Shown: positions 1 to 64,000 of the stretch, piece after piece
Numbering within the stretch: position 1 is the first letter of the stretch
Layout: every line of letters starts with the position of its first letter
Source of the DNA: Limisphaerales bacterium
Lineage (GTDB): Bacteria > Verrucomicrobiota > Verrucomicrobiia > Limisphaerales > SIBE01
Length of the DNA: 64,000 nucleotides
Assembly: GCA_044225505.1 (NCBI GenBank)
Contig: JBGAIN010000013.1
Span: 1-64,000 of the forward strand
Direction: 5' to 3'
Made by a program: the position numbers and the translations under genes
The notes under the pieces: generated by a model
Database searches by the model: none
Seen by the model: the letters and a program-made list of their open reading frames with translations, nothing else
What the model was told of the DNA's origin: nothing

Positions 1-5
1 GATTT

Positions 6-941
6 GTGGGGCGTTTGCTTCGGCTTTACCAGCAACTTGGCCTTCAGACCTTGGTCCGGCACAGTGGTGTTCTTAAACTGTTCCCAAAACGCCTGGCCGA
101 GTTGGAAGCGATGACCCCGGTGATTCAGCCGAAATTCTCCTCGGAATTAATCCCAGCTGTCACGCCAGCGGTCGGGACACGCCGATTTCGAGTGGCCATG
201 CTGGTTGGTTGTGCGCAGGACCTTATCTTTAGTGACATCAATCGAGACACCGTGGAAGTCCTCGCCCAGAACGGATGCGAGGTCGTCACTCCCCGACGAC
301 AGGAATGCTGCGGATCACTCCACGCTCACAACGGCGAGCTGGAACTCGCACGCCGCCTTGCGCGACAAGCGATCGATCAGATACCGCCCGCCGAATTTGA
401 TGCGATCATCAGCAACGCGGGCGGATGTGGCTCGCACTTGAAGCACTACGCGAGTTTGCTGGCAGAAGACGGGCAGTACCTGGAGCGGGCAAAACTATGG
501 GATGCCAAAGTGAAAGACATCCACGAGTGGCTCATCCAGATCGGGTTGCGGGCACCGTCGTCCAACGGGGCTCCCTTGCAGACTGTGACTTATCACGAGT
601 CGTGCCATCTTTGCCACGGCCAGAAAGTGACAAGCCAGCCGCGTCAACTCCTGCGCTCGATCCCTAATCTGAAGCTTGTGGAATTGCCGGAGAGTTCCTG
701 GTGCTGCGGCAGTGCGGGAATTTACAATATCATTCAGCCGGAAATGGCTAATGAGCTCCTGGACCGCAAGCTCCGACACGTGAAATCAACCGGCGCGGAG
801 GTTGTGGCCACCGGAAATCCGGGCTGTTTGCTCCAGGTCGTCAATGGGGCGCGGGACCGCCAGATGAATTTGCGTGTGGTGCATCCAGTCACTTTGCTCG
901 CCGAGGCCTACCGCCGAGCGCCCGGAACGACGCGGGCGTAA
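6..941 (+). CDS. glcF: Glycolate oxidase iron-sulfur subunit / (Fe-S)-binding CCG-domain protein; 5' end lies outside the window
   Basis: Two CCG domains (QECCGSLHAHNG, WCCGSAGIYN), GGCGS, YHESCHLCHGQ and TGNPGCLLQ motifs; frame is open to the window edge. Confidence 0.8.
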   Translation: MGRLLRLYQQLGLQTLVRHSGVLKLFPKRLAELEAMTPVIQPKFSSELIPAVTPAVGTRRFRVAMLVGCAQDLIFSDINRDTVEVLAQNGCEVVTPRRQECCGSLHAHNGELELARRLARQAIDQIPPAEFDAIISNAGGCGSHLKHYASLLAEDGQYLERAKLWDAKVKDIHEWLIQIGLRAPSSNGAPLQTVTYHESCHLCHGQKVTSQPRQLLRSIPNLKLVELPESSWCCGSAGIYNIIQPEMANELLDRKLRHVKSTGAEVVATGNPGCLLQVVNGARDRQMNLRVVHPVTLLAEAYRRAPGTTRA

Positions 942-1015
942 CCTGCGGGGGCGGGGGACGTTCGCAGCCTGCGAATCCCTTTGCAGACTCATCGACGATA
1001 CGTGACATTTCCCGC

Positions 1016-2548
1016 ATGTCGGTCACGGAACACATCCGAAACAAGGTTAGCCAGGTCCCTCATCGGCCTGGGGTTTACCTGATGAAAGACCGGTTTGGGA
1101 CGGTGATTTACGTCGGCAAAGCCCGAGACCTGCGGCGTCGAGTCTCCCAGTATTTCCATCCTTCCCGGCGCCTGGGGTGGGACCTGAAGTTCAATGCCCT
1201 GGTCGAAGCCATCCACGATTTCGATGTCCACGTCGTGCGGAGCGAACCGGAAGCGCTGCTGCTCGAAGGCAAACTAATTAAGGAATTCCATCCGCGCTAC
1301 AACGTCAGTTTTCGGGATGATAAAAGGTTCCTCTTGCTCAAGGTGAATCTGAATGATCCGATTCCACGCTTTACCCTCACGCGCCTCAAACAGGATGACG
1401 GAGCCCGCTATTTTGGTCCGTTCGCGAATTCGGGAGCGCTACGACGGACGCTGCTGCTAGTGCGGCAGAAGTTCAACTTGCGCGGATGCCGGCCGCTGAC
1501 TCCCACGGAACTGGATTACAAGCATTGTTTGTACGCCCACCTGAAAGTGTGCACGGCCCCTTGCATCTCCAACGTCAGCCGCGAGCAGTATCTTTTGCAG
1601 GTGAAAGCTGGTTGTGAATTCCTGGAAGGACAGTGCGAAGAGATGCAGGAGAGCATCGAAGCCGAAATGAAGAAAGCGGCTGCCGAACTCAACTTTGAAA
1701 AAGCGGCGCAGCTGCGCGATCTGCTCGGGGACCTGAAACGAACGACGCAAAAGACGGAAAAGTTTGAACGATTGCCATATAAACTGCCGCTGGCAATCGA
1801 TCCAGACCGCGATCTGGTGGAATTGGCCAAGGCGTTGCAGGTCGATAAGCCGCTCGTACGCATCGAAGGATTTGATATCTCGAACATCAGCGGCACGTTT
1901 GCCGTCGCCTCCATGGTTAGCTTTAAGAACGGACGGCCCGATCGTGCGAACTACCGCCGGTTCAGAATGAAAACGGTCGTTGGCCAGGACGATTTTGCGT
2001 GCATGGCTGAAACCATTCGGCGGCGCTATACGCGCGTGCTTAAGGAAACAATCGAAGGAACGGTGGCGCTCCCGGACCTCATTTTGATCGATGGTGGTAA
2101 AGGCCAATTAAATGCGGCTTGCACTGAATTGAACGGGTTGGGAATCACTCAAGTGACCGTCATTGGATTGGCCAAGGAGTTCGAAGAAATCTATCGGCCT
2201 GGCGAGAGCGAACCGCTGCGTCTGAGCCACGCGTCCGGTGCGCTAAAACTCTTACAAAGAGTTCGGGATGAGTCGCATCGGTTTGCCAACACCTACAATG
2301 CCCAGCTCCGCCTGAAGCGCATTTCAGAGAGCTTGCTCGATGAGTTTCCCGGCATTGGCAGCCAGCGCAAAGCCGCATTGCTCAAGAAATTCGGGTCAGT
2401 TCATCGACTCAAGATCGCGACGGTGGAGCAGATTGCGGAAGTGTCAGGTTTTGGTGGAAAAGCTGCCGGCGAACTGAAGGCCTTTCTGATCGCCCGCACG
2501 GTTCAAACCGATACCTCCGACTCCGAACCCACTGCTCCTGCGACATGA
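1016..2548 (+). CDS. uvrC: Excinuclease ABC subunit C
   Basis: GIY-YIG N-terminus (PGVYLMKD...IYVGKA), UVR motif (FEKAAQLRD), RNase H-like domain (FDISN, DGGKGQ), QRVRDESHRFA, C-terminal HhH. Confidence 0.95.
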   Translation: MSVTEHIRNKVSQVPHRPGVYLMKDRFGTVIYVGKARDLRRRVSQYFHPSRRLGWDLKFNALVEAIHDFDVHVVRSEPEALLLEGKLIKEFHPRYNVSFRDDKRFLLLKVNLNDPIPRFTLTRLKQDDGARYFGPFANSGALRRTLLLVRQKFNLRGCRPLTPTELDYKHCLYAHLKVCTAPCISNVSREQYLLQVKAGCEFLEGQCEEMQESIEAEMKKAAAELNFEKAAQLRDLLGDLKRTTQKTEKFERLPYKLPLAIDPDRDLVELAKALQVDKPLVRIEGFDISNISGTFAVASMVSFKNGRPDRANYRRFRMKTVVGQDDFACMAETIRRRYTRVLKETIEGTVALPDLILIDGGKGQLNAACTELNGLGITQVTVIGLAKEFEEIYRPGESEPLRLSHASGALKLLQRVRDESHRFANTYNAQLRLKRISESLLDEFPGIGSQRKAALLKKFGSVHRLKIATVEQIAEVSGFGGKAAGELKAFLIARTVQTDTSDSEPTAPAT

Positions 2549-2578
2549 CGAAAGCCACAAAAAGTGGTAGAGTGGTCA

Positions 2579-3070
2579 ATGGACGGAAAGGGGCGGGCTA
2601 TTCTAGTCATGGAGGACGACGACAATGACGCGATCCTTTTACGACGCGCTCTTAAGCGGCTTAATGTTGTAAACCCGGTCCATATTGTCGCCGATGGCGA
2701 GGAGGGGATTTCTTATTTGATGGGCATCGGCAAATATGCCGATCGGGCCAGTTATCCATTTCCTGCCTTTATTGTAACGGATCTCAAGATGCCGCGGAAG
2801 AGCGGCATGGAAGTACTGAAGTGGCTGAGCGAACGCGGCGAAATGCGCCTGATCCCAACGCTCGTCCTGACGTCGTCCAAGGAAGACAGTGACATCGCTA
2901 AAGCTTACGGGTTTGGAGCGAATTCGTATATGGTCAAGCCGGCTGATTTCCGGGATTTGGAAAAGATGATGAGATTGATTCACGACTACTGGAATCTTTG
3001 TGAAACGCCCGGTGTCGCGAAACTCGAACTCCGGCCCAGTTCGTCGACCTTACCGCTGACCTCTGGATGA
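2579..3070 (+). CDS. Single-domain response regulator (Rcp1/CheY-like receiver)
   Basis: EDD acidic pocket, DLKMP phospho-Asp, LTSS, GANSYMVKP; ATG at 2579 preferred over GTG at 2564. Confidence 0.9.
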   Translation: MDGKGRAILVMEDDDNDAILLRRALKRLNVVNPVHIVADGEEGISYLMGIGKYADRASYPFPAFIVTDLKMPRKSGMEVLKWLSERGEMRLIPTLVLTSSKEDSDIAKAYGFGANSYMVKPADFRDLEKMMRLIHDYWNLCETPGVAKLELRPSSSTLPLTSG

Positions 3071-3098
3071 GCTGGTCGCTCGCTTGCGTTCAAGAGTC

Positions 3099-3137
3099 AA
3101 AAACGAAAAACCCCGAAGCGTCGGCCGCTCCGGGGTT
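3099..3137 (-). terminator. Rho-independent terminator
   Basis: Minus strand AACCCCGGAGCG-gccga-CGCTTCGGGGTT followed by a T-tract, just downstream of 3169..4059 and between convergent genes. Confidence 0.8.
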
Positions 3138-3168
3138 GAACGTTTAAACTTTCTTCCGATTAAGACAA

Positions 3169-4059
3169 TTACCAGGTCTTTTCAGAGACGCGGCCAGCGC
3201 GGTAAGCCATCCACTGGATGTCAATGTCCCCTGTCTTGGCTGGAGCATCGATCGAGTTGTTCAGCTTAACCTTTTGTGCGCGAGCGGTGGCCAAGGATCC
3301 CTTCCACTTGTGAATTTCAGAGTGACCATCCGCAAACGCAAAACCGGCGGCGGCGTTGTGGTAATTGGCCGGTTGGTCAATCCAGCTGGCTTGATTCGGA
3401 TTGAAGAACCCGGCGTCGTTGATGCTATCCGGATGCTCATCGAGGTAAACCCAGGTTTCGCCTGGTCCTGGATTCACAAAGTCACCAGTTTTCTTGATGT
3501 GTTTATAGATCGACTGCCAAGGGCCAGATTCCGCATTGCCATCGCCGACGCCAATGTTACCCGACAGACTTCGAACGCGGGCCGCCCATCCTTTAGCCGC
3601 CTGCGCTTTGCTCACATAATGGTCTGCTGGGCATCGAAAAATATTCTTGGCGTTACCAAAATACTTCGCGAGCTTCGAGTACTTTTCATCGGTAAGGAAG
3701 AGGATGTTGGTATTGTCACCGGACGTTCCCCAGTCGAGCCAACCTACCACCCAAGGGGCGGCATTGGGGTTGGATCGTGCGATCGCTCCGCCTTGCGCAT
3801 CACCGCCGTGATAGCTGCCGACGATCCGGTCTTCGTTGTCTGTATTGTACATGTGCCACGCGAGCATGAGTTGCTTCGTGTTGTTCATGCACAAAATGCC
3901 TTGAGCCTTGGTCTTAGCTTTTGCCAACGCTGGAAGGAGCATCCCTGCCAAAATAGCAATGATCGCAATAACCACGAGCAGCTCGATCAGGGTAAAACCT
4001 GACGAGCGCAACGATGGCAATCGATGCGGGGAATAAGCTCGAACGTTCGATAGTTTCAT
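3169..4059 (-). CDS. Prepilin-type N-terminal cleavage/methylation protein with H-X9-DG motif (DUF1559-like, PVC type)
   Basis: [41 protein letters not shown]-terminal [14 protein letters not shown]. Confidence 0.9.
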
Positions 4060-4217
4060 AGTCTAATCTACGCTTGGTTTGGGTGACAGTTTTAGACCTT
4101 AATCAGCGAAGAAAATGCCGTCAAGATCTTCTACTGGCACACTGTGTCTATAGGGATCAGTAAGCAAAAACTGCCAGAGTCCAAGCAGGCTGGGAAGTGT
4201 GCGTCTTAATGCACAGC

Positions 4218-4772
4218 TCAAAGACTTAGCGGACCTGAAACGTTTATCCCCTTTTGCAGACAGTACGCAGCGTTACGGGCATATTTTTCGGCCCACGGCT
4301 TGATGCTCGCCCGCTCTTCCGGACTAAGCGCACGCACGACTTTCGCCGGTGAGCCCAAAACCATGGAGCCCGGAGGAATTTGTTTCCCCTGCGTCACCAG
4401 AGCATTGGCTCCAATGATGCACTGTTCACCGATGACCGCGCCGTCGAGCACGGTCGCACCCATCCCAATCAAGCATTCATTGCCCACTGTGCACGCGTGG
4501 ACGATCGCGGAGTGACCCACCGTCACGTAAGCTCCTACCAGACAAGGGAAATCGTCCGCGAGGTGAAGCACTGCGTTATCCTGGATGTTACTGAAATCGC
4601 CGACGGCGATCTGGTTGATGTCGCCGCGAAGAACGGCGTTGTACCAAACGCTTGCTCCATCTCCTAAACTGACATCTCCCAAGACCACCGCACCACGGGC
4701 AATATAAACGCCCCGGCCAAGCCGGGGCGCCTTACCTAAGAACGTATCGAGTTGCTGAATTAAATCGCCCAT
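4218..4772 (-). CDS. Gamma carbonic anhydrase family protein
   Basis: Hexapeptide repeats, SVWYNAVLRGD, NIQDNAVLH, TVGHSAIVHAC metal ligands; start placed at MGDLIQQ. Confidence 0.9.
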   Translation of the reverse strand: MGDLIQQLDTFLGKAPRLGRGVYIARGAVVLGDVSLGDGASVWYNAVLRGDINQIAVGDFSNIQDNAVLHLADDFPCLVGAYVTVGHSAIVHACTVGNECLIGMGATVLDGAVIGEQCIIGANALVTQGKQIPPGSMVLGSPAKVVRALSPEERASIKPWAEKYARNAAYCLQKGINVSGPLSL

Positions 4773-4780
4773 GAACAACC

Positions 4781-5203
4781 TTACCAACGACCCCGGTGAT
4801 GACGATATCCGCCGCCAAACCCAAACCGAAAGCTCACGACCGGAGCTGGAGCACAATAATAAACCGGAGCCGGACGAACATAATAGACAGGCGGAGGAGA
4901 ATAAACAACTACAGGTGCGGGGGCTGGTTGCACATAAACGGGGGCCGAAGCGACCACTGGTGCGGGCGCGACGACGGGTGCATAAGTCACTTGCGGTGCC
5001 ACATAGACGGGGGCCGGAGCATAGACAACGGGCGGGGCTTGGTAGACAGGAACCGGTTCCACGGCCCGCGCCACAGCACCCCCGATGACTAGACCAGTGA
5101 GGATCTTTCCAGCGGTTGCCCATTCGCGGTCACCTGCAGAAACACTTTGTGTTCCGATATTTAGGAATGCTGCTGAGGTTAACACGGCTATCAGAGTTTT
5201 CAT
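4781..5203 (-). CDS. Secreted Pro/Val/Tyr-rich small protein
   Basis: Signal peptide (MKTLIAVL...VSA), Gly-rich hydrophobic segment, repeated VY(A/V)xxP units, basic C-terminus. Confidence 0.75.
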   Translation of the reverse strand: MKTLIAVLTSAAFLNIGTQSVSAGDREWATAGKILTGLVIGGAVARAVEPVPVYQAPPVVYAPAPVYVAPQVTYAPVVAPAPVVASAPVYVQPAPAPVVVYSPPPVYYVRPAPVYYCAPAPVVSFRFGFGGGYRHHRGRW

Positions 5204-5287
5204 AACATGCCTGTTCTAAATCGTCGTACGATTCGACTATCAAGGTTGTTTTTTATTCAAGCGGGATGTATTGGTGACAACAGACAG

Positions 5288-6217
5288 ATGAGTCAGCCTG
5301 AGCCCAATCACCCATTGCGTCGGCGCCGCCGTCTCCCCCGTTCGTTCAAGGACCTGACCCCAAGTAACCACTTCAATCCCAGGACTTTCTTTAGGGAAAT
5401 GATTTGGAAAGCCCTGTTGACGAAGCGCACGGGAGAGCACCGCGTTCCCGAGTTTCCAAAGTTGACCGACGGACAGCTGGCGCTCACTTGGATTGGGCAT
5501 GCGTCTTTCCTAGCTCAATTCAGCAACCTCAACGTCCTCATCGATCCCAACTTCGCAAACTGGATATTCCTCTTGAAGCGTCTCAGACGCACAGGGATGC
5601 GAATGGAAAGTCTTCCTCCGGTCGATTTAGTCTTACTGACCCACGCCCATTTTGACCACTTTCACCGGCCGACCTTGAAACGACTGCCCGCATCGAAGGT
5701 TGGCGTTATGCCCTGGGGAGTAGGGGACCTCGCGCGAAATCTAGGGTTCGCACGGATCATTGAGTTGAAGTGGTGGGAGAGCTTTTCAAACGGAGAGTGG
5801 AAAGTGACGTTGGTGCCCACCAAGCACTGGGGAGCGCGGATGATTCACGACGAGCATCGTGGCTTTGGCGGTTTTATCCTGGAGCACCAGGGGCGATCCA
5901 TTTTCCACGCTGGCGATAGCGCTTATTTTGAAGGATTTAAGGAGATCGGGAAGCGATTTGCGCCGGAGATCGCCCTGTTGCCGATCGGGGCTTATTTCCC
6001 AGACTCATTCCGTCACGTGCATATGGGGCCGGATGAAGCTGTTAAAACCTATCATGACTTAAAGTCGAAGTGGTTGGTACCGATGCATTACGGTAGTTTT
6101 AAGCTCTCCTTTGAGGACCTAGATGAGCCTCCTCGGTGGCTAAAGGAGCTTTGCCATTCGAATGGGCTAACGAGGCATCTGAAGGTCCTCGAGGAAGGCG
6201 TTCCCGAGGTGTTCTAG
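5288..6217 (+). CDS. MBL-fold metallo-hydrolase (NAPE-PLD/UlaG-like)
   Basis: TWIGHAS, THAHFDH metal motif, HAGDS, LPIGAY, HMGP, PMHYG; start uncertain (5207 or 5288). Confidence 0.88.
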   Translation: MSQPEPNHPLRRRRRLPRSFKDLTPSNHFNPRTFFREMIWKALLTKRTGEHRVPEFPKLTDGQLALTWIGHASFLAQFSNLNVLIDPNFANWIFLLKRLRRTGMRMESLPPVDLVLLTHAHFDHFHRPTLKRLPASKVGVMPWGVGDLARNLGFARIIELKWWESFSNGEWKVTLVPTKHWGARMIHDEHRGFGGFILEHQGRSIFHAGDSAYFEGFKEIGKRFAPEIALLPIGAYFPDSFRHVHMGPDEAVKTYHDLKSKWLVPMHYGSFKLSFEDLDEPPRWLKELCHSNGLTRHLKVLEEGVPEVF

Positions 6218-6225
6218 CAAAAGAT

Positions 6226-7437
6226 TCAAACCGTGCTGCGTTCAACAAGCGCTGCTTTGTAAAGGGATAGAAACCCTGCGGTGTCGATCGGGCGCGGATT
6301 GAAGCGCGCCGTCCATTGATGAGCGGCTTCTTGCGCCAGAGTGTCGAAGCTGGATTGCGGGACCTTCAGATCGGTTAAGGAACGGGCGATGCCAGCCGTA
6401 TTCAAAAGTTGGTCGAGCCGCACAATCAGGGCTTCGACCGCCTCCTCGACACCGTCGCTAACCCACGCGATCTCAGGAGCGGACGCAAGTTCGGCATACC
6501 CACGCTGCGCACCTGGGTCGCGGGCGTTATAGCGAATTACCGCGGGCAGCATGATCCCAACGGCCTCTCCGTGAACAATTCCAAAGTGTGCCGTGAGAGG
6601 ATTCGCAGCCGCGTGAGCGGCTCCTAGCATACTGTGTTCGATCGCTAACCCGGCCAATGCGGCTCCGAGGAGCATTCTACCCCGTGCCTCTAGGTCCGTG
6701 GGAACAGCCAAGACGCGCGGAAGGCTTGGCACGGTGAGCTTGAAGGCTTCATGGGAAAACATGACCGAAAGCGGGTTCCGCTTTTTGGTCACGGCCGTCT
6801 CCACGGCGTGGGCGATAGCGTCGACGCCTGTGTAGGCTGTTACTGGCGTCGGTTGTGAAACGGTCAGGCTTGGATCAAGAATCGCGACCCTAGCGGCGGC
6901 TTTGGCGTCAAGGCACGCCATCTTTTGATGGGTCTCCTCCTGCGCGATAAGCGCGGCGCACTGACATTCGCTACCTGTGCCTGCCGTAGTGGGGATAGCG
7001 ATGAAAGGAACCATCGGACGCGTTGCCTTGCCGACGCCCCAGTAATCCTCCATCCGACCGCCGTTGGTTAGAAGAAAATTGCAGCCCTTCGCGGTATCCA
7101 TGGAACTACCACCGCCCAGTCCGACGAGCAGATCGACCCCCATGGACTTTGCCAGTTCGAGGCAATTGTCGACATCGCGGGTGGTTGGATTTTCTCGCAC
7201 GCGGTCGAACACGCCAGTTTTCAGACCTGACTTACGTAAGAGCGATTCCACGCGCGCGGCGTGTCCTGCTTTGACGATACCTGGGTCGGTCACGAGAAGG
7301 ACCGTAGCGCCGCCGACTTCCCGCGCCAATTCGCCCACCTGTTCCACGGCGTCGACACCGAAGACCAGACGCGTGCGAGGTTGATAATCGAATGAGCCGG
7401 GCCTTTGGACGGGAAGGGCGCTCGGTGGAGAACTCAT
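6226..7437 (-). CDS. Iron-containing alcohol dehydrogenase
   Basis: GGGSSMDTAK, IPTTAGTGSE, DAIAHAVE, GAAHAAA, HGEAV motifs. Confidence 0.92.
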   Translation of the reverse strand: MSSPPSALPVQRPGSFDYQPRTRLVFGVDAVEQVGELAREVGGATVLLVTDPGIVKAGHAARVESLLRKSGLKTGVFDRVRENPTTRDVDNCLELAKSMGVDLLVGLGGGSSMDTAKGCNFLLTNGGRMEDYWGVGKATRPMVPFIAIPTTAGTGSECQCAALIAQEETHQKMACLDAKAAARVAILDPSLTVSQPTPVTAYTGVDAIAHAVETAVTKKRNPLSVMFSHEAFKLTVPSLPRVLAVPTDLEARGRMLLGAALAGLAIEHSMLGAAHAAANPLTAHFGIVHGEAVGIMLPAVIRYNARDPGAQRGYAELASAPEIAWVSDGVEEAVEALIVRLDQLLNTAGIARSLTDLKVPQSSFDTLAQEAAHQWTARFNPRPIDTAGFLSLYKAALVERSTV

Positions 7438-7522
7438 GACAATCCAATCAGACGATGATCGGCGTCGAGTCGTTCAATCGGACCGTCGCCAAACCGTCCT
7501 GGCCGAGTAGCATTGGAGTGGA

Positions 7523-8968
7523 TCATGCAGACCGTGCAGCACGTTCCAACGCACGGCGTTTATAGAGAAACTCAAACATGTTTCCCTCGTGCGGTTGGTC
7601 CCAGGAAACATTCATGGTAGAGAGAGGGCCCAGGTTCAGCCGGTCTATCAATGGCGACTCGAGGAGTTCATTGATCCAATTGGGATCGTCCGTAATCGCC
7701 GTGACAGCAAGAGAAGGTCCGATCTGCTGAAGCATGTTCGCTTGAGCGACTTCCACGACACTCGCGTAAGGGAAGAGGAACTCGCGATTCGCCAGCGTGT
7801 GATTCATGGAATCGCATTGCACAATGGTCGGGCGCAAGAAGACTCCACCTTCGAAAACCACCTTGCGCGGTCCTTGCCGGTGGGCCGCGGTTACGTCTCT
7901 CGCTCCTGGAGTCGTTAGTCCCTCATCAATGGCGGAATCAATAAAATCCGCCATCTTCACGTTAGCGAACGCGGACAGGGTTGCTTTGGCGTCGGTGGGG
8001 GCGAGCGGTTGAATCGGGCCTAGCCGCTTCGCGAGCGCCTCCGCAATCTCGGCGGCATACTTTGGGGTCAAGACAGCCGAGGCGTTAATGCAGCTTCGTC
8101 CGCCATTATCTGAAATGGCAGCCACCAGCACATCGAGAAAATCTGGCCATCGCTCGACCTGGTCCGCACCGATTAGAATCTTACTGTAGCCCGGACCGTG
8201 AATCTGGATGGCCGGATTATTGGCGTACTGGGCCGTGGTCGACTTGTCGCCAAAGATCAAGGCGCGTCCGCACGACTTGAGAATCTCCCCGGCACCTTCG
8301 TGATCTGTAGGATAAAAACCGAATGCCTCCGCTGGGCAGCCTGCGGCCACGAACGCTTGGATCAGCCGGTAGGGTGTCCACGGTTCTTCGCGACCGGGTT
8401 TGAGAATCACAGGGATTTTCAACGGTATGGCCGGCAGCCACAGTGAATTGACCGCTGGCGAATTGCTCGGCATCACCAAACCTAACGCATGGGTCGTCGG
8501 ATAGAAACTCAGACGCGAACCGGACTGCTCCCCAAAACCCGTATCGAGAACTTTCAAATCCAATCCTCGAGTGAGCCCGTTCAGCACCGTCGACATGTTT
8601 GTGAGTGCTGACGCGATCTTTTTCATATTGCGTTGCACCAACACATGAGGCAGTCCGCTCGTTGCGGACAACGTTTCTGTATACTGTGTGGGCGACTGTG
8701 TTTCACCTTTATCGACCAAGGGAAGAGAACCGTTTAAAAAGTGCTCGGCGGCTCGCGTGCAGATTTGGATTAATTGGGACGTGGTGAAGCGTTTGAGAGC
8801 TGCGCGGGATTCAGCAATCCGCTGTAAATCCTTCCGAACAATGCCAGCGTTGACTTGGCTGATCGTCGCGAGCGGCATGCCCGTCCGGTGATCACTGACT
8901 TTGACCTGCTCCAAGCTCTCATAAGGTTTGCCTCGGCGCAGGGCAGGGATGTGAGGGAGTGGATTCAT
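7523..8968 (-). CDS. Atypical aldehyde dehydrogenase-family protein (GriD/EhpG/LuxC-like acyl reductase candidate)
   Basis: PSNSP, ILKPG, catalytic GGRSCINAS, REFLFP; HGPGYSK in place of the usual ELGGK. Confidence 0.8.
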   Translation of the reverse strand: MNPLPHIPALRRGKPYESLEQVKVSDHRTGMPLATISQVNAGIVRKDLQRIAESRAALKRFTTSQLIQICTRAAEHFLNGSLPLVDKGETQSPTQYTETLSATSGLPHVLVQRNMKKIASALTNMSTVLNGLTRGLDLKVLDTGFGEQSGSRLSFYPTTHALGLVMPSNSPAVNSLWLPAIPLKIPVILKPGREEPWTPYRLIQAFVAAGCPAEAFGFYPTDHEGAGEILKSCGRALIFGDKSTTAQYANNPAIQIHGPGYSKILIGADQVERWPDFLDVLVAAISDNGGRSCINASAVLTPKYAAEIAEALAKRLGPIQPLAPTDAKATLSAFANVKMADFIDSAIDEGLTTPGARDVTAAHRQGPRKVVFEGGVFLRPTIVQCDSMNHTLANREFLFPYASVVEVAQANMLQQIGPSLAVTAITDDPNWINELLESPLIDRLNLGPLSTMNVSWDQPHEGNMFEFLYKRRALERAARSA

Positions 8969-8977
8969 GAAACGGCT

Positions 8978-9953
8978 TCAGTAAACACCCTCAATGATCG
9001 TCTTTTCCATCGCCCCAAACGGACGCACGTCTCCGACGCCATCCCAAGAATAAGGGGCGCGTGGAGCGCGACGGAGAGCTTCATCCCGTTCCAAAAAACG
9101 CGGCATAAAGAACTCCTTCGTGAGCGTGGTCAGTTCGACTCGTCCCCAGTCGCCATAGGGGACCAATTGTTCGGTCTGCTTCGGATTTACAACACGCAAA
9201 ACAGCCCGCGGCTGCGGGGCGTAATAAGTGATCGAAAACTTATCGTCGGACTGCAGCGGGACACTGGCCGCCAAGCCCATCAGGGTATTGCCATAGGTTG
9301 GATAGAATCCGATCCGATTCTCCAAAACTTCCTCGACCAAGAACCGAACATATTGCGGGGCCATCGAAGTGCCCCCACAAAAGACCCCACGGATCCCTGC
9401 ATCCCACAAGTTGACCTTTTCGCCCAATGCTTCCAGTAACTTCGGAGTCGTAAACAGGCCGGTCACGCGCCGTGAAATAACAAGAGCTGCCACGGTAATT
9501 GGCCAGGTGCTCGATCGCCAAGCGAAGTCGTCGTGGTCCGGTCGGTCCAACCATTAGCCAGGCCCCGCCACGGGGAAAATGCGCGTCGGTAATTTTGCCG
9601 GAGAACTCCTCGTAATCGACTTTGTAATCGTTCCAGCCGATCCGTTGCTTCGGCATGCCCGTGGTGCCGCCAGTCTCGAAGATGTTGAATGGCTTCCCTC
9701 GGTAAGCCGCAGGCACCCAGACTTCCGGCTGCAAATCCCGCAGCCATTCGTCTTGGAAGTGGGGGAAGCGAAGCAAATCGGCAAACCCCTTGACTGTATT
9801 CTTCGGGTCCCACCCCGCGCGCTTCGCCCAATCCAGCCAGAATTGGCAACCGGTTTCAGGCGAGAAATGCCAATGGACGATCTCGCGCACGTGGGCATCC
9901 AGTTGAGCCTGGGATGCAGCCACTGAATCTGGAATCGCGGAAGAGGTAGACAT
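8978..9953 (-). pseudogene. GriC/EhpF-like adenylate-forming (PaaK/LuxE-like) protein, split by a frameshift or deletion near 9473
   Basis: 5' frame carries WHFSPETG and the P-loop ETGGTTGMPK up to ...SSCYF; 3' frame carries FTTPKLLEAL, CGGT, YGNT, GRVELTTL, FLERD; the frames switch at ~9473. Confidence 0.7.
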
Positions 9954-10007
9954 GGTATCAGGCGTCTTTGACGTTAGAGGTGGGCAGCAGTGTGGCTCGT
10001 CTCGCTC

Positions 10008-11615
10008 TTATTTTGACGGCTCCACTCGCAAACTGGCCGGCCGATCGGGAATCGCGCTGTGTCGTGCCGCATCATAGAACGCGAATAGATGGCTGTTGCT
10101 GGAAACGTAGATTACGCCGTTGGCAACAACGGGGGTCGAATAGACGGGAGTGCCAAGATTCACTTCACTCAGGACCTTCTTCTCTTTGCTCGCGGCCATG
10201 ACCACGAAATCTCCATCCTCATCTCCGGCGTAGAGTTTTCCATCCGCGACGAGAGTGGAACTCCACATATGAGCCTTCATATCGTAGGTCCAGTTTAATT
10301 TGCCGGTCTCGGCATCTAGGCAATGGATAAAACCCGAGAAATCTCCAATGAACAGCAGACCAGTGTCCGGGTCGATGGAAACGGTCGAGATGCTTCGGTG
10401 CACGCCTTTGTAGTCCCACAGAACGCCGGTCTTGGTGATATCCCCCGTCTTAGTCGCATCGATACAGAGCAACCGGCCTATGCCTTCACCATGTTCAGGA
10501 TCTTGACCAACCGCGACGTAAACGCGGTTCTTGTAAAAAACAGGGGTAGCGTTGACTTCGCTCGGGCCTTCCGCTGCTGGATAGCGAATCGGTTTGCCAT
10601 CCTTCACCTTGTACTCAGGCGGATTGCAGTCGACTTTCCATAGCGTTTTCAAGAGATGGTCGTCACCTTCTTTGACGGGGATCGGGTCGAAAGCGTAGCA
10701 CCACCCGTCGCCACCGCCGAAGAGGATCTGTTTCTTGCCATTGACCAACGCGAGGGAAGGGGAACTCCACTGGCCGTGGAAGATGCGCTGGCTGATCCGC
10801 GCATCGTCTTCGCCGAGGAACTCCCCCGTTTTCTTGTTCAAGGCGATGAAGCTTGGAGCGTTTGGTGAAGGGATATTCGAATGAGTCCAATCCTGGCCAT
10901 TAGAGGTGCAGGTAAAAACGATGTCATCCACGACAAGCACCGAACAATTGGAAGCGTTGTGCGGGAAGACACCCAATTCGTCCATCATGTCGTACTTCCA
11001 AATGATATCAGCATCCTTTGGTCCGAGTTTCGCCTTGGGTTTGCCAGGGCCGACCACATATTGTTCTTCGTCCTTGAAGGGACCGTCATTTCCATTGGCC
11101 AGGCCATTGACATCAAGGCAGATTACTTCGCAACGGCTGGTTACCAGGTAGACTCGATCCCCCTCCACTGTGGGCGACGAAAGCAGCCCGAGGCTTTCCC
11201 AGTCATTGACTTTGCCGGAGGCAAGCTTGGGAACCACTAATTGCCAAAGAAACGCTCCCGTCTTTTCGTCGAACACCATCAAGATACTGCGATCGCCTTG
11301 GTGTTGAGGATCTCGCGGCGCGTCGTTATTTGTGCCGACAAATATTTTTCCTCCAGCCACGGTGGTATTGCCGTAGCTTTGCGATCCGAGCTTCGCCACC
11401 CACTTGAGATTTTTTGAACCTTTGACATCGACGTCGCCCGTATCGGGATCGATCTTGCCTAGCTCAAAGCGGTCGGGTAGTCCCTTCTCTGGGGAATACA
11501 TATTTCTCGAGGATCGTCCGCCCCATTGAGGCCAGTCCGCGGCCTGTGCTTGAAAGCAAGCCAGGCACCCAATCCACGCCAATTTCAAAACCATACGTTT
11601 CATAATTCGATTCAC
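10008..11615 (-). CDS. Secreted PQQ-binding-like (BamB-like) beta-propeller protein
   Basis: Signal peptide, then ADWPQWGG; repeated propeller motifs (CLDAETGKLNW, SSTLVADGKLY, STPVVANG). Confidence 0.88.
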   Translation of the reverse strand: MNRIMKRMVLKLAWIGCLACFQAQAADWPQWGGRSSRNMYSPEKGLPDRFELGKIDPDTGDVDVKGSKNLKWVAKLGSQSYGNTTVAGGKIFVGTNNDAPRDPQHQGDRSILMVFDEKTGAFLWQLVVPKLASGKVNDWESLGLLSSPTVEGDRVYLVTSRCEVICLDVNGLANGNDGPFKDEEQYVVGPGKPKAKLGPKDADIIWKYDMMDELGVFPHNASNCSVLVVDDIVFTCTSNGQDWTHSNIPSPNAPSFIALNKKTGEFLGEDDARISQRIFHGQWSSPSLALVNGKKQILFGGGDGWCYAFDPIPVKEGDDHLLKTLWKVDCNPPEYKVKDGKPIRYPAAEGPSEVNATPVFYKNRVYVAVGQDPEHGEGIGRLLCIDATKTGDITKTGVLWDYKGVHRSISTVSIDPDTGLLFIGDFSGFIHCLDAETGKLNWTYDMKAHMWSSTLVADGKLYAGDEDGDFVVMAASKEKKVLSEVNLGTPVYSTPVVANGVIYVSSNSHLFAFYDAARHSAIPDRPASLRVEPSK

Positions 11616-11693
11616 AGGTAAACCCGCACCGCGATGTTCGGTCCGCGTTTAGTTATTGTAGTTGCTTTGGCTCCGCTCGGCCAGCGGTTGTCT

Positions 11694-14040
11694 TTAGTTC
11701 GCCGTAACGCTGACGTTATCGATGAACACGCGCATTTCCTGAGGCGAAAAGCCAAACAATCCCGGACAACCCGTTTGATGCGCAGTGTGATGGGGGACCT
11801 CAATCGTCCAGGCTCCTGGCTCGGCTTCATCCCGTTTCCATGCTTTGGCTCGAACAACGCCAGTCCCATCTGCGGCGACGTCGACGCGGGCTTTAATGCG
11901 ATACCAGACGTTTGGAGACCACTTGAAATTGGCGGGTGCGTCAACCGCTGGCACGCGCAGTCGTTCCAGGTTCGAGTTTACCTCCAGCTTTTGCTCGTTA
12001 CCCTTCAGCACGATTAAATAGCGCTGGTTGATAATCCCGACGTCGGACATTTTTCGACGGTTCCCTTCGCTGAGGACATCCGCTTGGATGGTGTAATTGT
12101 GCATTTCGGGCTCACCCATGAAAACGAAGGCCCGTTGGAAAAACTTGTTGTCGATCGTCTTGGTGAGTGCCTTGTTACCTTCTTTCTCGCGCACCTCGAA
12201 CTTAAACCGGGCGCCAATCCAAGGCAGTGGAGGATAAGCAAATGGTGTTGGGCTCTCAACGCTATTTGTGGTGGTCTCGCTAAGTTGAAACGCCTCGAAA
12301 TCCTGTTTCAGCGGCAGCCCTGGAAGCACCCGTCCTCGGATGTAACCGTGCAGATCCCCAAGTGTCGCTTGGAACGCGCCAGCGGACGGGACGGAGTCCG
12401 TCGCGGCGACCAGTTTCCCCTCGCGATTGAAGGTGGCCTTCATCGAAGCTCGGACCCTGGCTGTCGCGGGGATGAAGGGCGCCCATTGCACTGTCTTTAG
12501 ATCCTTCACATCGTCAACCGCGAAGCCGTGTTCATCCAAGGTGCGCACTCGAAACGAAGCGGTTTGACCGGGCTTAACCAAGACTTCCGATGGAATGATC
12601 TGGAGTTGTTTGGCCGGGCGGATGCAGAGCCACTTCCGCCGCCGGTTCTGTGGCTAACTGAGGATTGTTCCCTTGCTTTCCGAAACAGTAAAGATGGCGA
12701 GTGGTTTGGATATATACCTTGCCATTGTAAGCTATAGGGCTGCCAAAACAACGTCCCTCCAGCGTAGCATGGCTCAGAATCTTGCCCCCCTGGTCGGTTG
12801 GTTCAATAACGTAAAAGGCCCCTTTGGTGCCAGCTTCTCCGCTTCCATCCGATTTCGCCGCAGGATCATCGAGGATGGGGACATAGAGCTTTCCATCAGC
12901 ATAAAGCGGGCAGGCGTTGCGTTGCTCAATCCCAATGTTCAATCGCCATAGAATCTTGCCGGTCGACGCATCCACCGAGCAGAGGTAGCCCTTTTCGCTG
13001 ACGACATAAATGCGATCACCAACGAGGATTGGTGAACTAGTGGACGTGGACAGCTCGTTGCTCCAAAGTTCTGTTTGGGCGCGCTCGATCACAAGCGGAC
13101 CCGCCGCTGCGTTAGTCGGAGCCATGTGAGGAATTTTCAAAGCAACCATCTGGCCCGGTTCGTAAGGGGTACCATAAACGGCAATCACCTTGTCATTATT
13201 GTGGACGAGCACCGTGGCATTTATCCCCGCTTTGAACAGGGGAATGCGCCAGATCGGGTCGCCAGTCCGCGCATTAACGCAGACGACACTGCCATCGCCC
13301 GTGGCGGCATAAAACACGCGACGTCCGTCTAGCCACCCGAGATACGGGTGTGAATAAGAATTATCCCTGGGCCGATCGCCCGGACTCGACGCCCAGACCA
13401 GTTCTCCAGAATTCTTGTCAAAGGCATAAAACCGGTCACCGGCTGGACCATTGGCGCCCCAGTTCGCCGTAATGCCGCGGGTGATCAACAGGTCTCGATC
13501 GATCAGGGGGGACGCTGTGCGGCTGTTCGGGAAAGTCAATCTGCCGAACTCTTCCATCATCGAATGTTGCCAAAGCCGTTTACCATCAGATGTGAAACCG
13601 GCGAGGATTCCTTGAGTTCCCTGAATGTAGACGTTGCCCGTGGCTTCATCGACCGCCGGACTAGACGTGGCATAGCGCAGATAAATCGTGTCGCTGAGGA
13701 AATCATTGTATCCTTGTTCCCAAAGCTTCTTTCCACTCTCGGCGTCGAAACAGGCAACGCCCTCCTGCAAGTCCGGGCCATCGCCCTGATACCCCATGAT
13801 ATAGACCTTGCCATTCGCGACGACGGCAGTCGACTGGCCCGGAAAGTCTGCCACCCAGAGTGGATGGCTCCCATCGAGTTTGTCGGGAAGGCCTTTTTCC
13901 AGAGACGAGCCATTTTGCAGCGGTCCACGCCAGGCGAGCCATCCCCGCACCGGCGCAGCTTGCAGACTCGCTGGCAGTAAAACCACCCATGCCCAATAGC
14001 CTAAAATGGCCAGGGCGAACTTCGGCAGACGCGTTTTCAT
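11694..14040 (-). CDS. Secreted PQQ-like beta-propeller protein with C-terminal beta-sandwich domain; frameshifted near 12620-12635
   Basis: ORF 12574..14040 (signal peptide, WRGP, CFDAESGKKLW propeller repeats) continues in another frame as ...PAKQLQIIPSEVLVKPGQ into ORF 11694..12581. Confidence 0.75.
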
Positions 14041-14143
14041 GCGGAACCCTTTATCAAGTGTGCGGCTTGCGCACAAAGGCGCGAACCGGAAAATGTTTTA
14101 TTCCAGACTGGGCAACGGTATCTTCTCGGAACTGATTAGGTTG

Positions 14144-14173
14144 GACATAATACCTACACGTATCATTTGTCAA
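14144..14173. promoter_or_regulatory. Imperfect palindrome overlapping a minus-strand TTGACA; candidate MarR operator and promoter
   Basis: GACATAATAC-ctacac-GTATCATTTGTC between the divergent marR and propeller genes; TGTCAA at 14168-14173. Confidence 0.55.
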
Positions 14174-14181
14174 ATCGCAAA

Positions 14182-14751
14182 ATGCCCTCATCTCGACCCG
14201 AAACTTTCCCCCTGGAGGCACTTCCCATCGATTCGCCCGACCGTCGGCGTCTGCCGCCATTGATGCGGCGCGCCTGGTATGGCCTCAACCAGGCCTTTCG
14301 CCGGCGAATTGCCCACACCGAGATGACGCCGGATCAATTTACGGTCCTACGCACATTACTGGAGGGCGATGCGCGCGGCATGACGCAAAGCGAAATTGCG
14401 CAAGTGATGACGAGCGACCCGAATACCATTGCGTCCCTTTTGGAGCGCATGGAGCGGTCTGGCTGGATCGAGCGAATGACCCACGAACAGGACCGTCGCG
14501 CTCACCGTATCCGAGTCCTTCCAACCGGGAAGCGAAAATACCTTCAGGTGCGTCGAATCGCGATTGAGTTGCAAACGGAAGTCCTTTCCGTCTTACCGCA
14601 GTCCGAGAGGGAACCGTTTCTGGAAAGACTGGCGACCGTCGCGGGCGCTTGCCGGCTTGCAGCAGAGACCTATGAGAAGCCCACGGCGCCGCGGACCGTC
14701 CGCAAGCTGCGTGCGTCGTCGACGCACCCTTCAAGCTCGGAAGTGGAATGA
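14182..14751 (+). CDS. MarR family transcriptional regulator
   Basis: TPDQFTVL, winged HTH (TQSEIA...NTIASLLERMERSGWI), DRRA motif. Confidence 0.9.
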   Translation: MPSSRPETFPLEALPIDSPDRRRLPPLMRRAWYGLNQAFRRRIAHTEMTPDQFTVLRTLLEGDARGMTQSEIAQVMTSDPNTIASLLERMERSGWIERMTHEQDRRAHRIRVLPTGKRKYLQVRRIAIELQTEVLSVLPQSEREPFLERLATVAGACRLAAETYEKPTAPRTVRKLRASSTHPSSSEVE

Positions 14752-14777
14752 AGGGAAGAAGAGTTTCACAAAATGGA

Positions 14778-15851
14778 TCACGCGTGGTCGCCTGGTCGGC
14801 ATTGATCGTAGAAGTCGCGGAGATGTTCCGACGACAAGGCGCACCAGTTCTCCTGATATGGGTCTGGTGCCGACTCGCGCTGGACAGTAGCGACCGCCTC
14901 TTCAACCTGACGGACGGCGTCAGCACGCCAACTTTCGAGAGTTAGCGCGTCGGCCCAACTTTGAGCAATGAGAGCCTCTTCCGCGAGTTTCAAACAGTCG
15001 CGTCCTAGGAGAGACTGCTTCAATTTAGGGTCGATATAGCCGGCGTCATCATGTTCGCCATGGCCACAAAGCCGCAGAAGCCGAGCTACGATCAGCTGCG
15101 GGCCTGCCCCAGAGCGGGCTCGGTCGATCGCCGTTCGGGTGACCTTGAGGCAAGCGGTCAGGTCGGTGCCGTCCACGTGATAACCCTCAATTCCATAGCC
15201 GACCGCGCGTTCCCAAAGGCCGCGACAGGCGAATTGACGTTCGTTGGGCGTGGAATAGGCGTATTGATTGTTCGCAATGACCAGGACCAACGGAAGCCTT
15301 TCGACGGCGGCTTGGTTCAAAGCCTCATGGAACGCTCCAGTGGAAGTCCCTCCGTCCCCGATGCAAGTGGCCCCGACGACGTCGCGGCGGCCCTGCAATC
15401 GACGAGCGAGCAAGGTTCCGTTGACGACGGCAATCATGGATCCCAAGTGGCTGACCATGTGCAATAAGCCGTCTTTCAGACGCCCGTGGTGAACATTGCC
15501 ATCTCGGCCCAGCGTCGGGCCAAGCCGGGATCCAAGATAATTTCGGACTGCGTCGAACATCGATTGACCAAAAGCCAATCGACCGGCTAAGTCTCGAATG
15601 AGAGGTGCAAAAACATCGCCTTGTGTCAGTTGCTGGCCAATGGAGACGCTGAGAGCTTCCTGACCCCGCCCGACGAAGACGCCTCCGTGGATTTTGCCCG
15701 CTCGATACAGACCTGCAAATTTGTCATCAAGGACCCTGGCCAGCAGCATCCAACGGAACGCCCTGGTCACCAAGTCGCGCTGAGCCAGGTCCGCGGGTTG
15801 CAAGTGCTCGGTGCTCCGACCTGGGGTTGAGGACTCGACGACGTGAAGCAT
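14778..15851 (-). CDS. TPP-dependent 2-oxoacid dehydrogenase E1 alpha subunit
   Basis: GRGQEA, GDGGTSTG...NN TPP motif, VDGTD, RLCGHGEHD. Confidence 0.9.
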   Translation of the reverse strand: MLHVVESSTPGRSTEHLQPADLAQRDLVTRAFRWMLLARVLDDKFAGLYRAGKIHGGVFVGRGQEALSVSIGQQLTQGDVFAPLIRDLAGRLAFGQSMFDAVRNYLGSRLGPTLGRDGNVHHGRLKDGLLHMVSHLGSMIAVVNGTLLARRLQGRRDVVGATCIGDGGTSTGAFHEALNQAAVERLPLVLVIANNQYAYSTPNERQFACRGLWERAVGYGIEGYHVDGTDLTACLKVTRTAIDRARSGAGPQLIVARLLRLCGHGEHDDAGYIDPKLKQSLLGRDCLKLAEEALIAQSWADALTLESWRADAVRQVEEAVATVQRESAPDPYQENWCALSSEHLRDFYDQCRPGDHA

Positions 15852-16034
15852 GGCCACCTATTTATGCGCTTTTGGTTGCCTTCCTGCAAACGTTTCTTTG
15901 TTGCTCCGAATCAAGACAGGTGCGCGCAATCTCGACAGGGCTGTGAAGCGTTCGCAACCCGAAATTCTCGAAGTCGAGTCTACGTCGGACCCGCCTCCCC
16001 CGGGACCGTCTGGGGGGACGAGTGCGAGGAGCGG

Positions 16035-16051
16035 TTGGCAAACAAGCTGCT
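16035..16051 (+). promoter_or_regulatory. Sigma-54 (-24/-12) promoter candidate
   Basis: TTGGCAAACAAGCTGCT, with GG-N10-GC spacing, ~70 nt upstream of the histidine kinase gene. Confidence 0.55.
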
Positions 16052-16122
16052 AAAACTCTGAAAACGCTCTTGGGATTCATTCCCGGCCAGGGACCGTTTT
16101 AGACGAGAAGCACCATTACGTT

Positions 16123-18093
16123 ATGCACTTTCCCATGATGTTTTCCGGTGACTTCTTAACGGCGGCGCTGCTGGCGTCCCTCTCGAGCGTTGCCGTGCTC
16201 GTGGGGCTGTTTTTCTATCTGAACTATCATACGCGCCGGGATTACTTCACGATTTGGGGGGTAGCGTGGTTATTCTATGGGCTCTGGCTCGTGCTGCGGA
16301 TGAATCTGTTGCATGATCCAGTCGGCGGATGGAGTCTGACCGTCGGACAATGGAGTATTGGGACGTCTGCAGTGTTCCTATGGTGGGGCAGTCTTTCGTT
16401 CATGGGAGCTCCCACCCCGCAGCGATCCATTGCCCTGTTTCTGGCTTTCGTTTACAGTTGGGCTTTCGCCAGCCGATTTCTCCTGAACGACCCGTTTTTA
16501 GACGAAATACCCGTCTTTTGGCTTGCCGGTTTGGCAAGTTTGTCGGCGGCGATCGCGTTCTTCCGATTGCGCCGAGTCAATCCGTCCGTTGGAGCGACCT
16601 TGCTCTCCACGGGGTTTAGCCTCTGGGCCACGTTTCTGGGGGCCTACCCATTCGCGCAATCGACCCCCCAGTGGCGAGGGGCCATGATTTTCTTATCGTC
16701 GGCCCTGCAGCTATTCATCGCAGTCAGCATGATCGTCCTGATGTTGGAGGAGCATCGCGCTAGCGCGGATCGTATGTGCCAGGAGATCCAAGCCGTCAAG
16801 ACAGAGAAGGAAACTCTTCAGATTCGAATTGTCTCGGCGGAGAATGAATTTCGTCAGGTCTTTGGCGCGGAGGGTTGCCAAGGTGACTTACAGAGCGCCT
16901 ATCGGCAACTTCGCCAAACTCAACAAACCATGGTCCAGCAAGAACGTCTCCGCGCGCTCGGACAAATGGCGAGCGGTTTTGCTCATGACCTCAATAACTC
17001 CCTAACTCCAATCGTCGGATTCACCGACTTCCTGTTGGACGGTCCCGCCGCGGAATCTACTGATTCCAGAAAATACTTGGAATGCATCCGCGCTGCTGCA
17101 GGCGATATTTCCCAAATGGTTGAACGTGTCCGCCAATTCTATCGTAGGCGTGATAGCGACGAGTTATTGCCGACCGTTGAACTGAACGCTGTCGTGCAGA
17201 AAGTCCTCAAGGAGCTGCAACCCAAATTACGCGAAGTGGAGCAGCGAACGGGAGTCAATTTGAATGTGGTCACCGAACTGGCACCGGACTTGTCTTGCAT
17301 TCGTGAAGACGAAACGGAAGTCACCGAAGCATTGACCAACCTGGTCAAGAACGCGATTGAAGCGATGCCACACGGAGGCACAATTACCGTGGCGACCCGC
17401 TTGATCCTCCCGACTGAGGCAAACTCGGGTGAATCGACGACCGCACAGGTCATCTTAGAAGTCACCGACCCAGGGGTGGGGATGGACGAGGTCACTCGGC
17501 AACGATGTCTTGAACCGTTTTTCTCCACCAAAGGGCCCCGAGCGAGCGGTTTAGGGCTGTCAATGGTCTATGGCCTGATGCGACGCCACCAAGGCAGTAT
17601 TGAAATTGAAACGGCCATTGAATCAGGGACCACGGTACGGTTGGTTTTCCATCCTGGCAATCGCTCAACCCGGGCGGAACCGCGGGACCCGCTCGCCCTT
17701 AGTCTGCCGCCGCTCCGTATCCTATGCATCGATGATGATCGACGCATTGGCGCCATGCTTCAGCAAGTCCTCAAGGCGCAGAATCACCTGGTTGAGTTTG
17801 CCGATGGGGGCGAGAATGGGTTAGTTGCCTTTCGGACAGCACGGCAACGAGGTCAGGCTTTTCAAGTCGTGATTACTGACCTAGGCATGCCGAACGTCGA
17901 TGGACGGCAGATCGTGAAAACGGTGAAGAGCGAGTCTCCAGAAACTCCGGTGATCCTACTCACGGGTTGGGCAGCGATGGTGGGGCAGGAAGGGGATTTG
18001 CCCAAGGATGCCGATGTCGTGCTGACCAAGCCAGCAAACTTGCCATTGCTTTACGCGGCGCTGGCGCGAGTGACCGCTTCATGCGCTGCTTAG
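16123..18093 (+). CDS. Membrane-bound hybrid sensor histidine kinase / receiver protein
   Basis: About 7 TM helices, H-box AHDLNN, N-box NLVKNA, DPGVGM, FFSTK, GLGL, C-terminal receiver (IDDD, TDLGMP, LTKP). Confidence 0.92.
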   Translation: MHFPMMFSGDFLTAALLASLSSVAVLVGLFFYLNYHTRRDYFTIWGVAWLFYGLWLVLRMNLLHDPVGGWSLTVGQWSIGTSAVFLWWGSLSFMGAPTPQRSIALFLAFVYSWAFASRFLLNDPFLDEIPVFWLAGLASLSAAIAFFRLRRVNPSVGATLLSTGFSLWATFLGAYPFAQSTPQWRGAMIFLSSALQLFIAVSMIVLMLEEHRASADRMCQEIQAVKTEKETLQIRIVSAENEFRQVFGAEGCQGDLQSAYRQLRQTQQTMVQQERLRALGQMASGFAHDLNNSLTPIVGFTDFLLDGPAAESTDSRKYLECIRAAAGDISQMVERVRQFYRRRDSDELLPTVELNAVVQKVLKELQPKLREVEQRTGVNLNVVTELAPDLSCIREDETEVTEALTNLVKNAIEAMPHGGTITVATRLILPTEANSGESTTAQVILEVTDPGVGMDEVTRQRCLEPFFSTKGPRASGLGLSMVYGLMRRHQGSIEIETAIESGTTVRLVFHPGNRSTRAEPRDPLALSLPPLRILCIDDDRRIGAMLQQVLKAQNHLVEFADGGENGLVAFRTARQRGQAFQVVITDLGMPNVDGRQIVKTVKSESPETPVILLTGWAAMVGQEGDLPKDADVVLTKPANLPLLYAALARVTASCAA

Positions 18094-18192
18094 CTCCGGT
18101 CTCTCTACGGCAGGTCTTCCGAAAAACGACTGCGTGACGATGGAGAACGCTCGCCAGGCCCTACCCCGGCAACGTATGCTCTTGCTTTATTC

Positions 18193-20502
18193 ATGGCAGC
18201 GGAACTAGCCGTTAAACCATCGGCACCGGAAGTTGGGGCGCGAACTGCGACGTTCTCGGCCATCCGTTTTGCCGCCTTTTTGTCCGGGGTTGTCGCCGTT
18301 TGCTTTCACAGGGTCCTGCTAGGGTGGGAGACCTTCTTTTACCGCGACTTTGGGGTACTGGCTTTTCCAACCATCCACCATGCCCACGAGGCATTTTGGC
18401 GCGGGGAACTTCCGTTGTGGAATCCACTGAGCAACTGTGGCGTTCCGTTTCTCGCGCAGTGGGGCACCATGGTGCTGTATCCGTTTTCGCTAGTTTACCT
18501 GGTCTTGCCATTGCCTTGGTCGCTCCACGTGTTTTGCCTGGGTCACTTGGTTCTGGCCGGGCTCGGCATGTATCGCTTGGCCGAGCGTTGGACGGGCAAT
18601 TGCTGGGCTGCTGGCTTGGCAGGCACGGTCTTCGTATTCAATGGCGTCACTCTCTCCAGCCTAATGTGGCCTAATTATTGTGTCGCGCTGGGATGGATGC
18701 CCTGGGTCGTGCTTTGTGTGGAGACGGCGTGGCGCGCACCGAATCGGCGGCACTTCGCTCTCGCCTCGCTCGTCAGTGCACTTCAGATTCTGGCGGGCGT
18801 GCCTGAGATATCGCTGATGACTTGGGCTTTCCTCGCATGCTTTGGCGCTGGCCGGGCTGTCACCCAAGCGATTTCGCCAAAGGTTGTGGTGCTGGCGACG
18901 ATTCTCATTGTAGGATGCGTCACCGCTCTTGTGGTGGTGCAGATTTTGCCCTTCCTGGATTTGCTCGCCCATTCACAGCGAGACCGAGGTGCGGCCACCA
19001 CCAAGTGGACCTTCCCGAGCGCGGGGTGGGGAGGTTTTGTCAATCCGCTCTTCCGCTGTGCAGAGAATTCCCAAGGCGTCTTTTTTCAACTCGGCCAGGA
19101 GTTTTTTGCCTCAACTTACCTGGGAGTCATTCCTCTCATCCTTGGTTTGCTGGCTGTGGTTTTAGAGCGTCGGAAACGGATCTGGTTCCTCGCCGGTGCG
19201 GCGGTCGTGGCTTTGTTGCTTGCTGCCGGTGAAGGGAGTTTCGTGTATCAGGCCGCGCGAGTCGTTCTGACGGGCGTTGGCGTTATTCGTTATCCCGTTA
19301 AGTTCGTGATGCTCGTGTCCTTTATCCTGCCGCTGCTGGCCGCCTACGGACTCTGTGCGATTCAGCGTTGCACTGCGAACAGTCGCTGGCTCTTCGGGGT
19401 GGCCGCCATGGTTTTTTTCGGCGTCCTCGCGACCTTGGGACTCACGCGATGGGATCCGACACCGTATGATCAATGGAGGGTGGTGCTGCAAAGTGCAGGA
19501 TGGCGAATTGGGTTTGCCGCTGTCTTCCTCGTGCTAATGGTTCGTGGAATCCGGCGTTCTGGCAGTGACGCCGTTCCGGGAGCCCTTCGCTCCGCGACGA
19601 TTGGAATTGCTCTCCTTGTGCTCTGCGTGCTGGATGCGCTCGTCGCCACGCCAAAGAAAGATCTGACATTGCCGTCCTCGGTGATGACGCCGGGACTCTG
19701 GGAGCTTCATCACCACACTCCGCCGCCTCGTTTCGGAGAAGGCCGGATCATGATCAGTCCCGAAGCCGAGGCGCAATTGCTCGTAAGCCGCGTGCGCGAT
19801 CTGCAAGCGGACTTCGTCGGGAAACGCGTTGCGGAATGGTCTCACCTCAATCTGCTAGATGGCATTGCCAAAGTAAACGGCTCGTCCACATTGCAGCTTC
19901 GCGAGCAAAAGCAGGTGGAGACACTGCTCTACGACACGACCAACAGCTCTCCAGGTCCTTTGATCGACTTTCTAAACGTCGTTTATTTGACCGCTCCGGG
20001 GAAAGTGATCGATTGGAGTCAACGCCAAAGTGCGATGCCTTTGCTAACAGTCGGTCAAGCCCCGCTCTATCTCGATGCGCCCGAGAGTCTGCGCGTGGTC
20101 GCGAGCCCGACTTTCGATCCGCAAGCGACGGTCTGCCTCCCGAGCTCCGCGCGAGTTTCCGTCACTGTCACAAACCGCACCGAAGCCAAGATCAGCAATG
20201 TCCAATTGGACACACATCGGATCGCTTGCGAAGTGGACGCGAACTCGCCGAGCTTGGTGGTCGTTGCGCAAACCTTCTATCATCCTTGGCACGCCACTGT
20301 GGATGGCATGCCGACGCCACTCTTTCGCGCGAATCACGCGTTTCAAGCGCTGCAAGTTCCGGCGGGTCATCACCGTGTGGACCTGATCTATCAGGATCGC
20401 CAATTCCAGATTGGCGCTTCCATTTCAGGAGTCGGGTGGGCAGCCGTGCTCTCTATTTTATTGAGCGACTGGGTGGCGCGCCGGAGACGGCGCAATGGAT
20501 AG
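18193..20502 (+). CDS. YfhO-family membrane protein (GT-C glycosyltransferase-like)
   Basis: GELPLWNP...GVPFLA...LYP N-terminal motif, many TM helices, C-terminal YHPWHATVDG...RANHAFQAL.VPAGHH. Confidence 0.85.
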   Translation: MAAELAVKPSAPEVGARTATFSAIRFAAFLSGVVAVCFHRVLLGWETFFYRDFGVLAFPTIHHAHEAFWRGELPLWNPLSNCGVPFLAQWGTMVLYPFSLVYLVLPLPWSLHVFCLGHLVLAGLGMYRLAERWTGNCWAAGLAGTVFVFNGVTLSSLMWPNYCVALGWMPWVVLCVETAWRAPNRRHFALASLVSALQILAGVPEISLMTWAFLACFGAGRAVTQAISPKVVVLATILIVGCVTALVVVQILPFLDLLAHSQRDRGAATTKWTFPSAGWGGFVNPLFRCAENSQGVFFQLGQEFFASTYLGVIPLILGLLAVVLERRKRIWFLAGAAVVALLLAAGEGSFVYQAARVVLTGVGVIRYPVKFVMLVSFILPLLAAYGLCAIQRCTANSRWLFGVAAMVFFGVLATLGLTRWDPTPYDQWRVVLQSAGWRIGFAAVFLVLMVRGIRRSGSDAVPGALRSATIGIALLVLCVLDALVATPKKDLTLPSSVMTPGLWELHHHTPPPRFGEGRIMISPEAEAQLLVSRVRDLQADFVGKRVAEWSHLNLLDGIAKVNGSSTLQLREQKQVETLLYDTTNSSPGPLIDFLNVVYLTAPGKVIDWSQRQSAMPLLTVGQAPLYLDAPESLRVVASPTFDPQATVCLPSSARVSVTVTNRTEAKISNVQLDTHRIACEVDANSPSLVVVAQTFYHPWHATVDGMPTPLFRANHAFQALQVPAGHHRVDLIYQDRQFQIGASISGVGWAAVLSILLSDWVARRRRRNG

Positions 20503-20627
20503 CGGGAAGACGCGGGTTCTGAGGCCCTTTCAGAACGGGCCTCTGGCAAATGTGCCGTTGGCCTTGAAACATCAGGCGCGGAGACCTTGCTTCGTTTCGG
20601 CAGTGGTCGCTGTCAACTTTGCCTGGC

Positions 20628-21641
20628 TCAATGCCGGGCCTCGGGGAGTCCGGCAAGCTTTACTTTCCCTTTTAGATTCGCAATCTGCTCGTCTACCTTT
20701 GGCGGATTCGGCGAGAAAGCACGGAGCATCTCTAAATACTGAATCGCTCGTGTCGGATGGCCCTCCGCTTCTTCGAGTCTGGCTAAGCGGCTGGTGATTT
20801 GGAGAAACAGGAATGCGTCCGGATCAGGTTTGGCAGTCTCGCTCTGTTGCCACTTGCGCAGGGCAAGTTCGTAAAGGTGGTGGGCCCTGGAGGGGTTGCT
20901 GTGATTCTCTTCATGCAAGCGGCCGAGCTCGAAAATGATCTCGAAACTGTCCGGATTCGCACGCCATCCTTCGCGGAGAAACTGTTCCGCTTCTTTGACC
21001 TTACCCATTCGCTGCCGAAGCCAGTAAGCCGCGACGGTGTAAGTCTGGACTTCGTTGGGATTCAGTTCCGCGGCCAAGCGGAGCCACGGCAGAATTTCAC
21101 GTTGCTCGTCGCGAGATTCAAGATGGGTGTGGCGAGTGGGGTAGAAGTTGCGACCGAAAGCGTCAATCCAATCCCGCGGAGGCCCAAGGTAGCCACTGAC
21201 CGCATCGTGGTCGCCGTGGTCGCCGTGGTCGCCGTGGTCGCCGTCATGATGCTCGTGCTCCGCTTCGTCGTGGTCGTGCGACTCGGGAGGATGGGCTGCG
21301 GGTGTGACGTCGGCGGCCTGGGACAGGTGCAGCTTCTTTTCGGATGTCGCCTGGTCGAAGATGCTCGGATAGACGCCGCTGTGCAGGTAAACGTCCGCTT
21401 TGTTGAAAAAATGATTGGCAAACAGCCTTTGGCTGTCTCCCATCAGGGCTTGCAGAACACTCTGGGACTGGAGGGCAGTTCGCTCGGATAGTTCGCGCCG
21501 CAGGGAGATTTGCGTGGCGAGGGTGAACGCGACCGCGAGCAGCAGCCCTAAAATCGCATTCCAGGGTTCAGCCGAAACCGTCCGCGCGGGTCGGCCTGGT
21601 GTACAGGTGGCGGGGATCTCTTTGGGCGAGGGAGCGCACAT
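20628..21641 (-). CDS. Membrane-anchored TPR protein with His/Asp-rich insert
   Basis: N-terminal TM, ADVYLHSG, His-rich tract, LAAELNP, AEQFLREGWRANP TPR-like helices. Confidence 0.75.
   Translation of the reverse strand: MCAPSPKEIPATCTPGRPARTVSAEPWNAILGLLLAVAFTLATQISLRRELSERTALQSQSVLQALMGDSQRLFANHFFNKADVYLHSGVYPSIFDQATSEKKLHLSQAADVTPAAHPPESHDHDEAEHEHHDGDHGDHGDHGDHDAVSGYLGPPRDWIDAFGRNFYPTRHTHLESRDEQREILPWLRLAAELNPNEVQTYTVAAYWLRQRMGKVKEAEQFLREGWRANPDSFEIIFELGRLHEENHSNPSRAHHLYELALRKWQQSETAKPDPDAFLFLQITSRLARLEEAEGHPTRAIQYLEMLRAFSPNPPKVDEQIANLKGKVKLAGLPEARH
21206..21241. repeat. In-frame 9-bp tandem repeat (CGTGGTCGC)x4 encoding (GDH)4
   Basis: Four exact copies read directly from the sequence. 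Confidence 0.9.
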
Positions 21642-21652
21642 AAGAGGCTCGG

Positions 21653-22429
21653 TTAGGTTAGAGCTTTACGACGAAAGGCAATCCATGCCGCGAGGAGAAA
21701 GAATGCGGTGTAGACGAGGCCGTAAAGCGTTGCCAACGCCAAAGCGTTCCAGCTGATCGCACCCCAGCCGTGGACGATAAATTCCCGCAAGTCGAAGAAC
21801 TCCAAGTGTGGGATCAGATAGTAGATGGAATAGACCAGGGAACCGGCTGGTTCAGAAAGGCTGGCCGCAACCTTGTTGAGATGTCGACCCACCACAAGGA
21901 TGGAAAGAGCCAAGACAAATGTGATCGTTGAATTCGAAGAGGGCGCGGCGAACACGATGGAGCCAAGAACGGTGAACGCGATCACGATCGCAAGCATGGT
22001 CCAGTGCAGCCAGAACGCTTGCGTGTAACTGGCCAAGGGCCAAGTATGCTCTCGCACTCCAGCGATCACTGTGAAGAATGTGTAGAAGACTGCCAGCGCC
22101 AGTCCGGTGGCGACCCAACAGCCCAGAAACTTCCCCGTGATGACGTGAAACCGGGTCACGGGTTTGGCCAGCAATGGAAAGATCGTTCGATTCTCGCGCT
22201 CGACAGGGATTTGCCTGGCGGTGGTCACGATTGCAATCACCAAAGTCGAGATCCAGATGAGCAGGAGACAGATCTCCTTAAGATAACGCACGACGCTTGT
22301 CTCGTTGAAGAAGCTGACTGAGCCGAGAAGTAATGTCAGGAGTGCGGTCAGTACAAAGAGAACGTAGAAATCCTTACGCCGGTAAAGCTCCTTTATGACA
22401 ACCGTCGCAATCGGCCAGGTCCTATTCAT
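21653..22429 (-). CDS. ABC transporter permease (PilI/XapB-like ABC-2 type)
   Basis: About 6 TM helices, ERENRTIFPLLAKPVTR...GKFLG motif; overlaps the ATPase gene. Confidence 0.88.
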   Translation of the reverse strand: MNRTWPIATVVIKELYRRKDFYVLFVLTALLTLLLGSVSFFNETSVVRYLKEICLLLIWISTLVIAIVTTARQIPVERENRTIFPLLAKPVTRFHVITGKFLGCWVATGLALAVFYTFFTVIAGVREHTWPLASYTQAFWLHWTMLAIVIAFTVLGSIVFAAPSSNSTITFVLALSILVVGRHLNKVAASLSEPAGSLVYSIYYLIPHLEFFDLREFIVHGWGAISWNALALATLYGLVYTAFFLLAAWIAFRRKALT

Positions 22430-23237
22430 AACTCACCACTTTCAAGAAGATCTGTTCGAGATTGCACTGATATTTGCCGACAAGTTCTTCCACACGGCCT
22501 TGTTCAGCCAATCGCCCTGCGTTCAGAATCGCCACTCGATCACAGACGGTTTCCACCTCCCCTAGCTCATGGGATGAGAATAACACCGTCTTGCCCGCGT
22601 CTTTCAGCCGTTGGATGATTTCCCGAACTTTCATGCGGCCGATCGGATCCAGGCCGCTGGTCGGCTCGTCTAGAATCAGCAGATCCGGATCGTTGATCAG
22701 CGCTTGGGCGAGCCCAACCCGCTGTTGCATCCCTTTGGAGTATGTTTTAATCAACCGCCCTCGGGACGATTCGAGTTCGACCAGTTTCAGGACTTCATTA
22801 ATTCTCCGGTCGATCTCCCGTTTGGGAATTCCGAAGACGCTGGCGTAAAAGCGCAGGAGTTCTTCAGCGGTGAGAAATTTGTAGTAATAGGTCAACTCGG
22901 GCAAGTATCCGATCCGCTGCCTGGCGATCGGATCCCGAGTATCTACACCAAAGATGCGCGCACTGCCCTCGGTTGGATTTACAAACCCGAGCAGGACGTT
23001 CATGGTTGTGGTCTTGCCGGCACCGTTGGGTCCAAGAAATCCAAACACCTCGCCCTGCCAAACCGTTAAGTTCAAGTGGGCGACTGCCGATTTGCGAGTG
23101 GACCGTTTATACTCGACGCACAAATCTTCGATTTCGATGATCGCAGTCTTGCTGGCAGATCGATCCTCGCACGCCGTCTGGGGCGCGGCGATGAGGCGAC
23201 GAGTGTCCGCGGGTGTAACTTCGAGTAAATTAGCCAT
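22422..23237 (-). CDS. ABC transporter ATP-binding protein (PilH/XapD-like)
   Basis: Walker A GPNGAGKTT, signature YSKGMQQR, Walker B LILDEPT, SSH; start placed at MANLL. Confidence 0.92.
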   Translation of the reverse strand: MANLLEVTPADTRRLIAAPQTACEDRSASKTAIIEIEDLCVEYKRSTRKSAVAHLNLTVWQGEVFGFLGPNGAGKTTTMNVLLGFVNPTEGSARIFGVDTRDPIARQRIGYLPELTYYYKFLTAEELLRFYASVFGIPKREIDRRINEVLKLVELESSRGRLIKTYSKGMQQRVGLAQALINDPDLLILDEPTSGLDPIGRMKVREIIQRLKDAGKTVLFSSHELGEVETVCDRVAILNAGRLAEQGRVEELVGKYQCNLEQIFLKVVSYE

Positions 23238-23273
23238 ACCGTATAAGGCTTGCGCCTTCCGCGGAGACAGGGA

Positions 23274-23290
23274 TGCAAGTCTCTTGCCAG
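23274..23290 (-). promoter_or_regulatory. Sigma-54 promoter candidate for the ABC/TPR operon
   Basis: Minus strand CTGGCAAGAGACTTGCA closely matches TGGCA-N6-TTGC, ~36 nt upstream of the ATG at 23237. Confidence 0.65.
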
Positions 23291-23607
23291 GCATGCTCAC
23301 GCGGCACCGGACGCCTTTACGACGGGGAAGCGTCGCGAGGCCGGTCACCTTTGTGCCAAATCAGGACATAAATGGAGACGACTGGCTCGGGTTAGTCTCA
23401 GGGATGCGACGCCCAGCCGGTCGCTCACTGTAAACATTGCCATGGGCAAACGAACGAGCCCGGCACAAAACGGCAATGTCCGATCTCCATGGTGAGCGCA
23501 GCGCGATAACGGAAAGATTCGAGTGCTCCGAAGTGCGGGAACCCGTCAAAGGCGCAAGTTTTGACCGACGTCTGGAGCGCGAGCGTTACGCGCCGGAGGG
23601 CTGGTAT

Positions 23608-23640
23608 AAAAGGCAAAGGCTTAGGAGATCTTCCTAAGCC
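23608..23640 (-). terminator. Rho-independent terminator after pilin 1
   Basis: Perfect 9-bp stem GGCTTAGGA/TCCTAAGCC followed on the minus strand by TTTGCCTTTT. Confidence 0.7.
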
Positions 23641-23674
23641 GATGCGCGAAAAACTGCAGTAAACTGATGGCCGA

Positions 23675-24028
23675 TTAGTAGGTGTGGCCTAAGCTGGCGC
23701 CGAGGCTGCAGGTCGGAGCCGTGGCGACGGTGCTGATGGAGTAGCTGCCACCGCCGGGTTCGAGCGGCATGATGCCACCCTTCATGTAAGGAGTAATGTC
23801 GGTGGTCGCAACGGTGTCTGCACCCTTCTTCTGATTTTCAAGAGCCCACTGCTGGATCGCGCCGTCGATCTGGCGCAGGTTGTTGATGCAAGCATTCTTC
23901 TGCGACGTGGTACGGGCGCGGACGAAGTTAGGAATCGCGATCGCCGCCAAGAGGCCGATGATGGCCACGACGATCATGATTTCTACCAGGGTGAAGCCGT
24001 GCTTGCGGTTGTTACGTTTAATTTGCAT
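23675..24028 (-). CDS. Type IV pilin-like protein (short major pilin candidate), copy 1
   Basis: Basic leader MQIKRNNRKHG|FTLVEIMIVVAIIGLLAAIAIPNF, ~106-aa mature chain, two Cys. Confidence 0.9.
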   Translation of the reverse strand: MQIKRNNRKHGFTLVEIMIVVAIIGLLAAIAIPNFVRARTTSQKNACINNLRQIDGAIQQWALENQKKGADTVATTDITPYMKGGIMPLEPGGGSYSISTVATAPTCSLGASLGHTY

Positions 24029-24147
24029 TACTTTTTTTGCCTTTCTGCTGGTTGTTCGCGCGGTGTGGACCAAGCAAACGGCGTTTTATGTATAACTGCG
24101 CTATGGTGTCCACGGATAGCCGTTCACCGACCGCATCTGCCTAAAAT

Positions 24148-24164
24148 AGCAGCTCAGATGCCGC
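24148..24164 (-). promoter_or_regulatory. Weak sigma-54 promoter candidate for pilin 1
   Basis: Minus strand CGGCATCTGAGCTGCT, GG-N10-GC spacing. Confidence 0.35.
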
Positions 24165-24354
24165 CGTTGGAAATGGCCAGGCCAAAGCGGCAATTCTCCC
24201 AGATCTGAGAAACAGGCCGAAAATCCTGTTCCAGCGCGAGACAACGACTGTCGAGAGAATGAGACAATGAGACGATTGTGCCCGACTTGGTTTGCGAGAG
24301 GCTGGAGCTGGGCTCTGTTGCCGGAGGGCGGTGTCTGTGGCACGTAGGACATAT

Positions 24355-24386
24355 AAAACAAAAAGAGCTTAGAAGCCCTAAGCTCT
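24355..24386 (-). terminator. Rho-independent terminator after pilin 2
   Basis: Perfect 9-bp stem AGAGCTTAG/CTAAGCTCT followed by a T-tract on the minus strand. Confidence 0.75.
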
Positions 24387-24410
24387 AACAAAAATCGAAT
24401 GGTCTATCCC

Positions 24411-24767
24411 CTAGAAGGTGTGGCCCAACGACGCAGCCAGGCTGCAAGTCGGTGCCGTCTGGACATCGCTGACACTATAACTACCGCCGCTCGGCTCTGT
24501 TGGCATCACTCCCCCTTTAATATAGGGCGTAATGTCAGTCGTGGTCACGCTGTCGTTGCTCTTCTTCTGATTCTCGAGCGCCCACTGCTGGATGGCACCA
24601 TCAATCTGGCGAAGGTAACTGATGCACGAGTTTTTCTGAGACATGGTTCGTGCGCGAACGAAATTGGGGATGGCCATGGCGGCGAGCAAGCCGATGATGG
24701 CGACGACGATCATGATTTCAACAAGGGTGAAGCCCCGGTTGTTACGTCGATGGCGTTGCGTGGTCAT
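24411..24767 (-). CDS. Type IV pilin-like protein, copy 2
   Basis: RRNNRG|FTLVEIMIVVAIIGLLAAMAIPNF; colinear with copy 1. Confidence 0.9.
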   Translation of the reverse strand: MTTQRHRRNNRGFTLVEIMIVVAIIGLLAAMAIPNFVRARTMSQKNSCISYLRQIDGAIQQWALENQKKSNDSVTTTDITPYIKGGVMPTEPSGGSYSVSDVQTAPTCSLAASLGHTF

Positions 24768-24863
24768 GTCCAAGTTGCGTTTAGTATCCGAGTTCCGGCA
24801 GCAGTTAAATTGTTTTCAGGGCGAACCCTTTCAGGCAAACGTTGCGACCGTCTGGGATCTTAG

Positions 24864-24880
24864 AGCACCGGCAATGCCAA
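24864..24880 (-). promoter_or_regulatory. Sigma-54 promoter candidate for pilin 2
   Basis: Minus strand TTGGCATTGCCGGTGCT, GG-N10-GC spacing. Confidence 0.45.
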
Positions 24881-25101
24881 GCGCCGCTTCGGCAAGCTCC
24901 CCGCATCATACCTGACCTAAGAAATGAGAATGCTATCAATCGTTGTCTAATACGCAGACAGGACCTTTCAACTTCCGATACGGTCAGTGGCTCGGTCTCT
25001 CGACGAATACGTAGTTTTCCACTCTGTTTCGATCGATGCGGGAGAGGAGCAGGACGCGCATGCGCTCGCTTTGTCTCCCGCTTGAGAAGTCTGCCGTTCG
25101 C

Positions 25102-25890
25102 TCAGTACCCGCCCGTTCCAAGCGTCGAGGCCGACGGAGGAGCGGTCTGCACGCCCGTCGCCAAGCGCCGTCGGAACTCATCTAACATCCCGGCGGTCGC
25201 GGTCGCACCACACCGGGACGCTCCCAAGTTGCGCACGGCGATCAAACCATCAAGATCCCGCACGCCGCCCGCGGCTTTGACCTGAACTCGCTCCGAGCAG
25301 GCGGCGCGCATCAATTTTAAATCGTGCGCGGTCGCGCCTTGGTAGGAATACTTGCCGTCCGGCCCTTTAACGAACCCATAGCCAGACGAGGTCTTCACCC
25401 AATCGGCTCCTGCACGTTCGGAGATCTGGCAAAGCTTGATTTTGAACTCGTCTGAGCTCAATCCCGCGCCGCCGTTTCCGAGATAGTCCATCTCGAAAAT
25501 AACCTTCACTTTGGCGCCCGCACGGTGCGCTTCGTCACAGACAGCGCGGATGTCCTGCGTGACATAATCCCAGTCTCCGCTCAGGGCCTTGCCAATGTTG
25601 ATGACCATATCGATCTCGACGGCGCCATCGCGGCAGGCGGTGGCCGTCTCAAACACTTTCACTTCCGTCGTGCTGTTGCCATGCGGAAAGCCGATGACCG
25701 CGCCGACTTTCACTTGGCTCCCGCGCAGAAGTGCGACGGCCCGTTTCACGAAGTAGGGTTTGATGCAGACGGAGGCGACATCGTATTTCGCGGCGAGCTG
25801 GCAGCCTTCCTCCAGTTCGCGATCCGTCATCGTCGGGTGGAGCAGAGAATGGTCGATCGTTTTAGCTAAGTCCGAATAGGTGTAGTTCAT
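25102..25890 (-). CDS. deoC: Deoxyribose-phosphate aldolase
   Basis: IDHSLL, VIGFPHG, EIDMVIN, KVIFE, Schiff-base VKTSSG, VKAAGGVR. Confidence 0.9.
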   Translation of the reverse strand: MNYTYSDLAKTIDHSLLHPTMTDRELEEGCQLAAKYDVASVCIKPYFVKRAVALLRGSQVKVGAVIGFPHGNSTTEVKVFETATACRDGAVEIDMVINIGKALSGDWDYVTQDIRAVCDEAHRAGAKVKVIFEMDYLGNGGAGLSSDEFKIKLCQISERAGADWVKTSSGYGFVKGPDGKYSYQGATAHDLKLMRAACSERVQVKAAGGVRDLDGLIAVRNLGASRCGATATAGMLDEFRRRLATGVQTAPPSASTLGTGGY

Positions 25891-26090
25891 AAAGCGAGAT
25901 GAGGGGAGTGTTACAAAGAGAATAGCATCGGCGCGGTCGGTTTTTCCGTGGGCCATCCTCGTTCTGAGGTCGGCGGTGAGTCGTAGTCTGATGGCTCTCC
26001 CGGCCAGGGGTAGCGCGAATCCAGGCGTGTGCGCGAGCGAGTGGCGGGTGTTGGCGAAGGACCGGGGTTCATGGGGAACGGGCCATGGGG

Positions 26091-27059
26091 CTATCCCGCT
26101 TTAACGCCTCCGCGAACCGCGAGCGCGATGCTGCCTAGCAATCCTGCTTTGTCTCCTAGCAAGGAACGTTCAATGCGTAGCGCGGTGGTAGGGAGCATGT
26201 GCACGCGTTGGCGGACCGTTTCACGCACAGGATTTAAAAGGAGATCGCCCATCTCGGAAACGCCTCCACCCACGACGATCAAGTCCGGACAGAGCGTTAC
26301 CACGACGTTGGCAATGGCGATACCCAACGCTTCGGCCGCCCGTTCGATGGCCACCTGCACACTGCGTTCCCCAGCGCGGGCCGCGGCTTCCATCGTGATA
26401 GGAGAGACCTGGGCAACGTTACCTTGGCAGAGCTCATGTAGTTTTGGGGCGTTTCCCGAGAGGAACAGGCGTGTGCCTTCGGCCGTCAGCGCCGGGCCGC
26501 TCACCAGCGTCTCCAGGCAGCCGCGATTGCCGCAACCGCACAGCGGTCCGTCCGGCAGGATAGTTTGGTGTCCCAGCTCTCCCGCAGCCCCGTGGGGACC
26601 TAGATGCAGCTCGCCACCGATGACCACTCCGCCGCCCACTCCAGTCCCCAGCCCGAAGAACGCCATGGTCCGCACGTCGCGGCCGCGACCAAAAGCCAAC
26701 TCGCCCAGCGTGGCGGCGCGCGCATCATTGAGCAGGTAGACCGGGCAATGCAACTTCGGCTGCAAGACGTCGCGCACCGGGACCTGCCGCCATTGGGTCG
26801 GCAAGTTCGGGAGAAACTCGGTCGCGCCGCGGGCCACGTCCACGAGACCGGGCACGCCAATGCCCAGCGCGCGCGGGCGTGCCTGGGTCTGCTGGCTAAG
26901 TTCCTCCAGCAGTTGCGCAATCCGGGCCAGGACGGCGTCTGGGCCTTCGTAAGACTTTGTGGGCTGCTTGAGCTCGGCGACGATGGTGCCGTCCGCGCGG
27001 GCGAAGGCGGCGCTCAAGTTTGTCCCACCCAGGTCGACGCCAGCATAGAGGGGGTCCAT
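26091..27059 (-). CDS. ROK family sugar kinase
   Basis: GVDLGGT, NDA, GTGVGGG, GELGH, CGCGNRGCLE; no N-terminal HTH. Confidence 0.9.
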   Translation of the reverse strand: MDPLYAGVDLGGTNLSAAFARADGTIVAELKQPTKSYEGPDAVLARIAQLLEELSQQTQARPRALGIGVPGLVDVARGATEFLPNLPTQWRQVPVRDVLQPKLHCPVYLLNDARAATLGELAFGRGRDVRTMAFFGLGTGVGGGVVIGGELHLGPHGAAGELGHQTILPDGPLCGCGNRGCLETLVSGPALTAEGTRLFLSGNAPKLHELCQGNVAQVSPITMEAAARAGERSVQVAIERAAEALGIAIANVVVTLCPDLIVVGGGVSEMGDLLLNPVRETVRQRVHMLPTTALRIERSLLGDKAGLLGSIALAVRGGVKAG

Positions 27060-27973
27060 CAGTGGCAGAACGGTTCGAGGACATTGCGCGCGACGCGGAT
27101 CGCTTGTTGCCGGCCTTCCAGGGTCTTACCGAAGGTGCCGTCTTCGACTTCGATGCATACCGGGCCGCGATACGTCGTTTCCATGAGAGCTCCCATGAAC
27201 GCACCCCAGTCCATCTCGCCATACCCTGGGATCCGGGGCTGATGCCATTCGGACGGATACGCGAAGATGCCAACCTCGTTCAAACGATCCCGGCTGATCT
27301 TGACGTCCTTGGCGTGGAAATGGAAGAGCTTGCTTTGAAACTCACGGAGGCAGCTGGCCGGATCCATCTGCTGCAGGACAAAATGCGACGGATCATAGTT
27401 CAGACCGAAGTGATCCGATGGAATGTCGCTAAACATACGCCGCCAGATGACCGGCGATGTTGCCAGGTTCTTTCCGCCTGGCCATTCGTCCCGGCTGAAC
27501 GACATCGGGCAGTTCTCAATCCCAACCTTGACGCCATGGTCCTCGGCAAACGCGATCAGCGGCTTCCAGGTCTTCAGGAACCTCGGCCAATTCTCGTCGA
27601 CCGTCTTCGTCCAATCCCGGCCCACGAAGGTGTTCACGTTTTCCAGGCCTAGCTTCTCCGCCGCGAGCATCACCTTTTTTAGGTGATCGACAGCCTTGCG
27701 CGACACTTCAGGATCTGGATCGAGCGGGTTCGGATAATATCCCAGGCCGCTCAACGCGACGTTGTACTTGGCACAGAGCGCGTGAATTGCTTCCGCCTCC
27801 GACTTTCCCAGGCCGACGACGTCGATATGCGTGATTCCGGCAAACTTACGTTCCGCCTTGCCGACCGGCCAGCACATGATTTCGACGCACTTAAACCGCT
27901 CTTTTTCGGCAAAGGCCAAGACCTGGTCGAGCGGGAGTTCGGGTAGAATTGCGGAAACAAATCCTAGTTTCAT
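27059..27973 (-). CDS. Sugar phosphate isomerase/epimerase (xylose isomerase-like TIM barrel)
   Basis: GIENC, NYDPSH, HFHAKD, IPGYG, IEVED metal ligands. Confidence 0.88.
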   Translation of the reverse strand: MKLGFVSAILPELPLDQVLAFAEKERFKCVEIMCWPVGKAERKFAGITHIDVVGLGKSEAEAIHALCAKYNVALSGLGYYPNPLDPDPEVSRKAVDHLKKVMLAAEKLGLENVNTFVGRDWTKTVDENWPRFLKTWKPLIAFAEDHGVKVGIENCPMSFSRDEWPGGKNLATSPVIWRRMFSDIPSDHFGLNYDPSHFVLQQMDPASCLREFQSKLFHFHAKDVKISRDRLNEVGIFAYPSEWHQPRIPGYGEMDWGAFMGALMETTYRGPVCIEVEDGTFGKTLEGRQQAIRVARNVLEPFCH

Positions 27974-28026
27974 AAGTCATTCACGGTCACCGAATGTTGT
28001 GTGGTGAGGATCAGAACGATGGATGC

Positions 28027-29190
28027 TCAGACCTTGACCCAGGTTTTGGCTTTGTGACTTTTCAAGATCGCCTCGCAAACCGCGACTTCCTGGTGTCCGT
28101 CTTCGACGCCCGCAAAAAGTCGTTCGCCCTCGCCGCCATTGGCGATCACGCTGTAGATATTCCGAAAGAGCATCTTGAAAGTGTCCGGGAAGCCTTCCAC
28201 ATGTCCAGGCGGATAATCGATATAGCCGGACGCGCCGTCGCCGAACGCGGGCGTTCCGCGCGTGGTGCTTTCGTTGGCTGAATCGCGGCTGCCAAAGCGG
28301 AGCAACTCGGGCTCTTCCGAGCACCACCACGCCGATTTGCGGGACCCATAAATCTCGATCCGAATTCGATTCTTTCGGCCGGCCGCCACTTGGGAAACGC
28401 TGACATTGCCTTTCACGCCATTATTGAATTGCAACAGCACGTTCGCAAAATCCTCCGTTTGCACTTTGTAGGAAGCGTAACGGAGCGTTCCGTTCGATTT
28501 GGCAAAGGTCTGCACCTCGGCCAGGGGACGTTTGCGAGTCTTATGAAAGGTGTTCAAGTCCGCAAAAACAGACGTGATCTTAGCGCCGAGGATAAACGAA
28601 ACTGTATCCATCCAGTGCGTTCCGATGTCGGCCACGGCGCGCAGTTTTCCGCCTTCGTCCGGCAGCAAGCGCCAATTGTAATCGGTCTCTTTGAACAGCC
28701 AATCCTGCATGTAGGAGCCGTTGACATGGATGATCTCACCCAACTCACCTTTTGCCGCGAGCGCGCGCAACTGCAATACCGCGGGATAGAAACGAATGTT
28801 GTAATTCACTCCAAAGACCGTCCTCGATGCTTTGGCTAATTTTAGGATTTTCACCGTTTCGTGCGTGTCCATGGCGAGCGGCTTCTCGCAAACACAGTGC
28901 TTCCCCGCCCGCAGAGCGGCCATAGCCATCTCACAATGATAGCGATTCGGGGTGGTAATGTGCACGACGTCGACCTCGGGAGAGCGAAGCAGGTCTCGGT
29001 AATCCGCAAAGGCTTGCGGAATGTTCAATCGTTCGGCGGCGACCTCCACCCGCGCGGGCAGGTCGCTCAACGCCGTCACTTGCACCCCTAACCGGCGCAA
29101 TGCTTCAATATGCACAGGACCAATGAAGCCCGTCCCGACGACCCCGGCGCGTAGCTGCGTCATTCGGACAGGATTCGAGGAAGTTGACAT
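28027..29190 (-). CDS. Gfo/Idh/MocA family oxidoreductase
   Basis: GTGFIG, TPNRYH, GKHCVCEKP, DIGTHWMD. Confidence 0.92.
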   Translation of the reverse strand: MSTSSNPVRMTQLRAGVVGTGFIGPVHIEALRRLGVQVTALSDLPARVEVAAERLNIPQAFADYRDLLRSPEVDVVHITTPNRYHCEMAMAALRAGKHCVCEKPLAMDTHETVKILKLAKASRTVFGVNYNIRFYPAVLQLRALAAKGELGEIIHVNGSYMQDWLFKETDYNWRLLPDEGGKLRAVADIGTHWMDTVSFILGAKITSVFADLNTFHKTRKRPLAEVQTFAKSNGTLRYASYKVQTEDFANVLLQFNNGVKGNVSVSQVAAGRKNRIRIEIYGSRKSAWWCSEEPELLRFGSRDSANESTTRGTPAFGDGASGYIDYPPGHVEGFPDTFKMLFRNIYSVIANGGEGERLFAGVEDGHQEVAVCEAILKSHKAKTWVKV

Positions 29191-29508
29191 AAAGAATGGT
29201 TACAAGTCGGCCAAGAAGACCGTCAAGTGCATTCTCGGGAGTTGCGCGAGGTGGGGCGGTTTGAAAGTGGGTGGGATGGTCGACCGCCGCTGTCGCCGTC
29301 AGACTTCGCCGCCAACGCTCCCCCATCAAGTGGGTTGAGTCCTCAAGACGAACGGCTGGGTCGAAAGCGTGCTAAGCGCTATCGCCGCTGCGTCGCCCGT
29401 TCCCAGGGAGCACGCGGACCGGCAGCGGGCCTGAGTGTGTCCACTTTAGCGCGGCACGGCGCGGACGCCAAAGTTGGCCCGGAATTGCACAGCCGCCCAC
29501 CCGCAGTC

Positions 29509-30078
29509 CTATCGATCTCGCAGAATCTCGACACGATGGCCGGTTCTCCCTGGCCAGTTGGCCGCGATGGCTTCCACTGTCAACCCTGTCGGATTTGGCA
29601 ACGAAATCTTGGTTTGATACAGCCAAGCCCCAGGCTCCAGTTCGTCTTTTGTGGCCGGGCCGCTTTCCCACACGCTGCCACCTGCTTCCCTCACGGTCAC
29701 CTCTACACTCTTCACTTCGAAGAAATCGGTGGCGCGCACTCGAATGACCTGGCCAGCGGCACCGGTATATTGCGCGAGGTCGATTTCGTCGACGGCGGGC
29801 GGTCGTGAGAAGTTGCAATTGAAGAGCGCGTAGGGTGGCTTGCGGAGTTTTTTTCCAAATGCGGCGTAGGCCGCTTTGACCTCGGGAGGGAAGGATCTCC
29901 AGAGGGCGCCCGCGCGCTTGAACCGGTCCGTTTCCGCTGTCTGTTTGTCGGTGAGCTGTCGGTCGGAGAAGTCTGGAGCCGAACTGACCACATGTTGGCC
30001 CCAAAGTTGGCGGTGGACCATCTGACCAAGTTGCCCAGTGAAGCTTTGGACTGCCGGATTGAGTTTCATCTTCGCCAT
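29509..30078 (-). CDS. Hypothetical protein (basic N-terminal domain plus Ig-like C-terminal domain)
   Basis: ATG-started 189-aa ORF with natural composition (FTGQLGQMVHRQ...Q...RF; IRVRATD..EV..VEVTV). Confidence 0.7.
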   Translation of the reverse strand: MAKMKLNPAVQSFTGQLGQMVHRQLWGQHVVSSAPDFSDRQLTDKQTAETDRFKRAGALWRSFPPEVKAAYAAFGKKLRKPPYALFNCNFSRPPAVDEIDLAQYTGAAGQVIRVRATDFFEVKSVEVTVREAGGSVWESGPATKDELEPGAWLYQTKISLPNPTGLTVEAIAANWPGRTGHRVEILRDR

Positions 30079-30369
30079 AAAACGACTGGCTGCGGAGCGC
30101 GGCCAAGGTGTGCCCCGTCGGTGCCGTTCCTACGGCAGGATGGGCGCGAATCCACTTGGTCGGCTAAGATTAGACGGTGTGATTAACGACCTTGAATAGG
30201 TAAGACTCCATGCTAGTCCGGAAGGTTACAGAGAAAAAGAGGGGAGAGAACGGCGTTTATGACGGGGACCGACCGGCTCATGAACCGAACCGCATCGGGC
30301 GCTCGTCAGAGATCGGTTGAATGTGCTCGGATCGATCGCCCTGGGTGCGCTCATTGCGTCAACCAGCCA

Positions 30370-30427
30370 CACTGGAGGATCACTGGAGGATCACTGGAGG
30401 ATCACTGGAGGATCACTGGAGGATCAC
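30370..30427. repeat. Intergenic 11-bp tandem repeat (CACTGGAGGAT)x5 plus CAC
   Basis: Five exact contiguous copies without spacers. Confidence 0.95.
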
Positions 30428-30556
30428 GGTCTGCGGAGTCGGCGGTCTCTGTTACAGGCGGGGGCGACGACTCTGCCGGGGAATGCTTCACCGTCCCTTT
30501 CCGGTCGTGGTCAACCATCCATCGAAACCCGGTGCTAAATCGCCAGGCTAATCTCG

Positions 30557-30718
30557 CGAGGTCCCTCCTGGACTCTGAGCGACCGACATAACCCCTCGGA
30601 AACAGTGTGTAAGATTCTATGGATCTGTTACTTACGAGGATATTAGCAGTTCTTCGCTGTTTTCGGAGGATCCGCCGCCCCTCCCGGGGCTCAGACTCGT
30701 TGGTCGTTTGGGGTCTCG
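30557..30718 (+). ncRNA. Candidate structured ncRNA with 6S RNA-like rod and central bubble
   Basis: Nested stems with plus-strand G-U pairs: 30557-65/30710-18, 30574-80/30689-95, 30594-607/30655-69; apical hairpin at ~30609-35; small hairpin on the 3' side of the bubble; no convincing ORF. Confidence 0.4.
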
Positions 30719-30948
30719 GCGCTGAATCTCGGCGCTGAAGGGTCCGAGCCATTCTCGGTCATGCCTCCGGCATGTCAGCCCCGGCTTCGGCATGCGGGCG
30801 AGAAACCTCAAGAGTTCCCTTGTGCGGGATCCTGTTGCACGAAAAACAGCGAGCAACCATGTCCACAAATTGTTGACACGATGTGTGGCGGGCTGCTGGC
30901 GTGGCTAGTGGGCGGGTGGTTTTGAGAGCAAATTGCTCTTGAATCCCT

Positions 30949-32799
30949 TCACTTTCCCACCGGCACGGTCGATGCAGTTTCGAACCACGGGGGAGTACCG
31001 ATCGCACGGACCAGCTCGAAATTGCAGAGGCGCACTTCGGGTTTGCCCAAGCTGTCGAGGGCCAGCTGATTCTCGGTGTTGAACGAGAGGAGCAAATGGT
31101 CCGGTTTAAGGTTTAGATCTTCCAATCCAGCGCGGCGAAGGCGGTTCCGGACTCGGTTGAGCAGATCGACGAGATCTCCGGAAGAAATCAAATGCTCCGA
31201 GCAAGCGAGATCGGCATTGACGCTCCGGAAGTATTGGACGTCATGGACGGCCAGCAATTCGTCCGGGCCGTTCCAGAATCCCCAAATGGTCACATATTCA
31301 TGGATCGGCGAAACGGCTGGGGCTCCGTCTGGAGTCTTGAGTTCTGCTAACGCGGCATAGCGACGCGGATCCGCCACCGCTCGCACGGAGCCCGCAGAAT
31401 GGCCAGTCATGTAAATGGCACGAGGATAGATGGTGGGCACGCCGATTCGAGCCAGTTCGAGCGAGTAAGCGAATTCCTCGAACGGAGAGTTGAATCCGTG
31501 ATCGACGATCGCTTGCCGATCGTTGGTTGGGCCACCGGTCGGGACATCCCCGAGTCGCGACACGCGCCAAACTAGGTGGACGTTATCTTTCGTGCACGTT
31601 TTCACCACTTGTCCGGTGCTGGAAAGGGATTCTTTGGGGGTCCGGCGCCAGCGTTCCGGCAGGAAATAGTTAAAAAGGTCGGGATCTCGTCCGGCGACCC
31701 AAAGCAAGCCGCCGGTGCTTTCCGCGTGGCCGAAGATGTAATCGACGCCTAACACCGTGGTAGCTCTGAGGTGAGCGGGCAAGGGCTTCGTCGTGGTGGC
31801 ATCAAAGCGCCGCGCCATGTGCTGCAGGTAATGTTTGCGGTGGCTGGAGCGGAAAGCTTGTTCGTGCTCGGGCGTTCGCTCAAGCAGTTCGTAATCGATC
31901 AGGGCGTAGGCAACCTGGCCATTCTGATCGCGCAACAGGGAACCATCTGGTCGGAGGCGGACGATGATGTGAGCCGGCTTCATGTCGACCACGCGGTAGC
32001 CCTTTTGCTCGAGCTCGTGGGTGACCAGACTCGTGGCCCGGGTCAGAAGAATCTCGCGGATTTCGCCGGCCAAGCCCCAGCGGTCGGCCACTTCGGTAAT
32101 GTCGAGGCCATCGATCCAGCCGTAGAGAACGACATATTGCCGAAGGATATCTAATTCCACGCCCGGATGCCGCGCCACTTTGGCTGCGATGCGGTATTCC
32201 GAACGACCGGTTTGCCAGATTTGGAGTCGTGTGGACGGGACATAAATGGCCAACGGTTTCGGGGTTTTGATATGGATCCGAGGCGGTCCGGCCGTCCCAG
32301 CGCGGAGTTCCATGAGCACGGCAAATTCTTCAAACGGGCTGTTGAACTCAGCGTTGATGAACTTATTGATTGTCAGCGTGTCGAGCGGGACGTGTTCGCC
32401 GACCCGCGACCACTTAACGACGAGGTTCAGGGCGGTGTCGTGCAGGCTTCGGGTGGGCACTTTATACACGGTGCTCGTGCCTACCAACCGTTCCCGATTG
32501 CGCTCAAACCACTCCGTAGAATACCAATTTTCGGGCAGCAAATGTTCCCAGAAAGGCTGTCCAAACTTGGTTAGGTACAGGTCTCCATCGTCGCTGGTCT
32601 TGAGATGCGCGTAGGAGACGCCCAGCAGATCGACACGGGTCGCTTCTTTGGGAAGGGGCTGGTAGCCAGCGGACCGCGGGCGGCCAATCGGATTGGCCTC
32701 CGGTGCAATCGAACGGGGCTTGGAAGGGACGATGAGTGATCCGCTGTTGGTTGCAAAGCCGCTCTGCAAAACCGCCCGCCTGACCACTTCCGGAATCAT
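30949..32799 (-). CDS. Hypothetical protein with two tandem protein-kinase-like domains (kinase plus pseudokinase)
   Basis: Internal duplication (LPENW/LPERW; FNSPFEEF twice); domain 1 has VVK, DMKPAH, IDYE; domain 2 has VWR, NLKPDH, CNFE. Confidence 0.7.
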   Translation of the reverse strand: MIPEVVRRAVLQSGFATNSGSLIVPSKPRSIAPEANPIGRPRSAGYQPLPKEATRVDLLGVSYAHLKTSDDGDLYLTKFGQPFWEHLLPENWYSTEWFERNRERLVGTSTVYKVPTRSLHDTALNLVVKWSRVGEHVPLDTLTINKFINAEFNSPFEEFAVLMELRAGTAGPPRIHIKTPKPLAIYVPSTRLQIWQTGRSEYRIAAKVARHPGVELDILRQYVVLYGWIDGLDITEVADRWGLAGEIREILLTRATSLVTHELEQKGYRVVDMKPAHIIVRLRPDGSLLRDQNGQVAYALIDYELLERTPEHEQAFRSSHRKHYLQHMARRFDATTTKPLPAHLRATTVLGVDYIFGHAESTGGLLWVAGRDPDLFNYFLPERWRRTPKESLSSTGQVVKTCTKDNVHLVWRVSRLGDVPTGGPTNDRQAIVDHGFNSPFEEFAYSLELARIGVPTIYPRAIYMTGHSAGSVRAVADPRRYAALAELKTPDGAPAVSPIHEYVTIWGFWNGPDELLAVHDVQYFRSVNADLACSEHLISSGDLVDLLNRVRNRLRRAGLEDLNLKPDHLLLSFNTENQLALDSLGKPEVRLCNFELVRAIGTPPWFETASTVPVGK

Positions 32800-33063
32800 G
32801 AGCTATTCTTTACCAGATATCGTTTGGATACAAGAAAAGCTTCTGAGGCTGGCGCGATGCACCCAGTGCCGCAGTCCGCAGAAACAGGCGGGCGGAAAGG
32901 ACAGGCGGCGGATTATTCCAGGCGCACGCCGCCAGCCGAGGCTCCCTGCGGAATGAATTCCGCGGTCCAATTGGAAAACGTATCTAACAAGGTCTTGCGT
33001 CGCCCAGATGAGCCGCTTGGGCGAAAGAAGCTGCGGAATCGCTAAAGAATGAAGAATGGGAGC

Positions 33064-33089
33064 GCGGCTGGATCCGAAGGATCAGCCGC
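33064..33089 (-). terminator. GC-rich hairpin immediately after the subtilase stop; terminator or mRNA-stabilising stem
   Basis: GCGGCTG...CAGCCGC stem with inner ATCC/GGAT; only a diffuse pyrimidine tail follows. Confidence 0.45.
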
Positions 33090-33095
33090 AGTCCT

Positions 33096-36000
33096 TTACG
33101 GTGTAATGATGCGATAAAACCGAATCGTTCCGTTTGTCGTCGCGGTGCTATCGGTGAAGACCGCCACACTGGCCGAGGCCGTGATGTTGGTCAGGGTCGT
33201 CCACTGGACGACCGGGAGTAGATTGGTCGTGAACTGCACCTGGTAAGAGCTTCCGGGCTCAGTATCCCAGACGAATTGGAGCCGGCGATTGGACAGAACG
33301 AATGGGCTGCTCAACGTGACCCCATTGGTGGACGGAGGTGTATTGGTCGTGCTTGCACCCGAGTCGGACGCTACCTGGAAGAAGTGATAGGGCGTCGCCA
33401 CGGGCAAACACTGCGTTGTGATCGCGGCAGTTGCGGTGACGGTTGCCAGGTTGGTCCAGCCAGCGTCGGTGATCCCAAGCTTCCCTTGCAAACGATACGT
33501 CGTTCCGGGTTGAGAACTCCAGGAGAGACAGAGCCCGTTGGTGCCGAACGTCAATCCGGGATCGATCAAAGCTCCGTTGTTGGTCGAAGGTGGGTTCGTC
33601 GAAGTGCCACTGCCAATTTCGACTCCACGGAAGACGGTAAAGGCGATCGGCAAGTTCGTGCAGAAATTGAGTGCTGCGCCCGTGGCTGTGACTGGGCCGT
33701 AGAGCGTGGTCCAGTTTGTGGCTCGGAGATCGGCTTTGGCTTCCAAGCGGTATTGCCGCCCGGAAGTGGTGCTCCAACTGAAACAAATGTTCGTCGCGGA
33801 GGCGTCGATCTCAGGATCAAAGAACCGGTTGGTGCTCGTGTTTGGAACCGAGTTGGTCTGAGGGAACGATGCCCGCACCGTGAACTGCAGATTGGTCGCG
33901 GAGTTGTTCACGACCGCGAGCACCCAGTTACCGCCCAGATCCGTCAACAAGGGGCTGGGGTGCACCTGCACCGTGACCGGGGATGCGGCCGAGGCTGGGT
34001 TGCTGATCAGGTAGGAGGTTGGGCTGGGCAAGTTGTTTAGCCCGATCAAGAAATCGGCGTCTCCCGTCAGATTGAACAGTTCCAGTTTCACTTCGGAGGT
34101 CGGTTCCGGAACTTTCAAGATGAAGAAGTTGGTCAAGCCCGCGCCGCTCTGCAAAGCGAAATCGAATGGAACGTCGTTGGTCAGGACAACGATATGATAG
34201 CCCGTGTCGATTACTTCCGTCGCTTGGATCTGATACGAGACCGGGTTGGTCGACTTGTTAAAGACGGCCAAGTACCAGTTTCCTGGGAAGAGACCGACTG
34301 GGCTGGAGCTATTGGTCAGCACGATCGATTCATTCGTGAGGCCTGGTCGGTCGCTCAGGTAATCGAAAGAGTTTGTTCCAGGCAACGGCAAGCCCGAGCG
34401 GAGGACCAGTCCGACATCCCCGTTATTTGGGGTGACGGAGAAGTCGACGCGGGAAGCTGTCGGCGACACGGTGAAGACGTAATAGTCAAGTTCGTGCCGG
34501 GCGACAGTGTATTTGGGAAGCTGACGGCGTCTTCCAGCGCGATGATTTCGATGACGGCCGGCGGCGGTGGATTGGTCGTGCCTCCGCCCGTCCCTTCGAT
34601 GACTTGGAAGAACTGATAAGGAGTCGGCCGAGTGATGCAGTAGGTCGTAATGGTGTTCGTCGCCGTAAGAACAGGACTGAGACTTGCCCACGTGCTCTCG
34701 GTCACCGTCTGTTTGCCTTGCACCTGGTAAGTGACGCCGACCGTGGACGGCCACGATAGACAGATGCTGTTGGTGCTGACCGCCACCGAAGGATCGATAA
34801 TGTCGCCCGTGGGCGGCGGATTGGTGGTTCCTCCGCCCGTCCCTTCGATGACCTGGAAGAATTGGTAGGGAGTCGGCCGAGTGAGGCAATAGGTCGAAAC
34901 GGTATTCGTCGCCGTAAGAACAGGACTGAGATTTGTCCAGGTGAGGTCGGTCACCGTCTGTTTGCCTTGCACCTGGTAAGTGACGCCGACCGTGGACGGC
35001 CAGGACAAACAAATGCTGTTGGTACTGACGGTCACGGATGGATCGATAACGTTGCCCGTCGGCGGTGGGTTGGTGCCTGTGCCCAGCTCGACGCCACGGA
35101 AGAAATTAAACGGTGGCGGCAACGGCAGACAGAAGCTCATGAGCGTATTGGTGGCGGTGACCGGTCCGAAGAAAATCGACCAACTCGTGTCGGACAAGTT
35201 CGTTTTACCCTCCAACTGGTACTGCAAGCCCAAGGTTGCCGGCCACGAGAAACAGATGTTCGTGGTGGAAACGGAGATGTCCGGGTCAAAGACGCGGTTC
35301 GTCGTCGGCACCGTATTGGTCAGAGATAGAATCGTCGCCTTGATGTCGAACTGCAGGTTGACCGGATCTTTCGGCACGACAGAGAGCACCCAATTCCCGC
35401 GCAGGTTGGTGAGGGCGGCATTGGTCAACACGTCGAAAGTGATCGGTTGGCTTGGGGAAGCGCTGTTACTGCTGAAATAGTTGGTCGGACTGGGCAAGGT
35501 ATTGTAACCGATGAAAAGATCGGCATTGCCGTTCAGGTTGGTCAGTTCGAAACGAATTCCTGGCACGGGATCGAGCACCTCAAACAGGAAATAGTTCGTC
35601 AGCTTTTCACCCTGTAACAGAGTGAAATTGCGAGAAATTCCATTCGTGAGGGGAATGAGGTTGATATTGGTGTCGATGATCTGGCTGGCGCGGACGTCGT
35701 AAGTGACCAGGTTGGTCGAGTTGTTGTAGACGCCGAGATACCAATCGCCCGAGAGCAATGAAACGGGGCTGGATCCGTTAGTCAGGACGATCAGCTCGTT
35801 CGTGATGCCTACTTGGTCGCTCTTGTAGGCGAACGTGCTCAAATCGGGCAGGGGTCGGCCATAGCTGAGAACCAAGCCAACGTCTCCGTTGACGGGGCGC
35901 ACTTCAAACTCGGCTTCGATGGCCGCTGGCGAAACGTTGAAGACGTAGTAATCGAAGAGTGCTGCTGAGGGTGCCACGATGTTCGTATAGGGAACATCAT

Positions 36001-39000
36001 TGGTGAGTCGAATGACCGGCCGCTCGCCGTGGCATGTGTCGTTGTCGAACGAGATCCGGAAGTCGTAGGTATTCGTCTCGCCCAGATTCAGGTTGTGCAC
36101 GGCAAAGAACAGCGGAGTGCCCGGAATCAGCGGCGCGGGATGATGCGGGTTGGACGAGAGTTGGATGGTCGCGACGCCCTGGTCTGGGCTACCGTCTAAA
36201 GGAGTGTCATTGATCAGCGGCACATAATCGTCGGTATCGGGGTTACCCGTCGGGAAACCATTGCGGTCGATCAAGAGGTTGAGCTTGCCGATCGGTCCTA
36301 TCAATGTCGCGAAAGCGACCGTCGTCAGTTCGCAGGTGTCGACCACGAAGAAATTGGTCTGGGTGCCCACGATGCTGTTGGTGGAGGCAAACCCGTTGGT
36401 CAACGTGATTCCGCGCCCGGGCGGGTTACCATACTCGATTTGCAGCTCCCAATTGATCAGCGAGCCTCGGCTGCCCGTGGGACCGCGGCGGGTGTCACTC
36501 ACTTCGAGGGTCCAATCGCCTAACGCCCGTTCTCCCTGGAAGATGTCTAACGATTCCTCGGGGAGCACATAGACATTGGTGCCGACCACCACGTCGCCAA
36601 CCGTGACAGTGTCGAGCAGCGGCCCGCCCGACGTCAGTGATCCCAAGCGCAGGTCGGTCAACGGTTTGCTTGCGGTGAAGATAATGTTGGTCGATTGCCA
36701 GCCAAAGTCAGGAACCTCGATGAACTTTACCGTCCCATAGTCGACAAACAACGATTGCACGCGCTGCACAGCGCTAGGATTCCGTTGGTAATAGAAACTC
36801 AGGGCATAATCCTTGCCTGGCACAGTGGCGAAACTGGTGGAGATACTGGCCGCGGTGCCAACGGTGTTCTCCAGTTCGACGAAGTTCGTCCCGGTATGCG
36901 CGGCCACGCCTAAGGTGTCGCCCGACGAGTGGAGTTGCACCTGGCCTTGCGTGACGGTCCAACCCGCGAAGGTTTCGTTGGTCAGGTAGGTCCCCGGGTC
37001 CGCTCCCTCAAAGCTATTCGTGAACGCCGCGAGATTGGTCGAGAGATTCAGGTTCGTCCAGGGCGGCAGCGCGAACTTGATCGGGTTCAAATTGGCGATC
37101 AGATTCGTATCCTCAGTGAAGATCGTGTAGCTGATATTTGTTCCAAATCCGGAACCATAGCCGGAGGAATCGATCCCGCCGCGGTTCTCCGCGAGCAGCA
37201 AGCGAGTGCCCTGCGGGCTGACAAGATGCAGCACCAAGTCGGAAGACCGCGGGTGATCGATGCGAACTTTGACCTGCACGTCAGCGACCTGCTTGTCAAC
37301 GGGTATGTGCAAGGAAGAAGCAATCGTCCCGTCGTCGAGGAGCGGCACGACATTCGTCGATACCAGGTTGCGCCGGAAATCCAAACCCACGCCCAACTGG
37401 AACTCCGTCCCGATGTGAAAGTTAACCGTGGTGAGATTGGGGTTGTGGAGACAAACGAAATAGCGGCCAACACCCAGAGGAACAGGCTCGTCCTGGGCAC
37501 CATACATGAGGGTGCCGCCGGGAGGGTTGATTAACATCGATTTGTCAAAGCTCTCGGGAGTTGGCAACCCTCCGTGCGAGATGAACAGTTCGAGCGGTCC
37601 GGAGACTTGCGAAACGTTGACGATGAGGTTCGTGGCTTCGGGCGGCACATCGACGTAGTAGCACGTCGTGCCTTCCGGTCCCACCGTGCCATCAATCCCA
37701 GCACTGCCCGCGGCGCCCAGATCCGCATTCTGGAACGGTTCGATGCGCAGTGTGACGCTTTCCGCGCGTCCCGTATGGCTGGGCGCATTGTCGATGAAGT
37801 TCATAATCCAAACGCCGGTGCCGGAAGCCCCGGCGAAATCATTCAAACTGCCTGGCCCGTCCGAGCGGCGCGTGCCAAAGCCCTGGCTGAATCCTTGGTC
37901 GTCATAAACGAAGAAGGCGTTGGTAACGCTGGGGAAACCATTGTTGAGGGTGTGGTTATGCAACACGACTGAGTCTCTTTCGTGATCGAGGATCACGCTC
38001 AAATCCCCCACATCTTCGTGGCTGAGCACGTTGGTCACAGTCACGCGCTGGACGGTGATTGGCGAAATTCCGATGGCAATGACGGTCGCGCGCCCAGGAT
38101 TGTTGGCTGTGCCGTCTGGGATAGTTTGGGGAACGGGCATGCCATGCAAAATGCGGGCGCCATTCTGGTTTTCTTCAAACGGCTGATCACTGGAAAGCGC
38201 AATGAGCCCATACTCAGCGCCTTGCTGGTCTTCTGATTTGACACCGATGTAGTAGACATCGCCGATCGCGGCGTTCGTAAAAACCACGTATTCGGTGCCG
38301 CCGCGGGTGACCGAACTCCAAGCGCTGTCCACGACTGCGGGGACGAGGTCGACCAGGCGCGGATCTTTGGAAACGTAAAGGTCAATATCCGAGGAAAGCG
38401 TTCGAGGTTGACCGACATTGGGCGGAAGGAATGTCACGAAGGCGACATTAGTGCCGTTCGTTAGAGATGAGACTTCATTGGTGATGAAGATGTTCGTGAA
38501 GACATAGAAGTGCCACTGGTTCGTGAAGCCCGCGCGAGTGGAGCCCAGCGAACTGTTGGCGCCGACCCGTTCATTCAGCAGCGGCACTCCGTTCGTCATT
38601 GGGATGGCCGTGGCTTTAAATTCGGGTGGCGGAGCGATCGCGGTGACCGTTAATGCGTTGGTCACGGTGGTATCGCCCGTGGAAATGACCAGCGCGTAGT
38701 CCTGGACAATGTCGTTAATCCGGCCGGTGACCTGGTTGTAATTAGGGACGGCATTGACGTTCACACGCTTCGCGGTGACCGTGACTACGAAATTGCTGCT
38801 CGCTGGTTCGCGAATAAACACGTTCTCGACGTTGTTAATCACGTCCGGCAGGACAGTCTCGTCCACCGAGGCAGCCTGGGTAAAATCGCTCCCTTCCCGA
38901 ATGTCGTTTCCGTAAAACACTTCGCCGGAGACGGTGTTGGATACGACGAGATCGAGGTCATTGACCAGCTTGATGGCGGCGTTCGGATTCCCAGGCGGGT

Positions 39001-41266
39001 CGGTCCAAACCAACGTGACGCGCAACGGCACTTCTTGTGCGTTGGTCGCGAGGGCGACGCTCCAGGATTTCGATTGACCCGTGGCCAGCCCATTGGTCGT
39101 GACTTGATCGAAGAACCGGACTGGCCATCGGGCTTCTGGCTGAGTCGACAGCGAGGACGGTAAGGTATTGGTCAGGTTGACTAGTCCCCAGCCTTGGTAA
39201 TTGGCGGAGTTTTGGACTTGAAAATCATAAATCGAACCGAGCGAACGCGCGCCATTGATGAGGAGCGCCTTCAATAACGCTGGGCTGTTCGTGCGACGGA
39301 GGTTATTCGGCAGGCGCTGTTCGAAGAACTCTTGCATCAGGGCGAGCATGCCCGAAACGACTGGCGCGGCCTGGCTTGTGCCCGTCTCATACCGATACGT
39401 TGGACCGAGCGGCTCGTTCAAATCTTTGAGAATCTCATACTGATCCGAAGCCGGATCGACTTCGTTGTCCAGGTTCCAGTCTTTCGACCGCGTCGAAACC
39501 GTGAATACTCCCGGCGCGACCAGGTCCGGTTTGAATCGTCCGAATTCGCCTTCCGTACCGATGCCCACATTGCCACGGCTCGAAAAGGCCGCGACCTGGT
39601 CAACGCTGTCGGTCAACGGGAAGAACGGCGCGTTGGTCGAGATGGATCCATCCGTGTTCGTCGTAAAGACCGCATTCGTGATGTTTCGCAGATGCTCCGC
39701 CGCGCCCACCGTAATGACGTTCTTTCCGTTCGCCGGCGACGAAATGCTATTCGCTTCGCCGCCTTCGCCTGCGTCATTGCCTTCGCCGGAATTACCGGCG
39801 GCGAAAACAAAAACCATCGGTTGCGAGCCGCTGCCATCGGTAATGGCATCGCGCACCGCGGCGTCGAACTGCGCTGATGAAGAGTCGTACTCCGTGGCGC
39901 CGACGTAAGACCAACTGTTGTTCGAGACCATGGGGCCCGACCGACGCCGGGAGTAGGTCAGGTTCGTCCGTGCAGCCGTCTCGACGAGGTAACTGTCATT
40001 CAGGAATGGATGCACCTCCGGCAGATACATGCCGACCTCAGGCAACGCGCGAAATGGCAGGGAAAAGAGGCTGGCTTTCGGGGCGATTCCGCGAAAGTTA
40101 GCATTCGTTTCTGATCCTGGTGGAGCAGAGGCAACCGAGCTGGAGCGGGCTCCGCTGCCGGCAATGATTCCAGCCACATGGGTCCCATGCGCGACCAAAT
40201 CCGTCAGCCCTTCTGGTCGATCCGCGAAAATGCGCCCGGCCAGATCCGGGTTGGTGGCGTCGACTCCGCTGTCGTTAATGTTAATGAGGACGTTGGTCCC
40301 GGTCAGGTTGAGATAGTTGGTTGGACTGGACCCGGAAGGGGACAGCCCGATGACCACGCGGGTCAGGTCGGTCAGTAATTCCCGGTGGTGATAACGCTCG
40401 ATGATCTGGGCGGAGGCGACCTGCGCAATGGCTGGAAGACTGTCTGGCGTCGGTTTAACCAATAGTTGTCGACCGAACGGCGTCGGCCCTTCACCGACGA
40501 TTTCACCGCCGAGATTAGCGATCGCGGCGTTCAGGGCTTCCGCTTCGCCTGGAAACGCGGTCACCCGCAGCCAATCGTCTGGACTGAGCGGTTCCTTCTT
40601 AACGGCCAGGGGCAAGAGAGCGGAATCCAACTTGTAGTAAGGCTCAAACGGCAGCACCGCTTGGATCTCCGGTGCGGTCCCCAGACGCTGGGCGCTTTCG
40701 GATGTGAGGCGCACGAGGTAAGCGTTGTGCGGCACATAGGAAATGATATTCGCGCCTGCGGTTTGGAGGCGTTCTCGGAATGAATTCTCGATCGGCCCGC
40801 GCGCTTGCACAATATAACTCCCGGGGTCGCCGCTGCTGCGAAGGTGCTCCGGAATCGAAAGGCTCGCTTTCTCGCTCGTGTCGATGAAAGCAATATTCAT
40901 GAGCAGCGCTGTGGCTGTATGCGTCAGTTCTCGAATCGATTTCTTGCTGTTGCTTAAGCGGAACGGAAACCGATTGGTTGGGACGGTTGAGTCTGCCGCA
41001 GCGCTGGCGGGGCTGGCTGACGCGGGGCTCGATCCGGGAGCCTGCAGCGACGGAATCGAATTCGTATCGAGACGACTCAGGAGCTGAAAGGGACCAGGAC
41101 TGCCCGCGTTGCGGGCGCTCGGGGAATTCGTGGCCTCTTTTTCGCGGCCAGGTATGACGATTTTGCTCTTGCGGCTCTCGTAATCATTGCCGCGCTTCCA
41201 GAAATAGATGGCGCCGGCAAACAAGAGCAGGCTTAGCAAAAACCAGGTTCGACTTTCAAAACGCAT
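33096..41266 (-). CDS. Giant S8 subtilase (KP-43-like) with P-domains, PPC-like domains and six C-terminal beta-domains; 1-nt frameshift at ~34489; ~2723 aa if repaired
   Basis: Catalytic triad NDSGVD / HGTHVAG / GTSQAAP; KP-43 motifs (KPDLVAPG, ALLKALLINGA, VTLVWTDP, NDLDL); P-domain motifs (DLVLHLVSPQG, GDWTLEVSD); one extra base turns PGTN-LTIT into PGTN-FDYYVF and joins the downstream frame. Confidence 0.85.
34562..35060. repeat. Intragenic direct repeat with 249-nt period (83 aa)
   Basis: GTCCCTTCGATGAC at 34590 and 34839; near-identical ICLSWPSTVGVTYQVQGKQTVT...RPTPYQFFQVIEGTGGG units. Confidence 0.85.
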
Positions 41267-41567
41267 AGGTCAACACAGATCCCCAAAGCGACTTGGCCGC
41301 AGAGATACGGACGGGACCATAACATCGGGCTTCTCGCGAGGCGAGATTCTCTCGGCCCGACTGCCAGATCCGGGTGCGGCTGGCCATGACTACAACTTCG
41401 GATGAGTCCAGCCTCTCCATCCGACTCTTATTCTGCCTCGGGCGACTCCAGCCCGATCCCTGACGCGAGCTCCCCAAAGCCGATGCACGATGTTCAGAAA
41501 TGGCGCTGGCACTCTTAACCCCGGTCAGAGTTGCTTTTCCCCGCGTGACCAGCCAGCTCATGATCCG

Positions 41568-44500
41568 TTATTCAGGCTGTAAAACAGTGTAACTTTCGAC
41601 GACCGCGCGCATTTTTTGAGCAACGGGGGAGTTCGGATCACGCGCGGAGATGCGCTCAGCGGGTAATTCATCCAAACGTAAGACCGTCTTGCTCGCAAAC
41701 TCACCAGTCACCTGGTAGTTGGTGCAGAGGTTAAAGATAGGGGGATTGACGTTCGCCACCGTGACTAAAGAACGCGGCGCCGGCTTCAGAGCCTGGCCAA
41801 ACGCATAGACCACGACCCGCGGTTCGTCCGTTCGAAGCAACGAGAGAATCTGCTGCGGAATCCGCTCGTAAGCGGCATCGTCGATACCCTGTTCGTACTG
41901 CCGTCGATTTCCCCAGTTCAAATAGGGCGAGAGGACCGTCAACTCTGGCACGGACAGGATTTCACCAACGGTCCGGTAGGTCCGCGAGTTTTGGGCGGCC
42001 CGTGTCCGGTTGATGCCATCGACAATGTAAAACAGTTGCGGTGAGTTCGGTTGTATAAATATCTCGCGCGTCTGCGGGCGAAGCCGCGGGCCAATGGCGC
42101 CGTCCGCCGTGGTGTTGGTCAGGACAGCGACGCCGCTCAAGACGGCGGACCAGGACGCCAGATTGGTTTGATTGACGGCCAGCAAACCGCGGCTGGCATT
42201 TTCATTCGGCGCGATCGTGAACAGGTCGAGCAATTTCCAGTCGTTGGTCGGATGGGTGCCGTAGCTTCCCGACCACTGTCCCCAAGCTCTCAGATCGAGT
42301 GGTTGGCGTGTGCGCGGATCGATGGCCGGCTTCAGATACATCGTCTGCCAAGGTGTGCCACGGTGAACTCGCCCGAGCCAGCCAAGACTGGCCAATTGGT
42401 TGGTTGGGAATGACCACTCGTCCGAGTTACGCACGAGCGGATCTTTCATGGTCAAAGCGTAGGCGGTCGGGTCGTTGCTCGGATCTTTGTTTGGGTTACC
42501 TCCCCACGGACGGTAGCGTTGGTTTAACTGGCGCACGTAAGAATCGGTCTGAATATGGTGTTGGATCGCGTTCTCTGGACCTTCCAAAGGCTGGACAGTC
42601 AAATTCGTTGACCCGGCCACGACCGGTTCACTCAAGTCTTCCACGGTGTAATGCACCAGCGGATCATTCGCTTCCCAAGACGTCTTGTGATAAAGCCGGC
42701 GAGACGGTGTGAACGGCACTTGCCAAGTGAGATTGGTTTTACCTCCGCGCAGGAACGATGTGAACTCGGTAATCGCGGATTGTTTATCCGCCAGTTGCCC
42801 ACTCGAACTGCGCCAGGTTCCTTCGCCGGTATACGGCACGCCAGTGGAAACCGCGATTTGATTGATCGTGCCCATGGCTGGGGTGTCGACCGATTTTCCT
42901 ACATGGTTGGCATTCCACATGTCGCCCGGTCCGAGTGAACTTGGGGTAGCGACTCGAGAGCCGGTCCCTGTTCGATTGCGATCACTGAAGATCCCACCGC
43001 CGCCCGCGTTGGTGTCGCCGGTCATCCCTTTGCTCAGATCAATGTCCGTCACGAGCTTGTCGACGTTCACGAAATCAATGACTCGCGATGGGCGCACGCT
43101 GTTATCGACAAGGATGTACTGGAGGCGATTGGTCATGCGGATCCACCACTGCGGCACGCGATAGCTTCTTTCGAACAAATTGACGTTCAGGTTGGTCGCC
43201 AGCGACAGCAACTGCCCGCTGCTGGCCATATACGCCGAGGTGGTGAGGCGCGTGACATTGGTGTCAATCGGGACGATGAAACTGGTGGGCGAAGTCAAGT
43301 TGCTGCTGCCAGGCCAGCTCGTCAGGACCAACGAGTTCGTGAGCAACAAAGGCTGGACGACGGGCAGATACTCGCCCGCCGTTCCTTCGTTCCGGTGATG
43401 CAGCGAGAACGTCGATTGACTCGCTACCCGCAACTGCAAGTTACGTTCGAAATTGCGCGGATAAGAATTCCAACCTTCGATGACAAACCGGTTGGAAACG
43501 CCAATCATGTAGAGCTGATTGGTTTCGGTGGGTAATCCGCTCAGCGTGGTCTTGCGAACTTCGAGGCGCCGGCTGACTTCCGCCAGCGTCTGCACGACCA
43601 TTTTGTTGAAGTTCGGATAGCCTTTCTTGGCCCCGATCACGAGGGGGACACCGATCAGATTGACGTTCGTGACGACGGTATTCAATGGGAATGCGGCTGC
43701 GCCTGCTTGCCGCCCCATCGCTTGTTCGATTGTCATCCAGCGATTGTTGTCGAGGAAAAGCGCGTCATTCTCTTCCACGAATCCGCGAATGGTCAGATTT
43801 GTGTCGGTGCGCAAGAACACCGGACGGAAGACGGAGGGATAATCGTTTGTCGTCCCGAGCGTGCGAACGGTGGTGGCATCGTGGATGTTCGCGGCCAGCT
43901 GTAAGAGTCGGTGCGTCGCGGACGAATACTCATTGTTCGTCATGTAAAACGGCCGCAAGTTCACCTTGTCCGCATCCACATGAAACAGCTGGATGTTCGT
44001 GACCGAAAAGTCTTTCCGGACCGGAGTTAATCCAAGCATGAAATTGGTCTGCCGCAACGTCCCATTCGTTAGGACAATCGGATCCAAGCTGGCCCGGAGC
44101 ATGCGGTCGGCCGCGCCGGTGAAGAAAGCCTGACGCCCTGCCGGATTGATGTTCCAGGAGACGAAGTTCGTCTGTCCGTTGGGCGTAAAGTTCTGGTAAT
44201 GCAAATGCATCCGGTTGGTAGGGTGCAACTGGAAATCGGGGAAATAAACTCGGTTTGACTCTGGGGTGCGTGAATCGACGCCCATCTGGGCGAGCAGTCG
44301 GTAATAGGTATACCGATCGTAAAGCGTGGCAAGCTGGTTGGTGCTGCGCCCCATCAGACGCTGAATAAACCCAGGCGAAGTCCGGTTCGTGCTGAACAAC
44401 TCTTGAATATCATAATACCCGTTCGGGTTTGGGCTTCCGGCCCAAGCGAGATTCGGGTTGTCCGCGAACAGGTTGGGACTGATCGGGCCGTCCGAGTAAT

Positions 44501-45488
44501 AATCGATGCCGTTCGTCGTAAAGGGGTTTTGGCCGTTGGGCAGATTGTAGAGCGCTCGCGCGGAGGCCAGATTGGCTAAACTGCCGTCGTAGCGATTGCT
44601 CAGGATCACACGGGCGTCTTCAAACGCCACGCCACTGCTCGGGATGTTTTGGTTCGTGATGTAGTTGTAGGAGAGATTTCCTTGACCCCACGAATAGACG
44701 TTGGTGTTCAATCCGGCCCAGAAACCCGCCAGATTGATTTCCCAAGACCCAACCCCTTGGTTCCGCAAGTAGCCATTGGCCGAGACATTGTTCGCGATTC
44801 CCTTGGCATTGTTGTGGATGAAGTTGAGATCCAGACTTTTGCCCGCGGGTAACACCGCAAACGCATAACGTCCAACAAAGCGATTACTCTCAGAATGGGG
44901 CCGGTCCGGCCTCTCCAAAACACCAATCCATTGCGGATCGCCCACAAAGAAGTTTGTCGTGCGCGACTCCTGATTAGTAATCATACCAGTCCGCTCAAAC
45001 TGGCCATTCCGGTTCAAATCGAGGAAGAACCGAAAGTCGTTCGATCCCAGTCCAGTTTGACTGGCCAATAGGAACACCGGGGGCCGAGGATCAAATTGGA
45101 GGTTTCCGATGTTTTGGGCCCAATCTCGGGTATCCACTGCGCTTCCTCCGGCGCGCATGCCTGTGCCATTGCTGCGCCGATCATAGTTTACGTTGTAGGC
45201 GTTGGTGTTATTCGAGCGGAAGCCAACGGGATCGTAGTAATTGGTTGAAACGATAAAGTCGTAGTCGAAAATGTTTGTCGTCGCGAGGATTCGAGCGGCA
45301 ATTTCCGATTGGGCACGGGCGACGGCCGTATCGGTCATTAACCGGGCGGTGATAATATCTCCGGTGACGGTCACGGACGCTCTCTCGCGGCGGCTGACAG
45401 CGAGAAAGACGACCGCCATAAAGGTCACCAACGCTAACATGATCAGCGTAATGACCAGGGCGACGCCGCGTTCTGAATTGCGTTTCAT
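41568..45488 (-). CDS. Giant PilX/GspK-like minor pilin (Verru_Chthon cassette protein A-like)
   Basis: MKRNSERG|VALVITLIMLALVTF leader lacking Glu5; GRYAFAV...LDLN motif; 1306 aa. Confidence 0.75.
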   Translation of the reverse strand: MKRNSERGVALVITLIMLALVTFMAVVFLAVSRRERASVTVTGDIITARLMTDTAVARAQSEIAARILATTNIFDYDFIVSTNYYDPVGFRSNNTNAYNVNYDRRSNGTGMRAGGSAVDTRDWAQNIGNLQFDPRPPVFLLASQTGLGSNDFRFFLDLNRNGQFERTGMITNQESRTTNFFVGDPQWIGVLERPDRPHSESNRFVGRYAFAVLPAGKSLDLNFIHNNAKGIANNVSANGYLRNQGVGSWEINLAGFWAGLNTNVYSWGQGNLSYNYITNQNIPSSGVAFEDARVILSNRYDGSLANLASARALYNLPNGQNPFTTNGIDYYSDGPISPNLFADNPNLAWAGSPNPNGYYDIQELFSTNRTSPGFIQRLMGRSTNQLATLYDRYTYYRLLAQMGVDSRTPESNRVYFPDFQLHPTNRMHLHYQNFTPNGQTNFVSWNINPAGRQAFFTGAADRMLRASLDPIVLTNGTLRQTNFMLGLTPVRKDFSVTNIQLFHVDADKVNLRPFYMTNNEYSSATHRLLQLAANIHDATTVRTLGTTNDYPSVFRPVFLRTDTNLTIRGFVEENDALFLDNNRWMTIEQAMGRQAGAAAFPLNTVVTNVNLIGVPLVIGAKKGYPNFNKMVVQTLAEVSRRLEVRKTTLSGLPTETNQLYMIGVSNRFVIEGWNSYPRNFERNLQLRVASQSTFSLHHRNEGTAGEYLPVVQPLLLTNSLVLTSWPGSSNLTSPTSFIVPIDTNVTRLTTSAYMASSGQLLSLATNLNVNLFERSYRVPQWWIRMTNRLQYILVDNSVRPSRVIDFVNVDKLVTDIDLSKGMTGDTNAGGGGIFSDRNRTGTGSRVATPSSLGPGDMWNANHVGKSVDTPAMGTINQIAVSTGVPYTGEGTWRSSSGQLADKQSAITEFTSFLRGGKTNLTWQVPFTPSRRLYHKTSWEANDPLVHYTVEDLSEPVVAGSTNLTVQPLEGPENAIQHHIQTDSYVRQLNQRYRPWGGNPNKDPSNDPTAYALTMKDPLVRNSDEWSFPTNQLASLGWLGRVHRGTPWQTMYLKPAIDPRTRQPLDLRAWGQWSGSYGTHPTNDWKLLDLFTIAPNENASRGLLAVNQTNLASWSAVLSGVAVLTNTTADGAIGPRLRPQTREIFIQPNSPQLFYIVDGINRTRAAQNSRTYRTVGEILSVPELTVLSPYLNWGNRRQYEQGIDDAAYERIPQQILSLLRTDEPRVVVYAFGQALKPAPRSLVTVANVNPPIFNLCTNYQVTGEFASKTVLRLDELPAERISARDPNSPVAQKMRAVVESYTVLQPE

Positions 45489-46495
45489 TGCAGGGCTGTC
45501 CGAATGGGAATTCTTTGCCGAAACAAGTGGACCTTAGCCGCTTGTTTTTGCAGATACGCGTTCGCGGTCTTGGGCGAATCGCGGAGCGACTGATATTGTT
45601 TCAAAGCGCCAGGCTCAAGCACGCCCAGTTCTAACTCTAAATATGCCGGCAAGGCATTGCTCACGAAAGAAAACTGCGTCTCGCGAGGGATCAAGGCTCC
45701 CTGCAAGATGACTTGCGCATCGTAAGCGTTCGCTGCGGTGCTCGTCAGCCCGATACGTTGCCCATTCCGATTGAGGCGCAGCATGCGGTAAAATGGAATA
45801 TCGTTCGTCGTTTCCCAGCCCAAGCGCCGACCTTCATGGTCGTAAGGCGTCAAGCGGAGGTGAATGACCCCGTCAGCGACTCGATTGAAGTTGGTGGAGA
45901 GCAGTCCGGACGCGCTGTTCGTCGTCAGGCGGGCGTGTTCAAATTGTCCGGAAAGATTGGTGAAGTTCAGGCCTCGATAATTCGTCGACACCGTGAACCG
46001 ATACAGTGTTCCGACTCCATCGTCTGCTTCCAAAACCCGATAGCCGGTTCCCACCCACTTGTTGGCTTGCCGACTCATGAAGAAAAACTCCTGCAGCACA
46101 TTGGTTCGCAGCGGATCTCGGGACGGTTCGAGATCCAGTTGGGTCAGGGGAGGAAGGCGAGTTTGAGCGGTGACATTGATCGTTTGGCCAAGATTGCACG
46201 CGCCGATCTGTTCCAACTCGCGGCCCATCATTTCGGATGCCGCACGACCGGACTCGAGCACGTCGACCTGCGTGATATTGGCGCGGAGGGCTTTCTGGGT
46301 CTGGTTGAACATCGCGTAGAGCGCATAGATGATCACCATCATGATTGAGACGGCGGTCAGAAGTTCAATCAGACTGAACGCGGCGCGACGCGGATTGGCC
46401 TGCGCCCGCGTTAGCCCATGACGCCAAGGCGAGTTAAGAGACGCGAGCCGCGCTGCCAGACGAACCGGCCGAGAATGGGTAGTTCGCGTTTGCAT
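45485..46495 (-). CDS. PilW/GspJ-like minor pilin (Verru_Chthon cassette protein C-like)
   Basis: A|FSLIELLTAVSIMMVII...FNQTQKA; C-terminal LPAYLELEL; ATGA overlap with the next gene. Confidence 0.78.
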   Translation of the reverse strand: MQTRTTHSRPVRLAARLASLNSPWRHGLTRAQANPRRAAFSLIELLTAVSIMMVIIYALYAMFNQTQKALRANITQVDVLESGRAASEMMGRELEQIGACNLGQTINVTAQTRLPPLTQLDLEPSRDPLRTNVLQEFFFMSRQANKWVGTGYRVLEADDGVGTLYRFTVSTNYRGLNFTNLSGQFEHARLTTNSASGLLSTNFNRVADGVIHLRLTPYDHEGRRLGWETTNDIPFYRMLRLNRNGQRIGLTSTAANAYDAQVILQGALIPRETQFSFVSNALPAYLELELGVLEPGALKQYQSLRDSPKTANAYLQKQAAKVHLFRQRIPIRTALQ

Positions 46496-46498
46496 CGA

Positions 46499-47320
46499 TC
46501 AATGGGCGGAAAAGAACGTGGAAGGCTCGAAAATATAAAGGTAAGGCGTCGAATTGGTATAAACAGGCACCAATTCCCCACTCACCAACGTGCGCAAAGT
46601 GCGGCGATAACGCCCCACATCCCAAGTTGAACCTCGTTGGAAGAGCGGCCATTGCATGGTCACGCGAACCTCATAGAGGTTTTGATTCAGGTTCACGGAC
46701 CGTAAAAGCTCGTTCCGCGGGAGGTTCACCGCTAACTGCGGTGGGACATTCGTAAACGGCAACACTTCCGCGATGACCTGGTAACGAAACGCGAAATCGA
46801 TCATCTTGGAACTCTTGTCCAAGGCGCCACCGCTGATCGATCGCATCCGCGCGGTCACAACGTTGAAGCGATTCGGAAACTTAGGATCGTCTACTTTCGG
46901 TGTGCTCAGCAAAGAAATAATGTGCTGAGAGTTGGTCAGCGGCAGGAATTGGCCCGGGTTGAAAGGATTGTTTGTGTAAGTGAGCGTTTGCGCTCCGCGC
47001 CGGATTGAGATGGATTCAATATAGTTGGTCAGATCTTCCGCGCCTTTCGCTCCGCTGCGAATCGCTTCGATCAGGTAAGAGGCGTCCTGATTAATGATGG
47101 TATCTTCGCGATTCTCGCGTTGCACTTTCAGCCCAGAGGGAAGCACGCCGATGATCGCCACCAGCGCAAAAGCAATGATCCCAAGGGCGAGCGCGATCTC
47201 GACCATGGTGAACGCCGAACGCGGAGTGGCGCCGCGGGAGCTTGAGAGCGTTTGCCACCTGCCCGTCATCGAAAGTCTTTGATCGGGGGCTTCAACCCGC
47301 GCTGGGGAAGAGAGTTTCAT
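46499..47320 (-). CDS. PilV/GspI-like minor pilin (Verru_Chthon cassette protein B-like)
   Basis: A|FTMVEIALALGIIAFALVAIIGVLPSGL; TAATG overlap with the upstream gene. Confidence 0.78.
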   Translation of the reverse strand: MKLSSPARVEAPDQRLSMTGRWQTLSSSRGATPRSAFTMVEIALALGIIAFALVAIIGVLPSGLKVQRENREDTIINQDASYLIEAIRSGAKGAEDLTNYIESISIRRGAQTLTYTNNPFNPGQFLPLTNSQHIISLLSTPKVDDPKFPNRFNVVTARMRSISGGALDKSSKMIDFAFRYQVIAEVLPFTNVPPQLAVNLPRNELLRSVNLNQNLYEVRVTMQWPLFQRGSTWDVGRYRRTLRTLVSGELVPVYTNSTPYLYIFEPSTFFSAH

Positions 47321-48111
47321 TATCGAAAATCGGGAAGCTCCACCTTGGCACGTCCGGTCAGCCAATTGATGCGAGCAAACTGATAGGTATTCGTTTGGCT
47401 GGCTGGCGGCCGGTTCGGATTCACGACCGGATCCAACTGCCAGTCCGGCGTCTCCAGCTTGACAGCTCCAGTTGAAGTTCGGATCGGAAAGACGCTTCCT
47501 TTGGCGATGGTCACGATCTCATCACGCTGAGAGATCAGTTGTCCTTGCGCATTGAACCCGATACACGGCAATGCAAATCGGGCGCTTCGAGACATGGGAA
47601 AGGGAAGAATCTCGCGTGCAAAGCTTCGTGAATAGTCGCTTGCCAACCCGGTGTTCCTCGGATCGAACTTGTAGGGCGCGAAGAGCAGCCCGTCGGGTAA
47701 CGAACGCCATTCCGTGAGGTAACGGGGAGTAGGCCGGCCTGGCTGATCTCCGACCGTTCGGCTGCTGACAATCGCATACGCTGTGTACTGGGCTGTGAGA
47801 AGGTTGGTCAGTTGCCGGAGCTCAGCCGCTGTGCGCGGCGCCGCGCTAAAGGCGTCGATAATGTTGAACGGGGTGAACACCATATAAACCGGCGCGCGAT
47901 CATTGATCGCTCGCAGGCGCGCCAGCGCGATGTCATCGAGAATCTGACGGTGCGCCGCGGCATTGCGATTGGCCTGGCCCATTCCTTTCATCGCTGGAAC
48001 AGCGATGGAGGCCAAGATGCCAATGATGAGCATCACGACCATGAGCTCAATGAGCGTAAACGCTCGACGTCGGACCGCTGTCCGGCGATTTACTCTCCGA
48101 TCGCTTCTCAT
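47320..48111 (-). CDS. FimT/GspH-like minor pilin (Verru_Chthon cassette protein D-like)
   Basis: A|FTLIELMVVMLIIGILASIAVPAM; ARLRAI; GFNAQG; C-terminal INWLTGR. Confidence 0.8.
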   Translation of the reverse strand: MRSDRRVNRRTAVRRRAFTLIELMVVMLIIGILASIAVPAMKGMGQANRNAAAHRQILDDIALARLRAINDRAPVYMVFTPFNIIDAFSAAPRTAAELRQLTNLLTAQYTAYAIVSSRTVGDQPGRPTPRYLTEWRSLPDGLLFAPYKFDPRNTGLASDYSRSFAREILPFPMSRSARFALPCIGFNAQGQLISQRDEIVTIAKGSVFPIRTSTGAVKLETPDWQLDPVVNPNRPPASQTNTYQFARINWLTGRAKVELPDFR

Positions 48112-48155
48112 GGTCGATTGCCAGCTCATAGGTGCCAAAGCCCGGGAACCCGAGG

Positions 48156-48965
48156 TTATTTCCAGTTCAGAATATTATCCTTGTTCACGCCTTTGTTGGC
48201 CGGAACGCGAGGGTCCGCGACGCCATCGGGTCCTAATGACCACACCATTACCGGACCGCGATACTCAAAAGAGTTGGCGGTGCGCGTCGCCTTGAAAAGG
48301 CCGTTAAAACCTTTCTGGCCGCCCGCGCCGGTCGGGTCAAGAGAGACAGAGTCGCGGCAATAAAACCCGTCGCGGCACCGGTCGTCGCCATTCATGTCCA
48401 AGCTGACGATGTAAGGGTTGCCCCAAGGATCACGATAAAGACCGTCCGGCCCAATGCCAGAAGGGCGAGCCCCATCTGTTTCTTTGGCGTTTAAGAACGT
48501 GATCTTTTGCGGATTCAAGGCATGGCCCGCATTGACGGTCGGGCTGCCATCGCGGAACTGCTCGATATCCTTGAGAATCGCCATCAGTTCGGAGTTGTTC
48601 CGCTGGTCTTTGCCGTTCAATCCGTATGTCTCAACCTGCGACGCCACGCCTTTTTTGTTCTTGGTGTAGCCGCCGCGATAATAAGTGCCATACGTGAAGT
48701 CGGGAGTCACATCGGGATTATCCAACGCCGCCCGCACGTCGCGAGAAGCGGGCATACGGCTGTATGTCGTGACGTAGGAATTGATCGCCCCAGCCAAATC
48801 ATTGATCTCCATGCTCGCCTTGGTGATCTGCGCTTTGATCTTGGCTTTGCTGAGAACGGGGATGGCCATGCTCGCGAGGACGCCGATGATGCTGATGACC
48901 ACGAGCAACTCAATCAGAGTAAACCCGGCGCGGTAGCGCCCGGGACGAAACGATGCGGAGTTCAT
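48156..48965 (-). CDS. GspG-like pseudopilin
   Basis: [32 protein letters not shown]...DNILNWK GspG C-terminal motifs; frame is open upstream to 49217. Confidence 0.85.
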   Translation of the reverse strand: MNSASFRPGRYRAGFTLIELLVVISIIGVLASMAIPVLSKAKIKAQITKASMEINDLAGAINSYVTTYSRMPASRDVRAALDNPDVTPDFTYGTYYRGGYTKNKKGVASQVETYGLNGKDQRNNSELMAILKDIEQFRDGSPTVNAGHALNPQKITFLNAKETDGARPSGIGPDGLYRDPWGNPYIVSLDMNGDDRCRDGFYCRDSVSLDPTGAGGQKGFNGLFKATRTANSFEYRGPVMVWSLGPDGVADPRVPANKGVNKDNILNWK

Positions 48966-49221
48966 AGTTTGACTTTGGATCCTAGAACGAGCAGATCGGG
49001 ATTTACGGAATGATAGCGGAGTAACCGGGATTCGGGTTTGACGCGGACTCGAAGGGTCTGCGCGCAACTTCACATTGTGTGGCAGGCGGGGCGACGTCGA
49101 GTGGCAGGAACCGTTAATGGACTGGGCCTCGACAACTTCAATGCGCTGACGCCAGCGCGAGGAAGACCACTTCACAGGCAAACGCCGCGATGGATAGATG
49201 GGCAATCGTGACAGCATAACA

Positions 49222-49956
49222 TTAGGGACTGAGCACGACTGGGTCTCTCTCCCAATTGCTGAAGCGCATCAGTTTTCCGTTAATAAGAACTTCAGTCCAA
49301 AGGTCGTAACGGTCCGGGTTATTGGTCGCTCCCGTCGAAACGTAAAGCCATGGATTCACGGTGACGGAACCGCCTGGGTTTAATGCCCACACGGCCGGAC
49401 CCCGCACGGGGGTTATTAACACATCGATCAATTGGTTCTGGTAAGTCACCTGCTTGTACTGACTAGCCTTGAACTCGGTCGTAAACTTAAGGTCTTTCTC
49501 AACCCGCGCCGCATTGGCAAAGCCGGAACTGCCAAATACTGCCTGGATTGTGTTGGGGCTGATCGGCTCCTGCCGTCCGACAACGTAGAACTGATTATTC
49601 TTATAGACCGTTCCGCTCAGTTCATAAAAAAGTTGGTTTGGGGATGGAATGCTCGGAACCCCGTCGGCTGCGTTTAGGGGGCGGTGATCAGGAGGGTAAA
49701 AGCCAAGATTGGATTTGTAGTTTTCAATGTCCCCAATCAACTTGCTCATCTCGATCCGAACGCGGGCTTCCTTGCTCTTGCGCGTGGCGAGCCCGGTCAA
49801 CCCGACAATCAATCCCGCAAGCACGCCGATAATGCTGATGACGACTAAGAGTTCGATCAGCGTAAAGCCCCTACGGGTTGACCGCGAAGTCTGTGGAGTT
49901 GGAGCCGCCCCCGGGTTCTGCTCGACTCTCGTTTGCATTGTGCTGACTTGGCTCAT
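49222..49956 (-). CDS. GspG-like pilin/pseudopilin
   Basis: [24 protein letters not shown]...GFYPPD; NPWLY...YDLW; start uncertain (49938, 49956 or 49995). Confidence 0.82.
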   Translation of the reverse strand: MSQVSTMQTRVEQNPGAAPTPQTSRSTRRGFTLIELLVVISIIGVLAGLIVGLTGLATRKSKEARVRIEMSKLIGDIENYKSNLGFYPPDHRPLNAADGVPSIPSPNQLFYELSGTVYKNNQFYVVGRQEPISPNTIQAVFGSSGFANAARVEKDLKFTTEFKASQYKQVTYQNQLIDVLITPVRGPAVWALNPGGSVTVNPWLYVSTGATNNPDRYDLWTEVLINGKLMRFSNWERDPVVLSP

Positions 49957-49960
49957 TGGT

Positions 49961-50236
49961 TCAACGTTCCCGCATCTCGTTTTCCATGCGTTCACTTAGC
50001 CACTGCTTGATCATGCTTTGGTAGTTCAGGTATCTGGACCTGGCCAATCGCTTAATTCGTGCCAACATTCGCGGATCGATCCGCAGCGTGATCGTGACCG
50101 ACTCCAAATCGTCCGATGCGGCCGCGACCGCCGATTCCATCAGCCGCAAGTCGATCCGATTCTCCGCCCAAAAGCTCGCTTCGGCATCTTCGCTGTCGAA
50201 GAGGGGAACGTCTTCCCAATTAACAATCGCATTCAT
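49961..50236 (-). CDS. CopG/BrnA-type ribbon-helix-helix antitoxin-like protein
   Basis: PLFDSEDAEASFW N-terminal motif; ITLRIDPRMLARIKRLA...YQSMIKQWL RHH. Confidence 0.85.
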   Translation of the reverse strand: MNAIVNWEDVPLFDSEDAEASFWAENRIDLRLMESAVAAASDDLESVTITLRIDPRMLARIKRLARSRYLNYQSMIKQWLSERMENEMRER

Positions 50237-50313
50237 CGTTCCTTCTGCGCGCCTTTGCGCCTACCGAGCGCTCTCTCTCGTAACGCTCAGGTCGTGGTCT
50301 TATCTCGCTCCGC

Positions 50314-50601
50314 CTAACGGGACAGAGTCTGATCGAGCTTCCGCTGGTAGAAGAACTGTTCTTCGGGCACAAAGGGACGGGCTCGAATCACCCGAATCTG
50401 TTTCCCATTCGTCCGATACACGCTGAAAACTCCCAGACCTGTCGCGGATTTGCCCAAGTTAAAGTACCGGGCCTGGACGGAGAACCGGCCTGAATCCGGC
50501 AATAGGCGAATCGCGAACGGATCTTCGAACGATTCTTCTACATCACGGGGCGTCAAAGAACTATCCCACTCGAACGGCGGATTATTCCAATCAAACTCCA
50601 T
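50314..50601 (-). CDS. BrnT-like toxin-fold protein (degenerate N-terminus)
   Basis: MEFDW start, EESFEDP, RYFNLG, VFSVY, IRVIRAR, E..FY; lies upstream of the CopG-like gene. Confidence 0.75.
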   Translation of the reverse strand: MEFDWNNPPFEWDSSLTPRDVEESFEDPFAIRLLPDSGRFSVQARYFNLGKSATGLGVFSVYRTNGKQIRVIRARPFVPEEQFFYQRKLDQTLSR

Positions 50602-50614
50602 GCGAAAAGAGTCA

Positions 50615-50679
50615 ATTGTAAATTAATCGGCCATGCAATGTGATTACAATGTATTTACGCATCGGCACTCATTTGTCAA
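50615..50679 (-). promoter_or_regulatory. AT-rich promoter/operator region of the brnT-like gene
   Basis: Minus-strand TTGACA (50674-79) and TACAAT (50615-20) hexamers; near-palindrome TGTGATTACA at ~50639-48. Confidence 0.4.
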
Positions 50680-50943
50680 GCGCAGGCGCTTGGACCTTGC
50701 TGCCAAGGTCGTTGTTTTGTCTTCCAAATACCCCTCGCTTAAGGGTTTCCGTCTTTACAAAGTTTTTGACACGCTGCTTGGGCACTCTTCGAGCGTGATT
50801 CTCACGCTTTCTCTCGCTGTATTGTAATGTTTGCGAATCAAGTTCTTCCATGAGTTAGCGTATCCTCCCCGCTCGGGCGAGTTAGAAAAGACTAGCGTCG
50901 CTCCAGGTCTTTACCCAACATTGGGTGGCGGACTTTGTAGAGC

Positions 50944-51180
50944 ATGAAAGCAAAGATTATCGTTACACCCAAGAAGGCCGTGGTCGATCCACAAGGCAAA
51001 ACCATTCAAGGTGCTTTGGCCCATATGGGTTATAGCGGCATTCAAGCGGTGCACGTGGGAAAATACTTGGAAATCGAGGTGTCTGGCGACCGGGAAACGG
51101 TGCGGAAACAGATCGACGAGGCGTGCCACCGGCTGCTGAGCAATCCCGTGATCGAAGATTATCGCTTTGAACTGGAGTAG
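50944..51180 (+). CDS. purS: Phosphoribosylformylglycinamidine synthase subunit PurS
   Basis: DPQG, GKYLE, LLSNPVIEDY. Confidence 0.95.
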   Translation: MKAKIIVTPKKAVVDPQGKTIQGALAHMGYSGIQAVHVGKYLEIEVSGDRETVRKQIDEACHRLLSNPVIEDYRFELE

Positions 51181-51203
51181 GACGATTCTAAAGTGACTGA
51201 GGC

Positions 51204-51917
51204 ATGAACTTCGCCGTCCTACAATTTCCGGCTTCGAATTGCGATCAAGACGCGGTGCATGTGCTTGGCCAAGTGCTTGGTCATTCTGCTAAACTCCTCT
51301 GGCACAAGGAGAAATCGCTTGGTGCGGCCGATGCCGTGGTCGTTCCGGGCGGATTTAGCTACGGCGACTATCTGCGCACGGGCGCGATCGCGCGCTTTAG
51401 TCCGATCATGCAAGCGGTCTACGAGTTTGCCAACCAGGGCGGTTTGGTGCTCGGGATCTGCAACGGATTCCAGATTCTCTGTGAGGCTGGGCTGCTGCCT
51501 GGGGCGCTGGTTCGAAATCGATCGTTGCAGTTCCGATGTGAGCACGTGTTTATTCGCACGGAGACCGCCCAGTCGCCGTTCACTAACAGGCTTTCCCCCG
51601 GGACTGTGTTGCGTGTTCCCATCGCGCATGGGGAAGGGTGCTATTTTGCGGATGAAGGCACTTTGGAAGCGTTGCAGCGGAACGACCAGATTTTATGGCG
51701 TTACGCGTCGGCAGGAGGCGAGGTGAGGGACGGAGCCAATCCGAACGGCTCGCTGCAGAACATTGCTGGAATTTGCAATGAGAAGCGGAACGTGGCCGGG
51801 TTGATGCCCCATCCCGAGCGGGCGAGCGAAGCCATTTTGGGCGGCGCGGATGGCCGGCAGATCTTTGAAAGTATGATTCAGGCGTTGCAAAAGAAGTCTG
51901 TCCCTCAAGCGGCGTAA
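51204..51917 (+). CDS. purQ: FGAM synthase glutaminase subunit PurQ
   Basis: [23 protein letters not shown]. Confidence 0.96.
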
Positions 51918-51925
51918 GTGCGGCC

Positions 51926-52111
51926 TTGAAGATTCGAGATGTCATTAAATTACTCGAACACGACCAGTGGCGATTAGTCCGGATGCGCGGCAGCCACTGG
52001 CAGTTTCATCATGTCAGCAAGCCGGGGGCCGTCACGATTGCGGGGCATCCGCGGGCGGACGTGCAGACGCAAACGTTGAACAGTGTCCTGCGAAGAGCTG
52101 GGCTAAGGTAA
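51926..52111 (+). CDS. hicA: HicA family mRNA interferase toxin
   Basis: 61 aa, MKIRDVIKLLE..W..VRMRGSHWQFHH..KPG.VTI.GH; TTG start. Confidence 0.88.
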   Translation: MKIRDVIKLLEHDQWRLVRMRGSHWQFHHVSKPGAVTIAGHPRADVQTQTLNSVLRRAGLR

Positions 52112-52114
52112 AGC

Positions 52115-52333
52115 ATGCGCTATCCGATCATTATCGAACGAGGTCTGAACAGTTTCAGCGCTTATGCGCCTGACTTTCCTGGGTGTATTGCCGCCGCGGA
52201 GACGGAGCGGGAGACGATGCAGTTGATGAGCGAGGCGCTGCAATTGCACATCGAAGACATGCGTCAGCGCGGCGAAGCGATGCCCGATCCGAGCGCAGCT
52301 CGAGAGATCGATATTAGCCTGTCAGCGGATTAA
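52115..52333 (+). CDS. hicB: HicB family antitoxin (short form, no DNA-binding domain)
   Basis: YPIIIE...SAYAPDFPGC...EALQLHIE...GE.MP.P. Confidence 0.88.
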   Translation: MRYPIIIERGLNSFSAYAPDFPGCIAAAETERETMQLMSEALQLHIEDMRQRGEAMPDPSAAREIDISLSAD

Positions 52334-52384
52334 TGCCGCTGGACCGCTCGACTTTGGAGCGGTCCATTGACACCACGGATTTCC

Positions 52385-54796
52385 ATGATCGACCCTATCA
52401 TTACCCCCGAACTGGTTAAACAGCATAATCTCACTCCGGATGAATACGCCCGGATTGAGGAGATCCTCGGCCGCCCGCCGCGGTATACCGAACTTGGCAT
52501 CTTCTCCGTGATGTGGAGTGAACATTGCTCTTATAAGAATACCCGGCCGCTGTTGAAGACCTTTCCGACGAAATCGAAGAAGATCCTGGTTGGGGCAGGC
52601 GAGGAGAACGCCGGGATTGTCGACATCGGAGATGGGCTGGCGATCGCCTTCAAAATTGAATCGCACAACCATCCCAGCGCGGTCGAGCCGTTTCAAGGAG
52701 CGGCCACGGGAGTAGGAGGGATCATTCGCGACATTTTCACGATGGGCGCACGACCGGTGGCCGCCATCAATTCGCTGCGCTTCGGGCCGATTACCGAAAC
52801 GGAAAAAGAGGCCGCGGCGCGGAATGGCAGCTCTTCCGCAGTGGCGAATAATCGGCGCCTTTTGAGCGGTGTCGTTGCGGGTATCGCCCATTACGGCAAC
52901 TGTTTTGGAATTCCAACCGTAGCGGGGGAGGTTTATTTCGACCGAAGCTACGAAGGCAATCCGTTGGTGAACGCCTTCTGTTTGGGGGTTTTGCGCCACG
53001 AACAGATTGCCCGAGGGGCGGCCAAAGGGGTCGGGAACCCGGTCTTTTATGTGGGGCCCGCCACTGGTAGGGACGGTCTTGCGGGAGCGGCGTTTGCCTC
53101 GCAGGATCTGACCGAAGAATCTGCCGAGCAACAACGCGGAGCGGTTCAGGTGGGAGACCCGTTCATGGAGAAGCTCGTCTGCGAAGCTTGCCTGGAGTTG
53201 CTGGCAACCGGAGCGGTGGCAGGCATTCAAGACATGGGCGCGGCCGGGTTGACCTGTTCAACGTGTGAGACGGCATCGCGGGCTGGTACGGGGATCGAAA
53301 TTGAGCTGAGCAAAGTCCCTCAGCGTGTGCCGAATATGACCCCGTACGAGATCATGCTGAGTGAATCGCAGGAACGGATGCTCATCATCGTGCAAAAGGG
53401 ACGCGAGGAAGAAGTGCAACGGATTTTTGACAAGTGGGACTTGCCCTGGGCTGAGATTGGAACGGTGACAGACACCGGGCGCATGGTCGTCACCAATCAT
53501 GGCGAGATCGTGGCTGACATCCCTGCGAGCAAACTAGCCAACGACGCGCCCATCTACTACCGAGAGGCACGCGAACCTGACTATCTTCAGCAAGTGCGCG
53601 CCTTCCGTCTGACGGAAGTCCCGGACTGCGCGGATCCCACCTTGCCCCTCCGGTCGTTAATGGGCTGGCCCACGATCGCTTCCAAGAACTGGATCTATCG
53701 ACAGTACGACCACATGGTGCGCGACGGGACGGTCGTTTGTCCAGGATCGGATGCCGCTGTGTTGCGAGTCAAGTACGACTCTTTGCCTTTGACCGCGGAA
53801 GAGACACGTCAGCAGCGCGCCCAGTCCGAAGGTGCCAACGGTGCTGGTTACCCGCCTCCCAACCCGGACACGCGCGAGGCGTATATCGCCATGACGGTGG
53901 ATTGCAACGCGACCTATGTTTATCTCGATCCGTACGAAGGCGGAAAGACGGCGGTGGCGGAGGCGGCGCGCAACCTGGCTTGCTCGGGCGCTGTTCCACT
54001 GGGTGTGACGGATAATCTGAATTTTGGTAACCCGCACAATCCTGAGATCTTCTGGCAACTGAAAGAGGCGGTGCGCGGCTTGGCAGAGGCTTGCCAGGTC
54101 TTTAACGCTCCCGTCACCGGAGGCAACGTGAGTTTGTACAATCAAAGCCCGGCTGGCCCGATCGATCCGACGCCAACCGTTGCGGTCGTGGGCCGGATTG
54201 AAAAGAAGGAGCATATCACAACGCAATGGTTCAAAGATGAGGGGGATGTGGTTGTGTTACTCGGCGAACTGGTGGATGCGCAAGATCCGCTCCTGGGTTT
54301 GGGAGGTTCTGCCTACCTTAAGGTGGCCCACGGTCTGAAGACCGGGACGCCGCCCCGCTGTAATCTCGAGGCGGAAAACGAGTTGCATGGCGCCTTACGA
54401 GCGCTGATTCACTCCGGAGTGGTCAAAAGCGCGCACGACTGCAGCGAGGGGGGCTTGGCGGTGGCCTTGGCCGAATGCTGCATTTCCCGGCAGACGGCCC
54501 GCGAGACGCCACAGCTGATCGGTGCCGATATCGATCTGTCTGCGCTGGCCGCAACCCGATTGGACGCTCTCCTTTTCGGCGAAACCCAAGGCAGAATCAT
54601 TATCTCGGTCGCTCCGCTCGAGGCAGTCAAAGTCATTGAACGCGCGAAGATTTTGGGGGTTGGTGCGATCGTTCTAGGTCGCGTGGGCGGCTCTGAACTC
54701 AAAGTGAAGACGGCCAGCCAGGGCTGGGCGTGGGCTTTGGCCGAATTGCACGATATTTGGTGGAACTCTATCGCGCGAGCGATGAAGGAAGGGTGA
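52385..54796 (+). CDS. purL: FGAM synthase subunit PurL
   Basis: [47 protein letters not shown]. Confidence 0.97.
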
Positions 54797-54980
54797 GGGC
54801 TTGACCGGCCTGCAAATGGCCCGTAGTTTTTGGCGCCGGGCCAGACAACGATGAGCAGTATGCCGCGTGGATTTCAGTGGGAAGCTTTGCCCCTGAACCT
54901 GGAGCAGACTCTCTGTTGCAGCCTGTGTTCGCTGAACAGCGTTGCGCATTCGTAAGCGGCAGCGGCACTGCCATTGAGCC

Positions 54981-56441
54981 ATGCAGGAATACCCCAAACA
55001 TTACTGTGGCGTTTTCGGCATTTTTGGTCATCCAAATGCCGCCGAATTGACCTATTACGGATTGTACGCCTTGCAGCATCGAGGACAGGAGAGTGCAGGA
55101 ATCGTGGCGTGCGATGGTCGGCAGTTTCGTGTCCACCGAGGCATGGGTTTGGTTCCCCAGGTCTTTGACGGAGAGATTCTTCATCGGTTGGTCGGGCACA
55201 TGGCGGTGGGCCATACTCGTTATTCCACCACCGGCGCGTCGCACTTGCGGAACGCCCAACCGCTCACGGGCGATTGTCAATTAGGCCAAATTGCCATTGC
55301 CCATAATGGGAACCTGACGAACGCGGCCCACCTTCGCGAAGAATTGGAAGGCTGTGGCGCGATGTTCCAGACCACCGTCGACAGCGAGATCGTCTTGCAT
55401 CTCCTCGCGCAGCCTAAATTGGGCAAAACCGAGAATAACCTGGTGCAATCGATGCGCCGCTTAGAGGGGGCATATTCGCTCGTCATCATGAGCGAGCACG
55501 AATTGGTCGGCGTCCGGGATCCGCACGGCTTCCGTCCGTTGTCCATTGGCAAAGTGGACGATGCCTGGGTTCTGGCCAGCGAAACGTGCGCATTTGATTT
55601 GATCCACGCCAAGTTCGTGCGAGACGTGCAGCCCGGCGAGATCGTGATTATCGATAAGAACGGTTTGCGCAGCATCCAAGCGTTTCCGGAACATGAACGC
55701 CGCGCTTTCTGTATTTTTGAGTACATCTACTTCGCCCGTCCGGATAGCAACATTGCCAATCGCAATGTTTACAAAGTCCGGGTGGAAATGGGTCGCCAAT
55801 TGGCCCGGGAAAAACCGATTGAAGCGGATGTGGTCGTGCCGGTTCCTGACAGTGGCAATTCCGCTGGGCTAGGTTACTCGCTCGAATCGGGCATCGAGTA
55901 TCAAATGGCCTTTGTGCGAAACCATTATGTGGGACGGAGTTTCCTCCAGCCTTCTCAGCTCATCCGTGATTTCAACGTCCGCGTCAAATTGAACTTGATC
56001 CCCGACCTGGTGCGGGACAAGCGAGTGATTGTGATTGACGATTCGATCGTGCGAGGGACGACGTGTCGCGCTCGGGTGAAGCAACTCAAAGAAGCCGGGG
56101 CGAAGGAGGTCCACGTGCTGGTGAGTTGTCCGCCGCACATGAATCCTTGCGTTTACGGCATTGATTTCCCCGATCGAAGCAAGTTGATGGCCGCGAACAA
56201 CAGCGTGGATGAAATCCGTCGTTACCTCAACGCGGACTCATTGCACTACCTTTCGGCGAAGGGACTGGTGAAGGCTACAGGATTGCCCAAAGAATCGTAC
56301 TGCATGGCCTGTTTCAACGGCGAGTATCCCGTGCCGTATGATCCGAAAGTCGACAAGGAGATTATGGAACGACGGCGCGCACGCGTGGAGAGCTTGGGCG
56401 AAGCGCTTGCCAAAGAAGAATTGCAGCCGAAGTTGCTTTGA
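54981..56441 (+). CDS. purF: Amidophosphoribosyltransferase (propeptide and Fe-S type)
   Basis: Short propeptide then CGVFG; QHRGQE, DDSIVRGTT; Cys ligands CIFE, CVYG, CMAC. Confidence 0.97.
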   Translation: MQEYPKHYCGVFGIFGHPNAAELTYYGLYALQHRGQESAGIVACDGRQFRVHRGMGLVPQVFDGEILHRLVGHMAVGHTRYSTTGASHLRNAQPLTGDCQLGQIAIAHNGNLTNAAHLREELEGCGAMFQTTVDSEIVLHLLAQPKLGKTENNLVQSMRRLEGAYSLVIMSEHELVGVRDPHGFRPLSIGKVDDAWVLASETCAFDLIHAKFVRDVQPGEIVIIDKNGLRSIQAFPEHERRAFCIFEYIYFARPDSNIANRNVYKVRVEMGRQLAREKPIEADVVVPVPDSGNSAGLGYSLESGIEYQMAFVRNHYVGRSFLQPSQLIRDFNVRVKLNLIPDLVRDKRVIVIDDSIVRGTTCRARVKQLKEAGAKEVHVLVSCPPHMNPCVYGIDFPDRSKLMAANNSVDEIRRYLNADSLHYLSAKGLVKATGLPKESYCMACFNGEYPVPYDPKVDKEIMERRRARVESLGEALAKEELQPKLL

Positions 56442-56548
56442 GACCGTTAGGTTGGCTGTGCATGTCCGGCGGTTCTACGGCTGGGATCGGCCTCAGCATG
56501 CTCAGTGAGGACAGCGGTTTTGGCATTCTGCATCCACCGAACTGGCAC

Positions 56549-57502
56549 TCAGTTCACTACATTCTGCGGTTGGCCATTCAGGTAGCTTCGCACGTTGTCC
56601 ACCGTCACCCGCATCAACCGTGACCGCGCGGCGCTCGTGGCCCACGCGATGTGAGGTGTGATCAGGCAGTTGTTGGCCTTCAAGAGCGGATGAGTCGCGG
56701 GCGGCGGTTCCTCAGACAAGACGTCGAGTCCGGCGCCAGCGATGCGGCGGGCGTTGAGTGCTTCCGCCAACGCGAGGTCGTCAATCAGTGGTCCACGACT
56801 GGTGTTTAGCAGGAACGCGGTCGGCTTCATCAGGCTGAGCCGCTCGGCGTTGACCAGTTTTTGGGTTTGTGGCGTGAGCGGACAATGCAGGCTAATGACA
56901 TCGCTGGTGCGGAACAGTTGTTCCAATTCGACCCACCGAATGTGCGGCGGCAAGTCCGCTGGTTTCGAGCGGCTATGCGCGATCACTTTCATCCCAAATG
57001 CCGACGCAAGATCGGCAACCGCGCGGCCGATCCGCCCCAGACCAACGATGCCCAGCGTCAGCCCTTCCAGTTCGATCAAAGGAAAATCCCAGTAGCAAAA
57101 ATCCGGGTTCGCTGTCCACCGCCCTTGTCGCACGGAGTCCGCGTGATGGCCCGTGCGCAACACCAGTTCAAGAAGCAGCGCGATCGTCATCTGCGCGACG
57201 GAACGCGTGCCATAGGCCGGGACATTGCTGACGGGAATTCCGCGCGCACGCGCTGCGGTCGTATCGACAATGTTATAGCCGGTCGCGAGCACGCTGATGA
57301 ATTTCAAGTCTGGCAATTGGGCGATGTGTTCGGCCCGAACGGGGGTTTTATTCGTCAGGACAATCTCGGCCCCTGACGCGCGGGGGACGACGTCGGTCGG
57401 GGCGGTGCGATCGTGAATGTCCGCCGGCGCTAACGCGCGCAGCGGTTCCCAGCTTAGATCGCCGGGATTCAAGGTGAATCCGTCCAGGACGACAATCTTC
57501 AT
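56549..57502 (-). CDS. D-2-hydroxyacid dehydrogenase (glycerate dehydrogenase / hydroxypyruvate reductase-like)
   Basis: MKIVVLDG..LNPGDL, GLGRIG, LHCPLT, NTSRG, DVL..EPP, TPHIAW. Confidence 0.9.
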   Translation of the reverse strand: MKIVVLDGFTLNPGDLSWEPLRALAPADIHDRTAPTDVVPRASGAEIVLTNKTPVRAEHIAQLPDLKFISVLATGYNIVDTTAARARGIPVSNVPAYGTRSVAQMTIALLLELVLRTGHHADSVRQGRWTANPDFCYWDFPLIELEGLTLGIVGLGRIGRAVADLASAFGMKVIAHSRSKPADLPPHIRWVELEQLFRTSDVISLHCPLTPQTQKLVNAERLSLMKPTAFLLNTSRGPLIDDLALAEALNARRIAGAGLDVLSEEPPPATHPLLKANNCLITPHIAWATSAARSRLMRVTVDNVRSYLNGQPQNVVN

Positions 57503-57509
57503 TGCGCAG

Positions 57510-58307
57510 TTAGTATTTGGCGACGGCGCCTTTAGCACCGGCGACGCCGACGGCGCGCGCGATTTCCTGCGCTTTGTTCAGCATCATTCCTGCCTCGCTG
57601 GCGATCGCGATGAATTGGAATCCTTCCGCCACGCGGCGACGGGCGGCGTGTTCGTCGGCAACGTGAATGCCCGGCGCAATCCCGTATTTTTTGCAGACTT
57701 TCAGGATGTGAGCGAGCGCGTCATTGAACTCTTTATGATCACTTTCGAAGGCTGGGGCTTGGCCCATCGAATGGTGCAGGTCATTCGGTCCAATGAAGAC
57801 GGCGTCGATGCCTGGGACGCTGAAGATTTCTTCCGCATGCTCGATGGCTTGGACTTGTTCTGCCATCAGCACCACCAGGATTTCATCGTTGGCGCGGGCG
57901 TAGTAAGTGGCAGGATCGCATTCGAAATTGATGGCATGGAGCTGTCCCCCAATGGTGCGACGTCCGAGCGGAGCATAGCGTGCGGCGCCCACGGCCGCTT
58001 CGGCTTCTGCGCGCGAATTCACCATGGGCACAACAACTCCCCAAGCGCCGGTATCGAGCACGCGCTTGACATTTTCTACGCTGTTAACGGGCACGCGTGC
58101 GAGGGGGGCGGGACCGCTCGCGGAGATGATGGCAAAGCTGGTTGCGGCGGTTTCGAAACTGGTGGGAGCATGTTCCAGTTCGACAGTTAACCAGTCAAAG
58201 CCGACCCGGGCCATAAAGCGGGCAGCGATCGGATCCGACAAAGTCAGCCAGGTGCCAATGCTAGCTTCGCCTCGTTTGAGTTTGGAGCGAACGTGGTTGG
58301 TTTTCAT
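57510..58307 (-). CDS. HpcH/HpaI class II aldolase (GarL/RhmA-like)
   Basis: GFDWL..ELEH, RVLDTGA...PMV, YAPLGRR, FIGPNDL. Confidence 0.9.
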   Translation of the reverse strand: MKTNHVRSKLKRGEASIGTWLTLSDPIAARFMARVGFDWLTVELEHAPTSFETAATSFAIISASGPAPLARVPVNSVENVKRVLDTGAWGVVVPMVNSRAEAEAAVGAARYAPLGRRTIGGQLHAINFECDPATYYARANDEILVVLMAEQVQAIEHAEEIFSVPGIDAVFIGPNDLHHSMGQAPAFESDHKEFNDALAHILKVCKKYGIAPGIHVADEHAARRRVAEGFQFIAIASEAGMMLNKAQEIARAVGVAGAKGAVAKY

Positions 58308-58334
58308 GAAGAGAGGGACGGATCATTAGAGAGG

Positions 58335-59336
58335 TCAACGGCGCAGACGTGCTTTGAGACTCGGCGAGTTCAATACCTCAGGATTGACAATAAACTGGGG
58401 CCGAACTCCGTTCATCAAATCGACAATGGCTTGAGCCGCGGTCGTGCTGACGCGCTCCGCTGTTTCCCGTGCGAACGAGGCCAGATGCGGGGTCAGCAAA
58501 ACGTTAGGAGCGGTTCGCAAGGGATGTTCCGCAGGCAATGGTTCTACCACAAATGCATCCAGCGCGGCTCCGGCAATCTGACCTTCCTGCAACGCCCGCG
58601 CGAGCGCCGCTTCGTCAATCAATGCGCCCCGGGCTGTGTTGATCAGGTAAGCGTTGGGCTTCATTTTGCGGAACTGTGCTTCACCCAAAAGGCCCCGGTT
58701 GGCGGGAGTGGAAGCCGCATGAAGCGATACAAAATCACTCTGGGCGAGCAGCTCATCGAGACTCACGTAGCGGACGCTCGGGCCCAGGTTCGGGTCCGGG
58801 CAGATGTCGTAGGCGAGGATTGGCATACTGAAACCGGCAGCGCGACGCGCCATCGCTTGCCCAATGCGACCGCACCCGATAATGCCCAGAGTCTTTCCGT
58901 GAACGTCGTGGCCCCAGGCAGGGCGCCATTCGCCACGGGCCATGTGGGCATACCCGATGTGCACCTGACGCGCGGCGCTCAGGAGAAGGGCAAACGCAAA
59001 ATCAGCCACCGTCTCATTCAGCAACCCGGGCGTATACGCCACGACCACTCCTTGTGCAGTTGCCGTGGGGATGTCAATGGCGTCATACCCAACGCCCCAT
59101 CGTGAGATCAGTTTCAGTTGCGAAGCGGCCGAAGATTGCAGGACGCCAGGAGTGAATTTATCCATGCTGGCGAAGACGGCGTCATGCCCCGCGAGCATGG
59201 GCTGGAGCTCGTCGGCCGGATACGGGCCGAACCGGGGAGGAATCGTGAGTTCGCAACCGGCCTTGCGCAAGATGGCTACCGCTTCCGTCCCAACCTCCGT
59301 TAAGGTGCGGGCGGTGATGAGAACTTTCCAGGACAT
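58335..59336 (-). CDS. D-isomer-specific 2-hydroxyacid dehydrogenase (phosphoglycerate dehydrogenase-like)
   Basis: SRWGVGYD, GCGRIG, INTARG, LDAF..EP, TPHLA. Confidence 0.9.
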   Translation of the reverse strand: MSWKVLITARTLTEVGTEAVAILRKAGCELTIPPRFGPYPADELQPMLAGHDAVFASMDKFTPGVLQSSAASQLKLISRWGVGYDAIDIPTATAQGVVVAYTPGLLNETVADFAFALLLSAARQVHIGYAHMARGEWRPAWGHDVHGKTLGIIGCGRIGQAMARRAAGFSMPILAYDICPDPNLGPSVRYVSLDELLAQSDFVSLHAASTPANRGLLGEAQFRKMKPNAYLINTARGALIDEAALARALQEGQIAGAALDAFVVEPLPAEHPLRTAPNVLLTPHLASFARETAERVSTTAAQAIVDLMNGVRPQFIVNPEVLNSPSLKARLRR

Positions 59337-59507
59337 GCGCGGAGTGTAACCGGCCGCTTCCGGCGTGCAAGCGTGCGGTCGAAGAACTGATACGCCCGCG
59401 CCTCACCGTTGCGGCGAAGAGCTCAGCGTTTGTGAACAAAAGACCAAGAATTCCAAGACCATCAACCCTGACTCGGTGGTCTTTGGCACGTCCATTCCCG
59501 TCTCGGG

Positions 59508-59711
59508 CTACGGACGGGACTTCGACCGGCGCGGTGTTGGGTTTGACGTCGGAACCTGGGGCTTCCCTGGCTGGTCGGCCGCTAAGGACTTTGCCGGGGC
59601 GGAATCCGTAGCTTCTGCGGCTAGGTCTATGTTCTCAGACTCGCTGGAATCGCGGGTCACCTCGTTGGCCACTTGGTCGATCGGCCGACCATCAATCTTC
59701 GATGTGCGCAT
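59508..59711 (-). CDS. Possible small disordered hypothetical protein
   Basis: ATG-started 67-aa ORF in an otherwise empty 800-bp gap; no recognisable motif. Confidence 0.3.
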   Translation of the reverse strand: MRTSKIDGRPIDQVANEVTRDSSESENIDLAAEATDSAPAKSLAADQPGKPQVPTSNPTPRRSKSRP

Positions 59712-60154
59712 AGGGATGCTTTCCGAGCAACGCTCTGGTTGGTTTAGAATCTTCAAGTCTCCATACCGGAGTGCAAAAGGTGCGTTGCTCTAGCAAGCTG
59801 AGGTTGTCCGACTTTGTTCTGTCGAGCGTCAGGAATCATGCAAAACCTCCTTGCCTTTGGCCTCTGGCGAAAACAACTTGCCCCGAGTTGCAGGAAAAGC
59901 AATGCCTGTGGCGAGGGGAAACTTGCATTTTTGAAAAGCTGCGCGAAGTTACCGGTAGAAGTGGCGCCTACGGCGGCGTGAGCAGTTTAGGTTTGGTTTC
60001 CTCTCTCGCGTTAGCCAGGCGGCACTTCGTTTTTTTTGTACCCTTCCAGCCTGAGTTTGACAGCGTTTTCGCAAGCATCGAGCGGCGATGAGGAACTTGG
60101 AACCTCCTTGAAGCGACGGAGGTCTGCTGGTAGCTATTCGATTTCGTCGCAACT

Positions 60155-60901
60155 GTGACAGAAGTGGCCCAAGCAGATCGTCAGGGACGAGATCGCCGCG
60201 ATTTGGTGTATCGCGTTCGCGATCTCACCAAGGTTTACGGAATGGGCGCGACTGAAGTCCATGCCCTAGCCGGAGTGGATCTGGATTTGTACGCGGGCGA
60301 ATTCATCGTGCTCTTGGGACCTTCCGGGAGTGGCAAAACGACGTTGCTCAACAATTTGGGCGGGTTGGATGTGCCGAGCGGTGGCGAACTGCGGTATAAG
60401 GACCTCGACTTAACGCGGGCGAACGAAGACGAGTTGACGTCCCATCGCCGGGAGCGCATCGGATTTATCTTTCAGTTCTATAACTTGATTCCCAGCCTGA
60501 CTGCCCGGGAGAACGTGGCCCTAATCACGGAGATCGCCCGCAATCCGATGCCTGCTGAGGCCGCCTTGGAGATGGTCAACCTCGGAGCGCGACTGGACCA
60601 TTTCCCGGCGCAGCTCTCCGGAGGAGAGCAACAGCGCGTTGCCATCGCACGCGCCATTGCGAAACGACCGGAAGTGCTTCTTTGCGACGAACCGACAGGG
60701 GCTTTGGACGTCCGGACGGGGATCGTGGTTTTGGATGCGATCGCGCGTGTGAATCGAGAGTTGGGAACGCTGACGGTGATTATTACACACAACGCGGTCA
60801 TGGCGGACATGGCGGATCGCGTCATTCATTTTATGGATGGACGGGTGCATCACGTTCACGAGAATGCCGTCCGCGCCCCAGCCAGCCAACTGCACTGGTA
60901 A
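60155..60901 (+). CDS. ABC transporter ATP-binding protein (MacB/LolD-like)
   Basis: [35 protein letters not shown]. Confidence 0.95.
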
Positions 60902-63267
60902 TGCTCTCTCATCTCGACCGCAAGGTGTGGCGCGACCTGCGCAAGATGACCGGCCAAGCGGTGGCGGTCTCGCTGGTAATGGCTTGTGGGTTGGCCATGA
61001 TGATCATGGCTCGCAGCTTGATCCACTCCCTGGAAAGCACCCGGCTCGAGTATTACCAGTCCCATCGATTCGCTCAGGTCTTTGCGCAACTCAAGCGAGC
61101 CCCAAATTCTCTCGCTGCGCGCATTGCGGAGATCCCTGGCATCGCAACGGTCCAGACTGGCATTTCCGCGCAGATCACGCTGGATCTTCCGGGGCTGGAC
61201 GAACCGGCGAGCGGACTGATGCGTTCGTTGCCGGATTTCGGCGTGCCTGAGCTCAACCGCCTATTCTTGCGCGCGGGGCAATGGCTCACCCCGGGCAGCC
61301 GCGGCTTCGTTTTGGTGGGAGAAGCTTTTGCGGAGGCGAATCAGCTTCGCCCGGGCGACTCCATCGGCGTGCTTTTGAACGGACGCCGCCAGCAGTTTCG
61401 CATTGCTGGGATTGTCCTTTCACCGGAATTTATTTTTGAATCGCGTCCGGGAAGTGCGCTGCCCGACAACCGGACCTACGGGATCTTTTGGATGCCTTAT
61501 AAAGAGCTGGCGACAGCCTTTAGTCTCGATGGCGCGTTCAATTTCCTTTCGTTGACTCTCGCGCCCGGAGCGGCCGAACGCCCGGTCATTGCAGAGTTGG
61601 ACAAGTTATTAACTCCCTACGGAGCGCGTGGAGCGTATTCGCGCGCGGATCACCCGTCGCATATTCGCGTCTCCGACGAGATCCGGATTCTGCAAACGCT
61701 TTCGGTGGGCTTTCCGACGGTGTTTCTGAGCGTGGCGGCGTTTATGACGAACGCGGTGTTATCTCGACTTCTGGCTCTGCAGCGGGAGCAGATTGCGATC
61801 TTAAAAGCCTTCGGTTTTACGAACCGCCAGATCGTGGTGCACTATCTAAAGTTCGCCCTGGTGATGGTAGCGGCGGGAACATTGCTGGGCGCGATTGGCG
61901 GAGTCGCTATGGGCCACCGGCTAGTTCTGCTTTATCACCGTTTCTTTCGCTTCCCCGAATTGGATTTTCGTTTGGACCATACCGCCTTCCCGCTCGCCTT
62001 AGTGGTGAGCGCAGCGGCGGCGTTACTAGGAGTGCTCAGTTCGGTGCGGCGCGCCGCCCGGTTGCCTCCCGCGGAAGCCATGCGCCCGGAGCCGCCCGCG
62101 AGTTACCGTCCAGCCCTGCTCGAACGGACGGGCATTTCTCATTTCCTTTCGCATACTTTCCGAATAGCGGTCCGCAACCTGGAACGGAAGCCAGTCCAGG
62201 CGCTCTTCACGATCCTGGGGTTGGCTTTGGCGACCGGCATTCTCATCGTGCCGAACTGCTTTCGCGATGGGGTGGCGGAAGTGATGGACTTTCAATGGGA
62301 TGTCGTGCAACGCCAAGACGTCACTATCGGACTGGTGGAACCGGCCAGTTTCCAAGTCAGCCACTTGTTCGAGCAGTTACCCGGAGTCATCCTGGCAGAG
62401 CCGATCCGCGGCGCGGCGGTGCGCCTTCATTTCGGATCGCGGCACCGTCAGATCGCTATTCAAGGGCTTCTGTCGAACGGCGAACATAACCGTGTGATCG
62501 ATGGTCGAAGTCGCCAGATTCCGCTCCCGCCCGAGGGTCTGGTCGTCTCGGCCAAATTGGCAGAAGTGCTGGGCGCTCGTATTGGGGACGAGTTGCTGGT
62601 GGAAATGCTCGAGGGTCGGCGAACGGTGCAGCCCGTCCGTTTAACGGGCCTCTCGGAGGATTTTGCCGGCATCGCGGCCTACATGGATTTGCACGCAGTC
62701 AACCGGCTTTTGCAGGAAGGGGACGTGATCAGCGGGGCCAGTTTCAAGGTGGATAAAGCTCAATGGAGCGTCTTCTTGCGCGCGCTCAAAGGTATTCCGC
62801 GAGTCAGTTGGGTGGCCGTCAAGGAATCGTTACGAACGAACTTCCGCCAGACGACCGCCGCTAGTATTAACCTCCTGCAAACGATCTATCTCTCCTTTGC
62901 CACCGTGGTCGCTTTCGGTGTGGTTTATAATAATGCGCGAATCTCGCTGGCGGAACGTGCGCGGGAACTCGCGACGCTCCGCGTCATTGGCTTTTCCCGC
63001 CGGGAAGTGGGAACGGTGCTGGTGACAGAGTTAGTCTTGTTAGCGCTCATCGCTGTTCCGTTGGGACTGGTCTTGGGGACCGGTTTTGCCACAGGCATTC
63101 TTAAAGCGGTGAACACGGAGACCGTGCGATTGCCGCTGGTATTGACCCTGAGAAATTATACATTCGCCGTGCTGACCGTCACGGTGGCGTCGACGTTGTC
63201 CGCATTGTTTGTGTTGCGCCGATTGAATCAACTGAATCTGGTTAGTGCTCTGAAAGCGCCGGAATAA
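60901..63267 (+). CDS. ABC transporter permease with two FtsX/MacB-like halves
   Basis: Start [13 protein letters not shown] overlapping the upstream TAA; QREQIAILKAFG and RARELATLRVIG motifs. Confidence 0.92.
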   Translation: MLSHLDRKVWRDLRKMTGQAVAVSLVMACGLAMMIMARSLIHSLESTRLEYYQSHRFAQVFAQLKRAPNSLAARIAEIPGIATVQTGISAQITLDLPGLDEPASGLMRSLPDFGVPELNRLFLRAGQWLTPGSRGFVLVGEAFAEANQLRPGDSIGVLLNGRRQQFRIAGIVLSPEFIFESRPGSALPDNRTYGIFWMPYKELATAFSLDGAFNFLSLTLAPGAAERPVIAELDKLLTPYGARGAYSRADHPSHIRVSDEIRILQTLSVGFPTVFLSVAAFMTNAVLSRLLALQREQIAILKAFGFTNRQIVVHYLKFALVMVAAGTLLGAIGGVAMGHRLVLLYHRFFRFPELDFRLDHTAFPLALVVSAAAALLGVLSSVRRAARLPPAEAMRPEPPASYRPALLERTGISHFLSHTFRIAVRNLERKPVQALFTILGLALATGILIVPNCFRDGVAEVMDFQWDVVQRQDVTIGLVEPASFQVSHLFEQLPGVILAEPIRGAAVRLHFGSRHRQIAIQGLLSNGEHNRVIDGRSRQIPLPPEGLVVSAKLAEVLGARIGDELLVEMLEGRRTVQPVRLTGLSEDFAGIAAYMDLHAVNRLLQEGDVISGASFKVDKAQWSVFLRALKGIPRVSWVAVKESLRTNFRQTTAASINLLQTIYLSFATVVAFGVVYNNARISLAERARELATLRVIGFSRREVGTVLVTELVLLALIAVPLGLVLGTGFATGILKAVNTETVRLPLVLTLRNYTFAVLTVTVASTLSALFVLRRLNQLNLVSALKAPE

Positions 63268-63282
63268 CGCATTCCTTGTTTC

Positions 63283-64000
63283 ATGAACTCCGTTTCCTCT
63301 GATGCTCAAGCCGCGCACGCTGCCGCGCGCGTCGTGGAGCGAAACCGCCGCCGCCGATGGTTGCCCTGGTTGGGCGCCGGGTTGCTCGTGGCATTGATCG
63401 TGGTGGGTCTCTGGCCGCAACCAACGCCGGTGGAAACGGCGGCGGTTCGGACCGGTCCGCTGCGCATGAGCATCAACGAAGAAGGCAAGACGCGGATTCG
63501 GCAGCGTTTTGCCGTGGCCGCGCCCGTCACGGGTCAGTTGCGCCGCGTTGAGCTCAAGCCGGGCGCCGAAGTTCAGGCTGGTAGCACGGTCGTCGCGATC
63601 ATCGATCCATTGCCTCCCGTGTTGCTCGATGCGCGCAGCCGCGCTTTGGCCGAAGCCCGGCGCGACAGCGCGGTCGCCAATCTCGAGAAAGCGCGCGCGG
63701 CCCACACCTTTGCTCTGCAGGAACTGCGACGGTTTGAGAAGCTATTTAACGCCCAAGCGGTCTCCGTGCAGGAACTGGAGCCTCTCCAATGGCGCGAGAC
63801 CGCCAGCGCTCGCGATTTGGCGGTGGCGGAAAGTGCGGTGCGCCAAGCCGAGGCGGAACTGGCGGAGTTTGCCGCCGGAGCCAATGCTACCGGGACGGTT
63901 TGCAAAACCCCGACGGAAATCAAAGCGCCGTCAAGTGGTCGAGTCTTGCGTGTTTTCGAAGAGAGCTCGCGCGTGGTCGCGGCGGGCACGCCACTGTTGG
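63283..64000 (+). CDS. Periplasmic adaptor subunit (HlyD/MacA-like); runs off the window end
   Basis: Manual translation: MNSVSS...RRRWLPWLGAGLLVALIVVGLWP...EEGKTRIRQRFAVAAPVTG, then a helical hairpin and IKAPSSGRVL. Confidence 0.88.
   Translation, partial: MNSVSSDAQAAHAAARVVERNRRRRWLPWLGAGLLVALIVVGLWPQPTPVETAAVRTGPLRMSINEEGKTRIRQRFAVAAPVTGQLRRVELKPGAEVQAGSTVVAIIDPLPPVLLDARSRALAEARRDSAVANLEKARAAHTFALQELRRFEKLFNAQAVSVQELEPLQWRETASARDLAVAESAVRQAEAELAEFAAGANATGTVCKTPTEIKAPSSGRVLRVFEESSRVVAAGTPLL

Follow-up and report, generated by a model that had tools for sequence, protein, structure and literature searches.

A putatively domesticated toxin-antitoxin pair at the head of a conserved type IV filament operon in Limisphaerales

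The window analysed here, a 64,000-nucleotide stretch of contig JBGAIN010000013.1 (assembly GCA_044225505.1) from a Limisphaerales bacterium, carries nine minus-strand genes (Table 1), all of which were recovered by an ORF check of the window with the positions and shared orientation that the sequence-only reading had given them. The close packing that it described was likewise borne out: the brnT-like gene (hereafter brnT) and rhh are separated by 77 nt, rhh and the first pilin gene G1 by 4 nt, G2 and H by 26 nt, and I and J by 3 nt, H and I share a TAATG overlap and J and K an ATGA overlap, and the gap between K and the protease, put at about 300 bp, measures 301 nt. If the long start at 49217 is used, G1 and G2 lie 4 nt apart; measured from the ATG at 48965, their spacing is 256 nt. 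A 101-aa ORF at 41256-41561 has no match in 60 relatives and was rejected as spurious, and a consensus promoter and terminator scan of the sequence stayed at chance level. In agreement with the earlier statement that the window lacks core assembly genes, no ATPase, platform protein, secretin or prepilin peptidase was found among the nine genes and some neighbors that were scanned, and all matches from whole-genome family searches lie on contigs other than that of the window (C27).

Table 1. Features of the pilin half of the operon in the window, in order of transcription
Feature	Coordinates	Strand	Basis
Promoter and putative RHH operator	50634..50679	-	TTGACA-type -35; GTA(A/T)(A/T)AC boxes, 11-bp spacing, over -10 region
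BrnT-fold putative pseudo-toxin, 95 aa	50314..50601	-	PF04365 21 bits (cut-off 34.5); predicted structure
CopG/BrnA-type ribbon-helix-helix (RHH) protein, 91 aa	49961..50236	-	PF12441 41 bits (cut-off 28, passed)
GspG-like pilin 1 (G1), mature 214 aa	49222..49956	-	N_methyl; TIGR01710 40 bits, under cut-off
GspG-like pilin 2 (G2), mature 255 aa, DPWGNPY motif	48156..48965	-	PF08334 over cut-off; TIGR01710 56 bits
GspH/FimU-like minor pilin (H)	47320..48129	-	TIGR02596 and TIGR01708 N-terminal matches, sub-cut-off
GspI/PilV-like minor pilin (I)	46499..47320	-	TIGR02598 and TIGR02523 N-terminal matches, sub-cut-off
GspJ/PilW-like minor pilin (J)	45485..46495	-	TIGR02599 and TIGR01711 N-terminal matches, sub-cut-off
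Giant GspK-type tip pilin (K), 1306 aa	41568..45488	-	Fold model of 44%-identical homologue L134
Giant S8 subtilase, 2723 aa read through frameshift	33096..41266	-	PF00082 134 bits; PF01483

The assignment of the pilin genes as G-G-H-I-J-K, already made in the sequence-only reading, agrees with the family profiles and with the fold match of K. The window K lies above the size limit for structure prediction, and its 1180-aa homologue L134 (44% identical) was modeled instead, with a pLDDT of 84.6 and a pTM of 0.81. The top match of this model is GspK (3ci0_K; Z 7.2, rmsd 2.6, 106 aligned residues over the range 30-1179), followed by ComZ (Z 6.9), ComEA-type helix-hairpin-helix domains (6.2) and XcpX (5.5). 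These scores are middling, the best of them falling inside the range that the comparison tool calls common, yet the alignments to pilins extend over the fold from its N-terminal helix through to the final strand. A Foldseek search with the model yielded nothing at an E-value of 0.001 or below, and PilY1-type propellers are absent among the 50 structural matches listed for it. K lacks Glu+5 and is predicted to contain a helix-hairpin-helix region and a large inserted β-sandwich; on its homologue it models as a GspK-type protein, with a pilin fold that is interrupted and then completed by C-terminal strands of the same chain, as in the tip pilin of type II secretion systems (T2SS). ComZ (6QVI) and CpaL likewise have a large insertion within the pilin fold and use the C-terminus to close it (PMC12918778), but the insertion of K is different and larger, and the likeness observed is one of fold, with nothing here pointing to a part in competence or in the sensing of surfaces.

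The size of K is not in itself new, as the class has many giant K-like genes, frequently in multiple copies. The Verru_Chthon cassettes A-D (TIGR02600, TIGR02598, TIGR02599, TIGR02596), which the sequence-only reading had brought into play, also combine a giant K-like gene of about 1300 aa with H-, I- and J-like genes in Verrucomicrobiota, and some true cassettes are preceded by operator-like sites. Membership of the present genes in these families was not upheld: all matches of the pilins are N-terminal and far under cut-off (25.8/332, 25.5/51, 25.1/256 and 42.6/70 bits, respectively), and in a profile comparison with three true Verru_Chthon A proteins only the first 53 columns of K align. 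Furthermore, true cassettes occur in several copies and away from motor genes.

In the window, a frameshift near 34486 divides the protease gene: a 2303-aa ORF is followed by a tail in a different reading frame. Sequencing runs X1 and X4, from two studies, contain one extra base at this position, while X8 and X15 have no coverage there. As the extra base is present in two independent runs, the gene is taken as intact and the frameshift is probably an assembly error; the intact product of 2723 aa is close to the approximately 2720 aa estimated earlier. A true pseudogene was rejected on the same ground and because the gene is intact, at 1699-3225 aa, in relatives whose ORF is finished. RNA run X15 yielded short scattered contigs only. 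The protein has a conserved N-terminal hydrophobic anchor followed by basic residues, a Peptidase_S8 domain with the triad D332/H360/S631 that defines S8 subtilases, P-domains, DUF642/PPC-like domains and six C-terminal copies of a domain of about 70 aa, termed here the RFYR domain after the residues at its end. This domain corresponds to no Pfam or NCBIfam family and appears in the Atlas only in unnamed Verrucomicrobiota clusters. It is found in 130 ORFs of the window genome, at most 25 aa from the C-terminus in 116 of them, and all finished protease ORFs of relatives carry 1-8 copies, except for one cut by Ns. Both pilMNOPQ-like operons of the window genome are also followed by RFYR-domain proteins. 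Across loci the gap between K and the protease ranges from 3 to 2052 nt (median 134), which means that co-transcription is not assured.

Phyletic patterns and gene neighborhoods indicate that the nine genes are almost certainly the pilin half, comprising regulatory and filament genes, of a type IV filament operon conserved in Limisphaerales (Verrucomicrobiota), whose complete layout would be pilB-pilT-pilB-pilC / promoter / brnT-rhh-G1-G2-H-I-J-K-S8. Of 201 genomes of the order, 192, including the window genome, carry the giant K gene; among 300 genomes from beyond the order, its profile matched one, weakly and at the N-terminus. The brnT gene was detected in 179 of the 201, as a single match in 172 of those. 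In the 80 best brnT loci, wherever enough sequence was available, rhh follows brnT (79/79) and G1 follows rhh (78/78), and the protease follows K in all 39 loci with room for it; the tight linkage of the toxin-antitoxin (TA)-like pair and the protease to the cassette, as claimed earlier, is thus confirmed. A second, partly overlapping set of 60 loci, taken from the best 150 of 186 brnT matches with the requirement that K lie on the same long contig, keeps the gene order, with G2 not found in one locus and the protease after K in 58; the remaining two stop at a contig end. A possible link of the locus to pur genes was rejected, as none lies within the flanks of any of the 80 brnT loci. In a literature search mostly confined to sources other than subscription journals, no description of the operon, the BrnT/RHH pair or the RFYR domain was found.

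The idea that the cassette draws on shared core machinery encoded elsewhere holds for the window genome, where it appears to result from rearrangement, but not for most of its relatives. In 55 of 65 loci with at least 2 kb of flank, pilC lies at most 1.5 kb upstream of brnT, and it is preceded by pilB-pilT-pilB wherever the contig extends that far, which identifies pilB, pilT and pilC as the cognate motor genes. The window genome and the other 10 of the 65 have the pilin half apart from the motor genes; in the former the pilB-pilT-pilB-pilC block lies on contig C40, to which it would have moved. The PilT orthologue passes TIGR01420 (453 bits against a cut-off of 319), while for the other ATPases the GspE and PilB scores are nearly the same, each falling slightly short of its cut-off. 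The window genome further encodes two pilMNOPQ-like operons and one prepilin peptidase, and has short PilA-like genes elsewhere but none in the operon.

The pilins carry class III signal peptides, and assembly ATPase, platform protein, prepilin peptidase and secretin are all encoded in the genome, placing the system in the type IV filament superfamily. Within it, the operon combines features of two kinds of machine. It resembles the T2SS pseudopilus GspG-H-I-J-K (PDB: 3CI0, 5VTM) in gene order, in its GspG-like subunits, and in a K protein without Glu+5 but with a helix-hairpin-helix region and a predicted C-terminal strand of its own. It differs in having two G genes, oversized subunits, a K four times longer, two assembly ATPases and a head apparently derived from a TA pair; gspC, gspL and gspM were not seen among the genes mapped at the locus, and pilT, the retraction ATPase gene whose absence marks a T2SS, is part of the linked motor block. 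Conversely, the PilB, PilT, PilC and PilMNOPQ proteins that characterize type IVa pili are all encoded, with pilMNOPQ elsewhere in the genome, and a large, predictedly secreted protein follows the K/X gene as in the fimU-pilV-W-X-Y1 arrangement. The operon departs from type IVa pili in its GspG-type rather than PilA/PilE-type pilins, in a K that models as self-complemented, and in ending with an S8 protease in place of a β-propeller adhesin.

The pair at the head of the operon is conserved to an unusual degree relative to the genes behind it. Over the 60 loci of the second set, the BrnT-like and RHH proteins share a median of 76% and 78% identity with their window counterparts, whereas the protease reaches 40%, K 37% and the pilins 36-44%; the brnT value is inflated, as these loci come from the best 150 of 186 brnT matches, and identity ranges from 63 to 89% among the 150 matches listed. 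PurQ, taken as the best match per genome in the genomes of the same loci (53 of 54 with a match, a split gene in G088 being left out), has a median of 72%, suggesting that the pair is conserved like a housekeeping protein. The RHH part is nearly invariant across 61 sequences. In structural comparison the model of the BrnT-like protein (pLDDT 85.7) is closest to 7vd7 (Z 10.9) and then to 3u97 (Z 6.5), and this modeled BrnT fold, with an RHH antitoxin gene behind it, conforms to the BrnT/BrnA type (COG2929/COG5304), as do the toxin-first order and the putative upstream operator. The pair is dispensable in some lineages: it was not found in G151, G043 and G102. In three loci without the pair, pilC lies directly before G1 and the operator is absent.

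The residues of the BrnT-like protein hint at a loss of toxicity. Two papers citing Heaton 2012 name residues that matter for BrnT toxicity or RNase activity, one of them D6, E7, K9, R41 and E78 (PMC5086665), the other K16, H17 and R72 as contributors to toxicity (PMC13284704), and of these eight, mapped via the 3U97 alignment, only three appear to be kept. The protein lacks the N-terminal Asp-Glu-x-Lys and Lys-His residues, while R45, R75 and E81, the equivalents of BrnT R41, R72 and E78, are kept in 60, 60 and 58 of 61 sequences. The K/R-H dyad occurs in none of the 61 sequences of the order and in none of 33 subfamily rows, whereas the canonical BrnT rows have the His in 19/19 and the dyad in 15/19 (the comparison comprising 46 roughly full-length sequences out of 150 database matches, 5 genome matches and the window). 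Its absence from the order and the subfamily suggests a disarmed toxin. RelE-type RNases function without a His; together with the retention of R45, R75 and E81 this would allow some BrnT-like activity to persist. On balance, we lean slightly towards a toxin that is inactive or much attenuated.

A promoter and putative operator core is found upstream of brnT in 59 of 61 regions, with the -35 box (TTGAC) placed 15-17 nt before the repeat core in 53 of 55 and followed by repeats of the GTAAATACA(T/A)TGTAA type; the operator is likewise present in 76 of 78 members of the other locus set, that of the 80 best brnT loci. The site at the locus is the sole strong one of the window genome, at 45 bits against 13.4 for the next best. 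A wider pilin regulon in this genome was considered and rejected, since only 1 of 52 pilin operon heads, and 32 of 3012 other heads, reach a score of at least 9.5. The conserved putative operator supports the proposal that the genes are controlled by a co-opted TA-like pair, and it is likely that the BrnT/RHH pair acts as the transcriptional regulator of the filament operon.

Outside the order, the same BrnT subfamily was detected in 8 of 300 genomes in one sample and 19 of 28 in another, and a pilin gene directly follows rhh in 15 of 22 loci, 8 of these 15 having been chosen for a nearby K; the six unchosen loci of the batch are all linked. The operator precedes brnT in 11 of 14 linked loci and in 0 of 7 detached ones. 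The 22 loci yielded no S8 gene, and the protease therefore looks like an order-specific addition to an older unit of pair and pilins. In genomes with detached pairs, a pattern search gave matches just before Verru_Chthon-type cassettes. With a threshold of 9.5 that was chosen after seeing the data, sites occur at 13 of 35 giant-K cassette heads in five genomes with the pair and at 0 of 21 in two without; shuffled sequences reach the threshold at 3-4%, and non-pilin operon heads in 4 of 52 cases. In fresh genomes, with the test fixed beforehand, the counts were 4/11 heads with the pair against 0/7 without (Fisher p 0.11 alone; G511, whose pair status is unclear at a score of -5.1, was left out). 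Pooled, 17 of 46 heads in pair-bearing genomes have a site and 29 do not, against 0 of 28 in pair-lacking genomes, these 28 coming from just three lineages. As some heads are also truncated or probably misplaced, a trans regulon over the detached cassettes is suggestive, not established.

Taken together, these patterns make it reasonably probable that a domesticated, and probably disarmed, TA pair controls the filament genes: judging from sequence, the pair seems to have lost its poison and is probably now a dedicated switch of the filament machine. An RHH dimer would bind the GTA(A/T)(A/T)AC repeats over the -10 box and set the expression of the pilin-protease unit. The BrnT-fold protein would assist it as a partner or co-repressor and would not act as an RNase, and in orders in which the pair is no longer next to the cassettes, it might reach them in trans. 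The machine itself is envisaged as a retractile hybrid of T2SS and type IVa pilus with a giant self-licensing tip. PilD would process the pilins, H-I-J-K would nucleate the tip, with the giant K supplying its own licensing β-strand in the manner of GspK, and G1 and G2 would form the shaft, which the two PilB/GspE-like ATPases and PilT would extend and retract through a PilMNOPQ conduit encoded elsewhere. The subtilase would be translocated by Sec on its N-terminal anchor, released by autoprocessing of its prodomain and exported as dedicated cargo. In Dichelobacter nodosus the secretion of a subtilase depends on the pilus, a retractile system thus acting as exporter, and PorU of type IX secretion is a machine-linked protease that carries the C-terminal domain of the cargo; by analogy both offer precedents. 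Export of the protease through this filament machine is an evenly balanced proposition; other T2SS-like loci of the window genome could also export it.

Several other readings were weighed against that of a domesticated regulator. The pair might be a still-active BrnTA system under its usual autoregulation, with the pilin genes riding on its promoter, or being stabilized by addiction or linked to stress. The BrnT fold, the toxin-first order and the three retained residues fit this, as does the report that BrnTA binds and represses its own promoter (PMC5086665). However, the subfamily as a whole lacks the Lys-His dyad and the N-terminal D/E/K residues, cassettes persist where the pair is lost, and detached copies of the pair have no 5' operator of their own while the cassettes in those genomes often do. 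The pair is also fixed, mostly single-copy, found at the head of pilin operons or predicted to target them, and conserved at a housekeeping level, in contrast to the mobile family portrayed in PMC2701414. We regard an active system as unlikely. The suggestion of a swappable tip module on generic machinery draws on the separation from motor genes in the window genome and the 10 relatives and on the multi-copy giant-K cassettes of other orders, but it is largely refuted for Limisphaerales, where we regard it as nearly untenable: the module is near-universal in the order and has one copy in the window genome, and the evolutionary distances of pair, K and protease correlate (rho 0.49, 0.55 and 0.76 over 53 loci; reached in 0 of 500 permutations). 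Such correlations are as expected from co-inheritance, although kinship alone would also yield them.

The remaining alternatives concern the protease. It might be a tip component comparable to PilY1 or MshQ, held by C-terminal strand complementation, as its slot after K is that of pilY1 and mshQ (PMC12918778), and a PilT is present. According to the same source, PilK borrows the last strand of PilY1, whereas GspK and CpaL each use one from their own chain, and the predicted self-complementation of K argues against a strand donor of this kind; the protease moreover ends in a domain common to more than 100 unrelated proteins, and cassettes outside the order have no such gene, making this role very unlikely. 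A less remote, yet still improbable, reading is that the machine exports the RFYR-domain proteins in general, with the subtilase as a processing or anchoring protease analogous to PorU. The mostly C-terminal position of the domain in its 130 ORFs, its recurrence in the proteases of relatives and after both pilMNOPQ operons, and the N-terminal signal-like segments of many RFYR ORFs would fit this. Against it, 62 of 151 genomes of the phylum have the domain, while the K family gave a single weak match among 300 genomes from beyond the order, where none of the 22 loci showed the protease link; a hydrophobicity test barely separated RFYR ORFs from controls (77/118 versus 56%), and S8 proteases of broad specificity are usually degradative. 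The most far-reaching scenario would have the TA pair disarmed early in Verrucomicrobiota to become a master regulator of giant-pseudopilin systems, in cis or, for the multi-copy Verru_Chthon-type cassettes, in trans, with the Limisphaerales machine being a retractile secretion system that recognizes the C-terminal RFYR domain of more than 100 proteins, this cargo being processed or anchored by the subtilase; we hold this combination to be doubtful.

If the reading of a domesticated pair is correct, it would provide a clear example of a TA pair recruited as the transcription factor of a surface machine, fixed and passed on vertically, and would bear on the still unanswered question of why chromosomes carry TA systems. 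For the uncharacterized giant-pilin cassettes of Verrucomicrobiota, it would supply a candidate regulator together with an operator sequence and the motor that belongs to them, and the hybrid of a T2SS-type tip with a PilT motor, along with the RFYR domain, hints at the surface display of large enzymes in what is an abundant order of soil and water. The labeled sequencing runs that match the window, those with small word shares being left out, come from activated sludge and a bioreactor.

The RFYR domain, an unnamed ~70-aa module present in six copies in the giant S8 protease of the window, is a recurrent C-terminal element of the genome, with approximately 116 ORFs ending in it across the whole assembly (G000). 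It is found in 62 of 151 genomes from the phylum, and corresponds to no family in Pfam or NCBIfam. As a candidate signal, it might serve in sorting or in anchoring. G000 encodes another S8 protease, more distantly related, in a 1775-codon frame (C303:48281-53608); this protein likewise terminates in the RFYR domain, and large RFYR-terminated proteins come after both pilMNOPQ-like secretin operons of this genome. The ORF downstream of the giant protease recovered nothing above the cut-off in Pfam and NCBIfam.

Coordinates of features in the window and elsewhere in the genome (G000)
Feature	Location	Strand
RFYR-domain region	window 33096-35300	
Short PilA-like pilin, ~107 aa mature	window 23675-24028	-
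Short PilA-like pilin, ~107 aa mature	window 24411-24815	-
616-aa ORF downstream of protease	window 30949-32799	-
pilMNOPQ-like secretin operon with RFYR-domain followers	C208:14210-25656	
pilMNOPQ-like secretin operon with RFYR-domain followers	C78:914-18300	

Genome-wide, the strict prepilin motif is matched by 122 ORFs, alongside six PilB/GspE-class ATPases and six secretin matches; a secretin domain (C260:88643-89155) lies within a 4328-codon open frame adjoining a T2SS-like locus. The two short PilA-like pilins of the window might be the main subunits from which a genuine type IVa pilus is built. Within the pilin operon, the leaders of H, I and J have Ala, not Gly, before the cleavage site, and the G2 frame stays open for 84 codons upstream of its likely start (window 48966-49217).

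The pair heading this operon, namely the BrnT-fold pseudo-toxin brnT* and the ribbon-helix-helix gene rhh, is also linked to a putative operator and a G-G-H-I-J-K cassette in a genome from another class of the phylum (G208), suggesting either an ancient linkage or transfer. Two further genomes, G508 and G502, show the variant order pilC-G-brnT*-rhh-G, with the H-I-J-K cassette located away from the pair; the detached cassette of G508 has a strong putative operator (18.5 bits). In G323, an operator-like perfect palindrome (C33:112050-112068) separates the gene for Verru_Chthon A, the giant K-like protein of the Verru_Chthon A-D cassettes, from a divergent gene with a proS-like N-terminus.
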